Source: Dehalococcoidia bacterium (GTDB lineage: Bacteria > Chloroflexota > Dehalococcoidia > Bin125). From it: DNA of 64,000 bases. Positions 1-64,000 of the stretch are shown here, piece after piece. The stretch spans positions 96,001 through 160,000 of the forward strand of contig CAXXRD010000002.1 in NCBI GenBank assembly GCA_963663895.2, written 5' to 3'. Position 1 is the stretch's first letter. Each line of letters begins with the position of its first letter. The position numbers and the translations under genes are program-made. The notes under the pieces are model-generated. The model did not search any database, was not told where the DNA came from, and was given only the letters and a program-made list of their open reading frames with translations.

Positions 1-20
1 TCGACGCCTACGACCAGCTG

Positions 21-1493
21 GTGGCCGTGGCCCGGACCGAGCGGCTCGCGGTCGAGTTCGAAGCGCTGGGGCCCGATTGCAACGGCTACTACCAGCGCGA
101 CGCCCGGCGCATCGTCCTGGCGACCGAACGGAGCCAGGCGCAACGCGTCAAGACGCTGGCCCACGAGCTCGCCCATCACTTCACGGAGAGCGACTGCCGC
201 CGGCCGGAGAAGGAGATCATCGCGGAATCGGTCGCCTACGTGGTCGGCGACGCGCTGGGCTTGGACACGAGCGACTACTCGTTCGGATACGTGGCCGCGT
301 GGAGCGGCGGCGACGCCGGGCCGATCAAGGAGACGGCCGCGGCCGTCCAGTCGGTCGCGCATCGCCTCCTGGACGCGCTCGAGGGGCCGCAGCCGGCGGC
401 CGGGGATTCCCCGGCCCCGGCCCCGGTCGCGGCCCCGGCTGCTGAATCCAACAAGGCAGCCACGGGCGGCGCGTTCGATGTCCGCTCGCGTTGCGCGCAA
501 TGCGGAGCGGCGGCGTCCGATGCCACCGGCCCGCGCGAGCAGCGGCGCTGTCATGCATGCCAGCAAGCGGAAGCGACGGCCGCAGCCAAGGCTACAGCCG
601 ATGCGCTCGCCAAGACCAAAGCGCAGCCGGCCCCGGCCCGTTGCGAGGATGACGACCACCCGAAGAGCTGTGAGCCCTGGCGCTGTGAGCGCTGCGGCGC
701 AACGCTGCACACGGTCAAGGATCACACGGCCCGGCTCCTCGCCGAGCACGAGCGCGCTTGCAAGTACAAACCGCGCAAGCGCGCGGCCGGGTACCGCGGC
801 CCCCGGCGCCAGCGCGCCCTGGAAGAGACGATCGACCCGGCCGAGGGTCTGATCCGCGTGGTCCTGGCCCGCGATGACGTGCAGCCGTGGGGCCAGCTCT
901 CGCCCATCGTGGGCGTGACGGCCACGTGGGGCGCGGCCATCGACCCGGCCGTGGTCCGGTCCCTGAGCACGCTGGACGGCTGGCAATCGCGCGGGCCCGC
1001 ATGGATGGAAGCGCAGGCCCGGGCCGCCGGATTCGCCCTCACGATGGATGCGTGTCCGGCCCACGGGCGATCGGTCGGGGGAGCCGGCCGCACCTACACG
1101 CGCATGGATTACCGCGTGAAGGCCGCGCAGGACGGCCAGCCATCGCTGCCGGCCGACGCGTGCAGCTGGTGGATCGACCCGGCCAGGAGCGACCAGGTCC
1201 GCCGGGCCGCGTGGGGCGGCATCATCACCAGCTACCAGGACATCCTGGAGCTCGAGGCGATGCGCGACCGCGGTCAGACGACCGTCGCCGAGAATCACGC
1301 GCTCGACGCGTTGACCGAGGAGCATCGCCGCGAGCTTTACGAGATCGCCCTCACGATCGCCCAGGAAGAGGAGCCTTGCCGGCCCGTGGAGATCATCCCG
1401 GGCCGGCCGGAAGGATTTCTCTGCCGCACGGAGCAGGACGACCTCCCGTGCGAGTTCGGCTGCCCCTGCCACGAAGAGGCCCGCGTCGCCTAG
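21..1493 (+). CDS. ArdC/ImmA-IrrE-like zincin metallopeptidase domain protein with downstream Cys/His zinc-binding motifs (probably 5'-truncated by window)
   Basis: TLAHELAHH (HExxH), EIIAESVAYVV..LGLDTSDYSFGYVAAW, then CAQC..CHAC, CERC..H..HERAC and terminal CEFGCPCH. Confidence 0.7.
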   Translation: MAVARTERLAVEFEALGPDCNGYYQRDARRIVLATERSQAQRVKTLAHELAHHFTESDCRRPEKEIIAESVAYVVGDALGLDTSDYSFGYVAAWSGGDAGPIKETAAAVQSVAHRLLDALEGPQPAAGDSPAPAPVAAPAAESNKAATGGAFDVRSRCAQCGAAASDATGPREQRRCHACQQAEATAAAKATADALAKTKAQPAPARCEDDDHPKSCEPWRCERCGATLHTVKDHTARLLAEHERACKYKPRKRAAGYRGPRRQRALEETIDPAEGLIRVVLARDDVQPWGQLSPIVGVTATWGAAIDPAVVRSLSTLDGWQSRGPAWMEAQARAAGFALTMDACPAHGRSVGGAGRTYTRMDYRVKAAQDGQPSLPADACSWWIDPARSDQVRRAAWGGIITSYQDILELEAMRDRGQTTVAENHALDALTEEHRRELYEIALTIAQEEEPCRPVEIIPGRPEGFLCRTEQDDLPCEFGCPCHEEARVA

Positions 1494-1500
1494 AGCCGAA

Positions 1501-1522
1501 AAGCGGCCCGCGCGGGCCGCTT
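1501..1522. terminator. Perfect 22-bp palindrome/hairpin after ORF 21-1493
   Basis: AAGCGGCCCGCGCGGGCCGCTT, 7 nt after the stop codon, flanked by an A-run on the left. Confidence 0.55.
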
Positions 1523-1761
1523 CCGACCGGGGATGGGCGACCGGCGCTGAACGAGGCAGCCCAGCACGCAAGCGAGGGACGGAGTGCCCGCGATGCACGT
1601 CAACCCAGGAGACCGCATCCCACCATCGGCGAGACCCAGCGGCACGCAAGCGCCATCGCCCGGCGCGCGGGCGCTGCGGGGGCCATCGTCTGCGACCATG
1701 GCGGCCAGGCGCAGGCCCGTTCGCACAGCGGGCCCCGATCCTGGGCGCGCACAGAGAAGGG

Positions 1762-2061
1762 ATGCCGGTGACCGCCATGGAGATCGACGCGCCGCCCTGC
1801 GCGGCGCATGCGTCCACGGGCCGCCGCTGGCAGTGTCCCGACTGCCGGCGGCTGTGGCGGCGGGCCTACCACCGCCAGTACCACAGCCAGCGCCTCAAAC
1901 CCGCCCGCCAGGCGCGCCGCGCCCAGCGGTTGGCGCAGCATCGCTGTACCTACTGCGGCCGGCCGCTGGACGAGGGAGCCCCCTACCAGCGCTGCGCCGC
2001 CTGCCGGGCCTATCTCACCGCCAAGCAGCGCGAATCCCGCGCCCGACGCCGAACGGAGTAA
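1762..2061 (+). CDS. Small basic Cys-rich (zinc-finger-like) protein
   Basis: CAAH, CPDC, CTYC and CAAC motifs, Arg-rich; immediately upstream of recombinase. Confidence 0.55.
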   Translation: MPVTAMEIDAPPCAAHASTGRRWQCPDCRRLWRRAYHRQYHSQRLKPARQARRAQRLAQHRCTYCGRPLDEGAPYQRCAACRAYLTAKQRESRARRRTE

Positions 2062-2099
2062 CCCCCGCTCGCACACTCGCGGCATCCCCTACGGCCCGC

Positions 2100-3155
2100 G
2101 TGGATAGGGATGCAACCGGCCACGGAGACGACAGCCCCGCGCTCCGTCTCGTCCGCGTCCCCGACCCGGTCGCCACTGCCACGGAAGGCAACGAGGCATC
2201 GGCCCCCGGCCTGCCGGATCCCCTGGCGGCCGGCTTCGCGGCGCCCGCCCCCGGCATCTCCGAGGAGGCGTTCGCCGCCCATGAGCGCGCGGCTGGCTGG
2301 AGCGCCAACACCTGCCGCGCCTACTGGCGTGCGTGGAGCACGTGGCAGGCCTGGGCCGCTGCCCACGGCGTGGGCGCGCTGCCCGCCCGCTGGCAAGATG
2401 TCCGCGCCTACCTGCTCGAGCGCGCCGCCGCCGGACGCACCCTGGCCACCCTCCGCGCCGACGCCGACGGCATCGCCGCCGTCCACACCACCACCCGCCA
2501 GCCCAACCCCTGCGCCAAGGGCGGAGCCGTGCGGATGGCGTTGACGCGGCTGGCCAAGGGGCGCGGCCGCGCCCCGCGCCAGGTGGCCGCCCTCGACGCC
2601 GCCGCGCTCGCCGCCATCCGCGCCACGGCCGCCCAGCCGCGCCGGGGCACCCGCCGCCGCGAATCGCCGGCCGCCGCCCGCCGGCGGGCCCTGCTCGACT
2701 GCGCCCTCGTGGGGCTGCTCAGCGATGGCGGGCTGCGGCGCTCCGAGGCCGCCGCCCTCCTCTGGGGGGATGTCGCCTGCGCCGACGATGGCTCGGGCCG
2801 CGTCACCGTGCGGCGCTCCAAGACGGACCCCACGGGCGAGGGGGCCGTGGTCGCGGTCACGCGCACCACCATGGAGGCCCTGGCAGCCCTGCGGGACGAG
2901 GCGCCCGACGACGCCCCCGTGATCGGCCTCTCGACGCGCCAGATCGCCCGCCGCATCAAGGCCGCCGCCCTCGCGGCCGGGCTGGGCGACGGCTTCAGCG
3001 GCCACTCCGGCCGGGTCGGCATGGCCCGCCGCATGGTCCGGGCCGGGGCGCCGACGGCCACCGTGCAGCGGCAGGGGCGCTGGAAATCGCCCGCCATGGT
3101 CGCCGCCTACACCCGCGCCGAATCCGCCGCCGAGGCGCTGCGCTTCCTTGAGTAG
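2100..3155 (+). CDS. Cre-like tyrosine recombinase (SAM-like N-terminus); start approximate
   Basis: SANTCRAYWRAW, LRRSE, RRSKTD, FSGHSGRVG, GRWKS..MVAAY catalytic motifs. Confidence 0.88.
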   Translation: MDRDATGHGDDSPALRLVRVPDPVATATEGNEASAPGLPDPLAAGFAAPAPGISEEAFAAHERAAGWSANTCRAYWRAWSTWQAWAAAHGVGALPARWQDVRAYLLERAAAGRTLATLRADADGIAAVHTTTRQPNPCAKGGAVRMALTRLAKGRGRAPRQVAALDAAALAAIRATAAQPRRGTRRRESPAAARRRALLDCALVGLLSDGGLRRSEAAALLWGDVACADDGSGRVTVRRSKTDPTGEGAVVAVTRTTMEALAALRDEAPDDAPVIGLSTRQIARRIKAAALAAGLGDGFSGHSGRVGMARRMVRAGAPTATVQRQGRWKSPAMVAAYTRAESAAEALRFLE

Positions 3156-3352
3156 GCCGGGTCGAACGGGCCGCGCACGGCGGTCAGTCGTCCGCCAGCA
3201 CTGCCGCCGCTCCACGCGGTTCAGCCTGCTCCGCTCCGCCTCCCGACTCGGGGCGGTCGTTGTCAGTCGACACCCTCGCTCGGCGCTGGACTCTCGGAGC
3301 GCTGTAGCTGAAAGGGCAGGGCCATCAACGTGCCCAGGCTCGACTCCCCAGG

Positions 3353-4546
3353 CTAATGATCCCCGGATCCAAGAGAGAAAGGCCTCTCAGAGACGCCGCC
3401 AGCGCTCCAACGGGATGCAGAAAGCACACAGAGCGAGAGCACCAACAAGATCAACTGTGTAGTTCGTTCCCCCCCCTCTTCAGAGCGGTTCTCGTCGGCA
3501 TCGCGAAGTTGCAGGAAGCTGGACGCGTCCCGGCGCAAGACGTGCCGGACGGCCTTGCGATCCATCCCGAACTCCCGTGCCAGGGCGTGCAGGGAGGCCC
3601 CTGCCTGAAAGGCGGACACGATCGCCCTGTCGCGCTTGGCGTTGCGTTTGCGGCGGGCCGCGCCACTGGCGCGTCCTCGGCGGCGGCCCCACTCCTGCTG
3701 CTCTGCAGGCGTGTAGAATCGTCCCTGCTCGATCCACTCTCGGCGGTATCGCTCCACCGACTTGGCCACCCCCCGGACTTCGCTGCCGGGCAGCGGGCCG
3801 CGCAGCGTGCCAGCGAACATGGTTTGGTTCCACGCCAAGGCGACCGGCTCGACGGGCTGCCCGAGATTACGCGCGGCTCCCGCCCAGCGCATCAACGCCT
3901 CAAAGAGGGCACAGTTGCGGCCGGGCTCGGTGCGCAGCTCGCGCGGTGCTCGCGGGCGGCGAAATCTGGCCGCGGCCGGATAGGCGGTGAGATCATCGAG
4001 GAGGTAGGGAAGCTCGCGGCCCCAGCGGACCTCAAAGAGATCAGGATCGACGCCGCACGGGTTGTGGGCCAGGACGCCGTTATAGCCAGGGTCCGCCTCC
4101 AAAACCGAAGCACCGTACTCCATAAAGCGGGCGAAGGCGCGCTGGGGCTTCAGCCGCGCCCTCGCGCCGTAGAGGACGGGGCGCAGGAGCGTGTAGAACA
4201 CCTGCGCGTGGCCGCTGGCTTCGCGCACCACGATCCAGTTGGCAGGCGGCAGCGTTCTTTTGAAATGAACCTCGACGATGTAGCGATCCAGCGCATCGCC
4301 GCCGTCAAGATCGAAGATCCCCACCGGCCAGCTGTTCGGCGTGCGGTATTCGATCGAGGGATACGTCCACGCTTCCACAACCGGCCGGCGAAACGAGTAC
4401 GCGAAGAGCCCCGTCGCGTCCTTGCCCCAGCTCACAAGCGGGTGCGCATGTGCCTCCTCGAGCCCATGGGCGCGGACGGGCTCAGGAACCGCCTCGATGG
4501 CAAACCGGGGACCGCGGAGCGGTGAAGCTGAGGAGGACGAAGACAT
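3353..4546 (-). CDS. ColE2-type replication initiator (Replicase + PriCT + C-terminal HTH)
   Basis: FDLD, SGHAQVFY, DPGYNGVLAHNP, GRNCALFE, EVRGVAKSVERY, and HTH GASLHALAREFGMDRKAVRHVL. Confidence 0.82.
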   Translation of the reverse strand: MSSSSSASPLRGPRFAIEAVPEPVRAHGLEEAHAHPLVSWGKDATGLFAYSFRRPVVEAWTYPSIEYRTPNSWPVGIFDLDGGDALDRYIVEVHFKRTLPPANWIVVREASGHAQVFYTLLRPVLYGARARLKPQRAFARFMEYGASVLEADPGYNGVLAHNPCGVDPDLFEVRWGRELPYLLDDLTAYPAAARFRRPRAPRELRTEPGRNCALFEALMRWAGAARNLGQPVEPVALAWNQTMFAGTLRGPLPGSEVRGVAKSVERYRREWIEQGRFYTPAEQQEWGRRRGRASGAARRKRNAKRDRAIVSAFQAGASLHALAREFGMDRKAVRHVLRRDASSFLQLRDADENRSEEGGERTTQLILLVLSLCVLSASRWSAGGVSERPFSLGSGDH

Positions 4547-4811
4547 GACCTTTCTCGCACAAAAGTGGTCTCTTGCCGAGGTCGGTCAATCCGGTACCCT
4601 CCCCATTCGTTTCGCTCCTCAAGACGCACACTTTCACCGAGGAGCGACGCGCGGGCAAGCCGATCTCCAATAGACCCACCGAGATATGTCGCTGGATGGG
4701 GCAGTTATCGATCAGCAGCGAGCAGAACACCCGGGAAGCGCCCGCACCACCCCCTAGGGTTGCAACCGGCCCTGCGGAATGCGGCGAGCCAGACATGAGG
4801 GCCGTACGTGC

Positions 4812-5000
4812 TTAGGCTGCCGGGCGGTCGCGAAGCCATGCCTCGACCTCCCTGCGCCGCCAGCCGACGGCCCGGGAGTTCGGACCCCCCAGCCGAAGGG
4901 CAGCCGGAAACTCACCAGCACGGACGCGCCGCCAGAGCGTGCTCCTGCTGAGACCGGTTAGGTCGCAGACCTCTTTTTGTCGCAGGATTTCTGGTTCCAT
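4812..5000 (-). CDS. alpA: AlpA-family excisionase/transcriptional regulator
   Basis: ILRQKEVCDLTGLSRSTLWRRVRAGEFP..LRLG..RAVGWRRREVEAWL. Confidence 0.9.
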   Translation of the reverse strand: MEPEILRQKEVCDLTGLSRSTLWRRVRAGEFPAALRLGGPNSRAVGWRRREVEAWLRDRPAA

Positions 5001-5132
5001 AGCGGCCTCCGGGGGTCATGGGAGGCCACCATATGCACAGCCATCTGTCGGTTCAAGCGTTATGGGCGGTGCACATCGAAATTGTCATGCCAGGGGCACG
5101 GACGCGGTGTCATGCCCGTTACGCGTATAGCG

Positions 5133-6296
5133 TCATGGGCCGTGCACATACGCTGCCCACTCTTGCATCAGCGCTCGTCGGCGCTCGAACAGATCCGATC
5201 GCCGATATGCGGCTTCGACGCGATCATTGTTGACGTGGGCGAGGGCCAGTTCGCACACTTCGCGGGGCGCGTCCGTGCACTCCGCCGCCCAATCGCGGAA
5301 GCTCGAGCGCATCCCATGCGGCACCGCTGGAATGCCGAGGTCGCGCAGCAGCTTGGAGAGCGTGTTGTCCGAGAGCACGCGGCCCTGGACGCTGGGGAAC
5401 ACGAGGCCCGATCCGTCCGCGAGTTCCTGGGCCGCATCGAGGACCGCGAGCGCGTGCGACGAGAGCGGGACCCGATGGGCGCGCCCCGCTTTCATGCGGG
5501 AGCCGGGAATGGTCCATGTTGCGCTTTCCCGGTCGATCTCTTCCCAGCGGGCGCCGCGAACCTCTCCCGACCGGCTCGCGGTCAGGGTCAGGAACTCCAG
5601 GGCGAGCTTGGTCGTCGGCGCGGCCGCAGACGCCCGCACCGCGGTGAGCGCGGCCCCGACTTCGGCGTGCGGGAGCGCCCGATGGTGCGCTTGCTGTCCC
5701 CCGTTCTTGGGGAGCGCGGCCCCGAGGGCCTCGCCGGCGGGGTTATCCTCGCGGTGGCCCTCGGCGATCGCCCAGCGCATCACCGCGCGGATGCGTTGCC
5801 GCACGCGCCGGGCCGTCTCCGGCTTCGCGCTCCAGATCGGCACGAGCACGGCCAGCACGTCCGCCGTGGTGATCTGATCGATCCGCTTGCGGCCCAACTG
5901 CGGCAGGACGTAGGTCCCGAGGCTGGCGCGCCACTGCTTCTCGTTCTTGCCGCCGTCCCGCCAGCCGGCCGCGTGAATCGCGATCACGGCGTCGACCGCG
6001 GCGGCGAAGGCGGGCACGCCGCCTCCGCGTGGATCCCGTCCCTGCGCGACCGCGCGGCGATTCTCCAAGGCCGCCTTGCGGGCCTCGGCCAGCGTGACCA
6101 CCGGATAGGCCCCTAGGCCGACGTTGAGCGGCCGGCCTGCGATCCGCAGCCGTTGGCTCCACGTCTTGGAGAGCCGGCCCGTGGATGTCGGCTTCACGAG
6201 CAGCGAGAGGCCGTAGCCGCCGCGCCCGTCGCCGTAGCGGCCTGGTACACTGATGGTCTTGACGAAGGCTGCGGAGAGGGTCTTAGGCCGTTGCAT
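5133..6296 (-). CDS. int: P4-family tyrosine integrase with N-terminal arm-binding domain
   Basis: PGRYGDGRGGYGLSL, GLGAYPVVTLAEAR, SRSGE, HGMRSSFRDW, LAHV, EAAYRRSDL. Confidence 0.93.
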   Translation of the reverse strand: MQRPKTLSAAFVKTISVPGRYGDGRGGYGLSLLVKPTSTGRLSKTWSQRLRIAGRPLNVGLGAYPVVTLAEARKAALENRRAVAQGRDPRGGGVPAFAAAVDAVIAIHAAGWRDGGKNEKQWRASLGTYVLPQLGRKRIDQITTADVLAVLVPIWSAKPETARRVRQRIRAVMRWAIAEGHREDNPAGEALGAALPKNGGQQAHHRALPHAEVGAALTAVRASAAAPTTKLALEFLTLTASRSGEVRGARWEEIDRESATWTIPGSRMKAGRAHRVPLSSHALAVLDAAQELADGSGLVFPSVQGRVLSDNTLSKLLRDLGIPAVPHGMRSSFRDWAAECTDAPREVCELALAHVNNDRVEAAYRRSDLFERRRALMQEWAAYVHGP

Positions 6297-6440
6297 GATG
6301 AACCACTTTGGTTATCACTTCTCGTGTGAGGCTAAGCGGTGCGCCGTGAAGCGTCAAGAAACTGATTCTACGAGAAATTCAGTGGTTTCTGACACATGCG
6401 GTCCAGCCTGCTAGCTCGCGAAATCTCCCATTTGCTGACA

Positions 6441-6452
6441 CACCCTCCGCCA
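6441..6452 (+). other. Putative att core (tRNA 3'-end remnant)
   Basis: CACCCTCCGCCA resembles the acceptor-stem/CCA end of tRNA-Ser; it lies ~145 bp upstream of the integrase start at the island/host junction. Confidence 0.45.
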
Positions 6453-6508
6453 TCGCGCTCCGCGCTCCACCGGCAACCGGTACCCTGACTGCTCATGAGG
6501 AGATCGCA

Positions 6509-7900
6509 GTGAGCGCCTATCACCTCTGGACCGTCGGTTGCCAGGTCAACCAAGCCGACTCCGGCAAGCTCGCCGCCGGCCTCCGCCGCCTCGGCTGGGA
6601 TCCCACCGATCATCCCGCCGACGCCGACTTCATCGTCCTCAACACCTGCGCGGTCCGCGAGCACGCCGAGGAGCGCGCCGCGTCCAAGCTCGGGTCGCTC
6701 GCCCACCTCAAGCGCAAAAACCCCGCCCTCAAGATCGCCGTGATGGGCTGCATGGTCGGACCCAAGGACGACGCTCTCCGCCGACGCTTCCCCTACGTGG
6801 ACGTCTTCGCCCGTCCCCAGCATTTCGACGAGGTTCTCTCGGTCCTGGGCCTTCCCCCGGACGACCTCGGCGGCGAGTTCTGGCCCTCCGTCTTCCCGCA
6901 GAGCGACGGCCACTCCACCGCCTTCGTTCCCGTCATCGAAGGCTGCGACAAATTCTGCACCTACTGCATCGTCCCTCTCCGGCGTGGCCGCGAGCGCAGC
7001 CGCCCGATCGCCGCCGTGGTCCAGGAGGTCCGCACGCACGTCGCCCGCGGCGTCCGCGAGGTCACCCTCCTCGGACAAACCGTCGAGGCCTACGGCAAGG
7101 ACCAACCCCCGGTCGATCCCGCCACTGCCCACGCCGACCTCTTCGACCTCATGGCCGCCTGCCAGGAAATCTCCGGCCTGCACCGCATCCGCGCCCTCAC
7201 CTCGTACCCCCCCGACATGAGCGACCGCATCCTGGAAGGGATGGCCGCCCTTCCCAAGGTCTGCGAGTCCTTCTCGCTCCCCGTCCAATCCGGCGACGAC
7301 CCGCTGCTCGCCAGCATGCGCCGCGGCTATACCGTCGACCGCTTCCGCGACCGCATCAGGAAGGTCCGCGACTGCATGCCCGCAGTCGGCATCAGCACCG
7401 ACGTCATCGTCGGCTTCCCCGGTGAGAGCGACGCCCAGTTCCAAAATACCCACGACCTCCTCGCCGAGCTGCGCTTCGACAAGGTCCACGCCGCCGCCTA
7501 CAGCCCCCGTCCCGGCACCTTCGCCGCGCGCAAGCAACCCAACACCGTCCCCGATCACGTCAAGGCCGAGCGGCTCCAAGCCGTCGAAGCCCTGCAGGCC
7601 GCCATCGCCGCCCAGATCAACCGGCGGCTCGAAGGCCGCACCCTGCAAGTGCTCGTCGAGGAGATCAAGCCCGGCGAGGGCCAAGGCCAAGACGCCTCAC
7701 CCGCCAGGCGCTGCAGCGGCCGTACCCGGACCAACAAGCTCGTCCATTTCGACGCGCCCTCTCCGGCCCCTCCCGCCGGGGGCAGCAGGTCCGACGTGGC
7801 CGCGGGCGACCTGGTCGAGGTGGCCATCACCGGCTCCGGGCCCTGGTCCCTTCGCGGCGCGCTCGTACCCGACAGACGGCCCAGCGCCATGCGGGCCTGA
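6509..7900 (+). CDS. miaB: tRNA (N6-isopentenyl-A37) methylthiotransferase MiaB
   Basis: TVGCQVN, NTCAVRE, radical SAM CDKFCTYC, TDVIVGFPGE, C-terminal TRAM. Confidence 0.93.
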   Translation: MSAYHLWTVGCQVNQADSGKLAAGLRRLGWDPTDHPADADFIVLNTCAVREHAEERAASKLGSLAHLKRKNPALKIAVMGCMVGPKDDALRRRFPYVDVFARPQHFDEVLSVLGLPPDDLGGEFWPSVFPQSDGHSTAFVPVIEGCDKFCTYCIVPLRRGRERSRPIAAVVQEVRTHVARGVREVTLLGQTVEAYGKDQPPVDPATAHADLFDLMAACQEISGLHRIRALTSYPPDMSDRILEGMAALPKVCESFSLPVQSGDDPLLASMRRGYTVDRFRDRIRKVRDCMPAVGISTDVIVGFPGESDAQFQNTHDLLAELRFDKVHAAAYSPRPGTFAARKQPNTVPDHVKAERLQAVEALQAAIAAQINRRLEGRTLQVLVEEIKPGEGQGQDASPARRCSGRTRTNKLVHFDAPSPAPPAGGSRSDVAAGDLVEVAITGSGPWSLRGALVPDRRPSAMRA

Positions 7901-7914
7901 TCTCGCAGAGGGAA

Positions 7915-8568
7915 ATGCCCCCCACCCAACCCACCGACCGCACCGTCGCCGTCCTCGTCGTCATCTTCACCGTCGCCGACGGCGCCCTGCAAGTCCTTCT
8001 CATCCAGCGCTCGGCGCCGCCCGATGAGGGCCGCTGGGCCATCCCCGGCGGCGCCCTCCGCCCCGACGAGGCGCTCGACGCCGCCGCCGTCCGCAAGCTC
8101 GCCGACGAAACCGGCGTCACCGACGTCTTCCTCGAACAGCTCTACACCTTCGACGGCCTCGACCCCGCCACTCCCACGACCACCGCCATCACCCACTTCG
8201 CCCTCGTCGACCATGCCCGCGTGCGCCTCCCCGAGCGTTCCGCCTGGCGGCCCGCCTGGTTCCCCATGGCCGCGCTCCCCGTCCTCGCTCTCCACAACGA
8301 CCGCGTCCTCGAAATCGCCCGCCGCCGCCTCATCAACAAGCTCGAATACACCAACGCCGCCTACAGCCTCCTGCCCGAGCACTTCCCCCTCTCCGACCTT
8401 CAAGCCGTCTACGAGAGCATCCTCGGCCGCCGGCTCGACAAGCGGAACTTCCGCCGCCGCATGCTCGCCTCCGGCCTCCTCGTGGCGACCGCCCGCACCG
8501 TGCAAGCCGGGCGGCACCGCCCCGCCCGCCTCTATCGCTTCGCCAGCCGTCTCCCGACCGAGCTCTGA
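7915..8568 (+). CDS. nrtR: NrtR Nudix-related transcriptional regulator
   Basis: Degenerate Nudix box (WAIPGG...RKLADETG), FLEQLYTF, C-terminal wHTH (LQAVYESILG..LDKRNFRR, GRHRPARLYRF); near nadABC. Confidence 0.88.
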   Translation: MPPTQPTDRTVAVLVVIFTVADGALQVLLIQRSAPPDEGRWAIPGGALRPDEALDAAAVRKLADETGVTDVFLEQLYTFDGLDPATPTTTAITHFALVDHARVRLPERSAWRPAWFPMAALPVLALHNDRVLEIARRRLINKLEYTNAAYSLLPEHFPLSDLQAVYESILGRRLDKRNFRRRMLASGLLVATARTVQAGRHRPARLYRFASRLPTEL

Positions 8569-8600
8569 ATCGAAAATATAAAGAGTTGCAGTACCGAGAA

Positions 8601-9012
8601 TTACTGGCGAGTTCGGATTCCTTCAAACACGTAGAATTCGGTACCTCCGACCTTCTCGTCGTCTATGAAAATGTTGATACTGTAGTTGCCTTTTTCGACG
8701 ATATCTATCTTAGCATCACAAGCCAAATCACCTACGAAAAAAGGAGAGTCGCCATAAGTGTCAAGTGTTAGCGATGACGGCTTATTGAAACACTGTTTCT
8801 CCACTGGGAGCAGTTGCACTCATTCGTATTTCTATACTCCTTCCAGCGTCAGTCGGATCTACCCGAAAGTGCATGAGAACCGTAAAGGGAAGTTGAGCGA
8901 TGGGGAACTCAGACGGCGGGATGATCAGAGAAGTAAAGAGTTTTTCGATATTCCACATCCTGTCTTCGGTCTGTTCTGCACTCTTGGCTGTGATTGCCCA
9001 GATAAGCTCCAT
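8601..9012 (-). pseudogene. AT-rich hypothetical protein (DUF6941-like beta-rich fold), split by one +1 frameshift near 8790
   Basis: ORFs 8782-9147 (from MELIWAI) and 8601-8819 join into ...SGETVFNKPSSL...GNYSINIFIDDEKVG if one T in GTGTTTCAAT is removed. Confidence 0.5.
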
Positions 9013-9155
9013 GACTTCCTTTCCTGATGAATCTGCACAGATCGAGCCCACTCTACTAGGTCCTGCGCATCCCCACTGACTTTCCCGCCTACACCGGCCA
9101 GAACCCGTTTTCATCAAAGCCGATGGTGAACCCATCAAAGACACCAAGCTGGGTT

Positions 9156-10490
9156 TCAGGACGCCATCCAGCCGTTCTTCGCGTTCAGGCGGCGGAGGCC
9201 GGAGAGCGTGTAGGTATTGCTCTTGGCGCGGTTGCAGGGGCCGCAGAGCAGGATGCGATTCGAGATGTGGTTGAGGCCAGCCGTCGGAGCGCGGCGTGTT
9301 GTGGTCGAGTTCGAGGTAGCGCGAGTCGTCGAAGACGCGGTCGCAGCCCTGACACTTCGGGCCATGTTGCCGGAGCAGAAAAATCGTACATTTCCGCGCG
9401 GGCTCATCTTCGGACCGCCCGGTTCTGCGTGCCGTTCAGTGACTTGGAGAAACGGCACAGCCTCTTGGCCGTCGTCGGTTCGTTGAGGCGGCGTGGATTC
9501 GTAGTGGATCACGGGGATATCAGTGAGAAGTTGGCGATTGTCCTCCATGCGCTGGCGAACAATGGCGTGTGCTTTATCCCAAAGGTCGATACCGACCCAC
9601 TGGCGCTCTAACCGCTCAGCGGCAATAGGTGTCGTCGCGCAACCGCAGAATGGATCGAGAACGATATCGCCTGGATTTGAGGATGCTCGAACGATCCGTT
9701 CGTACAGCGCAAGGGGCTTCTGGGTGGGGTAGCCTAGCCGCTCCTTGGCAGAAGGAGCGACAAATGGAATTTGCCAAACATCATTCTCCCGAACGCCTTT
9801 ATCATTTACTTCGCTATCACTTACGAGATACGGCTCCTCTCCCTTCTTGAAACGATGCAGTACACCTTGCTCCTTTCGCTCCTTAGAGCCCTTCGTATAT
9901 TTGGTATAAATGGGATTGAATGTGTAACTCTCAGATTTTGCGTAGAACAAGATTAAATCGTGCAGCCTCTGAAATCTCTTAGCCTTTCCTGTCCATCGCC
10001 GATAGTGCCACACAATCTCATTTACGAAATTCTTTCGACCAAATATGGCGTCCATCAACTCTTTGAGATAATGGCTAGCCGTTGGATCGCAATGTAGGTA
10101 GATGCTGCCATCGTCACGAAGAACACGGTGCATTTCCAGCAGCCGCACCCCCATGAAGCAAAGAAATGCGCCCATATCGTCGCCGTACGACTGGCGCGAG
10201 CCGTTGATCACGTTCATCACCTTGGGCCAGTCGTCGGTGATCTGATCGACCCACTCCCCCTCCACGTCATCTTCCCAGCTCCAGCGATCTTGAAACCTGG
10301 CACCAGCAGCGAGGCTGTCAGGCGTCGCGTGAAAGTCGCGTCCCTTGTTGAACGGTGGATCGGTCGCGATCAGGTGCACCGTGCCGCTGTTCATCCCTCG
10401 GAGAACGTCCAGGTTGTCCCCGTGGTACAGGGTACGGTTCTGGAAGTTGACCTCTGCCATTCCCTCGCTCCTGCTAGCCGGTCCTATCAC
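9156..10490 (-). CDS. Amino (N4/N6) DNA methyltransferase, beta class, fused to a C-terminal HNH domain
   Basis: TDPPFN (motif IV), YPTQKPLALYERIV, VLDPFCGCATT (motif I). C-terminus reads CQGC..LELDHNTPRSDGGLNHISNRILLCGPCNRAK after removing three +1 insertions. Confidence 0.85.
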   Translation of the reverse strand: MIGPASRSEGMAEVNFQNRTLYHGDNLDVLRGMNSGTVHLIATDPPFNKGRDFHATPDSLAAGARFQDRWSWEDDVEGEWVDQITDDWPKVMNVINGSRQSYGDDMGAFLCFMGVRLLEMHRVLRDDGSIYLHCDPTASHYLKELMDAIFGRKNFVNEIVWHYRRWTGKAKRFQRLHDLILFYAKSESYTFNPIYTKYTKGSKERKEQGVLHRFKKGEEPYLVSDSEVNDKGVRENDVWQIPFVAPSAKERLGYPTQKPLALYERIVRASSNPGDIVLDPFCGCATTPIAAERLERQWVGIDLWDKAHAIVRQRMEDNRQLLTDIPVIHYESTPPQRTDDGQEAVPFLQVTERHAEPGGPKMSPRGNVRFFCSGNMARSVRAATASSTTRATSNSTTTRRAPTAGLNHISNRILLCGPCNRAKSNTYTLSGLRRLNAKNGWMAS

Positions 10491-10545
10491 GCCGTTGGAG
10501 AAACGAGAAACGTGCTCGCGATATGCCGCACGACGACGCCAGCGA

Positions 10546-11319
10546 TCAGCGATTCTTGAGCCGCGGGGGGCGCTTCTCCAGGAACGCTTGGATCCGCTCC
10601 TGGGCGTCGTAGGACTGCGACGATCCGGCCATCACCTCCACCGCGTGCGCATACGCTTTTGGCTGCTCCATGTCGATCGAGGCGTAAAACGCCGCCTTCC
10701 CCAGCCCCTTGGAGAAAGCGCTGCCGCGCGTGGCCCGCTTCAGCAGCGCCTCGCTCTCCGCCTCCAGCTCCTCCAGCGGCACCACGTAGTTCACCAAGCC
10801 CCACTGCAAGGCCGTCTCCGCGTCGATCGGGTCGCCCGTCATCAGCATCTCCAGGGCTCGCTTGCGGCCCACATTGCGGCTCAGCGGCACCATCGGCGTG
10901 AAGCAGAACCAACCTCCGGCGCCGCCCGGCGTCTGGAAGCGCGCGGTGCTGGAGGCCACCGCCAGGTCCGCGCTCCCCACCAGCTGGCAGCCCGCCGCCG
11001 TCGCCAGTCCCTGCACCCGCGCCAGCAGCGGCTGCGGCGCCCGCTGCATCGCGCCGTGCAACTCGGCCGACAGCAGCAGCAGATCGCGCACATCCTTCAG
11101 GTCGTGCCCGGCGATCTCGTGAAAGTCGTGCCCCGCCGAAAAGACCGGCCCGTTCCCCGCGAGGATGACGCCGCGCGCGTCGCCGGCGGCCGTCTCGTTC
11201 AGCGCCTCCGTAATCTCCCGCATCATCGCGCTGGAGAGCGCATTGCGGCGCTCGGGCCGGTTCATCGTGATCGTGACGAAGTCGTCCTCGCGCGCAACCA
11301 GGATCTCCCGATAGGCCAT
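10546..11319 (-). CDS. Enoyl-CoA hydratase/isomerase family protein
   Basis: ITMNRPERRNALS, FSAGHD, ATAAGCQLV crotonase motifs. Confidence 0.9.
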   Translation of the reverse strand: MAYREILVAREDDFVTITMNRPERRNALSSAMMREITEALNETAAGDARGVILAGNGPVFSAGHDFHEIAGHDLKDVRDLLLLSAELHGAMQRAPQPLLARVQGLATAAGCQLVGSADLAVASSTARFQTPGGAGGWFCFTPMVPLSRNVGRKRALEMLMTGDPIDAETALQWGLVNYVVPLEELEAESEALLKRATRGSAFSKGLGKAAFYASIDMEQPKAYAHAVEVMAGSSQSYDAQERIQAFLEKRPPRLKNR

Positions 11320-11377
11320 GCCACATTCCCCCTTCGAGCTACGCGCGCATCATAAGCCCGCGCTTCGCCGAGCGCCC

Positions 11378-11456
11378 GACTTCGTGTCGGCTTGACGCGA
11401 ACTCCCGCGATCGGCCACACTGATCGCCCGACTTCGTGTCATTTTGACACGAAGTC
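11378..11456. promoter_or_regulatory. Two tandem NrtR-type operators upstream of nadA
   Basis: TTCGTGTCGGCTTGACGCGAA (11381-11401) and GACTTCGTGTCA-TTT-TGACACGAAGTC (11430-11456); both have the GT-N7-AC core. Confidence 0.75.
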
Positions 11457-11547
11457 ATGAGCGCTTCTCCCGGATCCGTCGGCGCCGAACGGCCCGCTGC
11501 CGATCCCGGCCGCGAAGAGGCGCCGCAAGCGAGAGGGACGCACAAGC

Positions 11548-12768
11548 ATGCGAGCACCGCTCGAAGAGCTGACCACCAGCTTCCAACCCCAGCGCCTTCC
11601 CCCCGACCTTCCCGACGCGGACTGCGAGAGCGGCATCGCCACGGTCCCCCTCGTCGAAGAGCCACACCGTCCCGCCTGGCAGCCCGATATCCCCGATCGC
11701 TACCTCGATCTTCCCCCCGAGGAGCTCGTCGCCCGCGTCAAGCGCGCCCGCCGCATCCTCGGCGAGCGGCTCGTCATCCTCGGCCACCACTATCAGCGCG
11801 ACGACGTCATCCAGTTCGCCGATTTCCGCGGCGACTCCTTCAAGCTCTGCCGCGAAGCCGCCGCCCGCGACGGCGCCGAGTTCATCGTCTTCTGCGGCGT
11901 GCACTTCATGGCCGAGGGCGCGGACATCCTCACCCGCCCAGAGCAAACCGTCATCCTGCCCAATCTCGCCGCCGGCTGCTCCATGGCCGACATGGCCGAC
12001 CCCGGCGACGTCTACGCCGCCTGGGAGGATCTTGGAGAGGCCGTCCCCGGCGGGAGCACGATCCCGATCACCTACATGAACTCCGCCGCCTCCCTGAAAG
12101 GCTTCGTGGGCCGCAACGGCGGCGCCGTGTGCACCTCCTCCAACGCCAGCGCCGCCCTCCGCTGGGCCTTGGCCCGCGCCGACCGTGTCTTCTTTTTCCC
12201 GGACCAGCATCTCGGCCGCAACACCGCCAAGAAGCTCGGCATCGACATCGCCACCGAAACCGCCATCTGGAATCCGCGCAAGCGCTGCGGCGGCCTCAGC
12301 CGCGAACAGATCGCCCGCGCCAAGGTCCTGCTCTGGCAGGGCCATTGCTCGGTGCACATCCGCTTCAAGGTCGAGCAGATCGAAAAGGCGCGCGCGGAAT
12401 ACCCCGGCGTGCGCGTGGTCGTGCACCCCGAGTGCACGCAGGCGGTCGTCGACGCCGCCGACGCCGACGGATCCACCGAGCAGATCATCCGCTACGTGCA
12501 GGACGGCCCGCCCGGCGTCTACGCCATCGGCACCGAGATCAACCTCGTCCATCGCCTCGCCCAAGAGGTCCGCGACCAAGGCAAGCAGGTCTTCTGCCTC
12601 GATCCCGTCGTCTGCCCCTGCTCCACCATGTACCGCATCCATCCCGCCTACCTCGCCTGGGTCACCGAGGCCCTCGTCGACGGCCACGTGCCCAATCGCA
12701 TCCGCGTCGACGACGAGACGCGCGCCCACGCTCTCGTCGCCCTCGAGCGTATGCTGGCGATCACCTAG
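11548..12768 (+). CDS. nadA: Quinolinate synthase
   Basis: ILGHHYQ, FCGVHFMAE, AGCSMADMA, CTSSNA, HCSVH, HPEC, CPCSTMYRI. Confidence 0.95.
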   Translation: MRAPLEELTTSFQPQRLPPDLPDADCESGIATVPLVEEPHRPAWQPDIPDRYLDLPPEELVARVKRARRILGERLVILGHHYQRDDVIQFADFRGDSFKLCREAAARDGAEFIVFCGVHFMAEGADILTRPEQTVILPNLAAGCSMADMADPGDVYAAWEDLGEAVPGGSTIPITYMNSAASLKGFVGRNGGAVCTSSNASAALRWALARADRVFFFPDQHLGRNTAKKLGIDIATETAIWNPRKRCGGLSREQIARAKVLLWQGHCSVHIRFKVEQIEKARAEYPGVRVVVHPECTQAVVDAADADGSTEQIIRYVQDGPPGVYAIGTEINLVHRLAQEVRDQGKQVFCLDPVVCPCSTMYRIHPAYLAWVTEALVDGHVPNRIRVDDETRAHALVALERMLAIT

Positions 12769-12782
12769 CCCCGCGGAGCGGC

Positions 12783-14308
12783 ATGCCGTACGACTACCTC
12801 GTCCTGGGCTCCGGGATCGCCGGGCTGTACGCCGCCCTCCTCGCGGCGAAGCACGGATCCGTCTGCGTCCTGAGCAAAGGGTCGATCACCGAGTCCAACA
12901 GCGCCCGCGCCCAGGGCGGCATCGCCGCCGCCATCGGCCCCGGCGACAGTCCCGCCCAGCACCGCGAAGACACCCTCCGCGCCGGCGCCGGCCTCTGCGA
13001 CCCCGCCGCCGTCGAGGTGCTCGTCCAAGAAGCCCCCTCCCATATCCGCACGCTCATCGAACTCGGCGTTCCCTTCGACACGACCCAGGGCGCCGTCGCC
13101 CTCGGGCGGGAGGGCGCTCACAGCGCTCCCCGAATCCTCCACGCGGGCGGCGACCGCACCGGCGCCGCCATTGAGCGCGTCATGGTCGAGCGCGCCACCG
13201 AAGCCGGCGTCACCCTCCTCGACAATCACACCGTTACCGCCTTACTCGTCGAGCAGGGCCGCTGCCGCGGCGTGCACGCCCGCTCCGCCGCCGACGAGCA
13301 GCGCACCGTCGCCGCAACCCGGACCATTCTCGCCACCGGCGGCGGCGGCCAGCTCTACACCCTGACCACCAACTCGCCCCTCGCGACCGGGGACGGCATC
13401 GCCCTCGCCTTCCAAGCCGGCGCCGTGGTCCGCGATATGGAATTCGTCCAGTTCCACCCCACCGCACTGGCCCTCCCCGGCGCGCGCGCCTTCCTCATCT
13501 CCGAGGCCTTGCGCGGCGAAGGCGCGCAACTCCTCGCCAGCGACGGCCGCCGCTTCATGCCCCACTACCACCCAGACGCCGAGCTCGCCCCCCGGGACGT
13601 CGTCGCCCGCGCCATCATCGCCGAGATGCAGCGCACCGACAGCGACCACGTCCTCCTCGACATCAGCCACCGCGATCCCGCCTTCGTGGCCGCCCGCTTC
13701 CCCGGGCATCTACCAGCACTGCCTCCGCCACGAGCTCGATATCACCCGCACGCCCGCCCCCGTGGCCCCCGCCGCTCACTACCTCATGGGCGGCGTTCTC
13801 ACCGATACCAGGGGACGCACCACGGTGCCGGGCTTGCTGGCCTGCGGCGAGGTCGCCAACACCGGCATCCACGGCGCCAACCGCCTCGCCTCCAACTCTC
13901 TCTTGGAAACCATCGTCTTCTCCCAACGCGCCGTGGCAGGCACGCTCGACCAAGAGACGAGCGCCGCGCTTCCCGTCCCGGCCGACACGCGGCCACTCGA
14001 TCCGCACGACACCGCTCCGCCCGACCGCGTCACGCTGCAAACCCTGCTCGGGGACCACGCCGGCATCATCCGCGACGGCCACGGTCTCCGCGCGGCCCGC
14101 CGCCGTGATCGACTCCTGGCCCACCGCCAGCGGCCAACCCGCTACGCTCACCGCCATGGAGCTCCGCAACATGGCGACCGTCGCCCGCCTGATCCTGCGC
14201 GCCGCGCTCGACCGGCGCGAGAGCCGCGGCGCCCATTACCGCAGCGACTATCCGCAGCCCGCATCGCACTGGCAACGGCGCCTCAGCTACCGCCGCTCCT
14301 CCTCCTAA
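12783..14308 (+). CDS. nadB: L-aspartate oxidase (two apparent +1 frameshifts at ~13705 and ~14097)
   Basis: GSGIAGL, AQGGIAA, EGAHS, EFVQFHPT, ISEALRGEG; then PAAHYLMGGV and HGANRLASNSLLE in a second frame; RRESRGAHYRSDYP in a third. Confidence 0.88.
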
Positions 14309-14316
14309 ATACGCTC

Positions 14317-15231
14317 GTGTCCAACTCCGATCCCGTCCCGTCCGAACCCGCCGCGCTCGACCGCATCACCCTGCGGCGGCTCGTCCAGACCGCCCTGGAC
14401 GAGGACGGCGCCAACCAAGACCTCACCACCAACGCGCTCGTCCCCCCGAACCAACTTGGCCGCGCTCGCATCGTCGCCAAGCAGCCGGGCGTGATCTGTG
14501 GTCTCAGCTTCGGCCAAGAGACCTACCACGTCGTCGAGCCCCGGGTGCAATGGATGGCCGCGGTGATCGAAGGGATGGAGGTCGCCCCTGGAGCGACGAT
14601 CGCGCACCTGGCCGGACCCGTTCACCCCATGCTGCGCGGCGAGCGCACCGCCCTCAACTTCCTCCAACGCCTTTCCGGCATCGCGACGTTGACGCGCGAG
14701 GCCGTCGCGCGCATCGCCCACACCGACGCCAAGATCCTCGACACGCGCAAGACCAGTCCCGGCCTGCGCGTCGCTGAGCGCTACGCCGTTCGCGTCGGCG
14801 GCGGCCTCAACCACCGCTTCAATCTCACTGCCGGCCTGCTCGTGAAAGACAATCACCTCGCCGCCTGGCGCGCCCGCGGCGGCTCCCTCGCCGCGGCGAC
14901 CCGCGCCGCCGTCGCGGCGGCAGGTCCCGCCACCGCAGTGGAGATCGAAGTCACGACCCTCAGCGAAGTGGAGGAGGCGCTCGCCGCCGGCGCGCCCGCG
15001 CTCCTGCTCGACAACCTCGATCCCAGCGCCATGGCGCAGGCGGTCGCGCGCGCCAAGCAGGCCGGCGCGCTCACCGAGGCCAGCGGCAACATCACCTTGG
15101 AGAACGTCGCCGCCGTCGCCGAGTCCGGCGTCGACTTCATCTCGCTGGGCGCCCTCACCCACTCCGCCCCGGCGCTGGACCTCTCCTTCCAGCTAGACCC
15201 CGACGCCGACCAAGACGTCCGCCCGAGCTAA
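14317..15231 (+). CDS. nadC: Quinolinate phosphoribosyltransferase
   Basis: [47 protein letters not shown]. Confidence 0.94.
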
Positions 15232-15698
15232 GCCCCACCACGCCGCGGCCGCTCCAGATCCGCGGAGTCCAGCACGATCGTCACCGGCCCATCGTTCGCC
15301 AGCCGCACCAGCATCTTGGCACCGAACCGCCCCCGCGCCACACGCACGCCCTGCTCCTCCAGCGCGGCCGCATAGCGCTCCACCAGCCCCGCCGCGATCG
15401 CGGGATCCGCCGCTTTCGTAAAAGAGGGGCGCCGCCCCTTGCGGACGTCCGCCAGCAGCGTGAACTGGCTGATCACCAACGCCTCGCCACCCAGATCCAA
15501 CAGCGCCCGGTTGAACTTGCCCGCCGCGTCGGCGAAAACCCGCAGTTCCGCCGTCTTCGCCGCCAAGGCCTCCGCCTGCTCGGACCCGTCGCCCGCACCC
15601 ACTCCCACCAGCGCCACGAACCCTTGCTGGATGGCGCCCACCACCCCCCCCTCCACCGAAACCGAGGCCTCGGTGACGCGCTGCAACACGACCCGCAT
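15228..15698 (-). CDS. dtd: D-aminoacyl-tRNA deacylase
   Basis: [34 protein letters not shown]. Confidence 0.95.
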
Positions 15699-15756
15699 AG
15701 CCGGAGCCTAGCGGCGCGCAGGTCCCGCTGCACGCCGTACGACCAAGCCAGCCCAA

Positions 15757-16095
15757 CTAGCCCTTCGACTTGCCCCTGGACGTACTCGCCGCCGAGCTCT
15801 TCGCCCGATCCGGCGATCCGCTCTTCGACGCGACCGGCTCCGCTTTGGGCTTGGTCTCGGGCGCCTTCATCTCCGGCGATGACTTTCCGTCCTCGGATTT
15901 GCTCCCCGAGCCGTGCTGCTTCGTCCGGCTATCCGTCTTATAGAAGCCCGTCCCTTTGAAAACGATCGCCGGCGCTACTGGAATCCGCCGGGACGGTCCC
16001 TCGCACTCCCGACAGGCCTGCTCCACCGGGGCATCGAACCCCTCGGCCTTCTCGTATACGTGCCCAGCGGTGCACTCGTAGGTATAGCGCGGCAC
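15757..16095 (-). CDS. FmdB-family zinc-ribbon protein
   Basis: MPRYTYECTAGH..CREC..FKGTGFYKTD with low-complexity tail. Confidence 0.85.
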   Translation of the reverse strand: MPRYTYECTAGHVYEKAEGFDAPVEQACRECEGPSRRIPVAPAIVFKGTGFYKTDSRTKQHGSGSKSEDGKSSPEMKAPETKPKAEPVASKSGSPDRAKSSAASTSRGKSKG

Positions 16096-16226
16096 TCGTG
16101 GCTCCTGCGTGCGTCCGAATCCCGGGGCGACCAGCCTAACAACAGCGTCCGCCCACCAGCAATAACGTCGGGAACGGCCGCGGCCGCGTCTCTCCCTTGG
16201 CTAGTTTCCCGGATCGTCCCTCTTGA

Positions 16227-16256
16227 TTGCTTGCCTCCGTGCGCCCTGCCTATACT
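16227..16256 (+). promoter_or_regulatory. Candidate sigma70 promoter of rpsB operon
   Basis: TTGCTT-18 nt-TATACT upstream of rpsB. Confidence 0.4.
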
Positions 16257-16364
16257 GGCCTCTCGGAGAGGGTCCCTGGTCCGTGGCGCGCGCGGCCGGT
16301 GACGGCCGCTTTTTCTTGCGCGCAAGCGCGCACCGCGGAACGCCTCAGCGAACGCAGGAGGGCA

Positions 16365-17117
16365 ATGGCTGACCTACCAACCATGAAGGAGCTCTTGGAG
16401 GGCGGCGTCCACTTTGGACACCAGACCCAGCGCTGGAATCCCAAGATGAAGCCATTCATCCACTCCGCCCGCAACGGCATCCACATCCTCGACCTCGCTC
16501 AAACCGTTCAGCTCCTCCACAGCGCCGTCAACTTCGTCCGCCAGACCGCCGCCGAGGGCGACGACATCCTCTTCGTCGGCACCAAGAAACAGGCGCAGGA
16601 GCTCATCAAAGCTGAGGCCGAGCGCTGCCAGATGCCCTACGTCATCAACCGCTGGCTCGGCGGCACGCTCACGAACTGGCAAACGATCCAGACACGCATC
16701 AGCTACATGCAGCGACTTGAGCGCCTGGAGTTCGCCGACGGCTTCGACGCGCTGCCCAAAAAAGAAGCCCTGCGCCGCCGCGATGAGCTCCGCCGTCTCC
16801 GCCGCTATCTCGGCGGACTCCACGACATGACCCGTCTGCCCGGCGCCCTCTTCATCGTCGACGTCCCAAGGGAGAACATCGCCGTTCTCGAGGCCAACCG
16901 CCTCGGCATCCCCATCGTCGCCGTGTGCGACACCAACTGTGACCCCACCCCAATCGCCTACCCCATCCCCTCCAATGACGACGCCTTCCGCGCTATTGGC
17001 ATGATCACCACCCAGATTGCCGATGCCGCGGTAGAGGGGCGCGCCGCGGCCGAGTCCGCGCAGGTCGATGAAGCCGTCAGCGAGATCGCCGAGCCCGTCC
17101 CCGCCGGTTCCGCCTAG
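16365..17117 (+). CDS. rpsB: 30S ribosomal protein S2
   Basis: [40 protein letters not shown]; AGGAGG RBS. Confidence 0.97.
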
Positions 17118-17132
17118 CCAGAGGGAGTCGCA

Positions 17133-17633
17133 GTGGTCATCAACATCGACGCCATCAAAACCCTGCGCGAACGTACGCAGGCCGGCGTCATGGACTGCCG
17201 CCAAGCGCTGGAGGAGGCCGACGGCGACATGGACCGGGCCACCGCCATCCTCCGTGACAAAGGCCTCGCCACCGCGAGCAAGCGTGCCGACCGCGAGACC
17301 AACCACGGCCTCGTCGAGGCCTATGTCCATGGCGGCCGCATCGGCGCCTTGGTGGAGATCAACTGCGAAACGGACTTCGTCGCCCGGACGGATCTCTTCA
17401 AGACGCTCGCGCACGACATCGCCATGCAGATCGCCTCGATGCAGCCTGCGGTGATCCGTCCCGAAGACCTCGACCCGGATGCTGCTGGCTCGTCCGAGCA
17501 ACTCGCCCTCCTCGCACAGCCCTTCATTAAAGACCAGTCCAAATCCGTGCAGGACCGCATCAACGAAACCGTTGCCAGTACCGGCGAGAAGATCAAGGTG
17601 CGCCGCATGATGCGCTACAGTCTCGGCGAGTAG
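17133..17633 (+). CDS. tsf: Elongation factor Ts (short form)
   Basis: LRERTQAGVMDC, VEINCETDFVAR. Confidence 0.95.
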   Translation: MVINIDAIKTLRERTQAGVMDCRQALEEADGDMDRATAILRDKGLATASKRADRETNHGLVEAYVHGGRIGALVEINCETDFVARTDLFKTLAHDIAMQIASMQPAVIRPEDLDPDAAGSSEQLALLAQPFIKDQSKSVQDRINETVASTGEKIKVRRMMRYSLGE

Positions 17634-17661
17634 CGGCTGCAACCACTCCGAAGGAGTCCAC

Positions 17662-18411
17662 ATGGCTGCCGCGCGCAAAGAGCGAGTCCTGCTCAAGCTC
17701 AGCGGCGCGGCTTTGCTGGGCCAGCGCCCCTTCGGGCTTGACCCCCCCACCCTCCGCAACATCGCCCGCCAGCTGCAGCGCTGCCACGAGGCCGGCTTCG
17801 AAATGGCCGTCGTCGTCGGGGGCGGCAACCTCTTCCGCGGGGCCACGGCCGCCGAAGCCGGCTTCAACCGCGCCACCGCCGACTACGCCGGCATGCTCGC
17901 CACCGTCATCAACGCGCTCGCGCTGCAGGATGCCATCGAAGCGAAGGGCGTCCAAGTCCGCACTATGTCGGCCCTCAGCCTGGCCCAGGTCGCGGAGCCC
18001 TATATCCGCCGCCGCGCCATCCGCCACCTCGAGAAAGGCCGTCTCGTCCTCTTCGCCGCCGGCACCGGCAATCCTTACGTCACCACCGATACCGCCGCCG
18101 CCCTGCGCGGCGTCGAAGTCGGCGCCCAGCGCTTGCTGATGGCCAAAACCGGCGTCGACGGCGTCTACACCGCCGATCCCGCTATCGATCCCACCGCCGC
18201 GCGCTACGACACGCTCAGCTACCGCGACGCAATCACCAAACGCGTGCAGATCATGGACACCGCCGCCCTCTCGCTGTGTGAAGAGAACCAGCTTCCCATC
18301 GTAGTCTTTGATATCGCCCCGCTGGACGCTATCGTGCGGGCGGTGATCGATGGCTCCGCCGGGACACTGGTCGGTGCCGAACCGACTAAACTGACCCGGG
18401 AGGCGAGCTAA
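17662..18411 (+). CDS. pyrH: UMP kinase
   Basis: VLLKLSG, GGGNLFRG, GTGNPYVTTD. Confidence 0.96.
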   Translation: MAAARKERVLLKLSGAALLGQRPFGLDPPTLRNIARQLQRCHEAGFEMAVVVGGGNLFRGATAAEAGFNRATADYAGMLATVINALALQDAIEAKGVQVRTMSALSLAQVAEPYIRRRAIRHLEKGRLVLFAAGTGNPYVTTDTAAALRGVEVGAQRLLMAKTGVDGVYTADPAIDPTAARYDTLSYRDAITKRVQIMDTAALSLCEENQLPIVVFDIAPLDAIVRAVIDGSAGTLVGAEPTKLTREAS

Positions 18412-18439
18412 TCGAGGCGGCGCGCCCCGCTGAGGGATC

Positions 18440-19012
18440 ATGCCGGACGACGACCTCACCACCCTCGCCCTAGAAGACGCCGAGAGCCGCATGCACGGGG
18501 CCATTGAGGCGTTCAAGCGCGAGCTCGCGACCGTGCGCACCGGGCGTGCTCACCCAGCCCTGGTCGAGCATCTGCCGATCGATTACTTCGGTACGACCAT
18601 GCCACTCAATCAGCTCGCCACGATCACCGCCCCCGAGGCACGCCTCATCGTTATCCAGCCTTGGGACAAAAACGCCATTGATCCCATCACCAAAAGCATC
18701 CAGCGTTCGAACCTCGGACTGAATCCCCAGAACGATGGGGTCGTCGTGCGTCTCGCCATCCCCGAACTCACCGAGGAACGGCGGCGCGCCTTGGTCAAGC
18801 AAGTCACCCAAAAAAACGAGGCCGCGCGTATCGCCATCCGCAACGTCCGCCGCCACGCGCAGGATGATCTGCGCGGTCTGCTCAAGGCCAAGGAGATCTC
18901 CAAGGATGCCGAGCGCAGCGCGCACGAAGAGCTAGAGAAGCTCACCCATCGCTTCGTGGAGCAGGCGGACAAAGACGGCACCGAAAAGGAAAAGGAGCTG
19001 CTGGAGGTCTAG
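18440..19012 (+). CDS. frr: Ribosome recycling factor
   Basis: VRTGRAHP, IQPWDK, LTEERR, RIAIRNVRR. Confidence 0.96.
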   Translation: MPDDDLTTLALEDAESRMHGAIEAFKRELATVRTGRAHPALVEHLPIDYFGTTMPLNQLATITAPEARLIVIQPWDKNAIDPITKSIQRSNLGLNPQNDGVVVRLAIPELTEERRRALVKQVTQKNEAARIAIRNVRRHAQDDLRGLLKAKEISKDAERSAHEELEKLTHRFVEQADKDGTEKEKELLEV

Positions 19013-19026
19013 CCTCCCCGCCGCTC

Positions 19027-19800
19027 ATGGCCCAACCCGAACAGCCCTCCATACCCCGCCACGTCGCGCTCATCATGGACGGCAACGGGCGCTGGGCGGA
19101 GGCGCGCGGCCTCTCCCGTACCGCCGGGCACCGTGCCGGCACCGAGAACATCCGCACCGTCATTGAGACCTTCGGCGAGCGCGGCGTCGAATGTCTCACG
19201 CTCTACGCCTTTAGCACGGAAAACTGGGGGCGCCCGAAATGGGAAGTGGATTCCCTCCTGCGCATTCTCGCTCGCACCATCCGTAAAGAAGTCCGCCCCC
19301 TCCACGAGGCGGGCGTCCGGCTGCGTTGGATCGGCCGCATCAACGTGCTCCCCGCGCGGCTGCAGCAGCAGATCGAGAATGCCGTCGAGTTGACCCGCCA
19401 CAACGACAAGATGACCGTTTGCGCCGCCTTCAACTACGGCGCGCGCGCGGAGATCGTCGAGGCCGTGCAACGCATCGCCAGCGAGGGCGTTCCGCCCGAC
19501 GCCATCGACGAGGCCCTCGTCGCCAGCCGCCTCTACACGGCCGGCCTTCCCGACCCCGACCTCATCGTCCGCACCGGCGGCGAGTGGCGCCTCTCCAACT
19601 TTCTCCTCTGGCAAGCCGCCTATGCGGAGTACCACAGCACCCCGACCTACTGGCCCGACTTCTCCAAGGCAGACATCGACGAGGCCCTCGCCGTCTACCA
19701 GCGGCGCGTGCGCAAGTTCGGCGCGCTGGTCGACGACGGCCGTGGCAACGGCCCCACCCCCGCGCGCGCCGCCGCGCAGCCCGGTGGGAACGGCGCCTGA
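19027..19800 (+). CDS. uppS: Polyprenyl (undecaprenyl) diphosphate synthase
   Basis: HVALIMDGNGRWA, YAFSTENW, RTGGEWRLSNFLLWQ. Confidence 0.95.
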   Translation: MAQPEQPSIPRHVALIMDGNGRWAEARGLSRTAGHRAGTENIRTVIETFGERGVECLTLYAFSTENWGRPKWEVDSLLRILARTIRKEVRPLHEAGVRLRWIGRINVLPARLQQQIENAVELTRHNDKMTVCAAFNYGARAEIVEAVQRIASEGVPPDAIDEALVASRLYTAGLPDPDLIVRTGGEWRLSNFLLWQAAYAEYHSTPTYWPDFSKADIDEALAVYQRRVRKFGALVDDGRGNGPTPARAAAQPGGNGA

Positions 19801-20685
19801 TTGATGTCGCTCGCCTCCCAGATCTGGAACCGGGGCTGGCGGCTTTTCGTCTCCTCTCCCCTGTTCCTGCGCGTGGTGACCGCCGCGCCGGCCGTGCCGA
19901 TCGTCGTTGTCGCGATCCTGGAGGGTGGCGGGCTCTGGGCCGCTATCGTCGCGCTCACGCTCGTCGTCGCGATGATCGAGTTCGCCTCTGCGGTGGGAAT
20001 CTCCCGGCGCGACCCGCTGCTCGCCATCTTGGTCGCCGCCGCCGCCGCTATCCCGGCCGTCGCCCTTCTCAGTGACATTCCCCGCACCTGGCCCTTGACC
20101 GCAGCACTGCTCGCCCTCGCCGCGTTTCCGATCGCCGCCGGCACCGGCCTGCGCCTCGGCGGCCTGATCAAGCCGACCGATATCCGCGCCCTCGCCCCCC
20201 GCCTGGCCTATGCCGCCTTCGCGCTGATCTATTTCGCCTGGCTGGGCAGCTTCCTCGTCGCCTTGCGAGAACTGCCCCAAGGCGAGGAGTGGACCCTGCT
20301 CGCCCTCTTCGCCGTCATGGCCGCCGACACGGGCGCCTTCGTCGTGGGCAAGCTCGGCGGACGCCGCCCGCTCGTGCCACAGCTCAGCCCCAATAAGACC
20401 GTCGAAGGCGCGCTCGGTGGCTTCGCCGCCGGCTTCGCCACCGTCCTGCTGATCAACCTCCTACCAGATCTCAACGTCCCGCTAGAGAAGATGGTCATCC
20501 TGGCGCTCGTCCTGCCCCTCATGGCCGGGATCGGGGATCTGGCCGAATCCACGCTGAAGCGATCACTGAACGTGAAAGACATCGGCGGCATGCTCCCCGG
20601 CCACGGTGGCGTCCCCGACCGCCTCGACAGCCTGCTCTTCGGCGTGCCGACGGTATACTTTTTTGTACTATGGGCCGTGGTCTGA
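19801..20685 (+). CDS. cdsA: Phosphatidate cytidylyltransferase
   Basis: DTGAF, LSPNKTVEG, GDLAESTLKR..KD..PGHGG..DRLDS. Confidence 0.93.
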   Translation: MMSLASQIWNRGWRLFVSSPLFLRVVTAAPAVPIVVVAILEGGGLWAAIVALTLVVAMIEFASAVGISRRDPLLAILVAAAAAIPAVALLSDIPRTWPLTAALLALAAFPIAAGTGLRLGGLIKPTDIRALAPRLAYAAFALIYFAWLGSFLVALRELPQGEEWTLLALFAVMAADTGAFVVGKLGGRRPLVPQLSPNKTVEGALGGFAAGFATVLLINLLPDLNVPLEKMVILALVLPLMAGIGDLAESTLKRSLNVKDIGGMLPGHGGVPDRLDSLLFGVPTVYFFVLWAVV

Positions 20686-21824
20686 CTCGCGTCCTCGTCC
20701 TCGGCAGCACCGGCAGCATCGGCACCCAAACTCTCGATGTCATCCGTTCCCTCCCGACGCACTTCCAAGTGGTGGGCCTGGCGGCCGGCAGCAATCTCGA
20801 TCTGCTCGCCCAGCAGGCGCGGGAGTTCCATCCTCAACTCCTCTGGTGTGAGCGCGCCGCGCCCGCAGCACTGGCCGACTTGGCTTCCCAAATAGGAGCA
20901 GTGGTGACCCCGCTGGAGGAGATGGTTTCCGCCGTCGATCTCGACGTGGTGGCCGTCGGCACCGCCGGGCGCGCCGGTCTTGAGCCGACCTTGACCGCTC
21001 TCCAGCAAGGCCGCGCCGTCGCCCTCGCGAATAAAGAGGTGATCGTCATGGCCGGCCACCTCGTGCGGCGCGCGGCCGATGAAGGCGGTGGGCAGCTGCG
21101 GCCCGTCGACTCGGAGCACTCGGCGATCTGGCAGTGCCTCTGGGGCGAAGAGGGCAACGACATTCGACGCATCATCCTCACCGCCTCCGGCGGCGCCCTG
21201 CGCAACTTGCCCGCCAGTGCCCTTGCCCAGGTCACGCCCGAGCAGGCGCTCGCCCATCCCACTTGGAAGATGGGCCCCAAGATCACCGTCGACTCCGCCA
21301 CCCTCCTCAACAAAGGGCTGGAAACGATCGAGGCGCGCTGGCTCTTCGACGTGCCCTATGACCGCGTGGAGGTAGTGCAGCACGCCGAATCGATCGTGCA
21401 CTCCCTCGTCGAGTTCGGCGATGGCTCGGTCAAGGCCCAGCTCGGCAATCCAGACATGCGCCTGCCCATTCAGTGCGCACTCAGCTACCCCGGGCGCCTG
21501 CAGCCCACCGTCGCCCCCTTGGACCTCCCCGCGATCGGCGCGCTCACCTTCGAAACGCCCGACCTGGAGCGCTACCCTTGCCTGCGCCTCGCCATGGAGG
21601 CCGGCCGCCAAGGCGGTACCTATCCCACCGTCCTCGCCGCCGCCGACGAGGTCGCCGTCGGCGCCTTCCTCAACGGAGCGATCCGCTTCACGCAGATCCC
21701 AACCGCGATCGCGTCTGCCCTCGACGCGCACACCTCCACCCCAGATCCCACGCTCGGCGCAATCGACGAAGCCGACCGTTGGGCGCGCGACTTCGCCACC
21801 CACTGGCTGGCGGCGCGAGTCTAG
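20670..21824 (+). CDS. dxr: 1-deoxy-D-xylulose 5-phosphate reductoisomerase
   Basis: LGSTGSIGTQTL, ALANKE, PVDSEHSAI, HPTWKMGPKITVDSA. Confidence 0.96.
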   Translation: MGRGLTRVLVLGSTGSIGTQTLDVIRSLPTHFQVVGLAAGSNLDLLAQQAREFHPQLLWCERAAPAALADLASQIGAVVTPLEEMVSAVDLDVVAVGTAGRAGLEPTLTALQQGRAVALANKEVIVMAGHLVRRAADEGGGQLRPVDSEHSAIWQCLWGEEGNDIRRIILTASGGALRNLPASALAQVTPEQALAHPTWKMGPKITVDSATLLNKGLETIEARWLFDVPYDRVEVVQHAESIVHSLVEFGDGSVKAQLGNPDMRLPIQCALSYPGRLQPTVAPLDLPAIGALTFETPDLERYPCLRLAMEAGRQGGTYPTVLAAADEVAVGAFLNGAIRFTQIPTAIASALDAHTSTPDPTLGAIDEADRWARDFATHWLAARV

Positions 21825-21826
21825 CC

Positions 21827-23521
21827 GTGCTCGATACCATCCTCCCCTTCATCGGCATCCTGCTCGGACTCGTGATCCTGCACGAACTCGGCCACTTCGT
21901 CGTGGCCAAGCTCGCGGGTGTGCGCGTCGAAGAGTTCGGTATCGGCATGCCCCCGCGGATCGCCGGCATCCGCTTTGGCGAAACCCTCTACTCGATCAAT
22001 TGGCTGCCCCTGGGCGGCTTCGTGCGCCTCACCGGGGAGGAAAGCGCGCGCGTCTTCGTCGCCACCGTCAACGCCCAGAGTGCCGCCGCCCGCGCCGGTC
22101 TGCACGCGGGCGACGTCATCCTGAAAGTCGACGGCACGCCCGTCCACAGCGACGAGCAACTCGCCAAGCAACTCCGCCTGGCCGCCGCCGACAGCGGCCC
22201 GATCCCGATCGAGATCGAGCGCGAGCAGCAGGGGGCGCGGGGGGCCGAACTGGAACGGCGCACCCTCCTGCTAGAGCCGCAGACGGTCCCCGCCACAGCG
22301 ACCGCTGCGGCAGCGCGCCCCGCCGGGCCCGCTGCCGGGATCGGCAGCATCGCCGGCATCCAAACCAGCCCGGACCCTCGCTCCCTCGCCACCAAGCCGC
22401 GCCCCGTGCGCATCGCCGTGATGGCGGCCGGCGCCGTCACCAACTTCATCGTCCCGATCGTGCTCTTCGCCGTCGCTGCGCTCATTCCCCAAGCCGCGCC
22501 CGGGGGCCCCGCGGTCATCACCTCCGTCGTCGAAGGCGCCCCCGCCGAACGCGCCGGACTGCGGGCCGGCGATCGCGTAGTCAGCATCAACGGCGAGCCG
22601 ATCCGACACGCCGGCGACCTTTCTCTCGCCATTCAACTGAACGTCGGCAACCAAGTGGAGTTCGTTGTCGAGCGGGAGGTCTACGCGGAGGGCACTGCCC
22701 AACGCCAGAGCTTCCAGCTACAGCTCTTCACGACCGTCGTGCAAGCACGGCTCGCGCCGCAGGACCTCGATCACGTCGTGCAGCCGGACGAAACCATCCA
22801 CGACATCGCTGCCCTGCTGGGTGTGAGCGCCACCCAAGTCCTGCGCGGCGCCGGCCTCGGCGCCGGCTTTCCCATCGACGAGGGCACCGAGCTCGTGCTC
22901 GCGGACGGCACCCGCTACGTCGTCCAGCAAGACGATACCGCGGAGTCGATCGCCGACGACCTGTTCGTCCGCAACCAAGTGATCTACGACGCCGCCGGCA
23001 TCGACCCCATACGGCTGGAGCCCGGCATGACGGTCAGCGTGGAGCAAGGCCCCACCGGCATCACCATCGCCAATCTCCGCCCCACCACCGTCACGGAGCG
23101 CTCGGACTTCTTCGCCGCCGTCGAGACCGGATGGACGCGCACCGTCGACACGTTCATGCTCGTACGTAATCGCATTCGCTCCTGGATCGCCGGCGGCGAC
23201 CCCATCACGGTCAGCGGCCCCATCGGCTTGGCCCGCGCCACGGACGAGATCGTCGAACGCGCCGGCTGGCTGCGCCTGATCGAACTCGCTGCGCTCCTCA
23301 GCCTCAACCTGGCCGTGATCAACATCCTGCCCCTGCCCATGCTTGATGGCGGCCGCATCATGTTCGTCCTGATCGAGATCGCCCGGCGCGGCCGCCGGAT
23401 CTCCCCCGAGAAAGAGGGCCTAGTGCACCTCACCGGCTTCGCGATCATCATCGCCTTCATGGTGATCGTCGGCTACTTCGACGTCATCCGCGCTATCGCC
23501 GGCGAAAGCGCTCTGCGCTAA
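21827..23521 (+). CDS. rseP: RseP/RasP site-2 (M50) intramembrane protease with two PDZ domains and two LysM-like repeats
   Basis: HELGH, LPLGGFVR, AVINILPLPMLDGG; position after dxr; PDZ-like SAAARAGLHAGDVILKVDG and APAERAGLRAGDRVVSING; LysM-like HVVQPDETIHDIA and YVVQQDDTAESIA. Confidence 0.9.
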   Translation: MLDTILPFIGILLGLVILHELGHFVVAKLAGVRVEEFGIGMPPRIAGIRFGETLYSINWLPLGGFVRLTGEESARVFVATVNAQSAAARAGLHAGDVILKVDGTPVHSDEQLAKQLRLAAADSGPIPIEIEREQQGARGAELERRTLLLEPQTVPATATAAAARPAGPAAGIGSIAGIQTSPDPRSLATKPRPVRIAVMAAGAVTNFIVPIVLFAVAALIPQAAPGGPAVITSVVEGAPAERAGLRAGDRVVSINGEPIRHAGDLSLAIQLNVGNQVEFVVEREVYAEGTAQRQSFQLQLFTTVVQARLAPQDLDHVVQPDETIHDIAALLGVSATQVLRGAGLGAGFPIDEGTELVLADGTRYVVQQDDTAESIADDLFVRNQVIYDAAGIDPIRLEPGMTVSVEQGPTGITIANLRPTTVTERSDFFAAVETGWTRTVDTFMLVRNRIRSWIAGGDPITVSGPIGLARATDEIVERAGWLRLIELAALLSLNLAVINILPLPMLDGGRIMFVLIEIARRGRRISPEKEGLVHLTGFAIIIAFMVIVGYFDVIRAIAGESALR

Positions 23522-23562
23522 GCGGGAAGCGCAAGCACGCTCCCGCAAACCACAAGCCGGGG

Positions 23563-24699
23563 CTAGACGGCGGTGCGCTCCGCGATGATCGCGTCCAACT
23601 CCACCCGCAGCCTCCCCAACACCTCGTCGTACGCGTAGGCGCCCAAGCTTTCCTCGCCTCGCTTGAGGTTGACCGCCACCGGCCCGCACCACAAGCCAAG
23701 ATCCGCGTCGTCCGTTTCTCCAGGGCCGTTCACCCGGCAGCCCATCACCGCGATCGTGACATCGTGATCCTTGGCATAGGCCGTCATCTCCTTGACATCC
23801 TGCGCCAGCTCGATGAACGCCTCGTTCTCCACTCGCGAGCAGGACGGACAGGAGATGATGTTCAACCCTTGGTCCAGCGAGGCGGGCACCGACCGGAACC
23901 GCCCCGCCTGAATATCCGCGATGATCTCCCGCGCCACCGTCACCTCGCGCCCCTTCTCCTCGAAAGGCACCGTCAGGGAGACCCGCACCGTGTCGCCGAT
24001 CCCCTGCGTGATCAGCTGCTCGAAAGCCACCCGCGTCTTGATCTCACCCTCCGGCGGCATCCCCGCCTCCGTCACTCCCAAGTGCAGCGGGACATCGGGC
24101 CGTTCTGCCGCAAAGCGTCGATTGCCCTCGACCACCTTGCGCCAGTCCGAATCCTTCAGGGAAACCACGTAGCGCTCAAACCCCATCCGGTCCAGCAACG
24201 CACAATGCTCCAGCGCGCTGGCCACCATCCCGCTGACGTGATCGCTGCCGTAGCGCTCCAACATCCGCGGATCGACCGAGCCGCAATTCACGCCCACGCG
24301 CAGCGCGCAGTCGTGCTCCATCGCCGTCTCCGCCAGGAACGCTACCTTCTCCTCAATGGCGCGATCCTTCTCGTGGTGGTGAAGGTGCCCGGGGTTGTAG
24401 CGCATCTTGTCCACGTGCGGCGCCACCAACGCCGCCAGCCGGTAATTCTCCTGCAGGTCGACCGAGAGCGGCGCCGACGTCCGCCGCCGTACTTCCGCCA
24501 GCGCGGCCACGTCGCGCTTCGAGTCCACTGCCACCCGCACCAGATCGGCCCCGGCGGCCTCGATCAGCTCCACCTGCCGCACCGTCGCATCGATGTCCTG
24601 CGTACGCGTCGCGGCCATCGACTGGACCGCGATCGGCGCCCCTCCGCCCAGCGTCAGCGGCCCAACCCCGACAGCGCGTGTGATCCGACGTTCGGCCAT
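23563..24699 (-). CDS. ispG: HMBPP synthase IspG
   Basis: [54 protein letters not shown]. Confidence 0.94.
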
Positions 24700-24810
24700 C
24701 GCCGCCCTTCAGCCATCCGGCTCACGGGGGCATTCTCGCACCGGCAGCGAGGCGCGAGCCAGCACCATGTTACGCGACCCCGCAATGCGCGCGGTCGGTA
24801 CCCTGCACCC

Positions 24811-25137
24811 GTGCCCTTCGACGCCATCTTCCTCACGCTCTTCTTCCTCACCTGGTGCCTGCTGGCGCTGCTGCCGTGGATCGCGCTGAGCGTCCGGCGG
24901 CAAGCCCACGGAGCGATCTGGGCCTTCCCCTTCGCGCTCGTGGGAGGAGCCGCGGGCGGCATGCTCGTGCCGCTCCTCGGCCTGGACAACGGCCTGGGCG
25001 TGGGCGTCAGCATGCTCACCGCTCCCACCGGCGGCGCGCTCCTCAGCGCGCTCGCTTTTTTCGCTTGGGACCGGTACACGCTCGGCCAACGGTTCGCCCG
25101 GCTCGGCCTGCAGCAACCGACGCCGCCCCGCCGCTAA
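24811..25137 (+). CDS. Small integral membrane protein (three hydrophobic segments)
   Basis: GTG-started hydrophobic ORF FLTLFFLTWCLLALLPW..GGAAGGMLVPLLG. Confidence 0.6.
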   Translation: MPFDAIFLTLFFLTWCLLALLPWIALSVRRQAHGAIWAFPFALVGGAAGGMLVPLLGLDNGLGVGVSMLTAPTGGALLSALAFFAWDRYTLGQRFARLGLQQPTPPRR

Positions 25138-25184
25138 TCTCCTCATGGCCCGCAAGCGGGACCGTGGCTACACTCAACGACGCC

Positions 25185-26900
25185 ATGGCCACCCGCATGA
25201 GCCAGCTGTTCGGGCGCACACTGCGCGAGGCGCCAGCCGAGGCCGAGAGCGCCAATCACCAGCTACTTCTGCGCGCCGGCTTGATCGCCCAGCTCTCCGC
25301 CGGCGTGTATTCCTATCTGCCGCTGGCCTGGCGAGCGCTACGGAAGATCGAGGCGATTATCCGCGACGAAATGGACGCCGCCAGCGCCCAAGAACTCCTC
25401 ATGCCGATCATCCAGCCACTCGAACTCTGGCGCGAGACCGGCCGGGACGAAGCCTACGGCGAGGTGCTCTTCCGCCTGCGCGACCGGCGCGAGCACGAGC
25501 ACGTCCTCGCTCCCACCCACGAAGAGTCGGTCACGGACCTCGTGCGCCGGACCGTGCAGTCCTACCGCGAGCTGCCGGTGACGCTCTACCAAATCCAGCA
25601 GAAATTCCGCGACGAGCCGCGGCCGCGTGGCGGCCTGGTCCGCGTCCGTCAATTCATCATGAAGGATGCGTACTCCTTCGATCGCGATGAGGAAGGATTC
25701 CAGCGCTCCTACGACGCTATGAGACGCGCCTACGCCAACATCTTCGACCGGTGCGGCGTTCCCACCCTGCCGGTCGAGGCCGATTCCGGCGCCATCGGCG
25801 GCAAGATCTCCCAGGAGTTCGTCTTCCTCTCCGAAATTGGCGAGGACACCATCGCCCTCTGCCCCAGTTGCCGCTACGGCGCCAACACCGAACGCGCGGA
25901 GTTCCGGCGCGGCGACCCCGTCCAGGAAACCCCTCTCCCCTTGGAGGAGATCGCCACGCCGGAGATCACAACCATTGAGGCCCTGGCCGACTACCTGCAG
26001 ATCGCCCCGCGCCAAACTGCCAAGGCGATCTTCTACCTCGCCGATGGCGCGCCCATCTTCGCCGTGATCCGCGGCGACCTCGGAGTGAACGAAGTCAAGC
26101 TGGCTAACCTCCTCGGCGCCCGCGACCTCCGTTCCATGGACGACCAAGCAGTCGCCGCCGCTGGTTGGACGGCCGGCTACGCGTCGCCCATCGGCCTCAA
26201 GAACGTCCGCGCCGTCGCCGACATCTCCATACCGGATGCCTCCAACCTCGTCGCGGGCGCGAACAAGCCCAACACGCACCTCGGCAACACCAACTACGGC
26301 CGCGACTGGACTGCCGAGATCGTCGGCGACATCGGCTCCGCCCAGGCAGGTCTGCCCTGTCCCCGCTGTGGCGAGCCGCTGGAAACGCACCGAGCCATCG
26401 AGCTGGGCCACGTCTTCAAGCTCGGCACCGGCTATAGCGAGAAGATGGCCACCACCTTTTCCGCCGCCGACGGCGAGCAGCGCTTTCCCATCATGGGCTG
26501 CTACGGCATCGGCTTGGAGCGACTGCTGGCCGCGGTCATCGAAGCCAATCACGACGAGGGCGGAATCCGCTGGCCCCGCTCCGTCGCCCCCTACGACATC
26601 CACATCGTCGCCATCGACGCAGACAGGGACGAGGTCCGCGCACTCGTCGCGTCGGTGGCAGCAGAGCTGGAAGCCGCCGGCTACAGCCTCCTCATTGACG
26701 ACCGGGACGAGCGCCCCGGAGTCAAGTTCAACGACGCCGACCTCCTCGGCATGCCGCTACGGCTCACGCTCGGCCCCCGCAGCCTCAAGAACGATGCCGT
26801 GGAGCTCAAAGCCCGCAACACCGCAGCGGTGCAGCAAGTCGCGCGCGCCAACCTCCTCGCCGCGACCACCGCCGCTTTCACCGACGCGGCGGCCTGCTAG
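25185..26900 (+). CDS. proS: Proline--tRNA ligase (with editing domain)
   Basis: LAPTHEE, KFRDEPRPRGGL, MKDAYSF, IELGHVFKLG, MGCYGIG, DDRDERPGVKF. Confidence 0.96.
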   Translation: MATRMSQLFGRTLREAPAEAESANHQLLLRAGLIAQLSAGVYSYLPLAWRALRKIEAIIRDEMDAASAQELLMPIIQPLELWRETGRDEAYGEVLFRLRDRREHEHVLAPTHEESVTDLVRRTVQSYRELPVTLYQIQQKFRDEPRPRGGLVRVRQFIMKDAYSFDRDEEGFQRSYDAMRRAYANIFDRCGVPTLPVEADSGAIGGKISQEFVFLSEIGEDTIALCPSCRYGANTERAEFRRGDPVQETPLPLEEIATPEITTIEALADYLQIAPRQTAKAIFYLADGAPIFAVIRGDLGVNEVKLANLLGARDLRSMDDQAVAAAGWTAGYASPIGLKNVRAVADISIPDASNLVAGANKPNTHLGNTNYGRDWTAEIVGDIGSAQAGLPCPRCGEPLETHRAIELGHVFKLGTGYSEKMATTFSAADGEQRFPIMGCYGIGLERLLAAVIEANHDEGGIRWPRSVAPYDIHIVAIDADRDEVRALVASVAAELEAAGYSLLIDDRDERPGVKFNDADLLGMPLRLTLGPRSLKNDAVELKARNTAAVQQVARANLLAATTAAFTDAAAC

Positions 26901-26979
26901 CCCCGTACCCGTAAAACAGGGTAGTTATAGACAATAGTAGCACTCCTATGGTACTATAAGTACGTAAAGGGGGTGCGTA

Positions 26980-27912
26980 ATGGCCGGTGGACCGGGGCGA
27001 TCGGAGCGGGAAGGGCTGACGCTGGCGGAGCTGTTCAAGCGGTTCCCCGACGATGCGAAGGCAGAGGCATGGTTCGTAGCAGGGCGCTGGTCAGATGGCC
27101 CGATCTGCCCGCACTGTGAGTCCGACACGATCAAGATCGGCCCGAAGCATCCGACGATGCCCTACCGCTGCCGTGCCTGCAAGAAGTACTTCAGCGTCAA
27201 GATGGGGACCGTGATGGAGGGGTCGAACCTCGGCTACCAGACGTGGGCCATTGCGATTTACCGCATGACGACCAGTCTGCGCGGCGTCTCCAGCATGCAG
27301 CTTCACCGCGATCTGGGGATCTCCCAGAAGGCGGCTTGGCACTTGGCCCACCGCATCCGGCAGGCGTTCGGCACGCCAGCGGAACCGATGGCCGGCCCGG
27401 TCGAAGTGGATGAGACCTACATCGGCGGACTGGAAGGCAACAAGCACGAATCCAAGCGCCAGCACCGGGGCCATGATGGCAAAGTCGCGGTCATTGGCGC
27501 GAAGGACCGGGCGACCGGGAAGGTGCGAGCGGAAGTGCTCGGCAAGGCGGAAGCGCCCCGCATGCGGGAGTTCGTGCGGCGGCAGGCGGCTCCGAAAGCG
27601 TCGGTCTACTCGGACGGGCATGGAGCCTACACGTCGCTGGAAGGAGAGTTCCGCCACCGCGCGGTCCAGCATGCGGCGGGAACCTACGTCATCTTCGATA
27701 CGCACACGAACGGGATCGAGGGGTTCTGGTCGCAACTCAAGCGCGGCTACCACGGAACCTACACGCATTGGAGCGCGAAGCACACGCACCGCTACCTGGA
27801 TGAGTTCACAGGCCGCTACAACGCCCGGAGCGCAGACACCGTGGACCAGATGGCGGGCATCGCCAAGGGGATGCAGGGGAAGCGGCTCCGATACCGAGAA
27901 CTCGTGGCTTAA
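26980..27912 (+). CDS. IS1595-family DDE transposase
   Basis: CPHC..CRAC zinc ribbon, HTH (QLHRDLGISQKAAWHLAHRIR), VEVDETY, YSDG..AY, HTNGIEGFWSQLKR. Confidence 0.95.
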   Translation: MAGGPGRSEREGLTLAELFKRFPDDAKAEAWFVAGRWSDGPICPHCESDTIKIGPKHPTMPYRCRACKKYFSVKMGTVMEGSNLGYQTWAIAIYRMTTSLRGVSSMQLHRDLGISQKAAWHLAHRIRQAFGTPAEPMAGPVEVDETYIGGLEGNKHESKRQHRGHDGKVAVIGAKDRATGKVRAEVLGKAEAPRMREFVRRQAAPKASVYSDGHGAYTSLEGEFRHRAVQHAAGTYVIFDTHTNGIEGFWSQLKRGYHGTYTHWSAKHTHRYLDEFTGRYNARSADTVDQMAGIAKGMQGKRLRYRELVA

Positions 27913-28724
27913 TCTGTCGGCAGACCAGACGGTAGTTGCAGGATGCGATCGAGGTGGGGCAGCGCGTCGGGAAAGCGATCCTGGAAGTACGCGTGCGCCC
28001 GCGTTGGCAGCCAGACCTCGTGGAAGTACCGGCGAAAATCCGCCAAGTGCTCAATCGGGTAGAGTCGCGCCTGCACGGTGGGGCGTCGCCCGTCAATGAA
28101 CTCGTGGTCATAGGTGGGGAACTGGTTGGGGTCGATGCCTCTTCGCCGGAGGAAATCGGAGAACATGCGGCCCGTCGAAATGTCCGGCATCATCCTGTCT
28201 GGCGGAATCACCCCCACGTCTTCCAAAGGCGCGAGCAGGTGTAGGTAAATCTCATTCAGCATCGAGAAATGGGTGTGGGGAATCTTCGCCCGATTCTTCA
28301 AGAATCGCTGAATGTGGACGGGCATGTAAGCCCGGAAGTTGCCCGACATCCAGTCGTAGACCCACCGGTTTACCTTGACTGCGAACTCGGGCGAGAGCCA
28401 TTGGCCGAGGTGCGTAGCAACTTGGGGGTGAACCCAAGTACCCTGCAACTGTGGCTCCCCTCCTTTGATGATCTGCACGAGTTCCGATATGGGAATTCCC
28501 ATATCGGCTGAAAGTTCATCAAGGTACGCCTTCGTTTGGCTGTTTCGGTGGTAGTCCGCAAATAACTTCCCTGCTTCCTGGCAGAGCCTCGTAGCGTTGA
28601 TGTAACCGTCGCGCGGTCGCTGAGGAACGAGGCCGCCATTGGCCGGGTGTTCGATGATGAGGGGGAGCTGCTGAAACTCCATGGGTTTTGTGAGAGCGCG
28701 TTGTTTCTTGTTCATCTCTGGCAT
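27909..28724 (-). CDS. KilA-N domain protein with BstA-like C-terminal domain
   Basis: DGYINATRLC..GK, GTWVHPQVATHLGQWLSPEFAVKV (KilA-N); C-terminal IPHTHFS..E..PDISTG..YDHEF..LYP..FRRYF. Confidence 0.85.
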   Translation of the reverse strand: MPEMNKKQRALTKPMEFQQLPLIIEHPANGGLVPQRPRDGYINATRLCQEAGKLFADYHRNSQTKAYLDELSADMGIPISELVQIIKGGEPQLQGTWVHPQVATHLGQWLSPEFAVKVNRWVYDWMSGNFRAYMPVHIQRFLKNRAKIPHTHFSMLNEIYLHLLAPLEDVGVIPPDRMMPDISTGRMFSDFLRRRGIDPNQFPTYDHEFIDGRRPTVQARLYPIEHLADFRRYFHEVWLPTRAHAYFQDRFPDALPHLDRILQLPSGLPTD

Positions 28725-28882
28725 CCCTGCCCGTATGCCACGCTCTCTATACCGCAGATGCCCCGGCTGCTGTGGTCCGAACGGGGAAAAGTCACGATTT
28801 CTCGTAGACGGATTGTGTATTGAGGGGAAAATGTGCAGGTTTGGAGACGCGAGCAGAACGGGGGCAGGCTATCCGAACCCCG

Positions 28883-28978
28883 TTACTTCTTCGGCTTCCG
28901 TACGCCGCCGCCCTTCACGATCGCCTGCATCACCTGCTGGGGCGTCGCCTTGATGCGGAGGTCTTTGATCTTCGGCAT
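28883..28978 (-). CDS. 31-aa peptide MPKIKDLRIKATPQQVMQAIVKGGGVRKPKK inside the IS
   Basis: ATG..TAA ORF below the track cutoff with GC3-rich codons; co-oriented with the cargo genes. Confidence 0.45.
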   Translation of the reverse strand: MPKIKDLRIKATPQQVMQAIVKGGGVRKPKK

Positions 28979-29010
28979 GGCAACTCTCAGGTTACTACCA
29001 GAGGCGCGCG

Positions 29011-29409
29011 TCAGAAACAGTCAGCACCACGGAAGCGGACCGACCCAGTGAAAGGATCGAGCCGCACAGAGCAGGTGATGACCTGGTCATCACCATCGAA
29101 GAGGAATGATTCTTCCGCGCAGCGAGATGCTGGACGATCGCAGCGCACCGCCACGACGAACTCAAAGATATCGTCGTCTGTCTCGCGGTAGCGCCAGGTC
29201 TCTTGCTGATCAGAGCAATCGGTCTCAGGGGACGCCAGAGTAACGTCCTCCTGGACGTTTTCGAGGACAAGCCCGACAGCAGCACGGCAGCCATCAGCGG
29301 CGGTGAAGTCATCGAAGAGGACAGAGTCACCACCACCGCAGGCCAAGACTGTGACGCTACCTAGACAGGCGATCACCCCGAGCAGCGCTACTTTAATTCG
29401 CTGAGACAT
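29011..29409 (-). CDS. Putative Cys-rich lipoprotein (IS cargo)
   Basis: Basic N-terminus, hydrophobic stretch, VLAC-GGG lipobox, six further Cys. Confidence 0.55.
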   Translation of the reverse strand: MSQRIKVALLGVIACLGSVTVLACGGGDSVLFDDFTAADGCRAAVGLVLENVQEDVTLASPETDCSDQQETWRYRETDDDIFEFVVAVRCDRPASRCAEESFLFDGDDQVITCSVRLDPFTGSVRFRGADCF

Positions 29410-29554
29410 AGGTATCCCCTTACCGCGCGAGCGGGCGGCACACTACGGGATCACCTGTAGGCGGTCAATGCTACTATTGTCTATAACTACCTAAAACAGA
29501 CGGCCGGCGCGACCTCTGCTACACTGGTCGCGAAACCGAAAGCGTGTTTCGCTG

Positions 29555-29580
29555 AAGGTGGGCTGGAGCCCACCTTTTTT
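29555..29580 (+). terminator. Leader hairpin/attenuator of the nusA-infB operon (rimP-leader type)
   Basis: AAGGTGGGC-TGGA-GCCCACCTT followed by a T-tract, ~65 nt before nusA. Confidence 0.75.
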
Positions 29581-29645
29581 GATACCACGTTCGAATGGAG
29601 CGCCAGGGCGGCGCGGCGAGCGCAAGCGTCGAGAGGACTTGACCG

Positions 29646-31169
29646 ATGGCACAACTGAATACGGATGCGACCAAGACGGGCACGGCTGCCGCAGCAGCGC
29701 CACCCGCGCCCGCAACACTTCCGCCCGACTTCCTCACCGCGATCACCACCCTGACGGCAGAAAAAAACCTGCCGGAGCCCGTCGTCTTCGAAGCGGTCGA
29801 GTCCGCACTCGCCGCCGCCTATAAGCGCGACTACAACATCCGCGGCGATGTCAAGGTCCAGATCGACCGAGTATCGGGCGCGCTCAAGGTCTGGTCCCAG
29901 ATCGAAGTCGTCGAGATCGAAGAGGACATCGCCGACCCCGATCTACAGATCGAGCACGAGGCCGCCCTCAATATCCAGCCGGATATCCAAATCGGGCAGC
30001 TGCTCATCCAAGACCACACGGTGGGCGTCGCCGGACGTATCGCCGCGCAGACCGCGAAGCAAGTGGTCTTGCAGCGCCTCCGCGAAGCGGAGCGCGAGGT
30101 CGTCTTCGACGAGTACTCCGGCCAGGAAGGCGACATCCTCTCGGGCGTTGTCCAACGGCTCGAGTCCCGCCAAGTGATCGTCGATCTCGGCCGGACCGAG
30201 GCCGTGCTCCCGCCCTCCGAGCAAATCCGCATGGAACACTACCGGCCCGGCCAGCGCATCCGCGTCTACCTCCTAGAGGTGCTCATGGGCACCAAAGGCC
30301 CTCAGGTCGTCGTCTCCCGCACCCATAAGAACCTGATCAAACGCCTCTTCGAGCTCGAGGTCCCCGAGATCTTCCGCGGCCAAGTGGAGGTCAAGGGGAT
30401 CGCGCGGGAGCCCGGGCACCGCACTAAGGTCGCCGTGCACAGCCACCGAGACGGGCTCGACCCTGTTGGCGCCTGCGTCGGCATGCGCGGCATACGCATC
30501 CAAAACGTCGTCAACGAACTGCAAGGCGAGCGCATCGACGTCATCCAGTGGGACCCGGACCCGCGCCGTTACGTCGCGCATGCGCTCAGCCCGGCCCAAG
30601 TACTCGCCGTGCGGTTACTGCCAGACAGCAACACCGCCGAGGTGGCCGTGCCGAACAAGCAGCTCTCGCTCGCCATCGGCAAGGAAGGACAAAACGCGCG
30701 GCTGGCCGCCCGCCTCACCGGTCTGCGTATCGATATCAAGCCGCAATCACTCGCCGAGAAGCTGGCCAAAGAAGGGCTGGGCCCTCTCGCACCTCAGCCC
30801 GAGCTACCGAAGCCGGTGGTGCCCACGCCGACTACGGTCAAAGCCCAGCCCGCCGCCGTCACGCCTGAGCCCGCCACCGCCGCAACGGCAGACCCCGCCC
30901 CCGCGCGGCGCGAGCTGCCGCTCCAGGAACCCGAAGAGCCCGTCATCGAAGAGAAAGAAGAGGAAGAAGAGGAGATCGAGCCCGCCGCCGCCGAACTCGA
31001 AGTCGCGGCCCCGCCACCCAGCGAGCCCGGCAAGATCCGCTTCGCGGAGGAGGTACTGGCGCGCCCCACCCTGGAAACCAAGCAGAAGAAGCGGCGTAAG
31101 ATCCGCTACGTGGAGACCGACGAGGGTCTCGACGAAGATCCCTACGCGGACTACGCCGCAGAGGAGTAG
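29646..31169 (+). CDS. nusA: Transcription termination/antitermination factor NusA
   Basis: [12 protein letters not shown]1 and KH domains, [30 protein letters not shown]; acidic tail. Confidence 0.96.
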
Positions 31170-31176
31170 CAGCCGC

Positions 31177-31485
31177 GTGACGGCGCGGCGAGGGAAACGC
31201 GTACCGCAGCGTACCTGCGTGGGCTGTCGCCGCACGGCCCCGCAGCAGGCATTCGTGCGCGTGGTCCGCACGGCCGAGAGGATGGTCCTCGTTGATCAAG
31301 AAGAGCGTACCGCCGGCCGCGGCGCTTATCTGTGTCCCAAGGCGGCCTGTTGGGAAAGGGCGCTCAAAGGCCGACGCCTGGCCAACGCTCTCCGCACTAC
31401 ACTGAGCAACGTCGAACAGGAGCGGCTACGGCGAATCGGGGCGAACTTCCCAGCCCCAGAGACCGGGCAGGGCGATGACGACTGA
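31177..31485 (+). CDS. ylxR: YlxR/RnpM family RNA-binding protein
   Basis: PQRTCVGCR, GRGAYLC. Confidence 0.9.
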   Translation: MTARRGKRVPQRTCVGCRRTAPQQAFVRVVRTAERMVLVDQEERTAGRGAYLCPKAACWERALKGRRLANALRTTLSNVEQERLRRIGANFPAPETGQGDDD

Positions 31486-33292
31486 CGCCAAGCACACCGA
31501 AAAGCAGCGCGTACAGATCCCGCGTGCCCTCACCGTGCGCGAGCTCGGCGAGCTGTTGGGCGTCAGCGGCGTGACGGTCGTCAAGGCCCTCATCACCCAC
31601 GGCCTGATGGCCGACGTCACCAAGACCATCGACTTCGAAACCGCCGCCAAAGTCGCCACAGACCTCGGCCTCGAGCCCATTGAGCACAGTGAAATCGTCG
31701 AGGAGGTTCAAGCGCCCAGCATCTTCGCCGAAGAAGCCGATGATCCGGCCGCGCTCAAGCCACGCTCCCCCGTCGTAGCGATGTTGGGGCACGTCGACCA
31801 TGGTAAAACCAGCTTGCTCGATCAGATCCGCGACACCCACACCGCCAGCGGTGAGGCCGGCGGCATCACCCAGCATATCGGCGCTTACCAAGCCTCGGTT
31901 CGTGGCAACCGCATCACTTTTCTGGATACTCCCGGTCACGAGGCCTTCACGCAGATGCGTGCCCGCGGTGCCGAGGCAACCGACATCGCCATTCTCGTCG
32001 TCGCCGCCGACGACGGCGTCATGCCTCAGACCATCGAAGCGATCAACCACATCCGCGCCGCCGCGGTGCCGATGATCGTCGCGCTCACCAAGATCGATCT
32101 CGCGAACGCCGACCCCGACCGCGCCCAGCGGCAGCTCGCGGAGCACCAAGTTCTCATCGAGGCCTACGGCGGCGATATCCCCCTCGTCCCCGTCTCCGCA
32201 GTCACGAAGCAGGGGATCGACGACCTGCTGGAAACGATCGTCGCCCTCGCCGAGCTGGAGGAGCTCCGGGCGAACCCGGACCGCAACGCCGCCGGGATCG
32301 TGCTGGAGGCCGAGTTGGATCGCCGGCAGGGAACGCGTACCACCTTGCTGATACAGCGCGGCACCCTCAACGTCGGCGACCCCCTGCTCGTCGGCGACAC
32401 CTGGGGCAAGGTCAAAGCCCTGTTCGACTTCGCCGGCGCGCGCATCAAGACCGCAGGCCCATCGACCCCCGTCTCGATCCTGGGCGTCCAAGCAGTGGCC
32501 GTCGCCGGCGACCGCTTCCGTGTGGTGAAGAGTGAAAAGGTCGCGAAGGCCCAATACGAAGAGGCCAAGCGCGCGCGCGAGGCCGCAACCGCCCAAGTGC
32601 AGCACGCCGCCCGTCTGGATACTCTTTTCGGCGAGATCAGCAGCGGCGAGGCCAAGGAGCTCAATCTCGTCCTCAAAACGGACGTGCAGGGCAGCGTGGA
32701 CCCCATCCGCCAAAGTATTGAGCAGCTCTCCGCCGACACCGTGCATGTCAAGGTCATTCACGCCGCTGCCGGGGACGTGACCGAGTCGGACGTCAATCTC
32801 GCCCTGGCCGCCAAGGGGGTCATCATCGCTTTCAACGCGCGCGCCGCGCCCGGCGCCCAAAAGCTCGCCGAGAGCGAGGGTATCGAGATCCGCCAGTACG
32901 ACGTGATCTACAAGCTCGTGCAGGAAGTGGAAGCCGCGCTGACCGGCATGCTGGAGCCGGTCACCGTCACGGTGGTCGATGCCGAGGCCGAAGTCCTGCA
33001 AGTGTTCCCCATTCGCCGCCTCGGCAACATCGCCGGCAGCCGCCTGAATGAAGGCACCGTGCGTCGCGACCAGCGCGTACGCGTCTTCCGCGGGGAGCAA
33101 GAGCTCGCCACCGCTGCCATCGCCAGTCTCCGGCGCTTCCAAAACGACGTCCGTGAGATACAGACCGGGCAGGAGTTCGGCGTCGCCTTAGAGGGCTTCC
33201 AGGATTTCGAGTCGGGGGACCGTCTTGAGTTCTTCCACGAAGAGCAGCAGGCTCGCGTGATTCGACGCAAGCCCGCTCCCAGCCGAGTATGA
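31475..33292 (+). CDS. infB: Translation initiation factor IF-2
   Basis: GHVDHGKT, GGITQHIGA, DTPGHEAF, TKID. Confidence 0.97.
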   Translation: MTTDAKHTEKQRVQIPRALTVRELGELLGVSGVTVVKALITHGLMADVTKTIDFETAAKVATDLGLEPIEHSEIVEEVQAPSIFAEEADDPAALKPRSPVVAMLGHVDHGKTSLLDQIRDTHTASGEAGGITQHIGAYQASVRGNRITFLDTPGHEAFTQMRARGAEATDIAILVVAADDGVMPQTIEAINHIRAAAVPMIVALTKIDLANADPDRAQRQLAEHQVLIEAYGGDIPLVPVSAVTKQGIDDLLETIVALAELEELRANPDRNAAGIVLEAELDRRQGTRTTLLIQRGTLNVGDPLLVGDTWGKVKALFDFAGARIKTAGPSTPVSILGVQAVAVAGDRFRVVKSEKVAKAQYEEAKRAREAATAQVQHAARLDTLFGEISSGEAKELNLVLKTDVQGSVDPIRQSIEQLSADTVHVKVIHAAAGDVTESDVNLALAAKGVIIAFNARAAPGAQKLAESEGIEIRQYDVIYKLVQEVEAALTGMLEPVTVTVVDAEAEVLQVFPIRRLGNIAGSRLNEGTVRRDQRVRVFRGEQELATAAIASLRRFQNDVREIQTGQEFGVALEGFQDFESGDRLEFFHEEQQARVIRRKPAPSRV

Positions 33293-33295
33293 GCG

Positions 33296-33679
33296 GTGTC
33301 GCGCCGCAGCGAACGCCTCAACGACCTGTTGCGCGAGCTCATCGCGGAGATAATCGCGCGCGAGCTCAAGGACCCTCGCCTCCAACTCGATCTGCTCTCC
33401 GTCACCGAAGTCCAGATCTCCCCGGACTTCCGCCACGCGCGAGTGCACGTCTCCATCCTGGGATCGGAGGCGGAGCAAGCCGCCGCGATCGACGCGCTTA
33501 ACCGCGGCAGCGCCTTTATCCGCCGACAGCTCAAACCCCGTCTCACGCTCAAGTCCATCCCCTCGCTGCGCTTCGAGCACGACGAGCGCCTCCGCCGCGA
33601 CCAGGAAATGCTCCAATTCATCGACCAAGTCGGCCAAGCGGACCGCGCCACCCGCACCGGCCCGGCTGCCGCCAGATGA
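33296..33679 (+). CDS. rbfA: Ribosome-binding factor A
   Basis: ELKDPRL, VTEVQISPDFRHARV, IPSLRFEHD. Confidence 0.93.
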   Translation: MSRRSERLNDLLRELIAEIIARELKDPRLQLDLLSVTEVQISPDFRHARVHVSILGSEAEQAAAIDALNRGSAFIRRQLKPRLTLKSIPSLRFEHDERLRRDQEMLQFIDQVGQADRATRTGPAAAR

Positions 33680-34611
33680 GCGCTGATCCCGCACCCCGCG
33701 CGAGCGGCCAACGCCCTCCCGCCGCGCTCTTTCTGATCGACAAGCCCGCTGGCCCCACCTCGCACGACATCGTCAACCAACTGCGCCGACTTACCGGCGT
33801 GCGGCGCATTGGCCACGCCGGTACGCTCGATCCTCTGGCAACCGGACTCCTCCCGCTCTTCGTTGGGCCGGCCACGCGCCTGATCGAATACCTCGCGGCC
33901 TATCCCAAGCGCTACACCGCCCGCCTGCGGCTCGGCATCAGCACCGACACCGACGACGCCCACGGCGATGTCATCGCCGAAGCGCCCGTGCCGCCCTTAA
34001 CGCACGCGCAGATCGACGCCGCCGCCATGCCCTTCCGCGGCGCGATCTCTCAAGTGCCGCCGACTTTCAGCGCCGTCAAGGTGAAGGGCGTAGTGGCGCA
34101 TCGCGCCGCCCGCCGTGGCGACCCACTGCCCCTGCAGGCGCGCGCGGTGACCGTCCACGCGCTTACCATCGACGACTGGCAGCCACCGGAACTCCGCATC
34201 GCCGTGACCTGCAGCACCGGAACGTACGTCCGCGCCATCGCACGCGACCTCGGCGCGGCCCTGGGCTGCGGCGCGCATCTCGTCGAGATGCGGCGCACCG
34301 CCATCGGCGCGGTCAGCACCGATGAGGCGATCACACCCGACGCGCTCGAAGCAGCCTTCGCAGCCGCGACCGGCTGGGAGCACGCCGTACCCCTCGACCG
34401 TTTCTTCGAAGACTGGCAGCGCGTCGTCCTTGCCGACGATCAAGTCACGCGCCTGATACAAGGCCAGCCGCTACACATCCAGCCGCGCGAGGATCACGGA
34501 TCACATCTGTTGGCCAAGGATCGTGCAGGCCGGGTAGTCGCCGTGCTCGCTGCGGCCTCATCTGGATCCGGCCTCTGGCGGCCCGCGAAGGTCCTGCGCG
34601 TGACGGGGTAG
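33676..34611 (+). CDS. truB: tRNA pseudouridine(55) synthase
   Basis: DKPAGPTSHD, GHAGTLDPLATG, CSTGTYVR. Confidence 0.95.
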   Translation: MSADPAPRASGQRPPAALFLIDKPAGPTSHDIVNQLRRLTGVRRIGHAGTLDPLATGLLPLFVGPATRLIEYLAAYPKRYTARLRLGISTDTDDAHGDVIAEAPVPPLTHAQIDAAAMPFRGAISQVPPTFSAVKVKGVVAHRAARRGDPLPLQARAVTVHALTIDDWQPPELRIAVTCSTGTYVRAIARDLGAALGCGAHLVEMRRTAIGAVSTDEAITPDALEAAFAAATGWEHAVPLDRFFEDWQRVVLADDQVTRLIQGQPLHIQPREDHGSHLLAKDRAGRVVAVLAAASSGSGLWRPAKVLRVTG

Positions 34612-34623
34612 GGCGTCTGACGG

Positions 34624-34947
34624 CTACCCCTGCCTTGCGTGGTCTCCCGTCGCCTCCGGCTCGGTCAGCGGCAGCTCAAAGAGCAGCGCCAGCGCGTCCT
34701 CCTCAGCACGAAGCGAATATCGGGACCCGGCGAGCAGCAGGACCCCTTCTCCAGGCCCAAGGACGGCGTCATCATCGTCTGTCCCAACTTTGAGCCGTCC
34801 GTTGACCGCGATGAGCGCGGTGGCGCTCGTCGCGCAGCGGTCAAGAACGGTCGCGCCCGCGGGGACCCTTAAGCCGGCCGCGCGCAGCGCGCCGGGGAGG
34901 CTGCTGGGCTCGCCAGCGCTGGTCGTGCGGATGCGCTGCAATGGCAC
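34624..34947 (-). CDS. Small cupin-like protein
   Basis: VNGRLKV..LGPGEGVLLLAG..YSLRAEEDA pattern; metal-binding His residues not evident. Confidence 0.55.
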   Translation of the reverse strand: MPLQRIRTTSAGEPSSLPGALRAAGLRVPAGATVLDRCATSATALIAVNGRLKVGTDDDDAVLGPGEGVLLLAGSRYSLRAEEDALALLFELPLTEPEATGDHARQG

Positions 34948-34962
34948 GGTCTGAGCCGGCCT

Positions 34963-35217
34963 CTAGACGACGCCCTGATCCTCAAGGTAAGTGAGGATAT
35001 CCTCCACAGTCCGCATCTCCGCAGCGATCTCCTCCGTGATCTCGATCGGGTGCTCGTCGCTTGAGAACTCCTCTTCGATCGCGATCGAGAGATCCACCAC
35101 GTCCAGCGAGTCCGCTCCCAGGTCATCGATCAAGCTCGACTCCAACGTAACCCGCTCCGAGGAGATCCGGAGTTGCTCCGCGACGATCGCGATTAGCTGA
35201 TCAGACGTACCACTCAT
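34963..35217 (-). CDS. acpP: Acyl carrier protein
   Basis: [10 protein letters not shown]. Confidence 0.93.
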
Positions 35218-35239
35218 CCCGAAATCTCTGCATCAGCGA

Positions 35240-36502
35240 TTAGCCGTCGACTCGTGCCAGTGCCACGACGGCGTTCTGCCCTCCGAATCCAAAGCCGTTC
35301 GCGAGAGCGGCGCGCACACCCGCTGCACGGCTCCGGCGTGCAACATAGTCAAGGTCGCAGTCGGGGTCAGGGGTGTCAAGATTGATCGTCGGCGGCAGGA
35401 ACTGTCTCTCAAGAGCAAGCGCAGTCGCTGTCACGGAGACCGCGCCCGCCGCACCCATCAGGTGCCCCGTCAAGCTCTTGGGAGAGCTAACGGCTAGACG
35501 GTAAGCGTACTCTCCGAATACCTGTTTGATCGCTTTCGTCTCCGCCGCATCGTTCAGGACCGTCCCAGTTCCATGTGCACAGACGTAGTCGACCGCTGTC
35601 GGCGGCAGCTGCGCTGCCTGCAACGCGCGCGCCATCGCGCGCGCGGCCCCTTCGCCTTCCGGATCGGGCGCACTGATATGGTACGCGTCGGCGCAGCGGC
35701 CGCCGCCCAGCACTTCCGCGTAAATACGCGCGTCGCGGGCACGCGCCGCCGCCAGCGTCTCCAATACGCAAACCGCCGCCCCTTCGCCAATCACGAAGCC
35801 ATCCCGATCCTTATCGAACGGACGGGAAGCGCGCGCCGGTTCGTCGTTGCGACGCGAGAGCGCGTGCATATTGGCCAGCGCACTCACGCCGAGGGGCGAG
35901 ATACTCGCCTCCGCGCCGCCCGCCAGCACCAGTTCGGCCTCGCCGCGCTGGATCAAATGGGCGCCGTCGATGAAGGCCGTGACAGAGCTGGCGCAGGCCG
36001 CCACCGACGCGATCACCGGCCCCCGCAGTCCCAGCTCGATCGACACCTGACAGGCGGCCATGTTGGGCGCCATGGTCGGGACGAAGAAAGCGCTCGCCCG
36101 CCCTACGCCGCGGCGCGCGGCTAGCTCTTGCTCCTCAAGGACCGTGTTGACCCCGCCGCCGCCGGTGTTCACTACCACGCCGGCACGATCCGGATCGAGC
36201 CCCGCCTGATCGAGCCCGGCATCCGCCAGCGCCAAGTGCGACGCCGCGACCGCGAACTGCGAGAAGCGCGCCATCCGCTTGGCAGCCTTGGCGGACATAT
36301 ACCGCTCCGGGGCGAAGTCGTTCACCTCTGCCGCGATGCGTACCTTGAGGTCGCTCGCATCAAAGCTGCGAATGGGCGCTACCCCGGAGCGGCCCTCCCG
36401 CAAACTCGCTCCGAAAGCGGCGACCCCCGTGCCGATGGGCGTCACGGGCCCGATACCGGTGATCACCACACGGGGCAGGGCCCCGCTATGCTCAGGCACC
36501 AT
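35240..36502 (-). CDS. fabF: Beta-ketoacyl-ACP synthase II
   Basis: AACASS, AHGTGT, KSLTGH, NGFGFGGQN. Confidence 0.93.
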   Translation of the reverse strand: MVPEHSGALPRVVITGIGPVTPIGTGVAAFGASLREGRSGVAPIRSFDASDLKVRIAAEVNDFAPERYMSAKAAKRMARFSQFAVAASHLALADAGLDQAGLDPDRAGVVVNTGGGGVNTVLEEQELAARRGVGRASAFFVPTMAPNMAACQVSIELGLRGPVIASVAACASSVTAFIDGAHLIQRGEAELVLAGGAEASISPLGVSALANMHALSRRNDEPARASRPFDKDRDGFVIGEGAAVCVLETLAAARARDARIYAEVLGGGRCADAYHISAPDPEGEGAARAMARALQAAQLPPTAVDYVCAHGTGTVLNDAAETKAIKQVFGEYAYRLAVSSPKSLTGHLMGAAGAVSVTATALALERQFLPPTINLDTPDPDCDLDYVARRSRAAGVRAALANGFGFGGQNAVVALARVDG

Positions 36503-37736
36503 TCCAGCGTCGCAAAAGCACAGCGGCGTTGTGGCCGCCTAATCCAACCGACGTGGAGATCGCGGCCTCCAACTGCACTTCCCGCGCCTCATTGGGCACG
36601 CAGTCGATGTCGCAGGCGGGATCGTAGGTTTCGTAATTGAGGGTGGGCGGGATCAGGCCTCGCTTCAACGCCAACGCGACCACGGCGCATTCCAAGGCCC
36701 CGCTGGCGCTCATCATGTGTCCCGTCGCCGCCTTGATGGAAGAAACCAGCATCTCCTGCGCGTGCGGCCCGAAAATCTCCTTGATCGCGCGCGTCTCCAC
36801 GCGATCGTTGAGCTGCGTCGCGGTGCCGTGCGTGTTGACGTAGCCCACGCGCTCCCCAGGCACGTCCGCTTCCCGTAGCGCCTGCCGGAGGGTGTTGCGC
36901 AACCCGCGAGCGCTTGCGTCGGAGGCCACCATGTCGTGTGCGTCGTTACTGCTACCGAACCCCAACACCTCCGCGTAGATCTCGGCGCCACGCGCCTCCG
37001 CCCGGCCGAGCTCCTCAAGAATCAAGGCACAGCCGCCCTCGCCGGGCACAAAGCCCTTCCGGTGCAGATCAAAAGGACGACAAGCAGCCGCCGGCGGCTC
37101 GGTCTCCGGCGCCAGCACCCCCATCATCTCGAAGCAGGCATGAAGGAACGGCAGCACAACGGCCTCCGATCCCCCCACGATCATCGCATCGGCCCGGCCG
37201 AGCTTGATCGTCGAAAACCCGTCGCCCACGGCGTTGGTGCCGGTGGCGCAGGCGCTGGTCGGGGAATAATTCGGGCCCAGCGCGCCCGTTTGGATCGCGA
37301 TGTGGCCGCTGGCCGCGTCCGCGATGAAATTCGACATGGCGAACGGCGACACGCGCCGCGGACCCCGCTGCCGGAAAGCCTCGTACCAGCGGAAGATGGT
37401 CGCCATGCCGCCGCCGCCCGAGCCGAAAATCACGCCGACGCGCTCGCGCTCCTCCTCCTTGATGCTCAGACCAGCATCGGCCAGCGCCTCCAGTGCGGCA
37501 GCGACCCCGAACTGGGAATTGCGATCCATATGCTTGAGCGCCTTGGCATCGATACCGGCGGGTGGCGCGAAGTCCTTGACCTCCGCCGCCACTTTCACTT
37601 TGAAGGCGCTGGCGTCGTAGGAGGCGATCGGAGCGACGCCGGATTCGCCGGCGAGCAGCTGTTCCCAAGTAGTCGGCATGTCCCGGCCGATCGGAGAGAC
37701 CGCGCCAAGACCCGTGACGACCACGCGCCGGGTCAC
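36492..37736 (-). CDS. fabF: Beta-ketoacyl-ACP synthase II (second copy)
   Basis: RVVVTGLG, SACATG, THGTAT, KAATGH. Confidence 0.92.
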   Translation of the reverse strand: MTRRVVVTGLGAVSPIGRDMPTTWEQLLAGESGVAPIASYDASAFKVKVAAEVKDFAPPAGIDAKALKHMDRNSQFGVAAALEALADAGLSIKEEERERVGVIFGSGGGGMATIFRWYEAFRQRGPRRVSPFAMSNFIADAASGHIAIQTGALGPNYSPTSACATGTNAVGDGFSTIKLGRADAMIVGGSEAVVLPFLHACFEMMGVLAPETEPPAAACRPFDLHRKGFVPGEGGCALILEELGRAEARGAEIYAEVLGFGSSNDAHDMVASDASARGLRNTLRQALREADVPGERVGYVNTHGTATQLNDRVETRAIKEIFGPHAQEMLVSSIKAATGHMMSASGALECAVVALALKRGLIPPTLNYETYDPACDIDCVPNEAREVQLEAAISTSVGLGGHNAAVLLRRWNGA

Positions 37737-37749
37737 AGCCCCCCCACCC

Positions 37750-38754
37750 TCACTTAGGAATGCCGCTAGTGTCCGGATAGTCGCGGCGCGCGAGCCCTGC
37801 TTCTTCGTCGGAGAGCGGAAACGTCCACGCCTTCCGGGAGATACGGCGTACGAGCTTCGAGAGCACATCACCAGGCCCCGCCTCCACGAAGAGGCAGGCG
37901 CCGTCGCTTGACATCGAACGCACCACCCTATCCCACTCAACCGGAGCGCAGAGCGCGCCACCCAATTCGTTCACGATCTGACCCGGGGTCCGCAGCAGGT
38001 GAGCGTCGATGTTGCTGGTGACCGGCACGGCGGGATCGCGCCAGGGCATGCTCGACACGACCGCGCGGAACTCGCGCTGCGCACTCTCCATCAGCGGCGA
38101 ATGCGAGGCGATCGAGATCGGCAAGCGGACCGCCCGCTTGGCACCGACCTCTTCCGCCATACGCAAGACCTTCACCAACGCGCCCTCGTCGCCGGAAACC
38201 ACCGTGTGGCCAGGCCCATTGTCGTTCGCCACGACGAGCGTCCCCTCCGTGCACGCCTCTCCCACAATGGCGCGCACGATGCGGTCACGCAGGCCGATGA
38301 TGGACGCCATGCCGCCCGGTCGCTCGCGGTCGGCGTGGGCCATGATGCGGCCGCGCTCGCGGACGAGCATCAGACCGTGCTCGAAGCCAAGCGCACCCGC
38401 CGCCACCAACGCGGTAATCTGGCCCATGCTGTGCCCCGACATCGCCACGGGACGCAGGTCACGTCCGACCGCCTCCCAACTGGCGCGCAGCGCCTCGTAC
38501 CAAGCGATGCTGGCTGTGTAGATGGCGGGCTGGGAGTGTTCGGTGTCGCCGAGGAGAGCGTCGGGGCCTTGCTCCGTCAGCGCGAGGAGATCGTAACCGA
38601 GCAGCGCCGAGGCTTGTTCGTAGCGGGCGTGTGCCGCCGGGTGGATGCGCAGCACTTTGCCGGCCATTCCGACCGATTGCGACCCCTGCCCCGGAAAGAC
38701 GATGGCGACGGGAAGTTCCGGTTCAACACGCGCCGTTTGGCTGCTCAATTGCAC
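37750..38754 (-). CDS. fabD: Malonyl-CoA:ACP transacylase
   Basis: FPGQGSQ, SQPAI, GHSMG, ASHSPLM; GTG after GGAGG. Confidence 0.92.
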   Translation of the reverse strand: MQLSSQTARVEPELPVAIVFPGQGSQSVGMAGKVLRIHPAAHARYEQASALLGYDLLALTEQGPDALLGDTEHSQPAIYTASIAWYEALRASWEAVGRDLRPVAMSGHSMGQITALVAAGALGFEHGLMLVRERGRIMAHADRERPGGMASIIGLRDRIVRAIVGEACTEGTLVVANDNGPGHTVVSGDEGALVKVLRMAEEVGAKRAVRLPISIASHSPLMESAQREFRAVVSSMPWRDPAVPVTSNIDAHLLRTPGQIVNELGGALCAPVEWDRVVRSMSSDGACLFVEAGPGDVLSKLVRRISRKAWTFPLSDEEAGLARRDYPDTSGIPK

Positions 38755-38970
38755 TGCCTCCACCGCACGGCTCGCTCGCGGCCACTCTAGTGTGCGGCAC
38801 GATAACACGCGCCCAATACCCTCTCAATCAAGCAGCGCCGCTGCCGATCGGACGCGAGTCCCCCGTGCAGGATACACCGTTCCGTCCGGTGTACAGCGTC
38901 CCAAGCCTCCGCTAGACAGGACCACACCGGAGGCAGGGCTCGTGCCGCCAGGCACCGATCACGCTGCGAG

Positions 38971-39744
38971 CTAGGTGGTGAGCAAGCCGCCGTCCACATT
39001 GATCGTTTGACCGGTGATGTAGCGACCGCTCTCGCTCGCGAGGAAAACAACGAGCGGCGCCACGTCTTCCGGGGTGCCGAGCCGCTGCAGCGGAATCTGC
39101 GCCCGCACGCGAGCAACGAGATCGTCCGGCAGGTCAGCGGTGATATCGGTCTCGATGAAGCCTGGGGCGATCAAGTTCGCCGTGATGTTGCGGCTGCCGA
39201 CCTCACGCGCGATCGAACGCGTGAATCCCCCCAGTCCCGCCTTGGCCGCCGCGTAGTTCGCTTGGCCGGGGTTGCCCATGGCAGCCACAACGGATCCGAT
39301 GTTGATGATGCGACCCCAGCGGTTCTTCATCATGCCGCGCAAGCAAGCACGGGTGGTGACGAACGCGCCGCGCAGATCGGTTGCGACAACCGTATCCCAG
39401 TCCTCGTCCTTCATCCGCATCAGCAGCGTGTCCCGCGTAATGCCCGCATTGTTGACCAAGATATCAGGCGGGCCGAGCGCCTCGGCGACCGCTTGGACCA
39501 TCGCGACGACGGCGGCGCCATCCGCGACATCGCAGGCGGCGACATGACAGCGGCGTCCAGCCGCGCGGACGCCAGCCGCCGTCTCTTCCGCTCCCTTCGC
39601 TTGCGACACATACGTGATGGCGACATCGGCGCCGTGGCGCGCGAGCGCGAGCGCGAGCGCCCGCCCGATCCCCCGAGAGCCACCCGTGACCAGGGCCACG
39701 CGACCATCAAGACTGCCATCATTGAGAGATGCGGCGTCAGCCAT
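38971..39744 (-). CDS. fabG: 3-oxoacyl-ACP reductase
   Basis: TGGSRGIG, NNAGITRD, NYAAAK. Confidence 0.95.
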   Translation of the reverse strand: MADAASLNDGSLDGRVALVTGGSRGIGRALALALARHGADVAITYVSQAKGAEETAAGVRAAGRRCHVAACDVADGAAVVAMVQAVAEALGPPDILVNNAGITRDTLLMRMKDEDWDTVVATDLRGAFVTTRACLRGMMKNRWGRIINIGSVVAAMGNPGQANYAAAKAGLGGFTRSIAREVGSRNITANLIAPGFIETDITADLPDDLVARVRAQIPLQRLGTPEDVAPLVVFLASESGRYITGQTINVDGGLLTT

Positions 39745-39776
39745 GGAAGGGTCGCTCTACGCCGGGCGGAAAGGCC

Positions 39777-40439
39777 CTAAGCGGACTCACAAAGAACATG
39801 CTGCGAGAGATGCCCGCTAAGGGCGACGGTCTGCGCTTCGACTTCCAGCAGAACAACGTCTTCCGGGCCTCGCTCGGCCACACGGAACGGCACCCCGGGA
39901 CGTAGGTTCTTGTGGAAGCAGTAGCTGAGCAACTCGCTGTCGTCTTCGATCACGTCAGCGATGCGGCGGATCGTGCCGCTCCCCCCGATCGCCAACGTCG
40001 CGACCGGCGTCCAGGAGGCGTCGCCCCCCTCTGGGAAGTTGCCGGGAATCGGCCCGCCGTGCGGACAGGTCTCCGGCTCGCCCAGCAACTCCGAAATGCG
40101 GCTCTCGATGAGGTCGGTGATCCCGTGCTCCAACTGGTGCGCCTGCTCGTGCGCCTCCACCCAGCCCAGGTTCAGTACGTCGCAGAGGAAGCGCTCCGTC
40201 AGCCGGTGGCGCCGCACGATCGCATCCGCAGCCGTGCGGCCACTGGCGGTGAGTCTGATCCGGTGTCCCTCACCGATCTCCAGCAAATTGAGCCGCACCA
40301 TCCGCTCCACCGTCTGCGACACCGAGGCGGGCGAGACCTTCAGCCGTTCGGCCAGCCGCGCGCCGATCACCGGCTGACCCTCTTCAATCAAGGCAACGAT
40401 CGCCTGCAAATAGTCTTCGGTCGTGGGCGTTATGGTCAT
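39777..40439 (-). CDS. DtxR/MntR-family metal-dependent regulator with FeoA-like domain
   Basis: TEDYLQAI, RRHRLTERFL, AHEQAHQLEH, CPHGGPIP. Confidence 0.9.
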   Translation of the reverse strand: MTITPTTEDYLQAIVALIEEGQPVIGARLAERLKVSPASVSQTVERMVRLNLLEIGEGHRIRLTASGRTAADAIVRRHRLTERFLCDVLNLGWVEAHEQAHQLEHGITDLIESRISELLGEPETCPHGGPIPGNFPEGGDASWTPVATLAIGGSGTIRRIADVIEDDSELLSYCFHKNLRPGVPFRVAERGPEDVVLLEVEAQTVALSGHLSQHVLCESA

Positions 40440-40640
40440 TCCGTATGCAAGTCTAACACGGCCGTTCACCTGCACGACGCGCCCGATCCGTTCGATCAGG
40501 GCCACGCGGCTGCGCTCCCCGTCGCGTCGTCCGACAGCGCTCACAGATCGGCCGGTGTACCAAGATTGACAGACGCGCGCGCGAAGGGCTCCGTACGCTC
40601 GCGCGCATCACTCCTAGACTCCTGGAGGGGCAGTCCCGCC

Positions 40641-41495
40641 ATCGCACCGATACGAGTCACCGTACTTGGCAGCGGCGCCGCCTGTCCCCCCGCGGGAGAC
40701 GCCTGCGCTGGCTACCTAGTGGAGGCGGGCGACCAATGCATCCTGTTGGACTGCGGACACGGCGTGACCGCCGCCCTGCAGGGCCATCGCCCGGACGTGC
40801 CGCCCCAGCAGATCGGGCACGTCGTGATCAGCCACATGCACCCCGATCACTTCATCGACCTCTTGCCGCTCCGCTTCCGCCTCAGCCGCGAGATGGGCTG
40901 CGGCGACGAGCCCTGCCTCTCCGTACACCTTCCCCCCGGCGGCCGGCGCATCCTCGCCTCGATCCTTGATGCCGTCCGCTTCCCCCCCGACTTCTTCGAC
41001 GGCGTCTTCGAACTGCACGAGTACGACGCGTCCCAAGCGCTTGCGCTCGGGAGCGGCGCCGCGCAATTGCAAGCGTACTTTGCGCCGGGTCGACACTACG
41101 TACCGTCCTACGCCGTACGGATCGAAGGCGAAGGAGCGGTCGTCTACTCAGGCGACACAGCGCCTTGTGCGGCGGTTCGGGAGCTGGCGCGGGAGTCGCA
41201 GCTTTTCATCTGCGAGGCGACCCTCCATCAGCCCGAGCCGGGGCCGGAGTTCGGGCATTGCACGCCGGCCCAGGCCGCCCAGATGGCGGCCGAGGCTCGG
41301 GCGCAGCGGTTGCTCCTCAGCCATCTCTGGTTCGACAGCAGCGCCGAGAGGATCCGGCGCGAGGCGATGGATCACTTCACCGGCGAGATCACCGTGGCCC
41401 ACGGGGGACTGGAGATCGATCTGGGCCGTCCGACCGCGCCGCACACGGGCTCCGTTTCTCCCGAAACCTCCGTATCCCATATTTCTTTGCACTAA
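40641..41495 (+). CDS. MBL-fold metallo-hydrolase (RNase Z/phosphodiesterase-like); start uncertain
   Basis: VLGSG, LDCG, SHMHPDH, YSGDT, CEAT, LLSH. Confidence 0.85.
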   Translation: MAPIRVTVLGSGAACPPAGDACAGYLVEAGDQCILLDCGHGVTAALQGHRPDVPPQQIGHVVISHMHPDHFIDLLPLRFRLSREMGCGDEPCLSVHLPPGGRRILASILDAVRFPPDFFDGVFELHEYDASQALALGSGAAQLQAYFAPGRHYVPSYAVRIEGEGAVVYSGDTAPCAAVRELARESQLFICEATLHQPEPGPEFGHCTPAQAAQMAAEARAQRLLLSHLWFDSSAERIRREAMDHFTGEITVAHGGLEIDLGRPTAPHTGSVSPETSVSHISLH

Positions 41496-41560
41496 TTGGC
41501 AAAAAGTACGGAAACGCAGGATACTGGAGCCAGACAGAGGGGTTTGCTGAGGAAAAATCG

Positions 41561-42199
41561 ATGGCAGCCGACACGCGAAGCGCAATCTTAGCCCTTACCG
41601 TCGACCGCGGCGGCGCCTCGGTGGTAGACATTACCGAGGCGCTCGGGCTCGCCGACGCGACCGTGCGCCGACACTTGGACCGCTTGGTCACTGCGGGGTT
41701 GGTCACGCCCAGCGCCACCGTCCGCGGCGGCATCGGCCGTCCGTACCAGCTCTACCAAGCGACGGATGCGGGGGTACGTCAACAGCGCGATCACTCCGCC
41801 GGCCTCGCGGCCCGCATGCTCGACCAGCTCAAGCACGGCACCATCGATCTCGATGCCGTCGCCCAAGGGATCGGCCGCCGCATCGCCGCCGAGCACCGCA
41901 ACGACGTCCAGGGCGCGTCCCTCAAACGGCGCGTTTGCTCCACGGTCGAGGCCCTGCGTGCGGAGGGCATTCTCGATGCCTGGAGTGAAACCGAAGGCGG
42001 CTTCGTATTGGAGAACCACGCCTGCCCCTACCGCGAAGCAGCCGAAGCCAGTGACTGCGTCTGCGAGTCGGACCGCATCGCGATTCAAGAGCTGGTCGGC
42101 GTCGCCGTGGAGCAGGTGAGCAGTCTCGCGCACGGCGACGACACGTGCGAGTACCGAGTGTGCGCACCGGCCGCAGGAGGGAAGCGCAACCGTGCCTGA
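41561..42199 (+). CDS. sufR: SufR-like HTH regulator
   Basis: N-terminal HTH (TVRRHLDRL, GRP..LY), C-terminal NHACPY..C..C..CEY; directly upstream of sufC. Confidence 0.75.
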   Translation: MAADTRSAILALTVDRGGASVVDITEALGLADATVRRHLDRLVTAGLVTPSATVRGGIGRPYQLYQATDAGVRQQRDHSAGLAARMLDQLKHGTIDLDAVAQGIGRRIAAEHRNDVQGASLKRRVCSTVEALRAEGILDAWSETEGGFVLENHACPYREAAEASDCVCESDRIAIQELVGVAVEQVSSLAHGDDTCEYRVCAPAAGGKRNRA

Positions 42200-42956
42200 G
42201 CCGCTCCTCGCCATTGAGGACTTGCATATCGCCGTCGAGGACAAGCCGATCGTGCGCGGGCTGTCGTTGCTCATCCACGCGGGCGAAGTGCACGCGATCA
42301 TGGGCCCGAACGGCTCCGGCAAGAGCACGCTCGCCAACGCGCTCATGGGTCATCCTCGCTACACCATCACCAGCGGCAGCGTGCGCTACAAGGGCGAAGA
42401 GGTTATCCACTGGCCGCCCGACGAGCGGGCCCGTGCGGGCATGTTTCTCGCCTTCCAGTACCCCACGGACGTTCCCGGCGTTTCCATGATCAACTTCCTC
42501 CGCCGCGCGGCGAGTGCGCGCCGCGGGTCGGAAATTCCGGTAAGGGAGTTCCGCCAGCAGCTCGGCGCGGTGCTCGAGCAGCTGCATATCGACGAGCAGT
42601 TCGTGCGGCGCTACGTCAATGACGGCTTCTCCGGAGGCGAGAAGAAGCGTGCCGAGATCCTGCAACTCGGGCTGCTGCAGCCCGAGCTCGCCATCATGGA
42701 TGAAACCGATTCCGGCCTCGACATCGACGCCCTGCGGATCGTGGCGCAAGGGATCAACGCCACGCGCCGCGACTCCAACGCCACCCTCCTGATCACGCAT
42801 TACCAGCGCATGCTCAACTACGTCACTCCAGACTTCGTGCACGTGCTGGCCGCGGGGCGCATCGTCGTCTCTGGTGACGCGACCCTCGCCCATCGGCTCG
42901 AAGCCGAAGGGTACGACCCGATCCTCAGCGAAGCCACGGAAGGAGCGCCGGCCTAG
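42192..42956 (+). CDS. sufC: Fe-S assembly ATPase SufC
   Basis: [29 protein letters not shown]. Confidence 0.96.
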
Positions 42957-44383
42957 TGCCTGCAGCCATCAAGCCCGACGTCCAGAAGCCCGACATCAAA
43001 AAGGAAGCCTACGAGTACGGCTTCCACGACAAGGCCGCCGCCGCCGTCAAGCTGCCCAAAGGCCTCAACCCGGATGTCGTCAATACGATCTCCGACCTCA
43101 AGAGCGAGCCAGCGTGGATGCGCGAACTGCGCTTGCGGGCGCTCCAATACTTCGAACAGCGGCCGATGCCGGAGTGGGGCGGCGACGTCGGCGCGATCGA
43201 CTTCAACGACATCCACTACTTCGTCCGCGCGAGTGATGAGCGTGACGAGGAGAATTGGGACGACGTCCCCGAGTACATCAAGAACACCTACGACAAGCTC
43301 GGCATTCCCGAAGCGGAGAAAAAAGGGCTGTTGGCCGGGGTCGGGGCACAGTACGACTCCGAGGTCGTCTATCACAACATCCGCAAGGACCTCGAAGCGA
43401 AGGGCGTCGTCTTTCTCAGTACCGACCAGGCGCTGCAGGACCATGAAGACTTGGTGCGGGAGCACTTCTCGACCATCATCCCCCCCAACGACAACAAGTT
43501 CGCGGCGCTCAATACGGCGGTCTGGTCCGGCGGCTCGTTCATCTGGGTTCCCGAAGGGGTCAAGGTGGACATTCCCCTCCAGGCCTACTTCCGCATCAAC
43601 TCGGAAGACATGGGGCAGTTCGAGCGCACGCTGATCATCGCGGAGCCCGGCGCCGAGGTGCACTACGTGGAGGGCTGCACAGCGCCGATCTACTCCAGCG
43701 ACTCCCTGCACAGCGCCGTCGTGGAGATCATCGCCAAGAAAGGCGCCAACGTCCGCTACACGACCATCCAGAACTGGTCGAACAACGTCTACAACCTCGT
43801 GACCAAGCGCGCGGCCGCCTACGAAGGCGCCGTCATGACCTGGATCGACGGCAACCTCGGCAGCAAGCTCACCATGAAGTACCCGGCCGTCTACCTCATG
43901 GAGCCAGGGGCGCACGGCGAGGTGCTCTCGGTCGCCTTCGCCGGACAGGGGCAGCACCAAGACGCCGGCGCCAAGATGGTGCACGGCGCCCCCCACACCA
44001 GCTCGATCATCACCAGCAAGAGCCTTGCGATCGACGGCGGCCGTACCTCTTACCGCGGTCTGGTGAAGGTCTACGAGGGGGCAGCGGGCTGCCGCTCCAA
44101 CGTACGCTGCGACGCGCTGATGCTTGACGATCAGTCCCGCTCCGACACCTACCCGTACATGGAGATCGATGAAAACCGCGTCGACATCGGCCACGAGGCG
44201 ACCGTCTCCAAAGTCGGCGAGGAAAAGCTCTTCTATCTGATGTCGCGCGGCCTGACCGAGAGCGAGGCAACAAAGATGATCGTGAACGGATTCGTCGAGC
44301 CGATCATCAAAGAGCTGCCCATGGAGTACGCCGTGGAGCTCAACCGCCTCGTCGAATTGCAGATGGACGGCGCCATCGGCTAA
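42956..44383 (+). CDS. sufB: Fe-S assembly protein SufB
   Basis: [31 protein letters not shown]. Confidence 0.96.
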
Positions 44384-44419
44384 CGCCACCCGGGCCACAG
44401 GCAGAGCGCAGGAGCAGGT

Positions 44420-45766
44420 GTGGTACACGCCCCCGCCCTCGATCAGAGGCTGACCATCGTGCCCAGCAGGGACGCGGTGGAAACGCTGGCTGCGTCGCTG
44501 GACGAGCCTGCCTGGCTGCGCGACCACCGTCTCAGCGCGCTCGCCACCTTCGAATCGCTCAGCTGGCCCTCCGCCGAGGAAGAGGAGTGGCGGCGCACAC
44601 CAATGGACGGCGTCCCGCTGGAGGGCTGGGCACTTCCCCACGAGGAGGATACCGATCTGCCCGCTGCCCTCGCTCCGCTCGGCGGCGACGACGCCGGTCT
44701 CCTGAGCCACAGCAACGGCTCCACCACCGAGCAAGCGCTCGACGAAGCGCTGGCGGCACAAGGGGTCCTGCTACTACCGCTCTCACAGGCGGCGCGCGAG
44801 TACGAAGCGCTCGTGCGCGCACACCTCAACACCGTGACCCCCGTCGGCTACGACCGCTTCACCGCGCTGAGCGCAGCCCTCTGGAGCCAAGGGCTGTTCT
44901 GCTACCTCCCGCGCGGCCTCACCGTCGAGCGACCACTGCTGCACTACCTCGGTAAGCGCGCCGGCGCCTCCGCGCTGGGGCACACGCTGGTCGTCGCGGA
45001 AGCGGGAAGCACGGCGACCCTCATCGAGAGCTGCGCCTCCGACGGCACCTCGACGAGCGCCCCGTCGCTGACCCATCACACGATCGAACTCGCGCTGGAC
45101 GCCGCCACGCGAGTGCAACTCGCGCGGATCCAGCACTGGGATCCCACCACCAACGCCTTCCTTACGGCGTGCGCCCGCCTGGGCCGCGACGCCAATCTGC
45201 TGCTCGCCAGCGTTGACTTCGGCGCGCGACTCTCGAAGGAGCGGCTGGAGATCGACCTCAGCGGATCGGGCAGCCACGCCGACCTCCTCGGCCTCTTCGT
45301 CGGCCGCGACGCCCAGCATATTGAGCACAACACGCGCCAGAACCACAGCGGCGTCGGCGGCAGCAGCGACCTGTTGATCAAGGGCGCACTCGACGACCAA
45401 GCCGCCGCCGTGCAGTACGGCGTGGTCAAGATCCTGGCCGAGGGCCAAAAAACCGCCGGTTTTCAGACGATGCGCAACCTCCTGCTGAGTGAGGGAGCGA
45501 GCGCGGATCCGATCCCCGTGCTGGAGATCGAAGCGGACGATGTGCAGTGCTCGCATGCAGCGGCCGTTGGGCCGGTAGACCCGGATCACATCTTCTACCT
45601 GCAATCGCGCGGAATCCCGCCGGAGCCCGCCGAGCGCATGGTGGTGCAGGGCTTCCTCGAGATCGTGGCACAACGGCTCCCCGGCCAGCACCTGCGGGAG
45701 GCGGTCGCCCACCTGATCGAGGCCAAGCTGGACACGCCCAGGACAAGGGAAGGGACAGAGCCATGA
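44420..45766 (+). CDS. sufD: Fe-S assembly protein SufD
   Basis: EEWRRT, LEIEADDVQCSHAA, FYLQSRGI. Confidence 0.92.
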   Translation: MVHAPALDQRLTIVPSRDAVETLAASLDEPAWLRDHRLSALATFESLSWPSAEEEEWRRTPMDGVPLEGWALPHEEDTDLPAALAPLGGDDAGLLSHSNGSTTEQALDEALAAQGVLLLPLSQAAREYEALVRAHLNTVTPVGYDRFTALSAALWSQGLFCYLPRGLTVERPLLHYLGKRAGASALGHTLVVAEAGSTATLIESCASDGTSTSAPSLTHHTIELALDAATRVQLARIQHWDPTTNAFLTACARLGRDANLLLASVDFGARLSKERLEIDLSGSGSHADLLGLFVGRDAQHIEHNTRQNHSGVGGSSDLLIKGALDDQAAAVQYGVVKILAEGQKTAGFQTMRNLLLSEGASADPIPVLEIEADDVQCSHAAAVGPVDPDHIFYLQSRGIPPEPAERMVVQGFLEIVAQRLPGQHLREAVAHLIEAKLDTPRTREGTEP

Positions 45767-46086
45767 GCCGCTTCGTCACCGTCGCGCAGGCGGAGGCCGT
45801 CCCGGAAAACCGCGCCGTGATCGTCGAGGTGGGGGGGCGCAGCATTGCGCTGTGCCGCATCGCCAACGACGCGATCTACGCCATCGACAACGTCTGCACG
45901 CACGACAACGGCCCGCTTGGTGAGGGCGTCCTCCGCGGCGACCGAATCGAGTGTCCCCGCCACGGCGCGCTCTTCGATGTGCGCAGTGGCGCCGCGAAAA
46001 CGCTGCCGGCCATCAAGCCAGTTCGGAGCTACCGCACGCGCGTCGCCGACGGGGAGGTTCAAGTCGACCTGGAAAGCGCGGAATGA
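45763..46086 (+). CDS. Rieske-type ferredoxin
   Basis: CTH..CPRH. Confidence 0.92.
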   Translation: MSRFVTVAQAEAVPENRAVIVEVGGRSIALCRIANDAIYAIDNVCTHDNGPLGEGVLRGDRIECPRHGALFDVRSGAAKTLPAIKPVRSYRTRVADGEVQVDLESAE

Positions 46087-47333
46087 TCGCCAGACCCACC
46101 CTCGACCTGGAAGCGATCCGTGCCGACTTCCCCATTCTCAAACGGACGGTCAACGGGCACCCTTTGGTCTACTTCGACAACGCCGCGACAACGCAGAAGC
46201 CGCAGGCGGTGATCGACGCGCTGAGCAACTACTACCAGTCCACGAACGCCAACATCCACCGCGGCCTCCACACGCTGGCCGAGGAAGCGACCGCCGCCTA
46301 TGAAGGCGTCCGCCACAAAGTCGGCGCACTGATTAACGCACCGGACCCACGCAGCGTGATCTTCACCCGCAACACCACGGAGTCCTTGAACCTGCTTGCC
46401 TACAGCTGGACGCAACGACTCCAGCCCGGCGACGAGATCCTCCTCACGATGATGGAGCACCACTCGAACCTCGTGCCGTGGCAGCTCCTGGCACAGCGAA
46501 GCGGCGCCCGTCTCGTTTTTCTGGACGTCAACGAGGCCGGGGAGCTCGATCTGGCGCAAGCCAAAGAGCGGATCGGGCCGCGGACCAAAGTCGTCGCCGT
46601 CGTACAGATGTCGAACGTACTCGGCACGATCAACCCCATCGCCGACCTGGCCCAGCTGGCGCACAGGGCCGGAGCCGTGTTCATCGTCGACGGCGCGCAG
46701 AGTGTGCCCCACCTGCCAGTCGACGTGCAGGCCTTAGACATCGACTTCCTCGCCTTCTCGTCGCACAAGATGCTCGGCCCAACCGGCGTCGGCGTGCTCT
46801 ACGGCCGACGCGAGCTGTTGGAGGAAATGGGGCCGTTCCTCAGCGGCGGCGAGATGATCAGCCTCGTGACGCCCGAGAGCTCGACCTGGGCCGCGCTGCC
46901 CCACAAATTCGAGGCGGGCACCCCCAACATTGCGGACGTGATCGCCTTCGGAGCGGCGCTTGATTATCTGCAGACGATCGGGCTCGGGGCGCTGCGCGCT
47001 CACGCGGTGGAGCTGACCGCGTACGCGATGGCACGGATGCAAGCGCTTGAGGGACTCACGATCTACGGCCCTTCCGTACCCGAGCACCGCGGCAGCGTCG
47101 TGTCGTTCAACTACTGGGACATTCACGCGCACGACATCAGCACCATCGTCGACCAGCGAGGCGTCGCCCTCCGCGCCGGCCATCATTGTGCACAGCCGCT
47201 CATGCGCACGCTCGGCGTGCCCGCAACGGCGCGCGTGAGCTTCTACCTCTACAACACGCCCGGCGAAGTCGATCTCTTTATCGACGCGCTCCAAGAGGCC
47301 GCTGTGGTCTTCGGCCACCGGGATGGCGCGTGA
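46083..47333 (+). CDS. sufS: Cysteine desulfurase SufS
   Basis: DNAATTQKP, SSHKMLGP, RAGHHCAQP. Confidence 0.96.
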   Translation: MIARPTLDLEAIRADFPILKRTVNGHPLVYFDNAATTQKPQAVIDALSNYYQSTNANIHRGLHTLAEEATAAYEGVRHKVGALINAPDPRSVIFTRNTTESLNLLAYSWTQRLQPGDEILLTMMEHHSNLVPWQLLAQRSGARLVFLDVNEAGELDLAQAKERIGPRTKVVAVVQMSNVLGTINPIADLAQLAHRAGAVFIVDGAQSVPHLPVDVQALDIDFLAFSSHKMLGPTGVGVLYGRRELLEEMGPFLSGGEMISLVTPESSTWAALPHKFEAGTPNIADVIAFGAALDYLQTIGLGALRAHAVELTAYAMARMQALEGLTIYGPSVPEHRGSVVSFNYWDIHAHDISTIVDQRGVALRAGHHCAQPLMRTLGVPATARVSFYLYNTPGEVDLFIDALQEAAVVFGHRDGA

Positions 47334-47854
47334 TGGCCAATCGCGAGGGAGCGCATCCCGTCCACTTCGACGAGCTCTACCGCGAGCTGATCTTGGATCA
47401 TTACCGCAGTCCCAGGAACCAAGGCGATCTCGCGAAGGCCACAGCCGCGGCGGAGGGGATGAACCCCAGTTGTGGTGATGAACTCCGCCTCGGAGTCGTG
47501 ATCGCGGACGATACCGTGCAAGACGTCCGCTTCGTGGGGCAGGGCTGCTCCATTAGCCAGGCGTCGAGCTCGATGATGACTGAGCAGATCCGCGGACGCT
47601 CGCTGGACGCCGTGGGCGCCATCGCAGACAAGATCCAGCGAATGCTCACCGTCGACGGCTTCGATGTCGACGCGGATGCAGTCGAGATCGGAGACCTGGA
47701 GGCCCTGCAGGGCGTCGCCCGCTTCCCCGTCCGCGTCAAGTGCGCATTACTCGCATGGAAGGTGCTGGCGAAAGCCCTGGCAGCAGCGACGGGCAGAGAA
47801 GTTGCGGACGATACGGAGATCCAGACGCGCGCCATCCAGCCTGTGAAGCACTAG
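47333..47854 (+). CDS. sufU: SufU scaffold/sulfur-transfer protein
   Basis: LYRELILDHY, NPSCGD, GCSISQAS, RVKCALL. Confidence 0.94.
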   Translation: MANREGAHPVHFDELYRELILDHYRSPRNQGDLAKATAAAEGMNPSCGDELRLGVVIADDTVQDVRFVGQGCSISQASSSMMTEQIRGRSLDAVGAIADKIQRMLTVDGFDVDADAVEIGDLEALQGVARFPVRVKCALLAWKVLAKALAAATGREVADDTEIQTRAIQPVKH

Positions 47855-47866
47855 AGGGAGCATACG

Positions 47867-48190
47867 ATGAGCGAAGCCGGCGCGACGGCGCTCGACGAAA
47901 TTCACAGCGTCCTGAAAACTGTCTTCGACCCGGAGATCGGCATCAACATCGTCGATCTCGGGCTCGTTTACGACATCAAGCTGGAGGACGCGGGCAAGAC
48001 CGCCGTCATCGCCTACACGCTGACGACGCCCGCCTGCCCCGTGGGACCGATGCTCCAAGCGCAGATGGAGCAGGTCGTGGGAACGGTCGAGGGGATCGAC
48101 GCCGTCAAGCTCGATTTGGTTTTCTCGCCGCCTTGGGACCCGCGCGAGATGGCCAGCGACGAAGCCAAATTCGAACTCGGTATCTTCTAG
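47867..48190 (+). CDS. sufT: SufT/DUF59 metal-sulfur cluster protein
   Basis: DPEIGINIVDLGLVY, TLTTPACP, PPW. Confidence 0.9.
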   Translation: MSEAGATALDEIHSVLKTVFDPEIGINIVDLGLVYDIKLEDAGKTAVIAYTLTTPACPVGPMLQAQMEQVVGTVEGIDAVKLDLVFSPPWDPREMASDEAKFELGIF

Positions 48191-48383
48191 AGCCGCCAGG
48201 GAAGGCCGCCACGCCGGCAAGCCAGGCGACCGGCCAAGTCGGCCGGAGGGGACCTCGCGGGCCGCGCCGGCCGGCGAGCGCTGGCGTGCCTATGCGTCCT
48301 CGCGAGTCCCCCATCGCAACAGCGAGCCCGGGAAGAGAACGCGATCGGAGAGAGACTTTGGCCAGCAGACGCGGCCACGGTCC

Positions 48384-49550
48384 TCAGCGCCAGAACGCGA
48401 CGTTCACCGGGCTGATCCCAAAAGGCAACGACGGGACCCGATGGATCTCCCGTGCGACCCCTTCAAGCGTCTCGATTCCATAGCCGTAAGCGGGCTGACG
48501 GTCGCTCAGAATAGCGACGGCGTAGCGCCCGCGACCGTCCTGATCGGTGACGACGGCGGCGCTGTGCACGATCCACTCCATCGAGTCCGAGTCGCCCCAC
48601 CAGCCGTTCTTGAAGGCAAGCCGATCGTCCCTATCGCCGTGGTTGGAGAAGCCCGCGCTCACGCCCCAGCGCTGCGCCTCACTGATGTCCTCCAGCAAGG
48701 CGAGCGCATGCCTGCGCGACGCTTCGCTGAGCACGCGCCCGGCGCCCACTTCAGCAAAAAGCAGCGCCACGTCCAGCGCGGTCGCGGTCATACCACCCCA
48801 ATCCCCCTCAACGAGCCTGATGCGCGGTTCTCCCAGCCCGATCCGGTTCAGCATCCCTCCGACACCGCTCACCCGTCCCGAGCGCACCCAGATCGCCGTG
48901 GTCGCGTCGCCGTCACTGAGGGTGATCATGTCGTGGAGCAGCTGCTGTTCGGACGGGGTTATCTCAAGGCGCTCCAGGTGTGCGTGCTCCAGGAAAGTGA
49001 CGAGGATCGCAACTTTGCCGACGCTGGCCAACTCGTAGCGATCTGCGCGGCCGTAGGTGTACGCGGCGCCGTCGTTCAGATCGATCACTGCTACGCTCAC
49101 CCGCCCCTCGCGAGTCGCCAGGAAATCGGCGGCTCGCGGCGCCAGCGTCGCGAGCGGCTGCTCAATCGCGATACGATCCGCGATCAGGACCGCGTCGACC
49201 GCGGCAGGAGTGGGGGCGGGGGCGAATTCCACGGCCTGGCCCAGCGGCAGGCTGGGCGAGTCGGCACCGGCCACGACCGGCGGACTGACGGCGGCATCGT
49301 TCGCCGTCTCGGGGCCAGTCGCCGCGCGAGATGGTTCGCGCTCCTCACTCGCAGGCGGCTCCACAGCAAGGACGGAGAAGGACACGGGAACGGCGGCGGC
49401 GTCTGCTCCGGCGACTACCGCCGCTCGCGCCAGCCCGTCCGAATCAGCCGTGGCAAGCGCGGCGACCACCAACCCCGCAGTCAGGCCCAACAAGGCGGCG
49501 CTGACGGGCAGCAGCCTGCTGGCGCGCCGCCAGCGGCGCGAGCGCGCCAT
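48384..49550 (-). CDS. Membrane-anchored class A beta-lactamase-like serine hydrolase
   Basis: N-terminal TM, Pro/Ala linker, ASVGK (SxxK), SDG, KNGW; start uncertain. Confidence 0.75.
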   Translation of the reverse strand: MARSRRWRRASRLLPVSAALLGLTAGLVVAALATADSDGLARAAVVAGADAAAVPVSFSVLAVEPPASEEREPSRAATGPETANDAAVSPPVVAGADSPSLPLGQAVEFAPAPTPAAVDAVLIADRIAIEQPLATLAPRAADFLATREGRVSVAVIDLNDGAAYTYGRADRYELASVGKVAILVTFLEHAHLERLEITPSEQQLLHDMITLSDGDATTAIWVRSGRVSGVGGMLNRIGLGEPRIRLVEGDWGGMTATALDVALLFAEVGAGRVLSEASRRHALALLEDISEAQRWGVSAGFSNHGDRDDRLAFKNGWWGDSDSMEWIVHSAAVVTDQDGRGRYAVAILSDRQPAYGYGIETLEGVAREIHRVPSLPFGISPVNVAFWR

Positions 49551-49687
49551 CCTGCGCGCCCGAAGACTCAGCCCACTGGAGGACGGCCAACCGCGATCCG
49601 TCACATACAGGCTCACGCCCCACCACCGGGACGGCGCTGCGACGGGCCAGCCCCTCATCCGCCGCGATCATCGCCCGTTTGAACCGG

Positions 49688-50932
49688 TCAGGCGCGCATT
49701 GCGATCGAGGGGCGCGGCAGTCGCATCGCCACGAAGAACAGTAGCACCGAAAGACCGAAGCTGCAGATAAACATCGCCAGAGCCCAGTCATAGTCATCCG
49801 TCGCATCGAAGATGAGGCCGGCGGCGAAGGGGCCCAACAGCTGGAAGAAGGTCCGCATAACCGTCACCACCCCCGCGATCGTCGCGAAGTGGCGCAGCCC
49901 GAAGGCGCGCGTCAGCGAGAGCGGCTCCAGCATGAAAGGCCCAACGTTGGACCAGGCCCAGAGCACTATGAAGGGCGCCACGCCCATCAGCCCCGGTCCG
50001 GCCAGCAACGACACCATCGCGAGGCCGCCGAGGCCCGCCATCACCATTGCCAGGAACTCGAAACTCGGCGTCCGATCGACGATCCAGCCGCCCGCGAGCC
50101 TGGTGATCACGCCCGCCCCCACCGTGATCACGACCAGTAAGACGGCGAGGCTATTGCTCGCGCCCTCCGACTGATAGTACGGCACGGCGTGAACCACCCA
50201 GCCGAAGGCGCCAAAGAAGAAGAGACCGATCGCGAACGTCAGCGTCCAAAACAACGGCGTCCGCATCGCGCTCTGCAGGGAGACCCCGGCCAACACCGTG
50301 CGCTCGACTTGCAGTGGCGCTGGCTCGCCATCCACCAGCGCCCCCACGTCGGCGGGGGCATCCCGGATGACGAAGAGCACCAACGGCAGCATCCAGGCGC
50401 CCTGCAGGGCGCCGGAGAAGATGAAGGCGCCCTGCCAACCGAAGGCGTCGATCATGACTTGCACGATTGGGACCACCACGATCCCACCGCAAGAGATCCC
50501 CACGCCCAGCAAGCCGATCGCCATACCGCGGCGCCGATCGAACCAACGGGAGGCGAGCGCTTGGAAAGGAATAAAGTAGGCCAGCGCGATGCCCACGCCC
50601 AAGAGGCCGTTGTAGAAGAGCCACTGCCAGAGTGCGTCCGTAGTGCTCAGTAGCAAAAATCCGCCGAGGCTGACCAGGACGCCGACGCCGATCACCTCGC
50701 GTGGCCCGCGGATATCCGTCCAGCGTCCGATGAAAGGCGATGCCACGCCGCCCGTCAGCGCCGCCATCGACGGGCCCAAGGCCACCGCCGCCCGGGACCA
50801 GCCAAACTGATTTTCTAACGGCTCCACGTAGAGCGTGATCGACCAGATTGCGATCCCGCTCATGATCGCGACCGCCACCATCCCCGTCGCGATCAGCCAC
50901 CAGCCGTAGAACACGCGGCGCTCGCCGCGCAC
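49688..50932 (-). CDS. MFS transporter
   Basis: FYGWW, GRWTDIRGPR, RWFDRRRG, multiple TM segments. Confidence 0.9.
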   Translation of the reverse strand: MRGERRVFYGWWLIATGMVAVAIMSGIAIWSITLYVEPLENQFGWSRAAVALGPSMAALTGGVASPFIGRWTDIRGPREVIGVGVLVSLGGFLLLSTTDALWQWLFYNGLLGVGIALAYFIPFQALASRWFDRRRGMAIGLLGVGISCGGIVVVPIVQVMIDAFGWQGAFIFSGALQGAWMLPLVLFVIRDAPADVGALVDGEPAPLQVERTVLAGVSLQSAMRTPLFWTLTFAIGLFFFGAFGWVVHAVPYYQSEGASNSLAVLLVVITVGAGVITRLAGGWIVDRTPSFEFLAMVMAGLGGLAMVSLLAGPGLMGVAPFIVLWAWSNVGPFMLEPLSLTRAFGLRHFATIAGVVTVMRTFFQLLGPFAAGLIFDATDDYDWALAMFICSFGLSVLLFFVAMRLPRPSIAMRA

Positions 50933-51076
50933 AACCGCGAGAAGGGACGAGAGAAAGGACAGCGGCGGCTCCCTGACCGCGCCCGGCGTTTACCCGCGCG
51001 CGATGCTCGGGACGGTGGCGCGGACGCCACTATAGAATCGCGGCACCCTCGCAGCCGTGAAGGGGGACACAGGCGT

Positions 51077-51583
51077 ATGACGGACACGCGCATCGAAGTG
51101 GTGCAAGGCGACATCACCGAGCAGGAGGTAGATGCGATCGTCAATGCGGCCAATAATCACCTGTGGATGGGCGCGGGAGTCGCGGGGGCGATCGTGCGGC
51201 GCGGCGGCCGCGGCATTGAGAACGAGGCGGTCCGGCAAGGGCCGATCAACGTCAGCCAAGCCGTGGTGACCGGTGGGGGAACCTTGCCGGCGAAACACGT
51301 CATTCACGCCGCAGTGATGGGCCAAAACCTCCAGACCGACGGCGACACCATCCGTCAGACCACCATCAACGCCCTCAATCTGGCGGAGAAGCAGGCGCTA
51401 CGATCGGTCGCCTTCCCCGCCTTAGGAACCGGCGTGGGCGGGTTCTCGTTGGACGAGTGCGCGCGCATCATGGTGCAGGCGGTGCGAGAACGCTCCGGCA
51501 CGCCAGCGAGTCTGCCGATCGTGCGCTTCGTCCTCTTCGACGCCGCGGCCTATGCTGCTTTCAAGCAGGTCGCGTCCCTCTAG
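51077..51583 (+). CDS. Macro domain protein (ADP-ribose/O-acetyl-ADP-ribose hydrolase family)
   Basis: GDIT, VNAAN, GAGVAGAI, VIHA, FPALGTGVGG. Confidence 0.92.
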   Translation: MTDTRIEVVQGDITEQEVDAIVNAANNHLWMGAGVAGAIVRRGGRGIENEAVRQGPINVSQAVVTGGGTLPAKHVIHAAVMGQNLQTDGDTIRQTTINALNLAEKQALRSVAFPALGTGVGGFSLDECARIMVQAVRERSGTPASLPIVRFVLFDAAAYAAFKQVASL

Positions 51584-51888
51584 CGGATGCCCTGGCTGGA
51601 TCCGCACCCCACGTGTCGCGTCGCGCCGATCGGCTCGTCGTCCGGCATGCTCCGAGGCGCACGCGTACCGCCCCCATCCGGCGACCGGTACAGGTGGATC
51701 GAGGTTGCTCGTGCGTTACCATTTGCAGGCACTGGACAAGCGGTTCCAGCAGCGCTGCCTGCCGGTAGGTTGGAGCAACACGGTGCAGATCCTCCACCCT
51801 CCGTCGCACCCGGCCGCATCGCCCGCACCCAGGCACGCACCCGCCTGCTGGTGGATCGTACGGGCCGCTTGCTGATTCGGAATCAGGC

Positions 51889-52407
51889 GTGATCCGCAGC
51901 TATAAGGGTAAGACTCCGCGCATTGCGGAAGATGCGTTCGTCAGCGAAGCGGCCTACGTCGTGGGAGATGTCGAGATCGGCGCCGGCTCATCGGTCTGGC
52001 CCGGCGCGGTCGTGCGCGCCGACTTCGCACCGATCCGAATCGGCAGCAACACGCACATCGAGGACAACTCGACGCTGCACCAGGGCGATCCGATCGACGT
52101 CGGTGACAACGTGACGATCGGGCACAACGTCGTCGTGCACTGCCGACGGATCGGCCACGACACGCTGATCGCCAATCACGCCACACTGCTGGATCGCGCG
52201 GAAGTCGGCGCGGGTTGCGTGGTCGCGGCGGGAGCCGTGCTCCGGCCCGACACCAAGGTGCCCGACGGCTCCTTCGTCGCCGGGGTGCCGGCAACGGTGC
52301 GGCCCTTGAGCGAGTCACAGCGGACGCTGGCGCACGACTTCGGCAGCACCTACCGGGAGCTGGCCGACAGCTTCCGTGCCGAGGGACTGGGCGACCCCCT
52401 CCCCTAG
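51889..52407 (+). CDS. Gamma carbonic anhydrase family protein
   Basis: Hexapeptide repeats, VVRAD, TLH, TIGHNVVVH. Confidence 0.88.
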   Translation: MIRSYKGKTPRIAEDAFVSEAAYVVGDVEIGAGSSVWPGAVVRADFAPIRIGSNTHIEDNSTLHQGDPIDVGDNVTIGHNVVVHCRRIGHDTLIANHATLLDRAEVGAGCVVAAGAVLRPDTKVPDGSFVAGVPATVRPLSESQRTLAHDFGSTYRELADSFRAEGLGDPLP

Positions 52408-52450
52408 CAGCCGGCCTTCGCAGCGGCGACGGACCGCTTAGAATCAGACC

Positions 52451-53014
52451 ATGCCGCACTACACGCGCCAAGGGGATGACGGCACCACGACTCTCTTTGG
52501 AGGCGGGCGCGTGCCCAAGCACCATCCCCAGCCGGAAACGCTCGGCGCCATCGATGAAGCGTCGAGTGTCCTGGGCTTGGCGCGCGCACTGGCCGCCGCG
52601 CCCAAGACCAACGCTTTCGTGAAGGAATTTCAGCAGCGCCTCTACCTAATCATGGCGGAGCTGGCGGTGACGGAGGGAAAAGACGTACCGCAGGAGTTCG
52701 TCACCACAGCGGCCGCCACCGATCGCCTGGAAGCGATCGCCGCTGAATTGGAGGCCGCAGTCCCACCGCCCGCAGCGTTCGTGATCCCCGGCGAGACGCC
52801 GGCAGCCGGCGCGCTCGACGTCGCGCGGACGGCTGTCCGGCGCGCCGAGCGCCAGGTGAGCCGCCTGCGCGATTCGGGACACGCCGTGAACCCCGCGATC
52901 CTGCGCTATCTCAACCGCGCCTCGTCGGTCTTGTACGATCTGGCGCGCTACGAGGAGCACCACGCCGGGCAGGCCGCGCCGCGCGCGACGCGGCAAGGTA
53001 CCGTCGACGGTTGA
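52451..53014 (+). CDS. PduO-type cob(I)alamin adenosyltransferase
   Basis: YTRQGDDGTT, RRAER, YLNRAS. Confidence 0.9.
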   Translation: MPHYTRQGDDGTTTLFGGGRVPKHHPQPETLGAIDEASSVLGLARALAAAPKTNAFVKEFQQRLYLIMAELAVTEGKDVPQEFVTTAAATDRLEAIAAELEAAVPPPAAFVIPGETPAAGALDVARTAVRRAERQVSRLRDSGHAVNPAILRYLNRASSVLYDLARYEEHHAGQAAPRATRQGTVDG

Positions 53015-54240
53015 CCTCCACGATGCGCGCCACAACGCTCGCCTATGTCGCGGACGACGGTACGCTCACACTGCGTCCGATCGACGAGCACGGCGTCGAC
53101 GATCCCGTCGGCATCGCAGCGGGCAGCGACCGCGAGCGGCTCGTGGGGCCCACTTGGTCCCCGACCGGCGCGCTTGCCGTAAGCCGTACGGGCCGCGACG
53201 CGGAGAAAGCGCCGACAGGCGAGTTCCAGCTCCACACAGCGCAGCAGCGGAGCGGACGTCTGCTGTTTCGGAACCCTCCCAACGCGCCCACCGTCATGGC
53301 GCCGGGCGTCGCGCACTACGCCGCCTGGTCCCACGACGGGCGCCGCGTCGCGCTGGTCGCACCCGGCGCGGAGCAGTTGCAGCTGTATCTCCTGGAGCCG
53401 AGTCTGGCGGATCCGGAGGTGCCGCCCCGACCGTTGCTCAGCGGCGCCCCGATGTTTTTCGCCTGGTCACCCGACGACCGGCTCTTAGCAATCCACTGCG
53501 GCAATGACTTGCTCTTGATCGACGCCGCGGCCGTCGAAGCAGGAGCCGAACCCGACGAAGCCCGTCACCCCCTCATCTCCGACGTCCCCACCTACCGCGC
53601 GCCCAGCTGGACTGTGGACGGAGCGAGCATCATCTACGCGGCGCCGCGCGCGCAGGCGGGCAACACACTCTGGACGGTACGCCGCGACGGAAGCGACCGT
53701 GGCGCCATCGCCGATCTGGACGGCGTCACCGCGCTCTCGCGCGCACCGGCCCGGGACCTCTTAGCACTCGTGACGCTCAGTCCCGCCGTGGCGGCCGGAC
53801 ATGACCTGCGGCTGTTGGACCTGCAAGCCGAGACCATCGACCCGATCGAGACGGGGCCCGTGACGGCGGCGTTCTGGGCGCCGGACGGGAGCGCGCTCTA
53901 CTACTTCGTGCCCTCCAGCGAGGACGGAGAATACGTGCTGCGCCGGTGGAGGCTGGCTGACCGGTCGAGACAGTGGCTGACCCGCTTCCGTCCCAGCGCG
54001 CACTTCCTGACGCTCCTGAGCTTCTACGACCAGTACGCACACTCACACCACCTGCTATCGCCGGACGGACGCTGGCTGACGCTAGGAGGCATCGTCCCGA
54101 GTAACGGCGCCGGCGGACGGTTGGGATTCGCGACACAGCCCGGCTGTTACATCCTACCGACGGACGGATCCGGGCCTCCGCAACGCATCGCGGCCGCAGA
54201 GATCGGCTTCTTCAGCCCCGTGCCCGGACTGCTAGGCTAA
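53011..54240 (+). CDS. TolB/PD40-like beta-propeller protein
   Basis: Repeated WSPxG/WSHDG/WAPDG/LSPDG motifs. Confidence 0.75.
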   Translation: MTSTMRATTLAYVADDGTLTLRPIDEHGVDDPVGIAAGSDRERLVGPTWSPTGALAVSRTGRDAEKAPTGEFQLHTAQQRSGRLLFRNPPNAPTVMAPGVAHYAAWSHDGRRVALVAPGAEQLQLYLLEPSLADPEVPPRPLLSGAPMFFAWSPDDRLLAIHCGNDLLLIDAAAVEAGAEPDEARHPLISDVPTYRAPSWTVDGASIIYAAPRAQAGNTLWTVRRDGSDRGAIADLDGVTALSRAPARDLLALVTLSPAVAAGHDLRLLDLQAETIDPIETGPVTAAFWAPDGSALYYFVPSSEDGEYVLRRWRLADRSRQWLTRFRPSAHFLTLLSFYDQYAHSHHLLSPDGRWLTLGGIVPSNGAGGRLGFATQPGCYILPTDGSGPPQRIAAAEIGFFSPVPGLLG

Positions 54241-54257
54241 GGCCGACGAGGAAGATC

Positions 54258-54692
54258 ATGTCCTGTGAGGAGGCATCCGCGCGGACGCTGCGCGAGCGCG
54301 GCTTCCGGTTGACGCCGCAGCGTCGCCTGATCCTGGCGGCGCTGCGACACGCGAACGGACACAGCAGCGCGCAAGAGATCCACGACGCGGTCCAAGCCGA
54401 ATATCCAGATGTTGACGCCAGCACGGTCTACCGCACCCTCACCGCGCTCCGCGACGCCGGGCTCGTCAGCGAGACGGACCTCGGCGGCGGCGAGGCCGCA
54501 TTCGAGTGGCTCGCGGCGGAGCGGCACCACCACCTGATCTGTCAGCACTGCGGCGAAGCGACTGCGCTGAACCACCGGTATCTGCAACGGCTCGGCGATG
54601 CCCTACACGCCGATCTCGGGTTCCAGGCCAATCTCGACCACTTCGCCATCTTCGGGACCTGCGCCGCCTGCGCTGGAACTCGCCCGCACTAG
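54258..54692 (+). CDS. Fur-family transcriptional regulator
   Basis: RLTPQR, STVYRTL, HHHLICQHC, CAAC. Confidence 0.92.
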   Translation: MSCEEASARTLRERGFRLTPQRRLILAALRHANGHSSAQEIHDAVQAEYPDVDASTVYRTLTALRDAGLVSETDLGGGEAAFEWLAAERHHHLICQHCGEATALNHRYLQRLGDALHADLGFQANLDHFAIFGTCAACAGTRPH

Positions 54693-54741
54693 CCCACAGC
54701 CGCTGCGAGCGCCGTCGACGAACACGCGCGTTGGCGTTACC

Positions 54742-55815
54742 TTGCGCACTCATCAATCCGCTCAGGAGTGCATCATCGCCGCGCCAATCCCCGCCGTCTT
54801 CCAGCGTTATCAGGCCGCCTACATCGACGAGATGCAGGCGCTGCTCGCCGCGCGCCAACTGCCGATCTACGACATGATTCGCTACCACCTGGGCTGGCAG
54901 GAAGCCAACGGGCAGCCTCGTCACGCAGGAGGAGGCAAGGGGATGCGCCCAGCACTCTGCCTGCTAACCGCGGACGCCCTGGACGGATCACCGGGCGCGC
55001 GGGCGCGCGCCTTGCCCGGGGCGGCGGCCGTCGAGTTCGTGCACAACTACAGCTTGGTCCACGACGATATTCAGGACGGTGACGAGCAACGGCACCACCG
55101 GCCGACGGTCTGGGTCCAGTGGGGCATGGGGCAAGGGATCAATGTCGGCGATGCCTTGCGCGAGCTGGCGCAATTAGCGCTGCGTCGCGCGCACGCCGCC
55201 GGCGCAGATGCCGAGACGGTGCTGGTGGCGATAGACGCACTCACGCACGCCGGGCTGGAAATGATCGAGGGACAGTACTTGGACCTGACCTTCGAGCAGC
55301 GGACGGAGGTGACGCTGTCCGAATACCTGGACATGATCGAGCGGAAGACCGGCGCCATGATCGGCTGCAGCCTGCAAATCGGGGCGCTCCTGGCAACCGG
55401 AGACCAGGCGCAAGCGGAGGGGCTGCGACGCGCAGGGAGGCGGCTGGGTCTGCTCTTCCAGATTCGCGATGATTACCTGGGGATCTGGGGAGATAGCGCG
55501 CGCACGGGGAAACCCAGCGATAACGACATCCGGCGCCGCAAGAAGTCGCTACCGGTCGTCTACACTTTCGCCAATGCGACCGCTCCGGATCGAACGGCGA
55601 TCGAGCGAGCCTACAGCCAGCGGGAACTCTCCCAGGCGGATGTGGCGACCGTGATGCGCATTGCCGCCGAGACGAACGCCGCCGAGGCAACGATCCGGCT
55701 TGCGCACCAGCAATACGATGCCTTCCTGACGGAGTTGGAGGGCTGCGGGGTACCGGCACCGGGCCGCGTCGAGCTTGTGGAGGTCGCGGATTTCTTGCTG
55801 GGCCGCGATCATTGA
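54742..55815 (+). CDS. Short-chain trans-polyprenyl (FPP/GGPP) synthase; start uncertain
   Basis: GGKGMRP, HDDIQD, GQYLD, KTG, FQIRDDYLG. Confidence 0.9.
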   Translation: MRTHQSAQECIIAAPIPAVFQRYQAAYIDEMQALLAARQLPIYDMIRYHLGWQEANGQPRHAGGGKGMRPALCLLTADALDGSPGARARALPGAAAVEFVHNYSLVHDDIQDGDEQRHHRPTVWVQWGMGQGINVGDALRELAQLALRRAHAAGADAETVLVAIDALTHAGLEMIEGQYLDLTFEQRTEVTLSEYLDMIERKTGAMIGCSLQIGALLATGDQAQAEGLRRAGRRLGLLFQIRDDYLGIWGDSARTGKPSDNDIRRRKKSLPVVYTFANATAPDRTAIERAYSQRELSQADVATVMRIAAETNAAEATIRLAHQQYDAFLTELEGCGVPAPGRVELVEVADFLLGRDH

Positions 55816-55894
55816 GCGCGCGCGTGATGACGATGCGTTTCTGTCCATGCATTGATCATGAGGCCGCGACGCCGCGGCCAGCATGAGGAGACAC

Positions 55895-57814
55895 GTGACG
55901 ACCACCGCTCCCCCATTCATCGATTCAGCACGGCTCAGCGACACCATCGCGCGGGCGCGCGACTGGCTCCTTCACGATCAGGAGGAGGCAGGGTACTGGT
56001 GGGGCGAATTGGAGGCCAACGCCTCGATCACAGCGGAGTATCTGCTGATCACCCACCACCTCGGCATCGGCAATCCCGAGCAGTGGGCGAAGATCGCCCG
56101 CTACCTGCGGCACCACCAACAGCCCCAAGGCTACTGGTCGCAGTGGTGGGGCGGGCCGGGGGAGCTGAGCACGTCGATCGAGGTGTACTTCGCGCTCAAG
56201 CTCGCGGGCGAGGATCCATCGGCACCGCATATGGTGCGCGCCCGCGACTGGATCCTGGAACAGGGCGGCATCGCCCAGGCGCGCGTCTTCACCAAGATGT
56301 GGCTGGCGCTGTTCGATCAATTCGATTGGGACCAACTGCCCATCGTGCCCACCTGGATCAACCTGCTGCCCAGCTGGGGCCCGCTCAATGTCTATGAGCT
56401 GGCCTCGTGGTCGCGCGCCACGGTCGTGGGCCTCACGGTCGTGTTCGCATCGCGTCCCATGGCGGCGCTGCCGGCAGGGGCGGGGGTATCGGAGCTGTGG
56501 CGGCACCCCAACGAACGGCAACAGTTCGCTGTCGGGGCTCCGCGCAACCCGTTTTCTTGGGCGGGCATTTTCTACACCCTGGAAAAGGGGCTGCGCTTCC
56601 TGGAGCGCCACCACATCCGGCCGTTCCACCGGCGCGGGCTGAAGAAAGCGGAGCGGTGGCTGCTGGACCGGCAGGAGGCGGACGGCAGTTGGGGTGGAAT
56701 CCAGCCGCCGTGGGTCGTAGCGATCCTAGCGCTGCGGGTATTGGGCTACCCGCTGGATCACCCGGTCATCCAAAAGGCGCTGCATGGGTTCGAGTCGTTC
56801 ACACGCGAAGAGGACGGCATGCTCTGGACGGAGCCCTGCCTCTCCCCGGTCTGGGACACGGGCCTGGCCGCGATGGCCCTCCTCGACGCCGGCCTTCCGC
56901 GCGACCATCCCGCGTTGGTCCGTGCCGGTGAATGGCTGCTACGCGAGCAGGTGCTCGCAGGAGGCGATTGGCAGGTCAAGAATCCCGACACGCCCCCCGG
57001 CGGCTGGGCCTTCGAATTCGAGAATGATGTGTACCCCGACATCGACGACAGCGCCGTGGTGCTCATAGCGCTGGATGGAATCGCGCTGCCGGACGCGGCC
57101 GCCAAGCGGCGGGCGATCGATCGGGGCCTGCAGTGGACGCTGTCGATGCAGTGCCAAGAGGGAGGATGGGGTGCGTTCGACGTCGACAACACCAGGTACC
57201 TGCTCAGGCAGATCCCGTTCGCCGATTTCGGCGAGATGCTGGACCCGCCCACCGCGGATGTGACCGCACACGTCTTGGAGATCCTGGGACGACTAGGGTA
57301 CACCCCGGAGTTTCAGCCAGCGCGGCGCGGCCTGCGCTTCCTCTACGAACTGCAAGAGCCAGACGGCTCTTGGTGGGGGCGCTGGGGCGTCAATTACATC
57401 TACGGCTTAGGGGCGGTGCTGCCGGCGCTGGCGGCGCTGGGCGAGCCCCTGGACACGCCCCAGGTGCGGCGCGCGGTGCAGTGGTTGGACGCGCACCAGC
57501 AAGCCGACGGCGGCTGGGGCGAGGGCTGCGAAAGCTATGCCGAGCCGAGCCTCCGAGGTGCCGGACCGTCCACGCCGTCTCAGACCGCCTGGGCGCTCAT
57601 GGCGTTGATCGCGGCCGACGAGATCGAGTCGGATATGGTGGCGCGAGGCATCCACTACCTCATCGCGCGACAGCGTCCGGACGGCACCTGGGACGAACCG
57701 GAGTTCACTGGCACCGGCTTCCCGACCGATTTCATGATCAATTACCACCTGTACCGTCACTACTTTCCCTTGATGGCCTTGGGGCGCTACGTCCACGCCC
57801 TCCAAGAGCACTAG
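55895..57814 (+). CDS. shc: Squalene-hopene cyclase
   Basis: QW repeats (QEADGSW, QEPDGSW, QRPDGTW), SPVWDT, YPDIDDSA (DxDD), GRWGVNYIYG, GTGFP. Confidence 0.95.
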   Translation: MTTTAPPFIDSARLSDTIARARDWLLHDQEEAGYWWGELEANASITAEYLLITHHLGIGNPEQWAKIARYLRHHQQPQGYWSQWWGGPGELSTSIEVYFALKLAGEDPSAPHMVRARDWILEQGGIAQARVFTKMWLALFDQFDWDQLPIVPTWINLLPSWGPLNVYELASWSRATVVGLTVVFASRPMAALPAGAGVSELWRHPNERQQFAVGAPRNPFSWAGIFYTLEKGLRFLERHHIRPFHRRGLKKAERWLLDRQEADGSWGGIQPPWVVAILALRVLGYPLDHPVIQKALHGFESFTREEDGMLWTEPCLSPVWDTGLAAMALLDAGLPRDHPALVRAGEWLLREQVLAGGDWQVKNPDTPPGGWAFEFENDVYPDIDDSAVVLIALDGIALPDAAAKRRAIDRGLQWTLSMQCQEGGWGAFDVDNTRYLLRQIPFADFGEMLDPPTADVTAHVLEILGRLGYTPEFQPARRGLRFLYELQEPDGSWWGRWGVNYIYGLGAVLPALAALGEPLDTPQVRRAVQWLDAHQQADGGWGEGCESYAEPSLRGAGPSTPSQTAWALMALIAADEIESDMVARGIHYLIARQRPDGTWDEPEFTGTGFPTDFMINYHLYRHYFPLMALGRYVHALQEH

Positions 57815-57877
57815 CGGTCCGCCACCACCGATCCGGATCACCCATCGCCTACAATCACTCGCGACGAGGGCTGCACC

Positions 57878-58807
57878 GTGGTCGCAACTGAAGCCGACAC
57901 CACGTCCGACCCGATCCAAGCCGGATACGCCCTGCGCAATCGCGACGGCCGGCCACTGGACCAGCGCGCGGCGCTGGCTTGGTGCGAGCGCTACGCCAAG
58001 CGACAGTACGAGAACTTCACCGTGGTGTCGTGGTTCCTGCCAAAGCAACGGCGCGCCGCGATGTACGGTCTGTACGCCTTCTGCCGCTTCACGGACGACC
58101 TCGGGGACGAGGCGCGCGGCGACCGCCTGGCACTCCTCGACGAGTGGGAACGCGACCTGGAGCGGGGCTTCGCCGGGGAAGGGCGCCACCCGATCATGGT
58201 GGCGCTGGGAATGATCGCGCAGCAGCGCCCGCTCTCCATCGATTCCTGCCGACGCCTGATCGAGGCGAACCGCCGCGACCAGCGGCAGACGCGCTACGAG
58301 ACCTTTCAGGACGTGCTGGAGTACTGCGAATACTCCGCCAACCCGGTGGGCCACATGGTGCTGTCGCTCTTCGACCACACGGATGAAGAGCGCCGCGCCT
58401 TCTCCGACGCCACCTGCACGGCGCTACAGCTGGCCAATCACTGGCAAGACGTGGCCCGGGACTACGCGATCGGACGACTGTATCTGCCAGGCGAGGACTT
58501 GCGTCACTTCGGAGTGAGCGAAGCGCAGATCGCCGAAGGCCGCTGCGACGACAATTTCCGCGCGCTGATGCGCTTCGAAGTGGACCGCGCCGAGACGCTG
58601 TTCCGCCGGGGGATGGGACTGGTGCCGCTGGTCGCGAAGGATCTGCGCCTCGACTTGGAGCTGTTCACCGCCGGGGGCCGGGCCGTGCTGCGCGCGATCG
58701 AAGCGCAAGGCTATGACGTCCTCTCCCATCGTCCAACGATCTCGGACTGGCAAAAGGGACGCCTCGCGTTGCACGCCGCAGCGCGGCATTGGATCGGCGG
58801 GCGCTGA
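57878..58807 (+). CDS. hpnC: Hydroxysqualene synthase HpnC
   Basis: YENFTVVS, YAFCRFTDDLGDE, YSANPVG, LQLANHWQDV. Confidence 0.9.
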   Translation: MVATEADTTSDPIQAGYALRNRDGRPLDQRAALAWCERYAKRQYENFTVVSWFLPKQRRAAMYGLYAFCRFTDDLGDEARGDRLALLDEWERDLERGFAGEGRHPIMVALGMIAQQRPLSIDSCRRLIEANRRDQRQTRYETFQDVLEYCEYSANPVGHMVLSLFDHTDEERRAFSDATCTALQLANHWQDVARDYAIGRLYLPGEDLRHFGVSEAQIAEGRCDDNFRALMRFEVDRAETLFRRGMGLVPLVAKDLRLDLELFTAGGRAVLRAIEAQGYDVLSHRPTISDWQKGRLALHAAARHWIGGR

Positions 58808-59757
58808 TGGCAACTGCGGCGCCGCCAGCCAGCCCATCCGAGACCACCGCGCCGTCCCTGGCAGAGGCATTCGATCGCTGCCAGGCCTACACCAAAGCGC
58901 GCGCCAGCAATTTCTACTACGCGTTCCTCTCGCTACCGAAGCCCAAGCGCAGCGCCATCTACGCGACCTACGCCTTCGCCGGCACGGTGGACGACATCGT
59001 CGACGCGGCCGGAGCAGGAGACGAGCAGCGGAAGGCGCTGGCAGAGGCGACCTCGTTATTGGAGGCGGCATACACAAGCGAGGCGCGCGACTGGCTCGGC
59101 CTTGCCCTGAGCAATGCGGTGACCCGTTATGCGATCCCGAAACCGTACTTCCTCGACCTGATCGCGGGCATGGAACAAGACGTACGGCAAGACCGCTACG
59201 AAACCTTCGCCGAGCTGGAGGACTACTGCTACCGCGCGGCCTCCGTGATCGGCCTGATCTGCATCGAGATCTTCGGGTATGACCGGGGGCAGCGGGACAC
59301 GGCGATCGCCGCCGCCATCGACCTGGGCAAGGCGCTGCAGCTTACGAACATCATGCGCGATTTGGTGGAAGACGCAGAACGGGGACGTGTCTATCTCGCC
59401 CAGGAGGACTTGCGCCGCTTCGGCTATAGCGAAGCCGAGCTGCGCGCCGGCATGCAGACCGACGCCTTCCGTGCCCTGATGGCGGAGTACGCGGCGCGCG
59501 CGCGCGGTTTCTACGCCAGCGGCCAACGCCTGATCCCCTTGCTCGACGGACCCCGCAGCCGCATGTGCTGCAACGGGCTGCAAGGCGTGTACCGCAGCCT
59601 GCTGCGCGAGATCGAGCAGCGCGATTACGACGTGTACAGCGAGCGGGTGCGCTTCTCCAAGAGCGCGCTGTTGGCACAGATGCTACGGCTTTGGCTGGCC
59701 GGCGCCCTCCGCAGTCGCCGCCTGCGCCTCCGGCCGCGGAGACGCGCTGCTGAGTAA
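58807..59757 (+). CDS. hpnD: Presqualene diphosphate synthase HpnD
   Basis: SNFYYAF, DDIVD, YCYRAASVIG, LQLTNIMRD. Confidence 0.88.
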   Translation: MATAAPPASPSETTAPSLAEAFDRCQAYTKARASNFYYAFLSLPKPKRSAIYATYAFAGTVDDIVDAAGAGDEQRKALAEATSLLEAAYTSEARDWLGLALSNAVTRYAIPKPYFLDLIAGMEQDVRQDRYETFAELEDYCYRAASVIGLICIEIFGYDRGQRDTAIAAAIDLGKALQLTNIMRDLVEDAERGRVYLAQEDLRRFGYSEAELRAGMQTDAFRALMAEYAARARGFYASGQRLIPLLDGPRSRMCCNGLQGVYRSLLREIEQRDYDVYSERVRFSKSALLAQMLRLWLAGALRSRRLRLRPRRRAAE

Positions 59758-59758
59758 G

Positions 59759-61102
59759 GTGAACAGCACCGAAATCGTGGTGGTGGGCGGCGGGCTGGCC
59801 GGCCTCACCGCAGCGCTGGATTTCGCGGAAGCAGGCCTCGCGACGACGCTCGTGGAAAAACGCCCGTTCGTCGGAGGCAAGACGTTCTCATTCAACAGCG
59901 ATGGCGTCGAGCTGGACAACGGCCAGCACGTCTACCTGCGCTGCTGTACCGCCTACCTCGCTCTGATCGAGCGGCTCGGGCTGGGCGACGCCGTGCACAC
60001 GCAGCCCCGCTTGCGGGTCCCCGTGCTCGATCCGGTGAGCGGGCGCACGGCGGCCATCGCGGCTGGGCCGCTGCCCGCTCCGTTGCACCTTGCAGCATCG
60101 ATCGTCCGCTACACCCACCTCTCCTGGCGCGAGAAGCTGCAGCTCGGGCGCGCCGTCATCCCGATGCTGCGATTGGACGCCGCCGATCGGCGGCGTCTCG
60201 ACGGAGAATCCTTCGGAGCTTGGCTGCGCGCGCGGGGACAGTCACAGCGCGCGATCGATCGCTTCTGGGACTTAATCATTCTCCCCACCTGCAACGACCG
60301 CTCGGAAAACGTCAGCGCGGGGCAAGCGATCATGGTGCTCCAGGTCGGTCTGCTGCGGGAGCGCCGCGCGGCCGATATCGGCTTCGCAAGGGTGGGGTTA
60401 TCGCAGATCGCAGATACGGCGCTGGCCCGATTTCAGCAGCAGGGGGGACAGGCGCTGCTGGGACGCGCGGTGCGCGGCGTGCAACGCGAAGGCGAGCGCA
60501 CCGCGGGCATCCGGTTCGCCGACGACACGGCGGTCAAGGCAGAGGCCGTGGTGCTAGCCCTGCCGCCCAATCACACACGGGCGCTGCTGCCAGACGCCTG
60601 GCGGGCCGATCCCGCATTTGCGTCGCTCGACGCGCTCTCGTACGCGCCGATTGTGAACGTGCACGTGCAGCTCGATCGCCCGGTGATGGAAGAGTGGTTC
60701 TGCGCCGTGCTGGATTCGGACGTGCAGTACGTCTTTAACCGCTCGCGCATCGCCGGGACGGACGGTAACGGGCAGTGGCTCACCTGCTCGATCAGCGGGG
60801 CGTTCCAAGCAAGCCGGCTTAAACAAGTAGATATCGCAACGAACGCGATCGCGGGGCTGCGCCGGGCGTTCCCGGCAGCGCGAGGAGCGGAAGTGCTGCG
60901 CTGGCGCGTGGTGAAAGAGCAAGAAGCGACTTTCCGGCCGCAACCGGGGATACACTCGCGACGACTGGGGGCGGAGACCCCCTACCCCAATCTGCTCTTG
61001 GCCGGCGCGTGGACCGATACGGAATGGCCGGCGACGATGGAGTCGGCGGTGCAGAGCGGCCACAACGCCGCACGGGCTTGGCTGACCAAACGCAAGGCCT
61101 AA
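59759..61102 (+). CDS. hpnE: Hydroxysqualene dehydroxylase HpnE
   Basis: GGGLAGL, DNGQHV, AGAWTDT.WPATMESAVQSG. Confidence 0.9.
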   Translation: MNSTEIVVVGGGLAGLTAALDFAEAGLATTLVEKRPFVGGKTFSFNSDGVELDNGQHVYLRCCTAYLALIERLGLGDAVHTQPRLRVPVLDPVSGRTAAIAAGPLPAPLHLAASIVRYTHLSWREKLQLGRAVIPMLRLDAADRRRLDGESFGAWLRARGQSQRAIDRFWDLIILPTCNDRSENVSAGQAIMVLQVGLLRERRAADIGFARVGLSQIADTALARFQQQGGQALLGRAVRGVQREGERTAGIRFADDTAVKAEAVVLALPPNHTRALLPDAWRADPAFASLDALSYAPIVNVHVQLDRPVMEEWFCAVLDSDVQYVFNRSRIAGTDGNGQWLTCSISGAFQASRLKQVDIATNAIAGLRRAFPAARGAEVLRWRVVKEQEATFRPQPGIHSRRLGAETPYPNLLLAGAWTDTEWPATMESAVQSGHNAARAWLTKRKA

Positions 61103-61614
61103 CGCAGGGCGCGCAGCCTACGCTCGGCGCGCAGAGCGTTGACCGTGCGCACAAGGGCGGGATTGGCCAGCAGGGCTTTGGAGAGCGCACCCGTGCTGAC
61201 GCCGAGGAGCGCAGCACTCTCGCTGACGGAGCAATCCATAGCAACGAAAAGGTCCAAGAGCTCCCGCACGGCAGGCCAATAGCTCGGGTTCCGCACGCCA
61301 ATCCCGCGCCCTCCCTCGGCCCGGACCAAGAGCAGGAGCAGCGGCGACGGTTGGTAGGTCTCAAGCGAATCCGGCGGACGGCGCACGTCGAGCGCGATCC
61401 GTGCCCGCAGACGCTTGAGCGCCAGCCGGCGGTTCAGGAATTGCGAGCGCCGCTCGTACGCCTGCGCGACGACGCCGGTGGATCGGTGCCGTATACGCAC
61501 TGCCGTATCGCGACGATTGCGATGCTGCCCCCCGGGTCCCGAGACGCGGAACGTCTCGACGGCGCACTGCGCCAGCAGGTCTCGGTCACTGAGGGCAAGA
61601 TAGTCGTCGGTCAC
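61099..61614 (-). CDS. Peptide-chain-release-factor-like protein (GGQ domain) with C-terminal HTH-like region
   Basis: SGPGGQHRN..AVRIRH..ERRSQ..NR; C-terminal SESAALLGVSTGALSKAL. Confidence 0.8.
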   Translation of the reverse strand: MTDDYLALSDRDLLAQCAVETFRVSGPGGQHRNRRDTAVRIRHRSTGVVAQAYERRSQFLNRRLALKRLRARIALDVRRPPDSLETYQPSPLLLLLVRAEGGRGIGVRNPSYWPAVRELLDLFVAMDCSVSESAALLGVSTGALSKALLANPALVRTVNALRAERRLRALR

Positions 61615-61704
61615 GTCTCATCATGCTCTGCCCGCTGGCGCCATCCCGGGGCTATCATGCCGCGGGTCACCGGCGATCGGGCGCACGAGCGGAGGGTACA
61701 GTCG

Positions 61705-62091
61705 ATGGACAGGCAGCACATTGCAGGCGAGTCACCGTTCGAATCGGTCTACGGATTTTCGCGGGCCGTGCGGGTGGGAAAGACGATCTATGTATCCGGG
61801 ACGGGCGCGATCGGCCGGGATGGCAAGGTCGCCCATCCCGGCGACGCCTACGCACAGACGATCGATGTCTTTCAAAAGATTGAGGCGGTGCTGAAGGAAG
61901 CAGGGGCATCGCTCGCCGATGTGGTGCGGACCCGTGTGTTCTGCAGCGAGATCCGCGATTTTGAGGCGATCACGAGAGCGCACGGAGAACTCTTCGGGGA
62001 GATCCGGCCCGCCGCCACGCTGGTGGAGGTGAGCGGGTTCGTGCTGCCGGAGATGCTGGTAGAGATCGAAGTCGATGCGGAGATCGGCTGA
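61705..62091 (+). CDS. RidA/YjgF family protein
   Basis: GFSRAVRVG, VVRTRVF, RPAATLVEV, LVEIEVDA. Confidence 0.9.
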   Translation: MDRQHIAGESPFESVYGFSRAVRVGKTIYVSGTGAIGRDGKVAHPGDAYAQTIDVFQKIEAVLKEAGASLADVVRTRVFCSEIRDFEAITRAHGELFGEIRPAATLVEVSGFVLPEMLVEIEVDAEIG

Positions 62092-62157
62092 TCAACGCCG
62101 CTGAACGATCGCTCGCGCACGCGGCGCGATATGCTGGCCGCAAGGAGATAGTCCATC

Positions 62158-62748
62158 ATGCTGCGGCATCACCGGGACCGATTCGAGGCCGAACGGCTCC
62201 GGCACGAACTGATGGGGATGGGTATCGGCCGGGAGTCGCCGCTCGCCCGGCTGACCCCGATGCGCGCTGTGGTGATCATGGCGGCGATCGTTGCGGTGCT
62301 CGCTCTGATCACGGTCATCACCGGCGGAAGCGGACTCTTCAGCGGCGACGCCTACGCGGACAACGTGCGAGCGCTGTCCGCAGAGTTACGAGCGAACGAT
62401 CTGGGGCTCCAACCCACGCGCGCCGCCTGCCTCGCAGGGACCGCTGGCAGCTGCGCCGATCACCAGCTGAACATGAACGGACAGGCGAGGCGCGTCGACA
62501 ACCAGATCGCCGCCCTCTTCGGCTTCGACTTGCCCAGGGAGGCAGCCAACCTCAACGCCGATTACATCCTCGCTCTGCAGACGCTAGAGGCCAGCTACCG
62601 CGCAGAAGCGCAGGCGCTGGAAAACGGCGATCGGGAGGAGTTTGCCGCCGCGGCCGCCGAGACGGCGGCGGCGCTGGAGCGAGAGGCCGCCTTGATCGAG
62701 CAGCTCAACCGGGACTTCCCGTCGGCGGCGCCGATCCCTGAGCCCTAG
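62158..62748 (+). CDS. Membrane-anchored helical hypothetical protein
   Basis: TM segment followed by CLAGTAGSC and an Ala/Glu-rich helical region; paralog of the next gene. Confidence 0.65.
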   Translation: MLRHHRDRFEAERLRHELMGMGIGRESPLARLTPMRAVVIMAAIVAVLALITVITGGSGLFSGDAYADNVRALSAELRANDLGLQPTRAACLAGTAGSCADHQLNMNGQARRVDNQIAALFGFDLPREAANLNADYILALQTLEASYRAEAQALENGDREEFAAAAAETAAALEREAALIEQLNRDFPSAAPIPEP

Positions 62749-62781
62749 CCCACGCCAGCAAGGCGAGCGGAGGGCAAGCGC

Positions 62782-63294
62782 ATGCTTGCAACGGATTGGC
62801 GCCCGCGCGCGGTGGTCATCACCGCGATCGCGGCCGTGGTGCTGGTTCTGGTCGTGCTCACGAACGGCAGCAGCTCCGTCGTTAACGTGGAGGCATTCGC
62901 GCAAGACGTGCAGCGGCTCACCACGGAAGCGAACGCCGATTTCGATCGGATCGCACCGGTGGCGATCGAACGCAGCTGCGCGGCGGGCGACGCCGGTGCC
63001 TGCGACCAGCACGCGGCGCACGCCGCAGCGGCCGCCGCCCGCATCGAGGATCTGTTTGCTGCGTTGGCGCAGTTGCCGCTGCCCGGCGAAGCGCGGGGCT
63101 GGGCCGATGACTACGTCGAGGCGCTGGCAGCGCTACGCGACGGCTGGCAAGCTCAGGCAGAGGCCTTGGCGGCGTCGGATAAGGCAGCGTTCGATACGGC
63201 GCGCGCGGCGACGATCGAAGCGCGCGCACGCGAGCAGCGTCTCCGGTTGCAGTTCGAACGAGACTACGCGGAAGTCCTCACCGCGCGTGCGTAA
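62782..63294 (+). CDS. Membrane-anchored helical hypothetical protein (paralog)
   Basis: TM segment followed by CAAGDAGAC; GGAGGG RBS. Confidence 0.65.
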   Translation: MLATDWRPRAVVITAIAAVVLVLVVLTNGSSSVVNVEAFAQDVQRLTTEANADFDRIAPVAIERSCAAGDAGACDQHAAHAAAAAARIEDLFAALAQLPLPGEARGWADDYVEALAALRDGWQAQAEALAASDKAAFDTARAATIEARAREQRLRLQFERDYAEVLTARA

Positions 63295-63446
63295 GATCAC
63301 AGCGCCCTATCCAGACCGCCCGGCCGATACCCTCGCAGGAACGCCGTCGCAGGCAGGGCAAATCGAGGCGGCGATTCGGGGCGGCGCCATCCTGCGATCG
63401 ATCGCGAACTGCAAGGGGCAGGCCAGCGCTGATTGCGTCCCCTGTC

Positions 63447-64000
63447 CTAGCGAAAAAGATCCAGCTCCGTCGCCCGGATCAGCCCGCGATGGTCGAACTC
63501 TTCGACCGCGATATCCAGACCGCGAAGAACGGCGGCAGGAATACGGTCGAGCTTGTTCATGACGAGTTCCGCTGCCGCCGCGATCTCGTCGGCGACGGCC
63601 AGCACGGTCACGCGGAGGTCGTAGCCCTCTGCATCGCGCTGGCCGACGTAGTCGCGCAAAGGATTCATGCCGCTGACGCCGATCGCCACATTGGTCAGGC
63701 CCTCGCGCCAGGGCCGACCGAAGGTGTCGCTGATAATGACAGCGACATCAGACTGACCGGCCGCGGCGAGACCGCGACGGATCTGAGCCGCCGAGGCGCT
63801 GGCGTCCACCGGAAGCAGCGTAACCGCGTCGCCGCCGCCGACGTTGGAGGCGTCGACGCCCGCGTTGGCGCAGACCCATCCTTGCTCCGTCTCCGAGAGA
63901 ATGAGGCCTCGCTCCATTCGGAGGATCCGCTTGCTCTCGCGCAACACCACTTCAACCTGGCGCGGGTCGCGGTCCCACTGCTCGCCAAAGGCCTGCGCCT
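63447..64000 (-). CDS. cofE: Coenzyme F420-0:L-glutamate ligase (5' end outside window)
   Basis: VCANAGVDASNV, SDTFGRPWREG, ADEIAAAAELV, DLFR. Confidence 0.92.
   Translation of the reverse strand, partial: AQAFGEQWDRDPRQVEVVLRESKRILRMERGLILSETEQGWVCANAGVDASNVGGGDAVTLLPVDASASAAQIRRGLAAAGQSDVAVIISDTFGRPWREGLTNVAIGVSGMNPLRDYVGQRDAEGYDLRVTVLAVADEIAAAAELVMNKLDRIPAAVLRGLDIAVEEFDHRGLIRATELDLFR

Follow-up and report, generated by a model that had tools for sequence, protein, structure and literature searches.

The closest described relatives of the protein analysed here are the group I site-2 proteases (S2Ps) represented by RseP of E. coli (7w6x), Aquifex aeolicus (aq_1964; 9j82/9j83) and Kangiella koreensis (7w6y), all of which carry a tandem of periplasmic PDZ domains. 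Current models of RseP gating have been built on this PDZ tandem, and PMC10202637 gives group I enzymes no other accessories than extracytoplasmic PDZ domains, in varying number. In the monoderm bacterium Bacillus subtilis, RasP (integrative model 9a6w) presents a single PDZ in its outer loop. LysM domains are known from other settings. In peptidoglycan hydrolases such as P60 of T. thermophilus (P60_tth; 4uz2, 4uz3, 4xcm), SleL/YaaH (4s3k), LytE and MltD, tandems of two beta-alpha-alpha-beta modules joined by a short linker target a soluble or secreted wall hydrolase. Neither a review of bacterial S2Ps from 2023 nor a survey from 2019 of PDZ architectures in microbes uses the term LysM in its main text. 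Judged by titles and abstract openings, no treatment of RseP, of a site-2 or M50 protease, or of any intramembrane protease with LysM was found, in keeping with the earlier note on this DNA, which did not know the architecture from characterised RseP or RasP proteins; a full-text search for a site-2 protease with a cytoplasmic PDZ gave no paper.

The rseP gene in the window (the whole stretch of 64,000 nucleotides that was analysed) encodes a conserved natural variant that departs twice from this scheme, with a LysM pair in place of the second PDZ and a PDZ in the putative cytoplasmic loop. Such a variant lets one ask how much of the gate is bulk as opposed to specific recognition, and whether an intramembrane protease can couple directly to the cell wall. 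Its practical weight is limited, the organisms being uncultured and the function predicted from sequence and structural models.

A canonical protease core at the dxr-rseP locus

The gene product is the single orthologous RseP/RasP-type site-2 protease of a Dehalococcoidia-class Chloroflexota bacterium, with a canonical catalytic core in which TM1 carries HExxH, TM3 carries LDG and a reentrant beta-loop is present. It matches Peptidase_M50 (PF02163, Pfam) with 175.4 bits against a cut-off of 27.2 and TIGR00054, "RIP metalloprotease RseP", with 205.1 bits against 147.55, whereas it falls short of the E. coli-type equivalog NF008046 (115.8 bits versus 477). The zinc-binding HExxH motif lies in the first transmembrane helix, and its H19, E20 and H23 are invariant in 121 sequences. 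The NxxPxxxLDG motif lies in the third helix of the core, with N499, P502, P504, L506, D507, G508 and G509 invariant. Between them, the reentrant loop contains the invariant columns E35, E36, F37, G38, G40, P42, P43, R44, G63, G64, T69, G70 and E71, a region in which AF2 confidence is low (pLDDT below 50 for aa 38-73), and TM2 is preceded by a conserved DPRS...KPRPVR stretch with D183 and R195 invariant. The C-terminal core comprises a conserved QG-TGI strand, a long helix (428-454), TM3, an Arg-rich loop and TM4. Hydropathy and AF2 agree on four core transmembrane helices with at least one PDZ between TM2 and TM3, the membrane side being assigned from homology. The AF2 model of the whole protein (pLDDT 79.7) matches RasP 9a6w, Aquifex RseP 9j83/9j82 and E. 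coli RseP 7w6x in a fold search, in which RasP and RseP structures were matched at E values from 1.2e-17 to 1.9e-14. Since the catalytic core is canonical, the enzyme, like other S2Ps of group I, presumably cleaves type II membrane-spanning substrates such as anti-sigma factors and leftover signal peptides within the membrane.

As the earlier note had stated, the gene stands at a dxr-rseP locus and keeps HELGH and NILPLPMLDGG intact: its GTG start codon lies 3 bases past the dxr stop and its own stop codon is at 23519-23521 (Table 1). The neighbourhood order by NCBIfam is rpsB, pyrH, frr, uppS, dxr, rseP, ispG (on the minus strand) and proS. The ORF between uppS and dxr gave no NCBIfam match at 1e-40, and we take it to be cdsA from our own reading of its translation. 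A chance or mis-framed ORF was considered and rejected, since 121 homologues keep the frame and Pfam, profile and fold all point the same way.

Table 1. Features of the rseP locus and its upstream context, in positions of the window
Feature	Residues (aa)	Positions	Strand	Basis or remark
uppS		19027-19800	+	TIGR00055, 266.9 bits (NCBIfam)
cdsA-like ORF		19801-20685	+	named from its translation
dxr		20670-21824	+	TIGR00243, 437.8 bits (NCBIfam)
Conserved context 5' of rseP (uppS, cdsA-like, dxr)		19027-21824	+	order common to loci with and without LysM
rseP CDS	564 aa	21827-23521	+	site-2 protease of group I (Peptidase_M50); GTG start; positions include the stop
TM1 with zinc-binding HELGH (aa 19-23, nt 21881-21895)	1-31	21827-21919	+	hydropathy, motif; AF2 helix 5-29
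Membrane-reentrant beta-loop region, GGFVRLTGEE at its end	32-73	21920-22045	+	aligned to Aquifex aeolicus RseP 9j82 residues 6-71
PDZ1 and Ala/Pro-rich linker	74-181	22046-22369	+	insertion between reentrant loop and TM2, probably cytoplasmic
TM2		22400-22510	+	AF2 helix aa 192-219; hydropathy aa 194-228; aligned to Aquifex TM2, residues 74 onward
PDZ2	227-306	22505-22744	+	sole PDZ of the putative extracytoplasmic TM2-TM3 loop
LysM repeat 1	316-358	22772-22900	+	PF01476 alone 18.4 bits, just below cut-off 20.9
LysM repeat 2	364-406	22916-23044	+	PF01476 alone 27.2 bits, above cut-off 20.9
C-terminal core	407-564	23045-23518	+	aligned to Aquifex RseP residues 280-431 (50.9 bits), also to Kangiella and E. 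coli RseP
TM3 with NILPLPMLDGG (aa 499-509)	480-508	23321-23353 (motif)	+	hydropathy, AF2 helices
TM4	527-557		+	hydropathy segment aa 529-560, AF2 helices

The comparison with E. coli, Aquifex and Kangiella RseP brings out both the shared framework and the departures from it. Sequence matches to these proteins range from 8.1e-38 to 2.5e-23 and fold matches from 3.6e-15 to 1.9e-12; the four transmembrane helices, HExxH, the reentrant beta-loop, NxxPxxxLDG, the helix past the ectodomain and the gene neighbourhood with dxr, cdsA and uppS are common to all. Unlike them, the present protein has one PDZ between TM2 and TM3, followed by two LysM domains in the linear position of PDZ-C, and an extra PDZ with linker, of about 108 residues, between the reentrant loop and TM2, probably on the cytoplasmic side. 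RasP of B. subtilis is the best fold match (E 1.2e-17) and shares with it a monoderm host and the single outer-loop PDZ, but has neither LysM nor a cytoplasmic PDZ.

The LysM tandem and the two PDZ domains

Both repeats are genuine LysM domains by sequence and predicted fold. The earlier note had pointed to two tandem repeats of about 43 residues at about 22770-23045 that fit the LysM pattern, and they were mapped there; over the whole protein PF01476 is matched in two stretches with E 5.4e-09 and 36.3 bits, above the cut-off of 20.9, and the two repeats align to each other with 11 identities in 29 positions (E 7e-04). Across 121 sequences the first repeat follows the pattern L-x-H-x-V-Q-x-G-[ED]-[ST]-[VI] ... 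L-G-V ... G-x-x-L-x-L-P, while in the second Y364 and D370 never vary and T371 occurs in 119 of the 121. Conservation is highest in the beta1-alpha1 loop: in repeat 1 at G321, [ED]322 and [ST]323, in repeat 2 at D370 and T371. Compared with solved proteins, the profile of the tandem finds T. thermophilus P60 (4uz2, 1.2e-08) and YaaH (4s3k, 2.2e-07), and also LytE, Ecp6 and MltD, and in this alignment the conserved beta1-alpha1 positions correspond to the G-D-T loop of P60_tth, which contacts chitohexaose through Gly24, Thr26 and Thr74 (PMC4356369).

The predicted structures are in agreement with this assignment. In the AF2 model, LysM1 consists of a strand (314-317), two helices (324-331 and 335-341) and a second strand (355-357), with 10-residue block means of pLDDT between 89 and 95, and LysM2 of a strand (363-365), two helices (372-379 and 383-390) and a strand (402-405). 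The beta-alpha-alpha-beta fold of about 43 residues was therefore found twice, in the whole protein and in the tandem modelled alone (pLDDT about 89-95; 88.9 for the tandem alone). When the tandem was used in a fold search, the first 14 PDB matches listed were all LysM-containing, the best being 4uz2 (E 1.9e-04, probability 0.98). Over the whole tandem the TM-scores stay low (about 0.31), since the two LysM domains are oriented differently to each other, and single-domain target TM-scores reach about 0.58. Peptidoglycan-hydrolase tandems are the best matches by both profile and fold. The earlier note had allowed that the repeats might neither fold as LysM nor score against the family; the profile scan and the structure prediction gave the opposite result on both counts.

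The likeness to the hydrolase tandems, and to P60_tth in the conserved G/D-D-T loop that contacts GlcNAc, has limits. In the hydrolases the LysM pair directs a wall enzyme, whereas here it lies within a loop of a polytopic intramembrane protease, and the loop leading into the last strand has diverged and is often rich in proline. In LysM2 this alpha2-beta2 loop, which gives main-chain contacts to GlcNAc in P60_tth (PMC4356369), is proline-rich in most relatives, P397, P398 and P399 being the majority residues. At the end of helix 2 this protein has Gly or Ala. Asn is usual at that place in LysM domains. Because of the proline-rich loop and the replacement of the helix-2 Asn, the domains may be degenerate and non-binding.

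The two PDZ domains differ in their setting. Taken alone, PDZ1 scores 42.5 bits with PDZ_6, 41.0 with PDZ_2 and 37.5 with PDZ, and PDZ2 scores 61.5 with PDZ_6; by fold, PDZ2 resembles PDZ2 of E. coli RseP (3id2, target TM-score 0.69) and PDZ-C of Kangiella (7w70, 0.65). The alignment to Aquifex RseP jumps from query residue 73 (target 71) to query residue 182 (target 74), so that this protein has about 108 extra residues made up of PDZ1 and its linker. Hydropathy gave no hydrophobic segment between aa 31 and 194, and the reentrant loop of RseP enters the bilayer from its cytoplasmic side (PMC4597795). PDZ1 therefore precedes TM2, instead of forming with PDZ2 the E. coli-type arrangement of two consecutive periplasmic PDZ domains between TM2 and TM3. 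We infer that the two lie on opposite sides of TM2, with PDZ1 in the cytoplasm. The LysM pair is placed between PDZ2 and the strand aligned to Aquifex residue 280, that is, past TM2 and ahead of TM3, and would share one extracytoplasmic loop with PDZ2; these membrane sides are assigned from homology, hydropathy and charge distribution. The earlier note had put the repeats after the second PDZ, which holds for the linear order, although the two PDZ domains flank TM2. Its underlying assumption that LysM follows a pair of extracytoplasmic PDZ domains does not stand: PDZ2 is the one that shares the outer loop, PDZ1 lying in a loop that is cytoplasmic in solved RseP.

Conservation and distribution of the architecture

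Throughout one lineage within Dehalococcoidia, the orthologous RseP has this combination of PDZ and LysM as its standard layout. Each of the 120 listed relatives, which are 562-598 aa long and show 48-95% identity, has retained the two repeats, and the repeat lengths are constant, at 42-43 and 40-43 aa, in each of the 121 rows of the family alignment, in which the presence of LysM was itself checked. Mean identity to the query is 47-49% for the LysM repeats, 51% for PDZ2 and 31% for PDZ1, the least conserved region of the protein. A unique fusion or an assembly chimera was considered and rejected, given that the layout recurs in the 120 of 120 listed relatives, some of them on contigs longer than 2 Mb, and in four species-representative genomes. 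The earlier note had granted that the architecture might already be widespread and described; it is indeed lineage-wide, but no description of it was found in the literature surveyed.

Profile annotation is less uniform than the alignment. By hand count, the precomputed Pfam annotation of the 120 relatives gives PF01476 in 55, only PF23473 in 4 and neither in 61, and PF01476 falls below its cut-off in three of five related genomic loci (L001, L002, L004). A search by word matches with aa 308-410 gave just 10 proteins, each a member of this RseP family. An HMM of the tandem, built from the family alignment and hence not independent of family members, matched RseP in 5 of 78 loci and, apart from P0029, 5 of 149 representative proteins (P0122 to P0126, with P0123 and P0124 fragment-like). 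In the ESM Atlas, where clusters of at least 50 members were covered, only M50/PDZ clusters appeared, with no LysM among the families shown.

The form of about 570 aa occurs in four related loci (L001, L002, L004, L022), all from Dehalococcoidia or Chloroflexota MAGs and all with the order uppS-cdsA-dxr-rseP, and a quick tree groups it as a single clade (support 100). A relative of 470 aa (L003) has a PDZ and two LysM but no cytoplasmic PDZ; its locus reads cdsA-dxr-rseP, the sequence beginning inside cdsA. Gene order does not set apart the loci that lack LysM, of which L005 and L016 show the full uppS-cdsA-dxr-rseP order and L009 only dxr-rseP as detected. The nearest LysM-less Dehalococcoidia relatives (L005, L009) are single-PDZ proteins of about 355 aa. 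When the related loci were compared, no neighbouring gene was co-conserved as a partner. Accessory modules in Chloroflexota RseP vary further, with one PDZ, three PDZ or DUF5666 inserts, so that the TM1-TM2 loop and the RseP ectodomain stand out as hot spots of domain insertion in this phylum.

Candidate roles of the LysM-bearing loop

About an even chance is given to a canonical S2P whose LysM-bearing extracytoplasmic cap is tied to the peptidoglycan of its own cell. The LysM pair would bind the GlcNAc-containing glycan strands of that peptidoglycan, and this binding would anchor the cap that covers the entrance to the active site of a monoderm S2P and set its orientation, while PDZ and LysM together would remain a size filter excluding uncleaved substrates. 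Chloroflexota are monoderm, and peptidoglycan is reported to be ancestral in Dehalococcoidia and retained in their basal orders (PMC10284905). Its loss in many other Dehalococcoidia orders, recorded in the same source, speaks against a tether, as do the sub-threshold score of LysM1 alone, the 61 unannotated relatives of 120 and the three of five loci below the PF01476 cut-off. These weak Pfam scores, together with the proline-rich alpha2-beta2 loop of LysM2, count in favour of a possible but doubtful alternative in which sugar binding has been lost and the pair serves as a compact rigid filler replacing the second PDZ of the size-exclusion cap. Instead of acting as a filler, the pair might pack against PDZ2 and the next helix; in both cases regulation would be exactly that of single- or double-PDZ RseP. 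The LysM pair occupies the linear position of PDZ-C with about the same length (about 90 aa), and the free exchange of modules among Chloroflexota RsePs suggests that any compact domain is tolerated in the loop. The LysM residues with the best conservation nevertheless belong to the canonical sugar-contact loop, which argues against mere filling, though they have structural roles too and are not decisive; a purely steric role also fails to account for the fixation of a carbohydrate-binding fold in particular, as a tandem, and for its retention over 48-95% identity.

The earlier note had gone further, proposing purely by inference that proteolysis may be gated or localised by cell-wall or host glycans. 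In a ligand-gated protease, soluble muropeptides, chitin oligomers or a change in the state of the wall would act on the LysM pair by binding, and the cap would open or close in response, so that a glycan signal would switch intramembrane cleavage directly, possibly with no site-1 protease. This appears unlikely. In its favour, genuine LysM domains sit in the loop that forms the gate of solved RseP structures, and LysM ectodomains act as glycan receptors in plant receptor kinases, with CEBiP and CHIP13 among the fold matches. The resemblance to plant LysM receptors (CEBiP, CHIP13, NFP, LYS11), which are among the weaker matches of the tandem (E 0.038 to 0.74), is conceptual only, in that both place a LysM ectodomain on a transmembrane signalling protein; the plant proteins are eukaryotic, with three LysM, disulfides and a kinase output. 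Near rseP, which is flanked by dxr and ispG, no cognate substrate or site-1 protease was found, and a host glycan is an unlikely ligand because the lineage consists of uncultured environmental Chloroflexota. It is very improbable that the pair docks a protein or glycoprotein, such as a glycosylated protein of the S-layer or envelope or a substrate's extracytoplasmic stub, and so acts as a substrate-recruitment site of the kind suggested for RseP PDZ. LysM-protein recognition is an exception among characterised LysM domains. Neither a candidate partner nor a co-conserved neighbouring gene emerged for such docking. Precedent for it comes from P60 of T. thermophilus, in which LysM1 also packs against a protein domain (PMC4356369), and from Tepidiforma-type Dehalococcoidia, which have an S-layer with unusual complexes (PMC10284905).

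In a more elaborate and rather improbable scheme, the site-2 protease of peptidoglycan-bearing Dehalococcoidia would itself be the wall sensor, a two-sided and self-contained signalling protease that combines switching of the cap with capture by PDZ1. LysM domains seated on intact glycan strands would fix the PDZ-LysM cap in one state, and wall damage or competing muropeptides would release it, so that substrates could enter with no dedicated site-1 protease. On the cytoplasmic face, the PDZ near the active site would catch the new C-terminus of the cleaved cytoplasmic fragment, which could then be passed on, either to be degraded or to be released. SpoIVFB and other group III S2Ps, as defined in PMC10202637, likewise carry a soluble accessory domain facing the cytoplasm, an analogy only, their domain being a CBS instead of a PDZ and their subgroup a different one that lacks PDZ.

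The protease, its locus and its LysM domains

P0001, an RseP-type site-2 protease of 564 residues, is translated from a GTG start at 21827 to a stop at 23519-23521 (+), and this start, 3 bases after the dxr stop, agrees with the N-termini of its relatives in the family alignment. The protein is matched by Pfam Peptidase_M50 (175.4 bits) and over two PDZ stretches, and by NCBIfam TIGR00054, 'RIP metalloprotease RseP' (205.1 against a cut-off of 147.55), with a score below the narrow E. coli-type RseP equivalog. Together with the positions of its motifs (see table), this confirms the earlier note's description of an RseP next to dxr with HELGH and NILPLPMLDGG intact. Since the catalytic machinery is both intact and invariant, P0001 should, in analogy to the group I enzymes characterised so far, cleave type II substrates within the membrane. 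By NCBIfam, the gene order is rpsB, pyrH, frr, uppS, a cdsA-like ORF (so named from a reading of its translation), dxr, P0001, ispG (opposite strand) and proS, and uppS-cdsA-dxr-rseP is common to RsePs with and without LysM. ORF 17133-17633, which takes the expected place of tsf between rpsB and pyrH, encodes only 166 aa and has no NCBIfam match at E 1e-40.

Coordinates of features in P0001 and elsewhere in the window
Feature	Residues of P0001	Window position	Strand	Evidence or setting
HELGH	19-23			motif position
NILPLPMLDGG	499-509			motif position
LysM1	316-358	22772-22900	+	PF01476, AlphaFold2
LysM2	364-406	22916-23044	+	PF01476, AlphaFold2
ORF with phage-integrase domain		1584-3155		mobile-element-like cluster
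Replicase-family ORF		3353-4546	minus	mobile-element-like cluster
Second integrase-domain ORF		5133-6296	minus	mobile-element-like cluster
IS1595-family transposase		26980-27912		between proS and nusA
KilA-N domain ORF		27909-28724	minus	between proS and nusA

The two tandem repeats behind PDZ2, read in the earlier note as LysM-like, were found where it had placed them and proved to be what it had supposed. PF01476 (LysM) matches the whole protein in two stretches with 36.3 bits (E 5.4e-09; cut-off 20.9), the single repeats reach 27.2 bits (LysM2) and 18.4 bits (LysM1), and they align to each other with 11/29 identities (E 7e-04). The full-length AlphaFold2 model, built on a 121-sequence alignment (mean pLDDT 79.7, pTM 0.68), places the strand-helix-helix-strand order twice, at 314-317, 324-331, 335-341 and 355-357 in LysM1 and at 363-365, 372-379, 383-390 and 402-405 in LysM2, with pLDDT 89-95 in 10-residue blocks over both repeats. 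A model of the tandem alone, from six sequences (the window and five loci), has the same secondary structure (pLDDT 88.9). In a PDB fold search it retrieved first the LysM tandem of the T. thermophilus NlpC/P60 endopeptidase (4uz2, E 1.9e-04, probability 0.98), followed by SleL, CEBiP, CHIP13, MltD and Ecp6. The TM-score is about 0.31 for the whole tandem, low because the relative placement of the two domains differs, and the target TM-score is 0.58 for a single-domain match. The tandem sequence profile likewise reaches LysM proteins of known structure, namely 4uz2 (1.2e-08), YaaH 4s3k (2.2e-07), 4xcm, LytE, Ecp6, MltD and AtlA. From both models, the fold search and the profile, the two repeats are assigned as LysM domains.

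Membrane sides, distribution and descent

When P0001 is aligned to Aquifex aeolicus RseP (9j82), its residues 8-73 correspond to 6-71 and its residues 182-272 to 74-168, so that aa 74-181 (window 22046-22369) is extra sequence, inserted after the membrane-reentrant beta-loop and ahead of TM2. It consists of a PDZ (PDZ1, 42.5 bits when scanned alone) and an Ala/Pro-rich linker. Given this position, which in homologous enzymes faces the cytoplasm, the lack of hydropathy-predicted membrane segments from aa 31 to aa 194, and Arg/Lys-rich stretches consistent with the positive-inside rule (KPRPVR just before TM2 and the TM3-TM4 loop ARRGRRISPEKEG), we infer that PDZ1 is cytoplasmic and that only PDZ2 (aa 227-306) and the LysM domains lie outside. 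The AlphaFold2 model is poor over the reentrant loop (pLDDT <50 at aa 38-73). The earlier note's placing of the LysM repeats after the second PDZ thus stands as an order along the chain; it had overlooked that the first PDZ precedes TM2, probably on the cytoplasmic side. A conserved QG-TGI strand following LysM2 aligns to Aquifex residue 280, immediately past PDZ-C, and the LysM pair therefore stands, along the chain, where the Aquifex enzyme, which lacks the aa 74-181 insertion, has its second PDZ.

The word-indexed protein search listed 120 relatives (48-95% identity, each 562-598 aa), one of them described at source as a Chloroflexi RseP. By hand count, precomputed Pfam annotation gives PF01476 in 55/120, only the plant LysM model PF23473 in 4/120 and neither in 61/120. 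These absences are threshold effects rather than losses, since both repeats are kept at constant length in 121/121 alignment rows with their signature conserved: H316 (117/121), G321 (114/121), L331 (120/121) and G332 (116/121) in LysM1; Y364 and D370 (invariant), T371 (119/121), R382 (118/121) and G400 (120/121) in LysM2. Mean identity to the query over these rows is 47-49% for the LysM repeats, 51% for PDZ2 and 31% for PDZ1, which marks the LysM domains as under purifying selection comparable to that on PDZ2.

Among 78 loci from the best 80 of 517 matches in species-representative genomes, the form of about 570 aa occurs in L001, L002, L004 and L022, Dehalococcoidia or Chloroflexota MAGs (49-52% identity), and L003 carries a 470-aa form with PDZ and LysM (34.5 bits) and no cytoplasmic PDZ. 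A LysM-tandem HMM derived from the family itself, run on the 149 nearest representatives at 50% identity with P0029 set aside, matches only P0122 to P0126; PF01476 gives 39.1 bits in P0125 (470 aa) and 18.8 bits in P0126 (455 aa). Within a well-known protease family, the LysM-bearing layout is a variant that is real, conserved and specific to its lineage. More unusual still would be a cytoplasmic PDZ such as PDZ1. A PDZ at this position is found among the same 149 only in P0122, P0124, P0203 and P0219, the last three of which look like fragments by their length (403, 144 and 164 aa). PDZ domains typically bind C-terminal peptides, hence the attractive idea that a cytoplasmic PDZ may capture the C-terminus newly exposed when a substrate is cut. 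At L067:1565-2599, upstream of an RseP without LysM, an ORF scores a weak 16.5 bits to the second half of the tandem profile and probably encodes an unrelated LysM protein.

A quick, unrooted FastTree was built from 76 rows (the query, 11/120 listed relatives, P0125, P0126, 26/78 loci and every second representative P0127-P0199 of at least 335 aa) over 353 shared columns in which 60% or more of the rows are filled; this left out the LysM columns (filled in 18/76). The 570-aa form is one clade (support 100), nested in a 24-row group (support 99) with the 470-aa LysM form, P0126/P0129 and single-PDZ proteins. Presence of LysM changes twice on this tree, with only one change forced by well-supported branches. 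A gain of LysM before that of the cytoplasmic PDZ is only a suggestion, the tree being unrooted and quick. Other Chloroflexota RsePs at this locus have one PDZ (L005, L009) or three (L050, L063, L069), those of Dehalococcoidia L015-L021 match DUF5666 within the TM1-TM2 region (e.g. L016:3001-4584, aa 52-96), and in L020 and P0163 the ectodomain in addition gives a NusA_N-like match. Within Chloroflexota, insertions seem to concentrate in the loops of RseP.

Possible roles of the LysM pair

The reading that we favour, at about an even chance, is that the LysM pair tethers the extracytoplasmic cap to the glycan strands of the cell's own peptidoglycan. For it speak the purifying selection on these domains and the mapping, via the tandem profile alignment, of their best-conserved positions to the beta1-alpha1 G/D-D-T loop; according to PMC4356369, this loop provides the Gly24, Thr26 and Thr74 contacts of the T. 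thermophilus endopeptidase with chitohexaose. PMC10284905 describes Chloroflexota as monoderm and peptidoglycan as ancestral in Dehalococcoidia, in favour of tethering, and also its loss in many orders of the class, which argues against it, as do a proline-rich loop before the last LysM2 strand in most relatives and marginal Pfam LysM scores in many members. The pair might instead be a purely steric filler in place of PDZ-C, which we regard as unlikely. The glycan-gated switch proposed in the earlier note is plausible as a function and clearly less probable than such a filler, and docking of a protein partner is very improbable.

In openly accessible papers, judged by their titles and the starts of their abstracts, LysM coupled with RseP, site-2, M50 or intramembrane proteases leads to LysM-Cre mice, to LysM proteins of other kinds and to broad reviews, with none apparently on this architecture; the same literature gave no paper that mentions a site-2 protease with a cytoplasmic PDZ. 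By term search, 'LysM' is absent from the main texts of PMC6411480, which surveys the PDZ architectures of microbes, and of PMC10202637, a review from 2023 on bacterial S2Ps. A LysM-bearing RseP constitutes a natural experiment on the S2P gate and is noteworthy for that field, with a weight limited by its occurrence in uncultured organisms.

Elsewhere in the window

The stretch 1584-6296 looks like a mobile-element cluster, and G+C falls to 0.58 at 8001-10000 and is also lower (0.589) at 28001-30000. ORF 13762-15231 is matched over aa 2-117 by the C-terminal part of L-aspartate oxidase and over aa 208-477 by NadC, which suggests a nadB-nadC fusion or a wrong ORF start, with nadB beginning further upstream on the same strand. 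A hopanoid gene set at 54598-61102 comprises a polyprenyl synthase, squalene-hopene cyclase (831.7 bits), hpnC, hpnD and hpnE.
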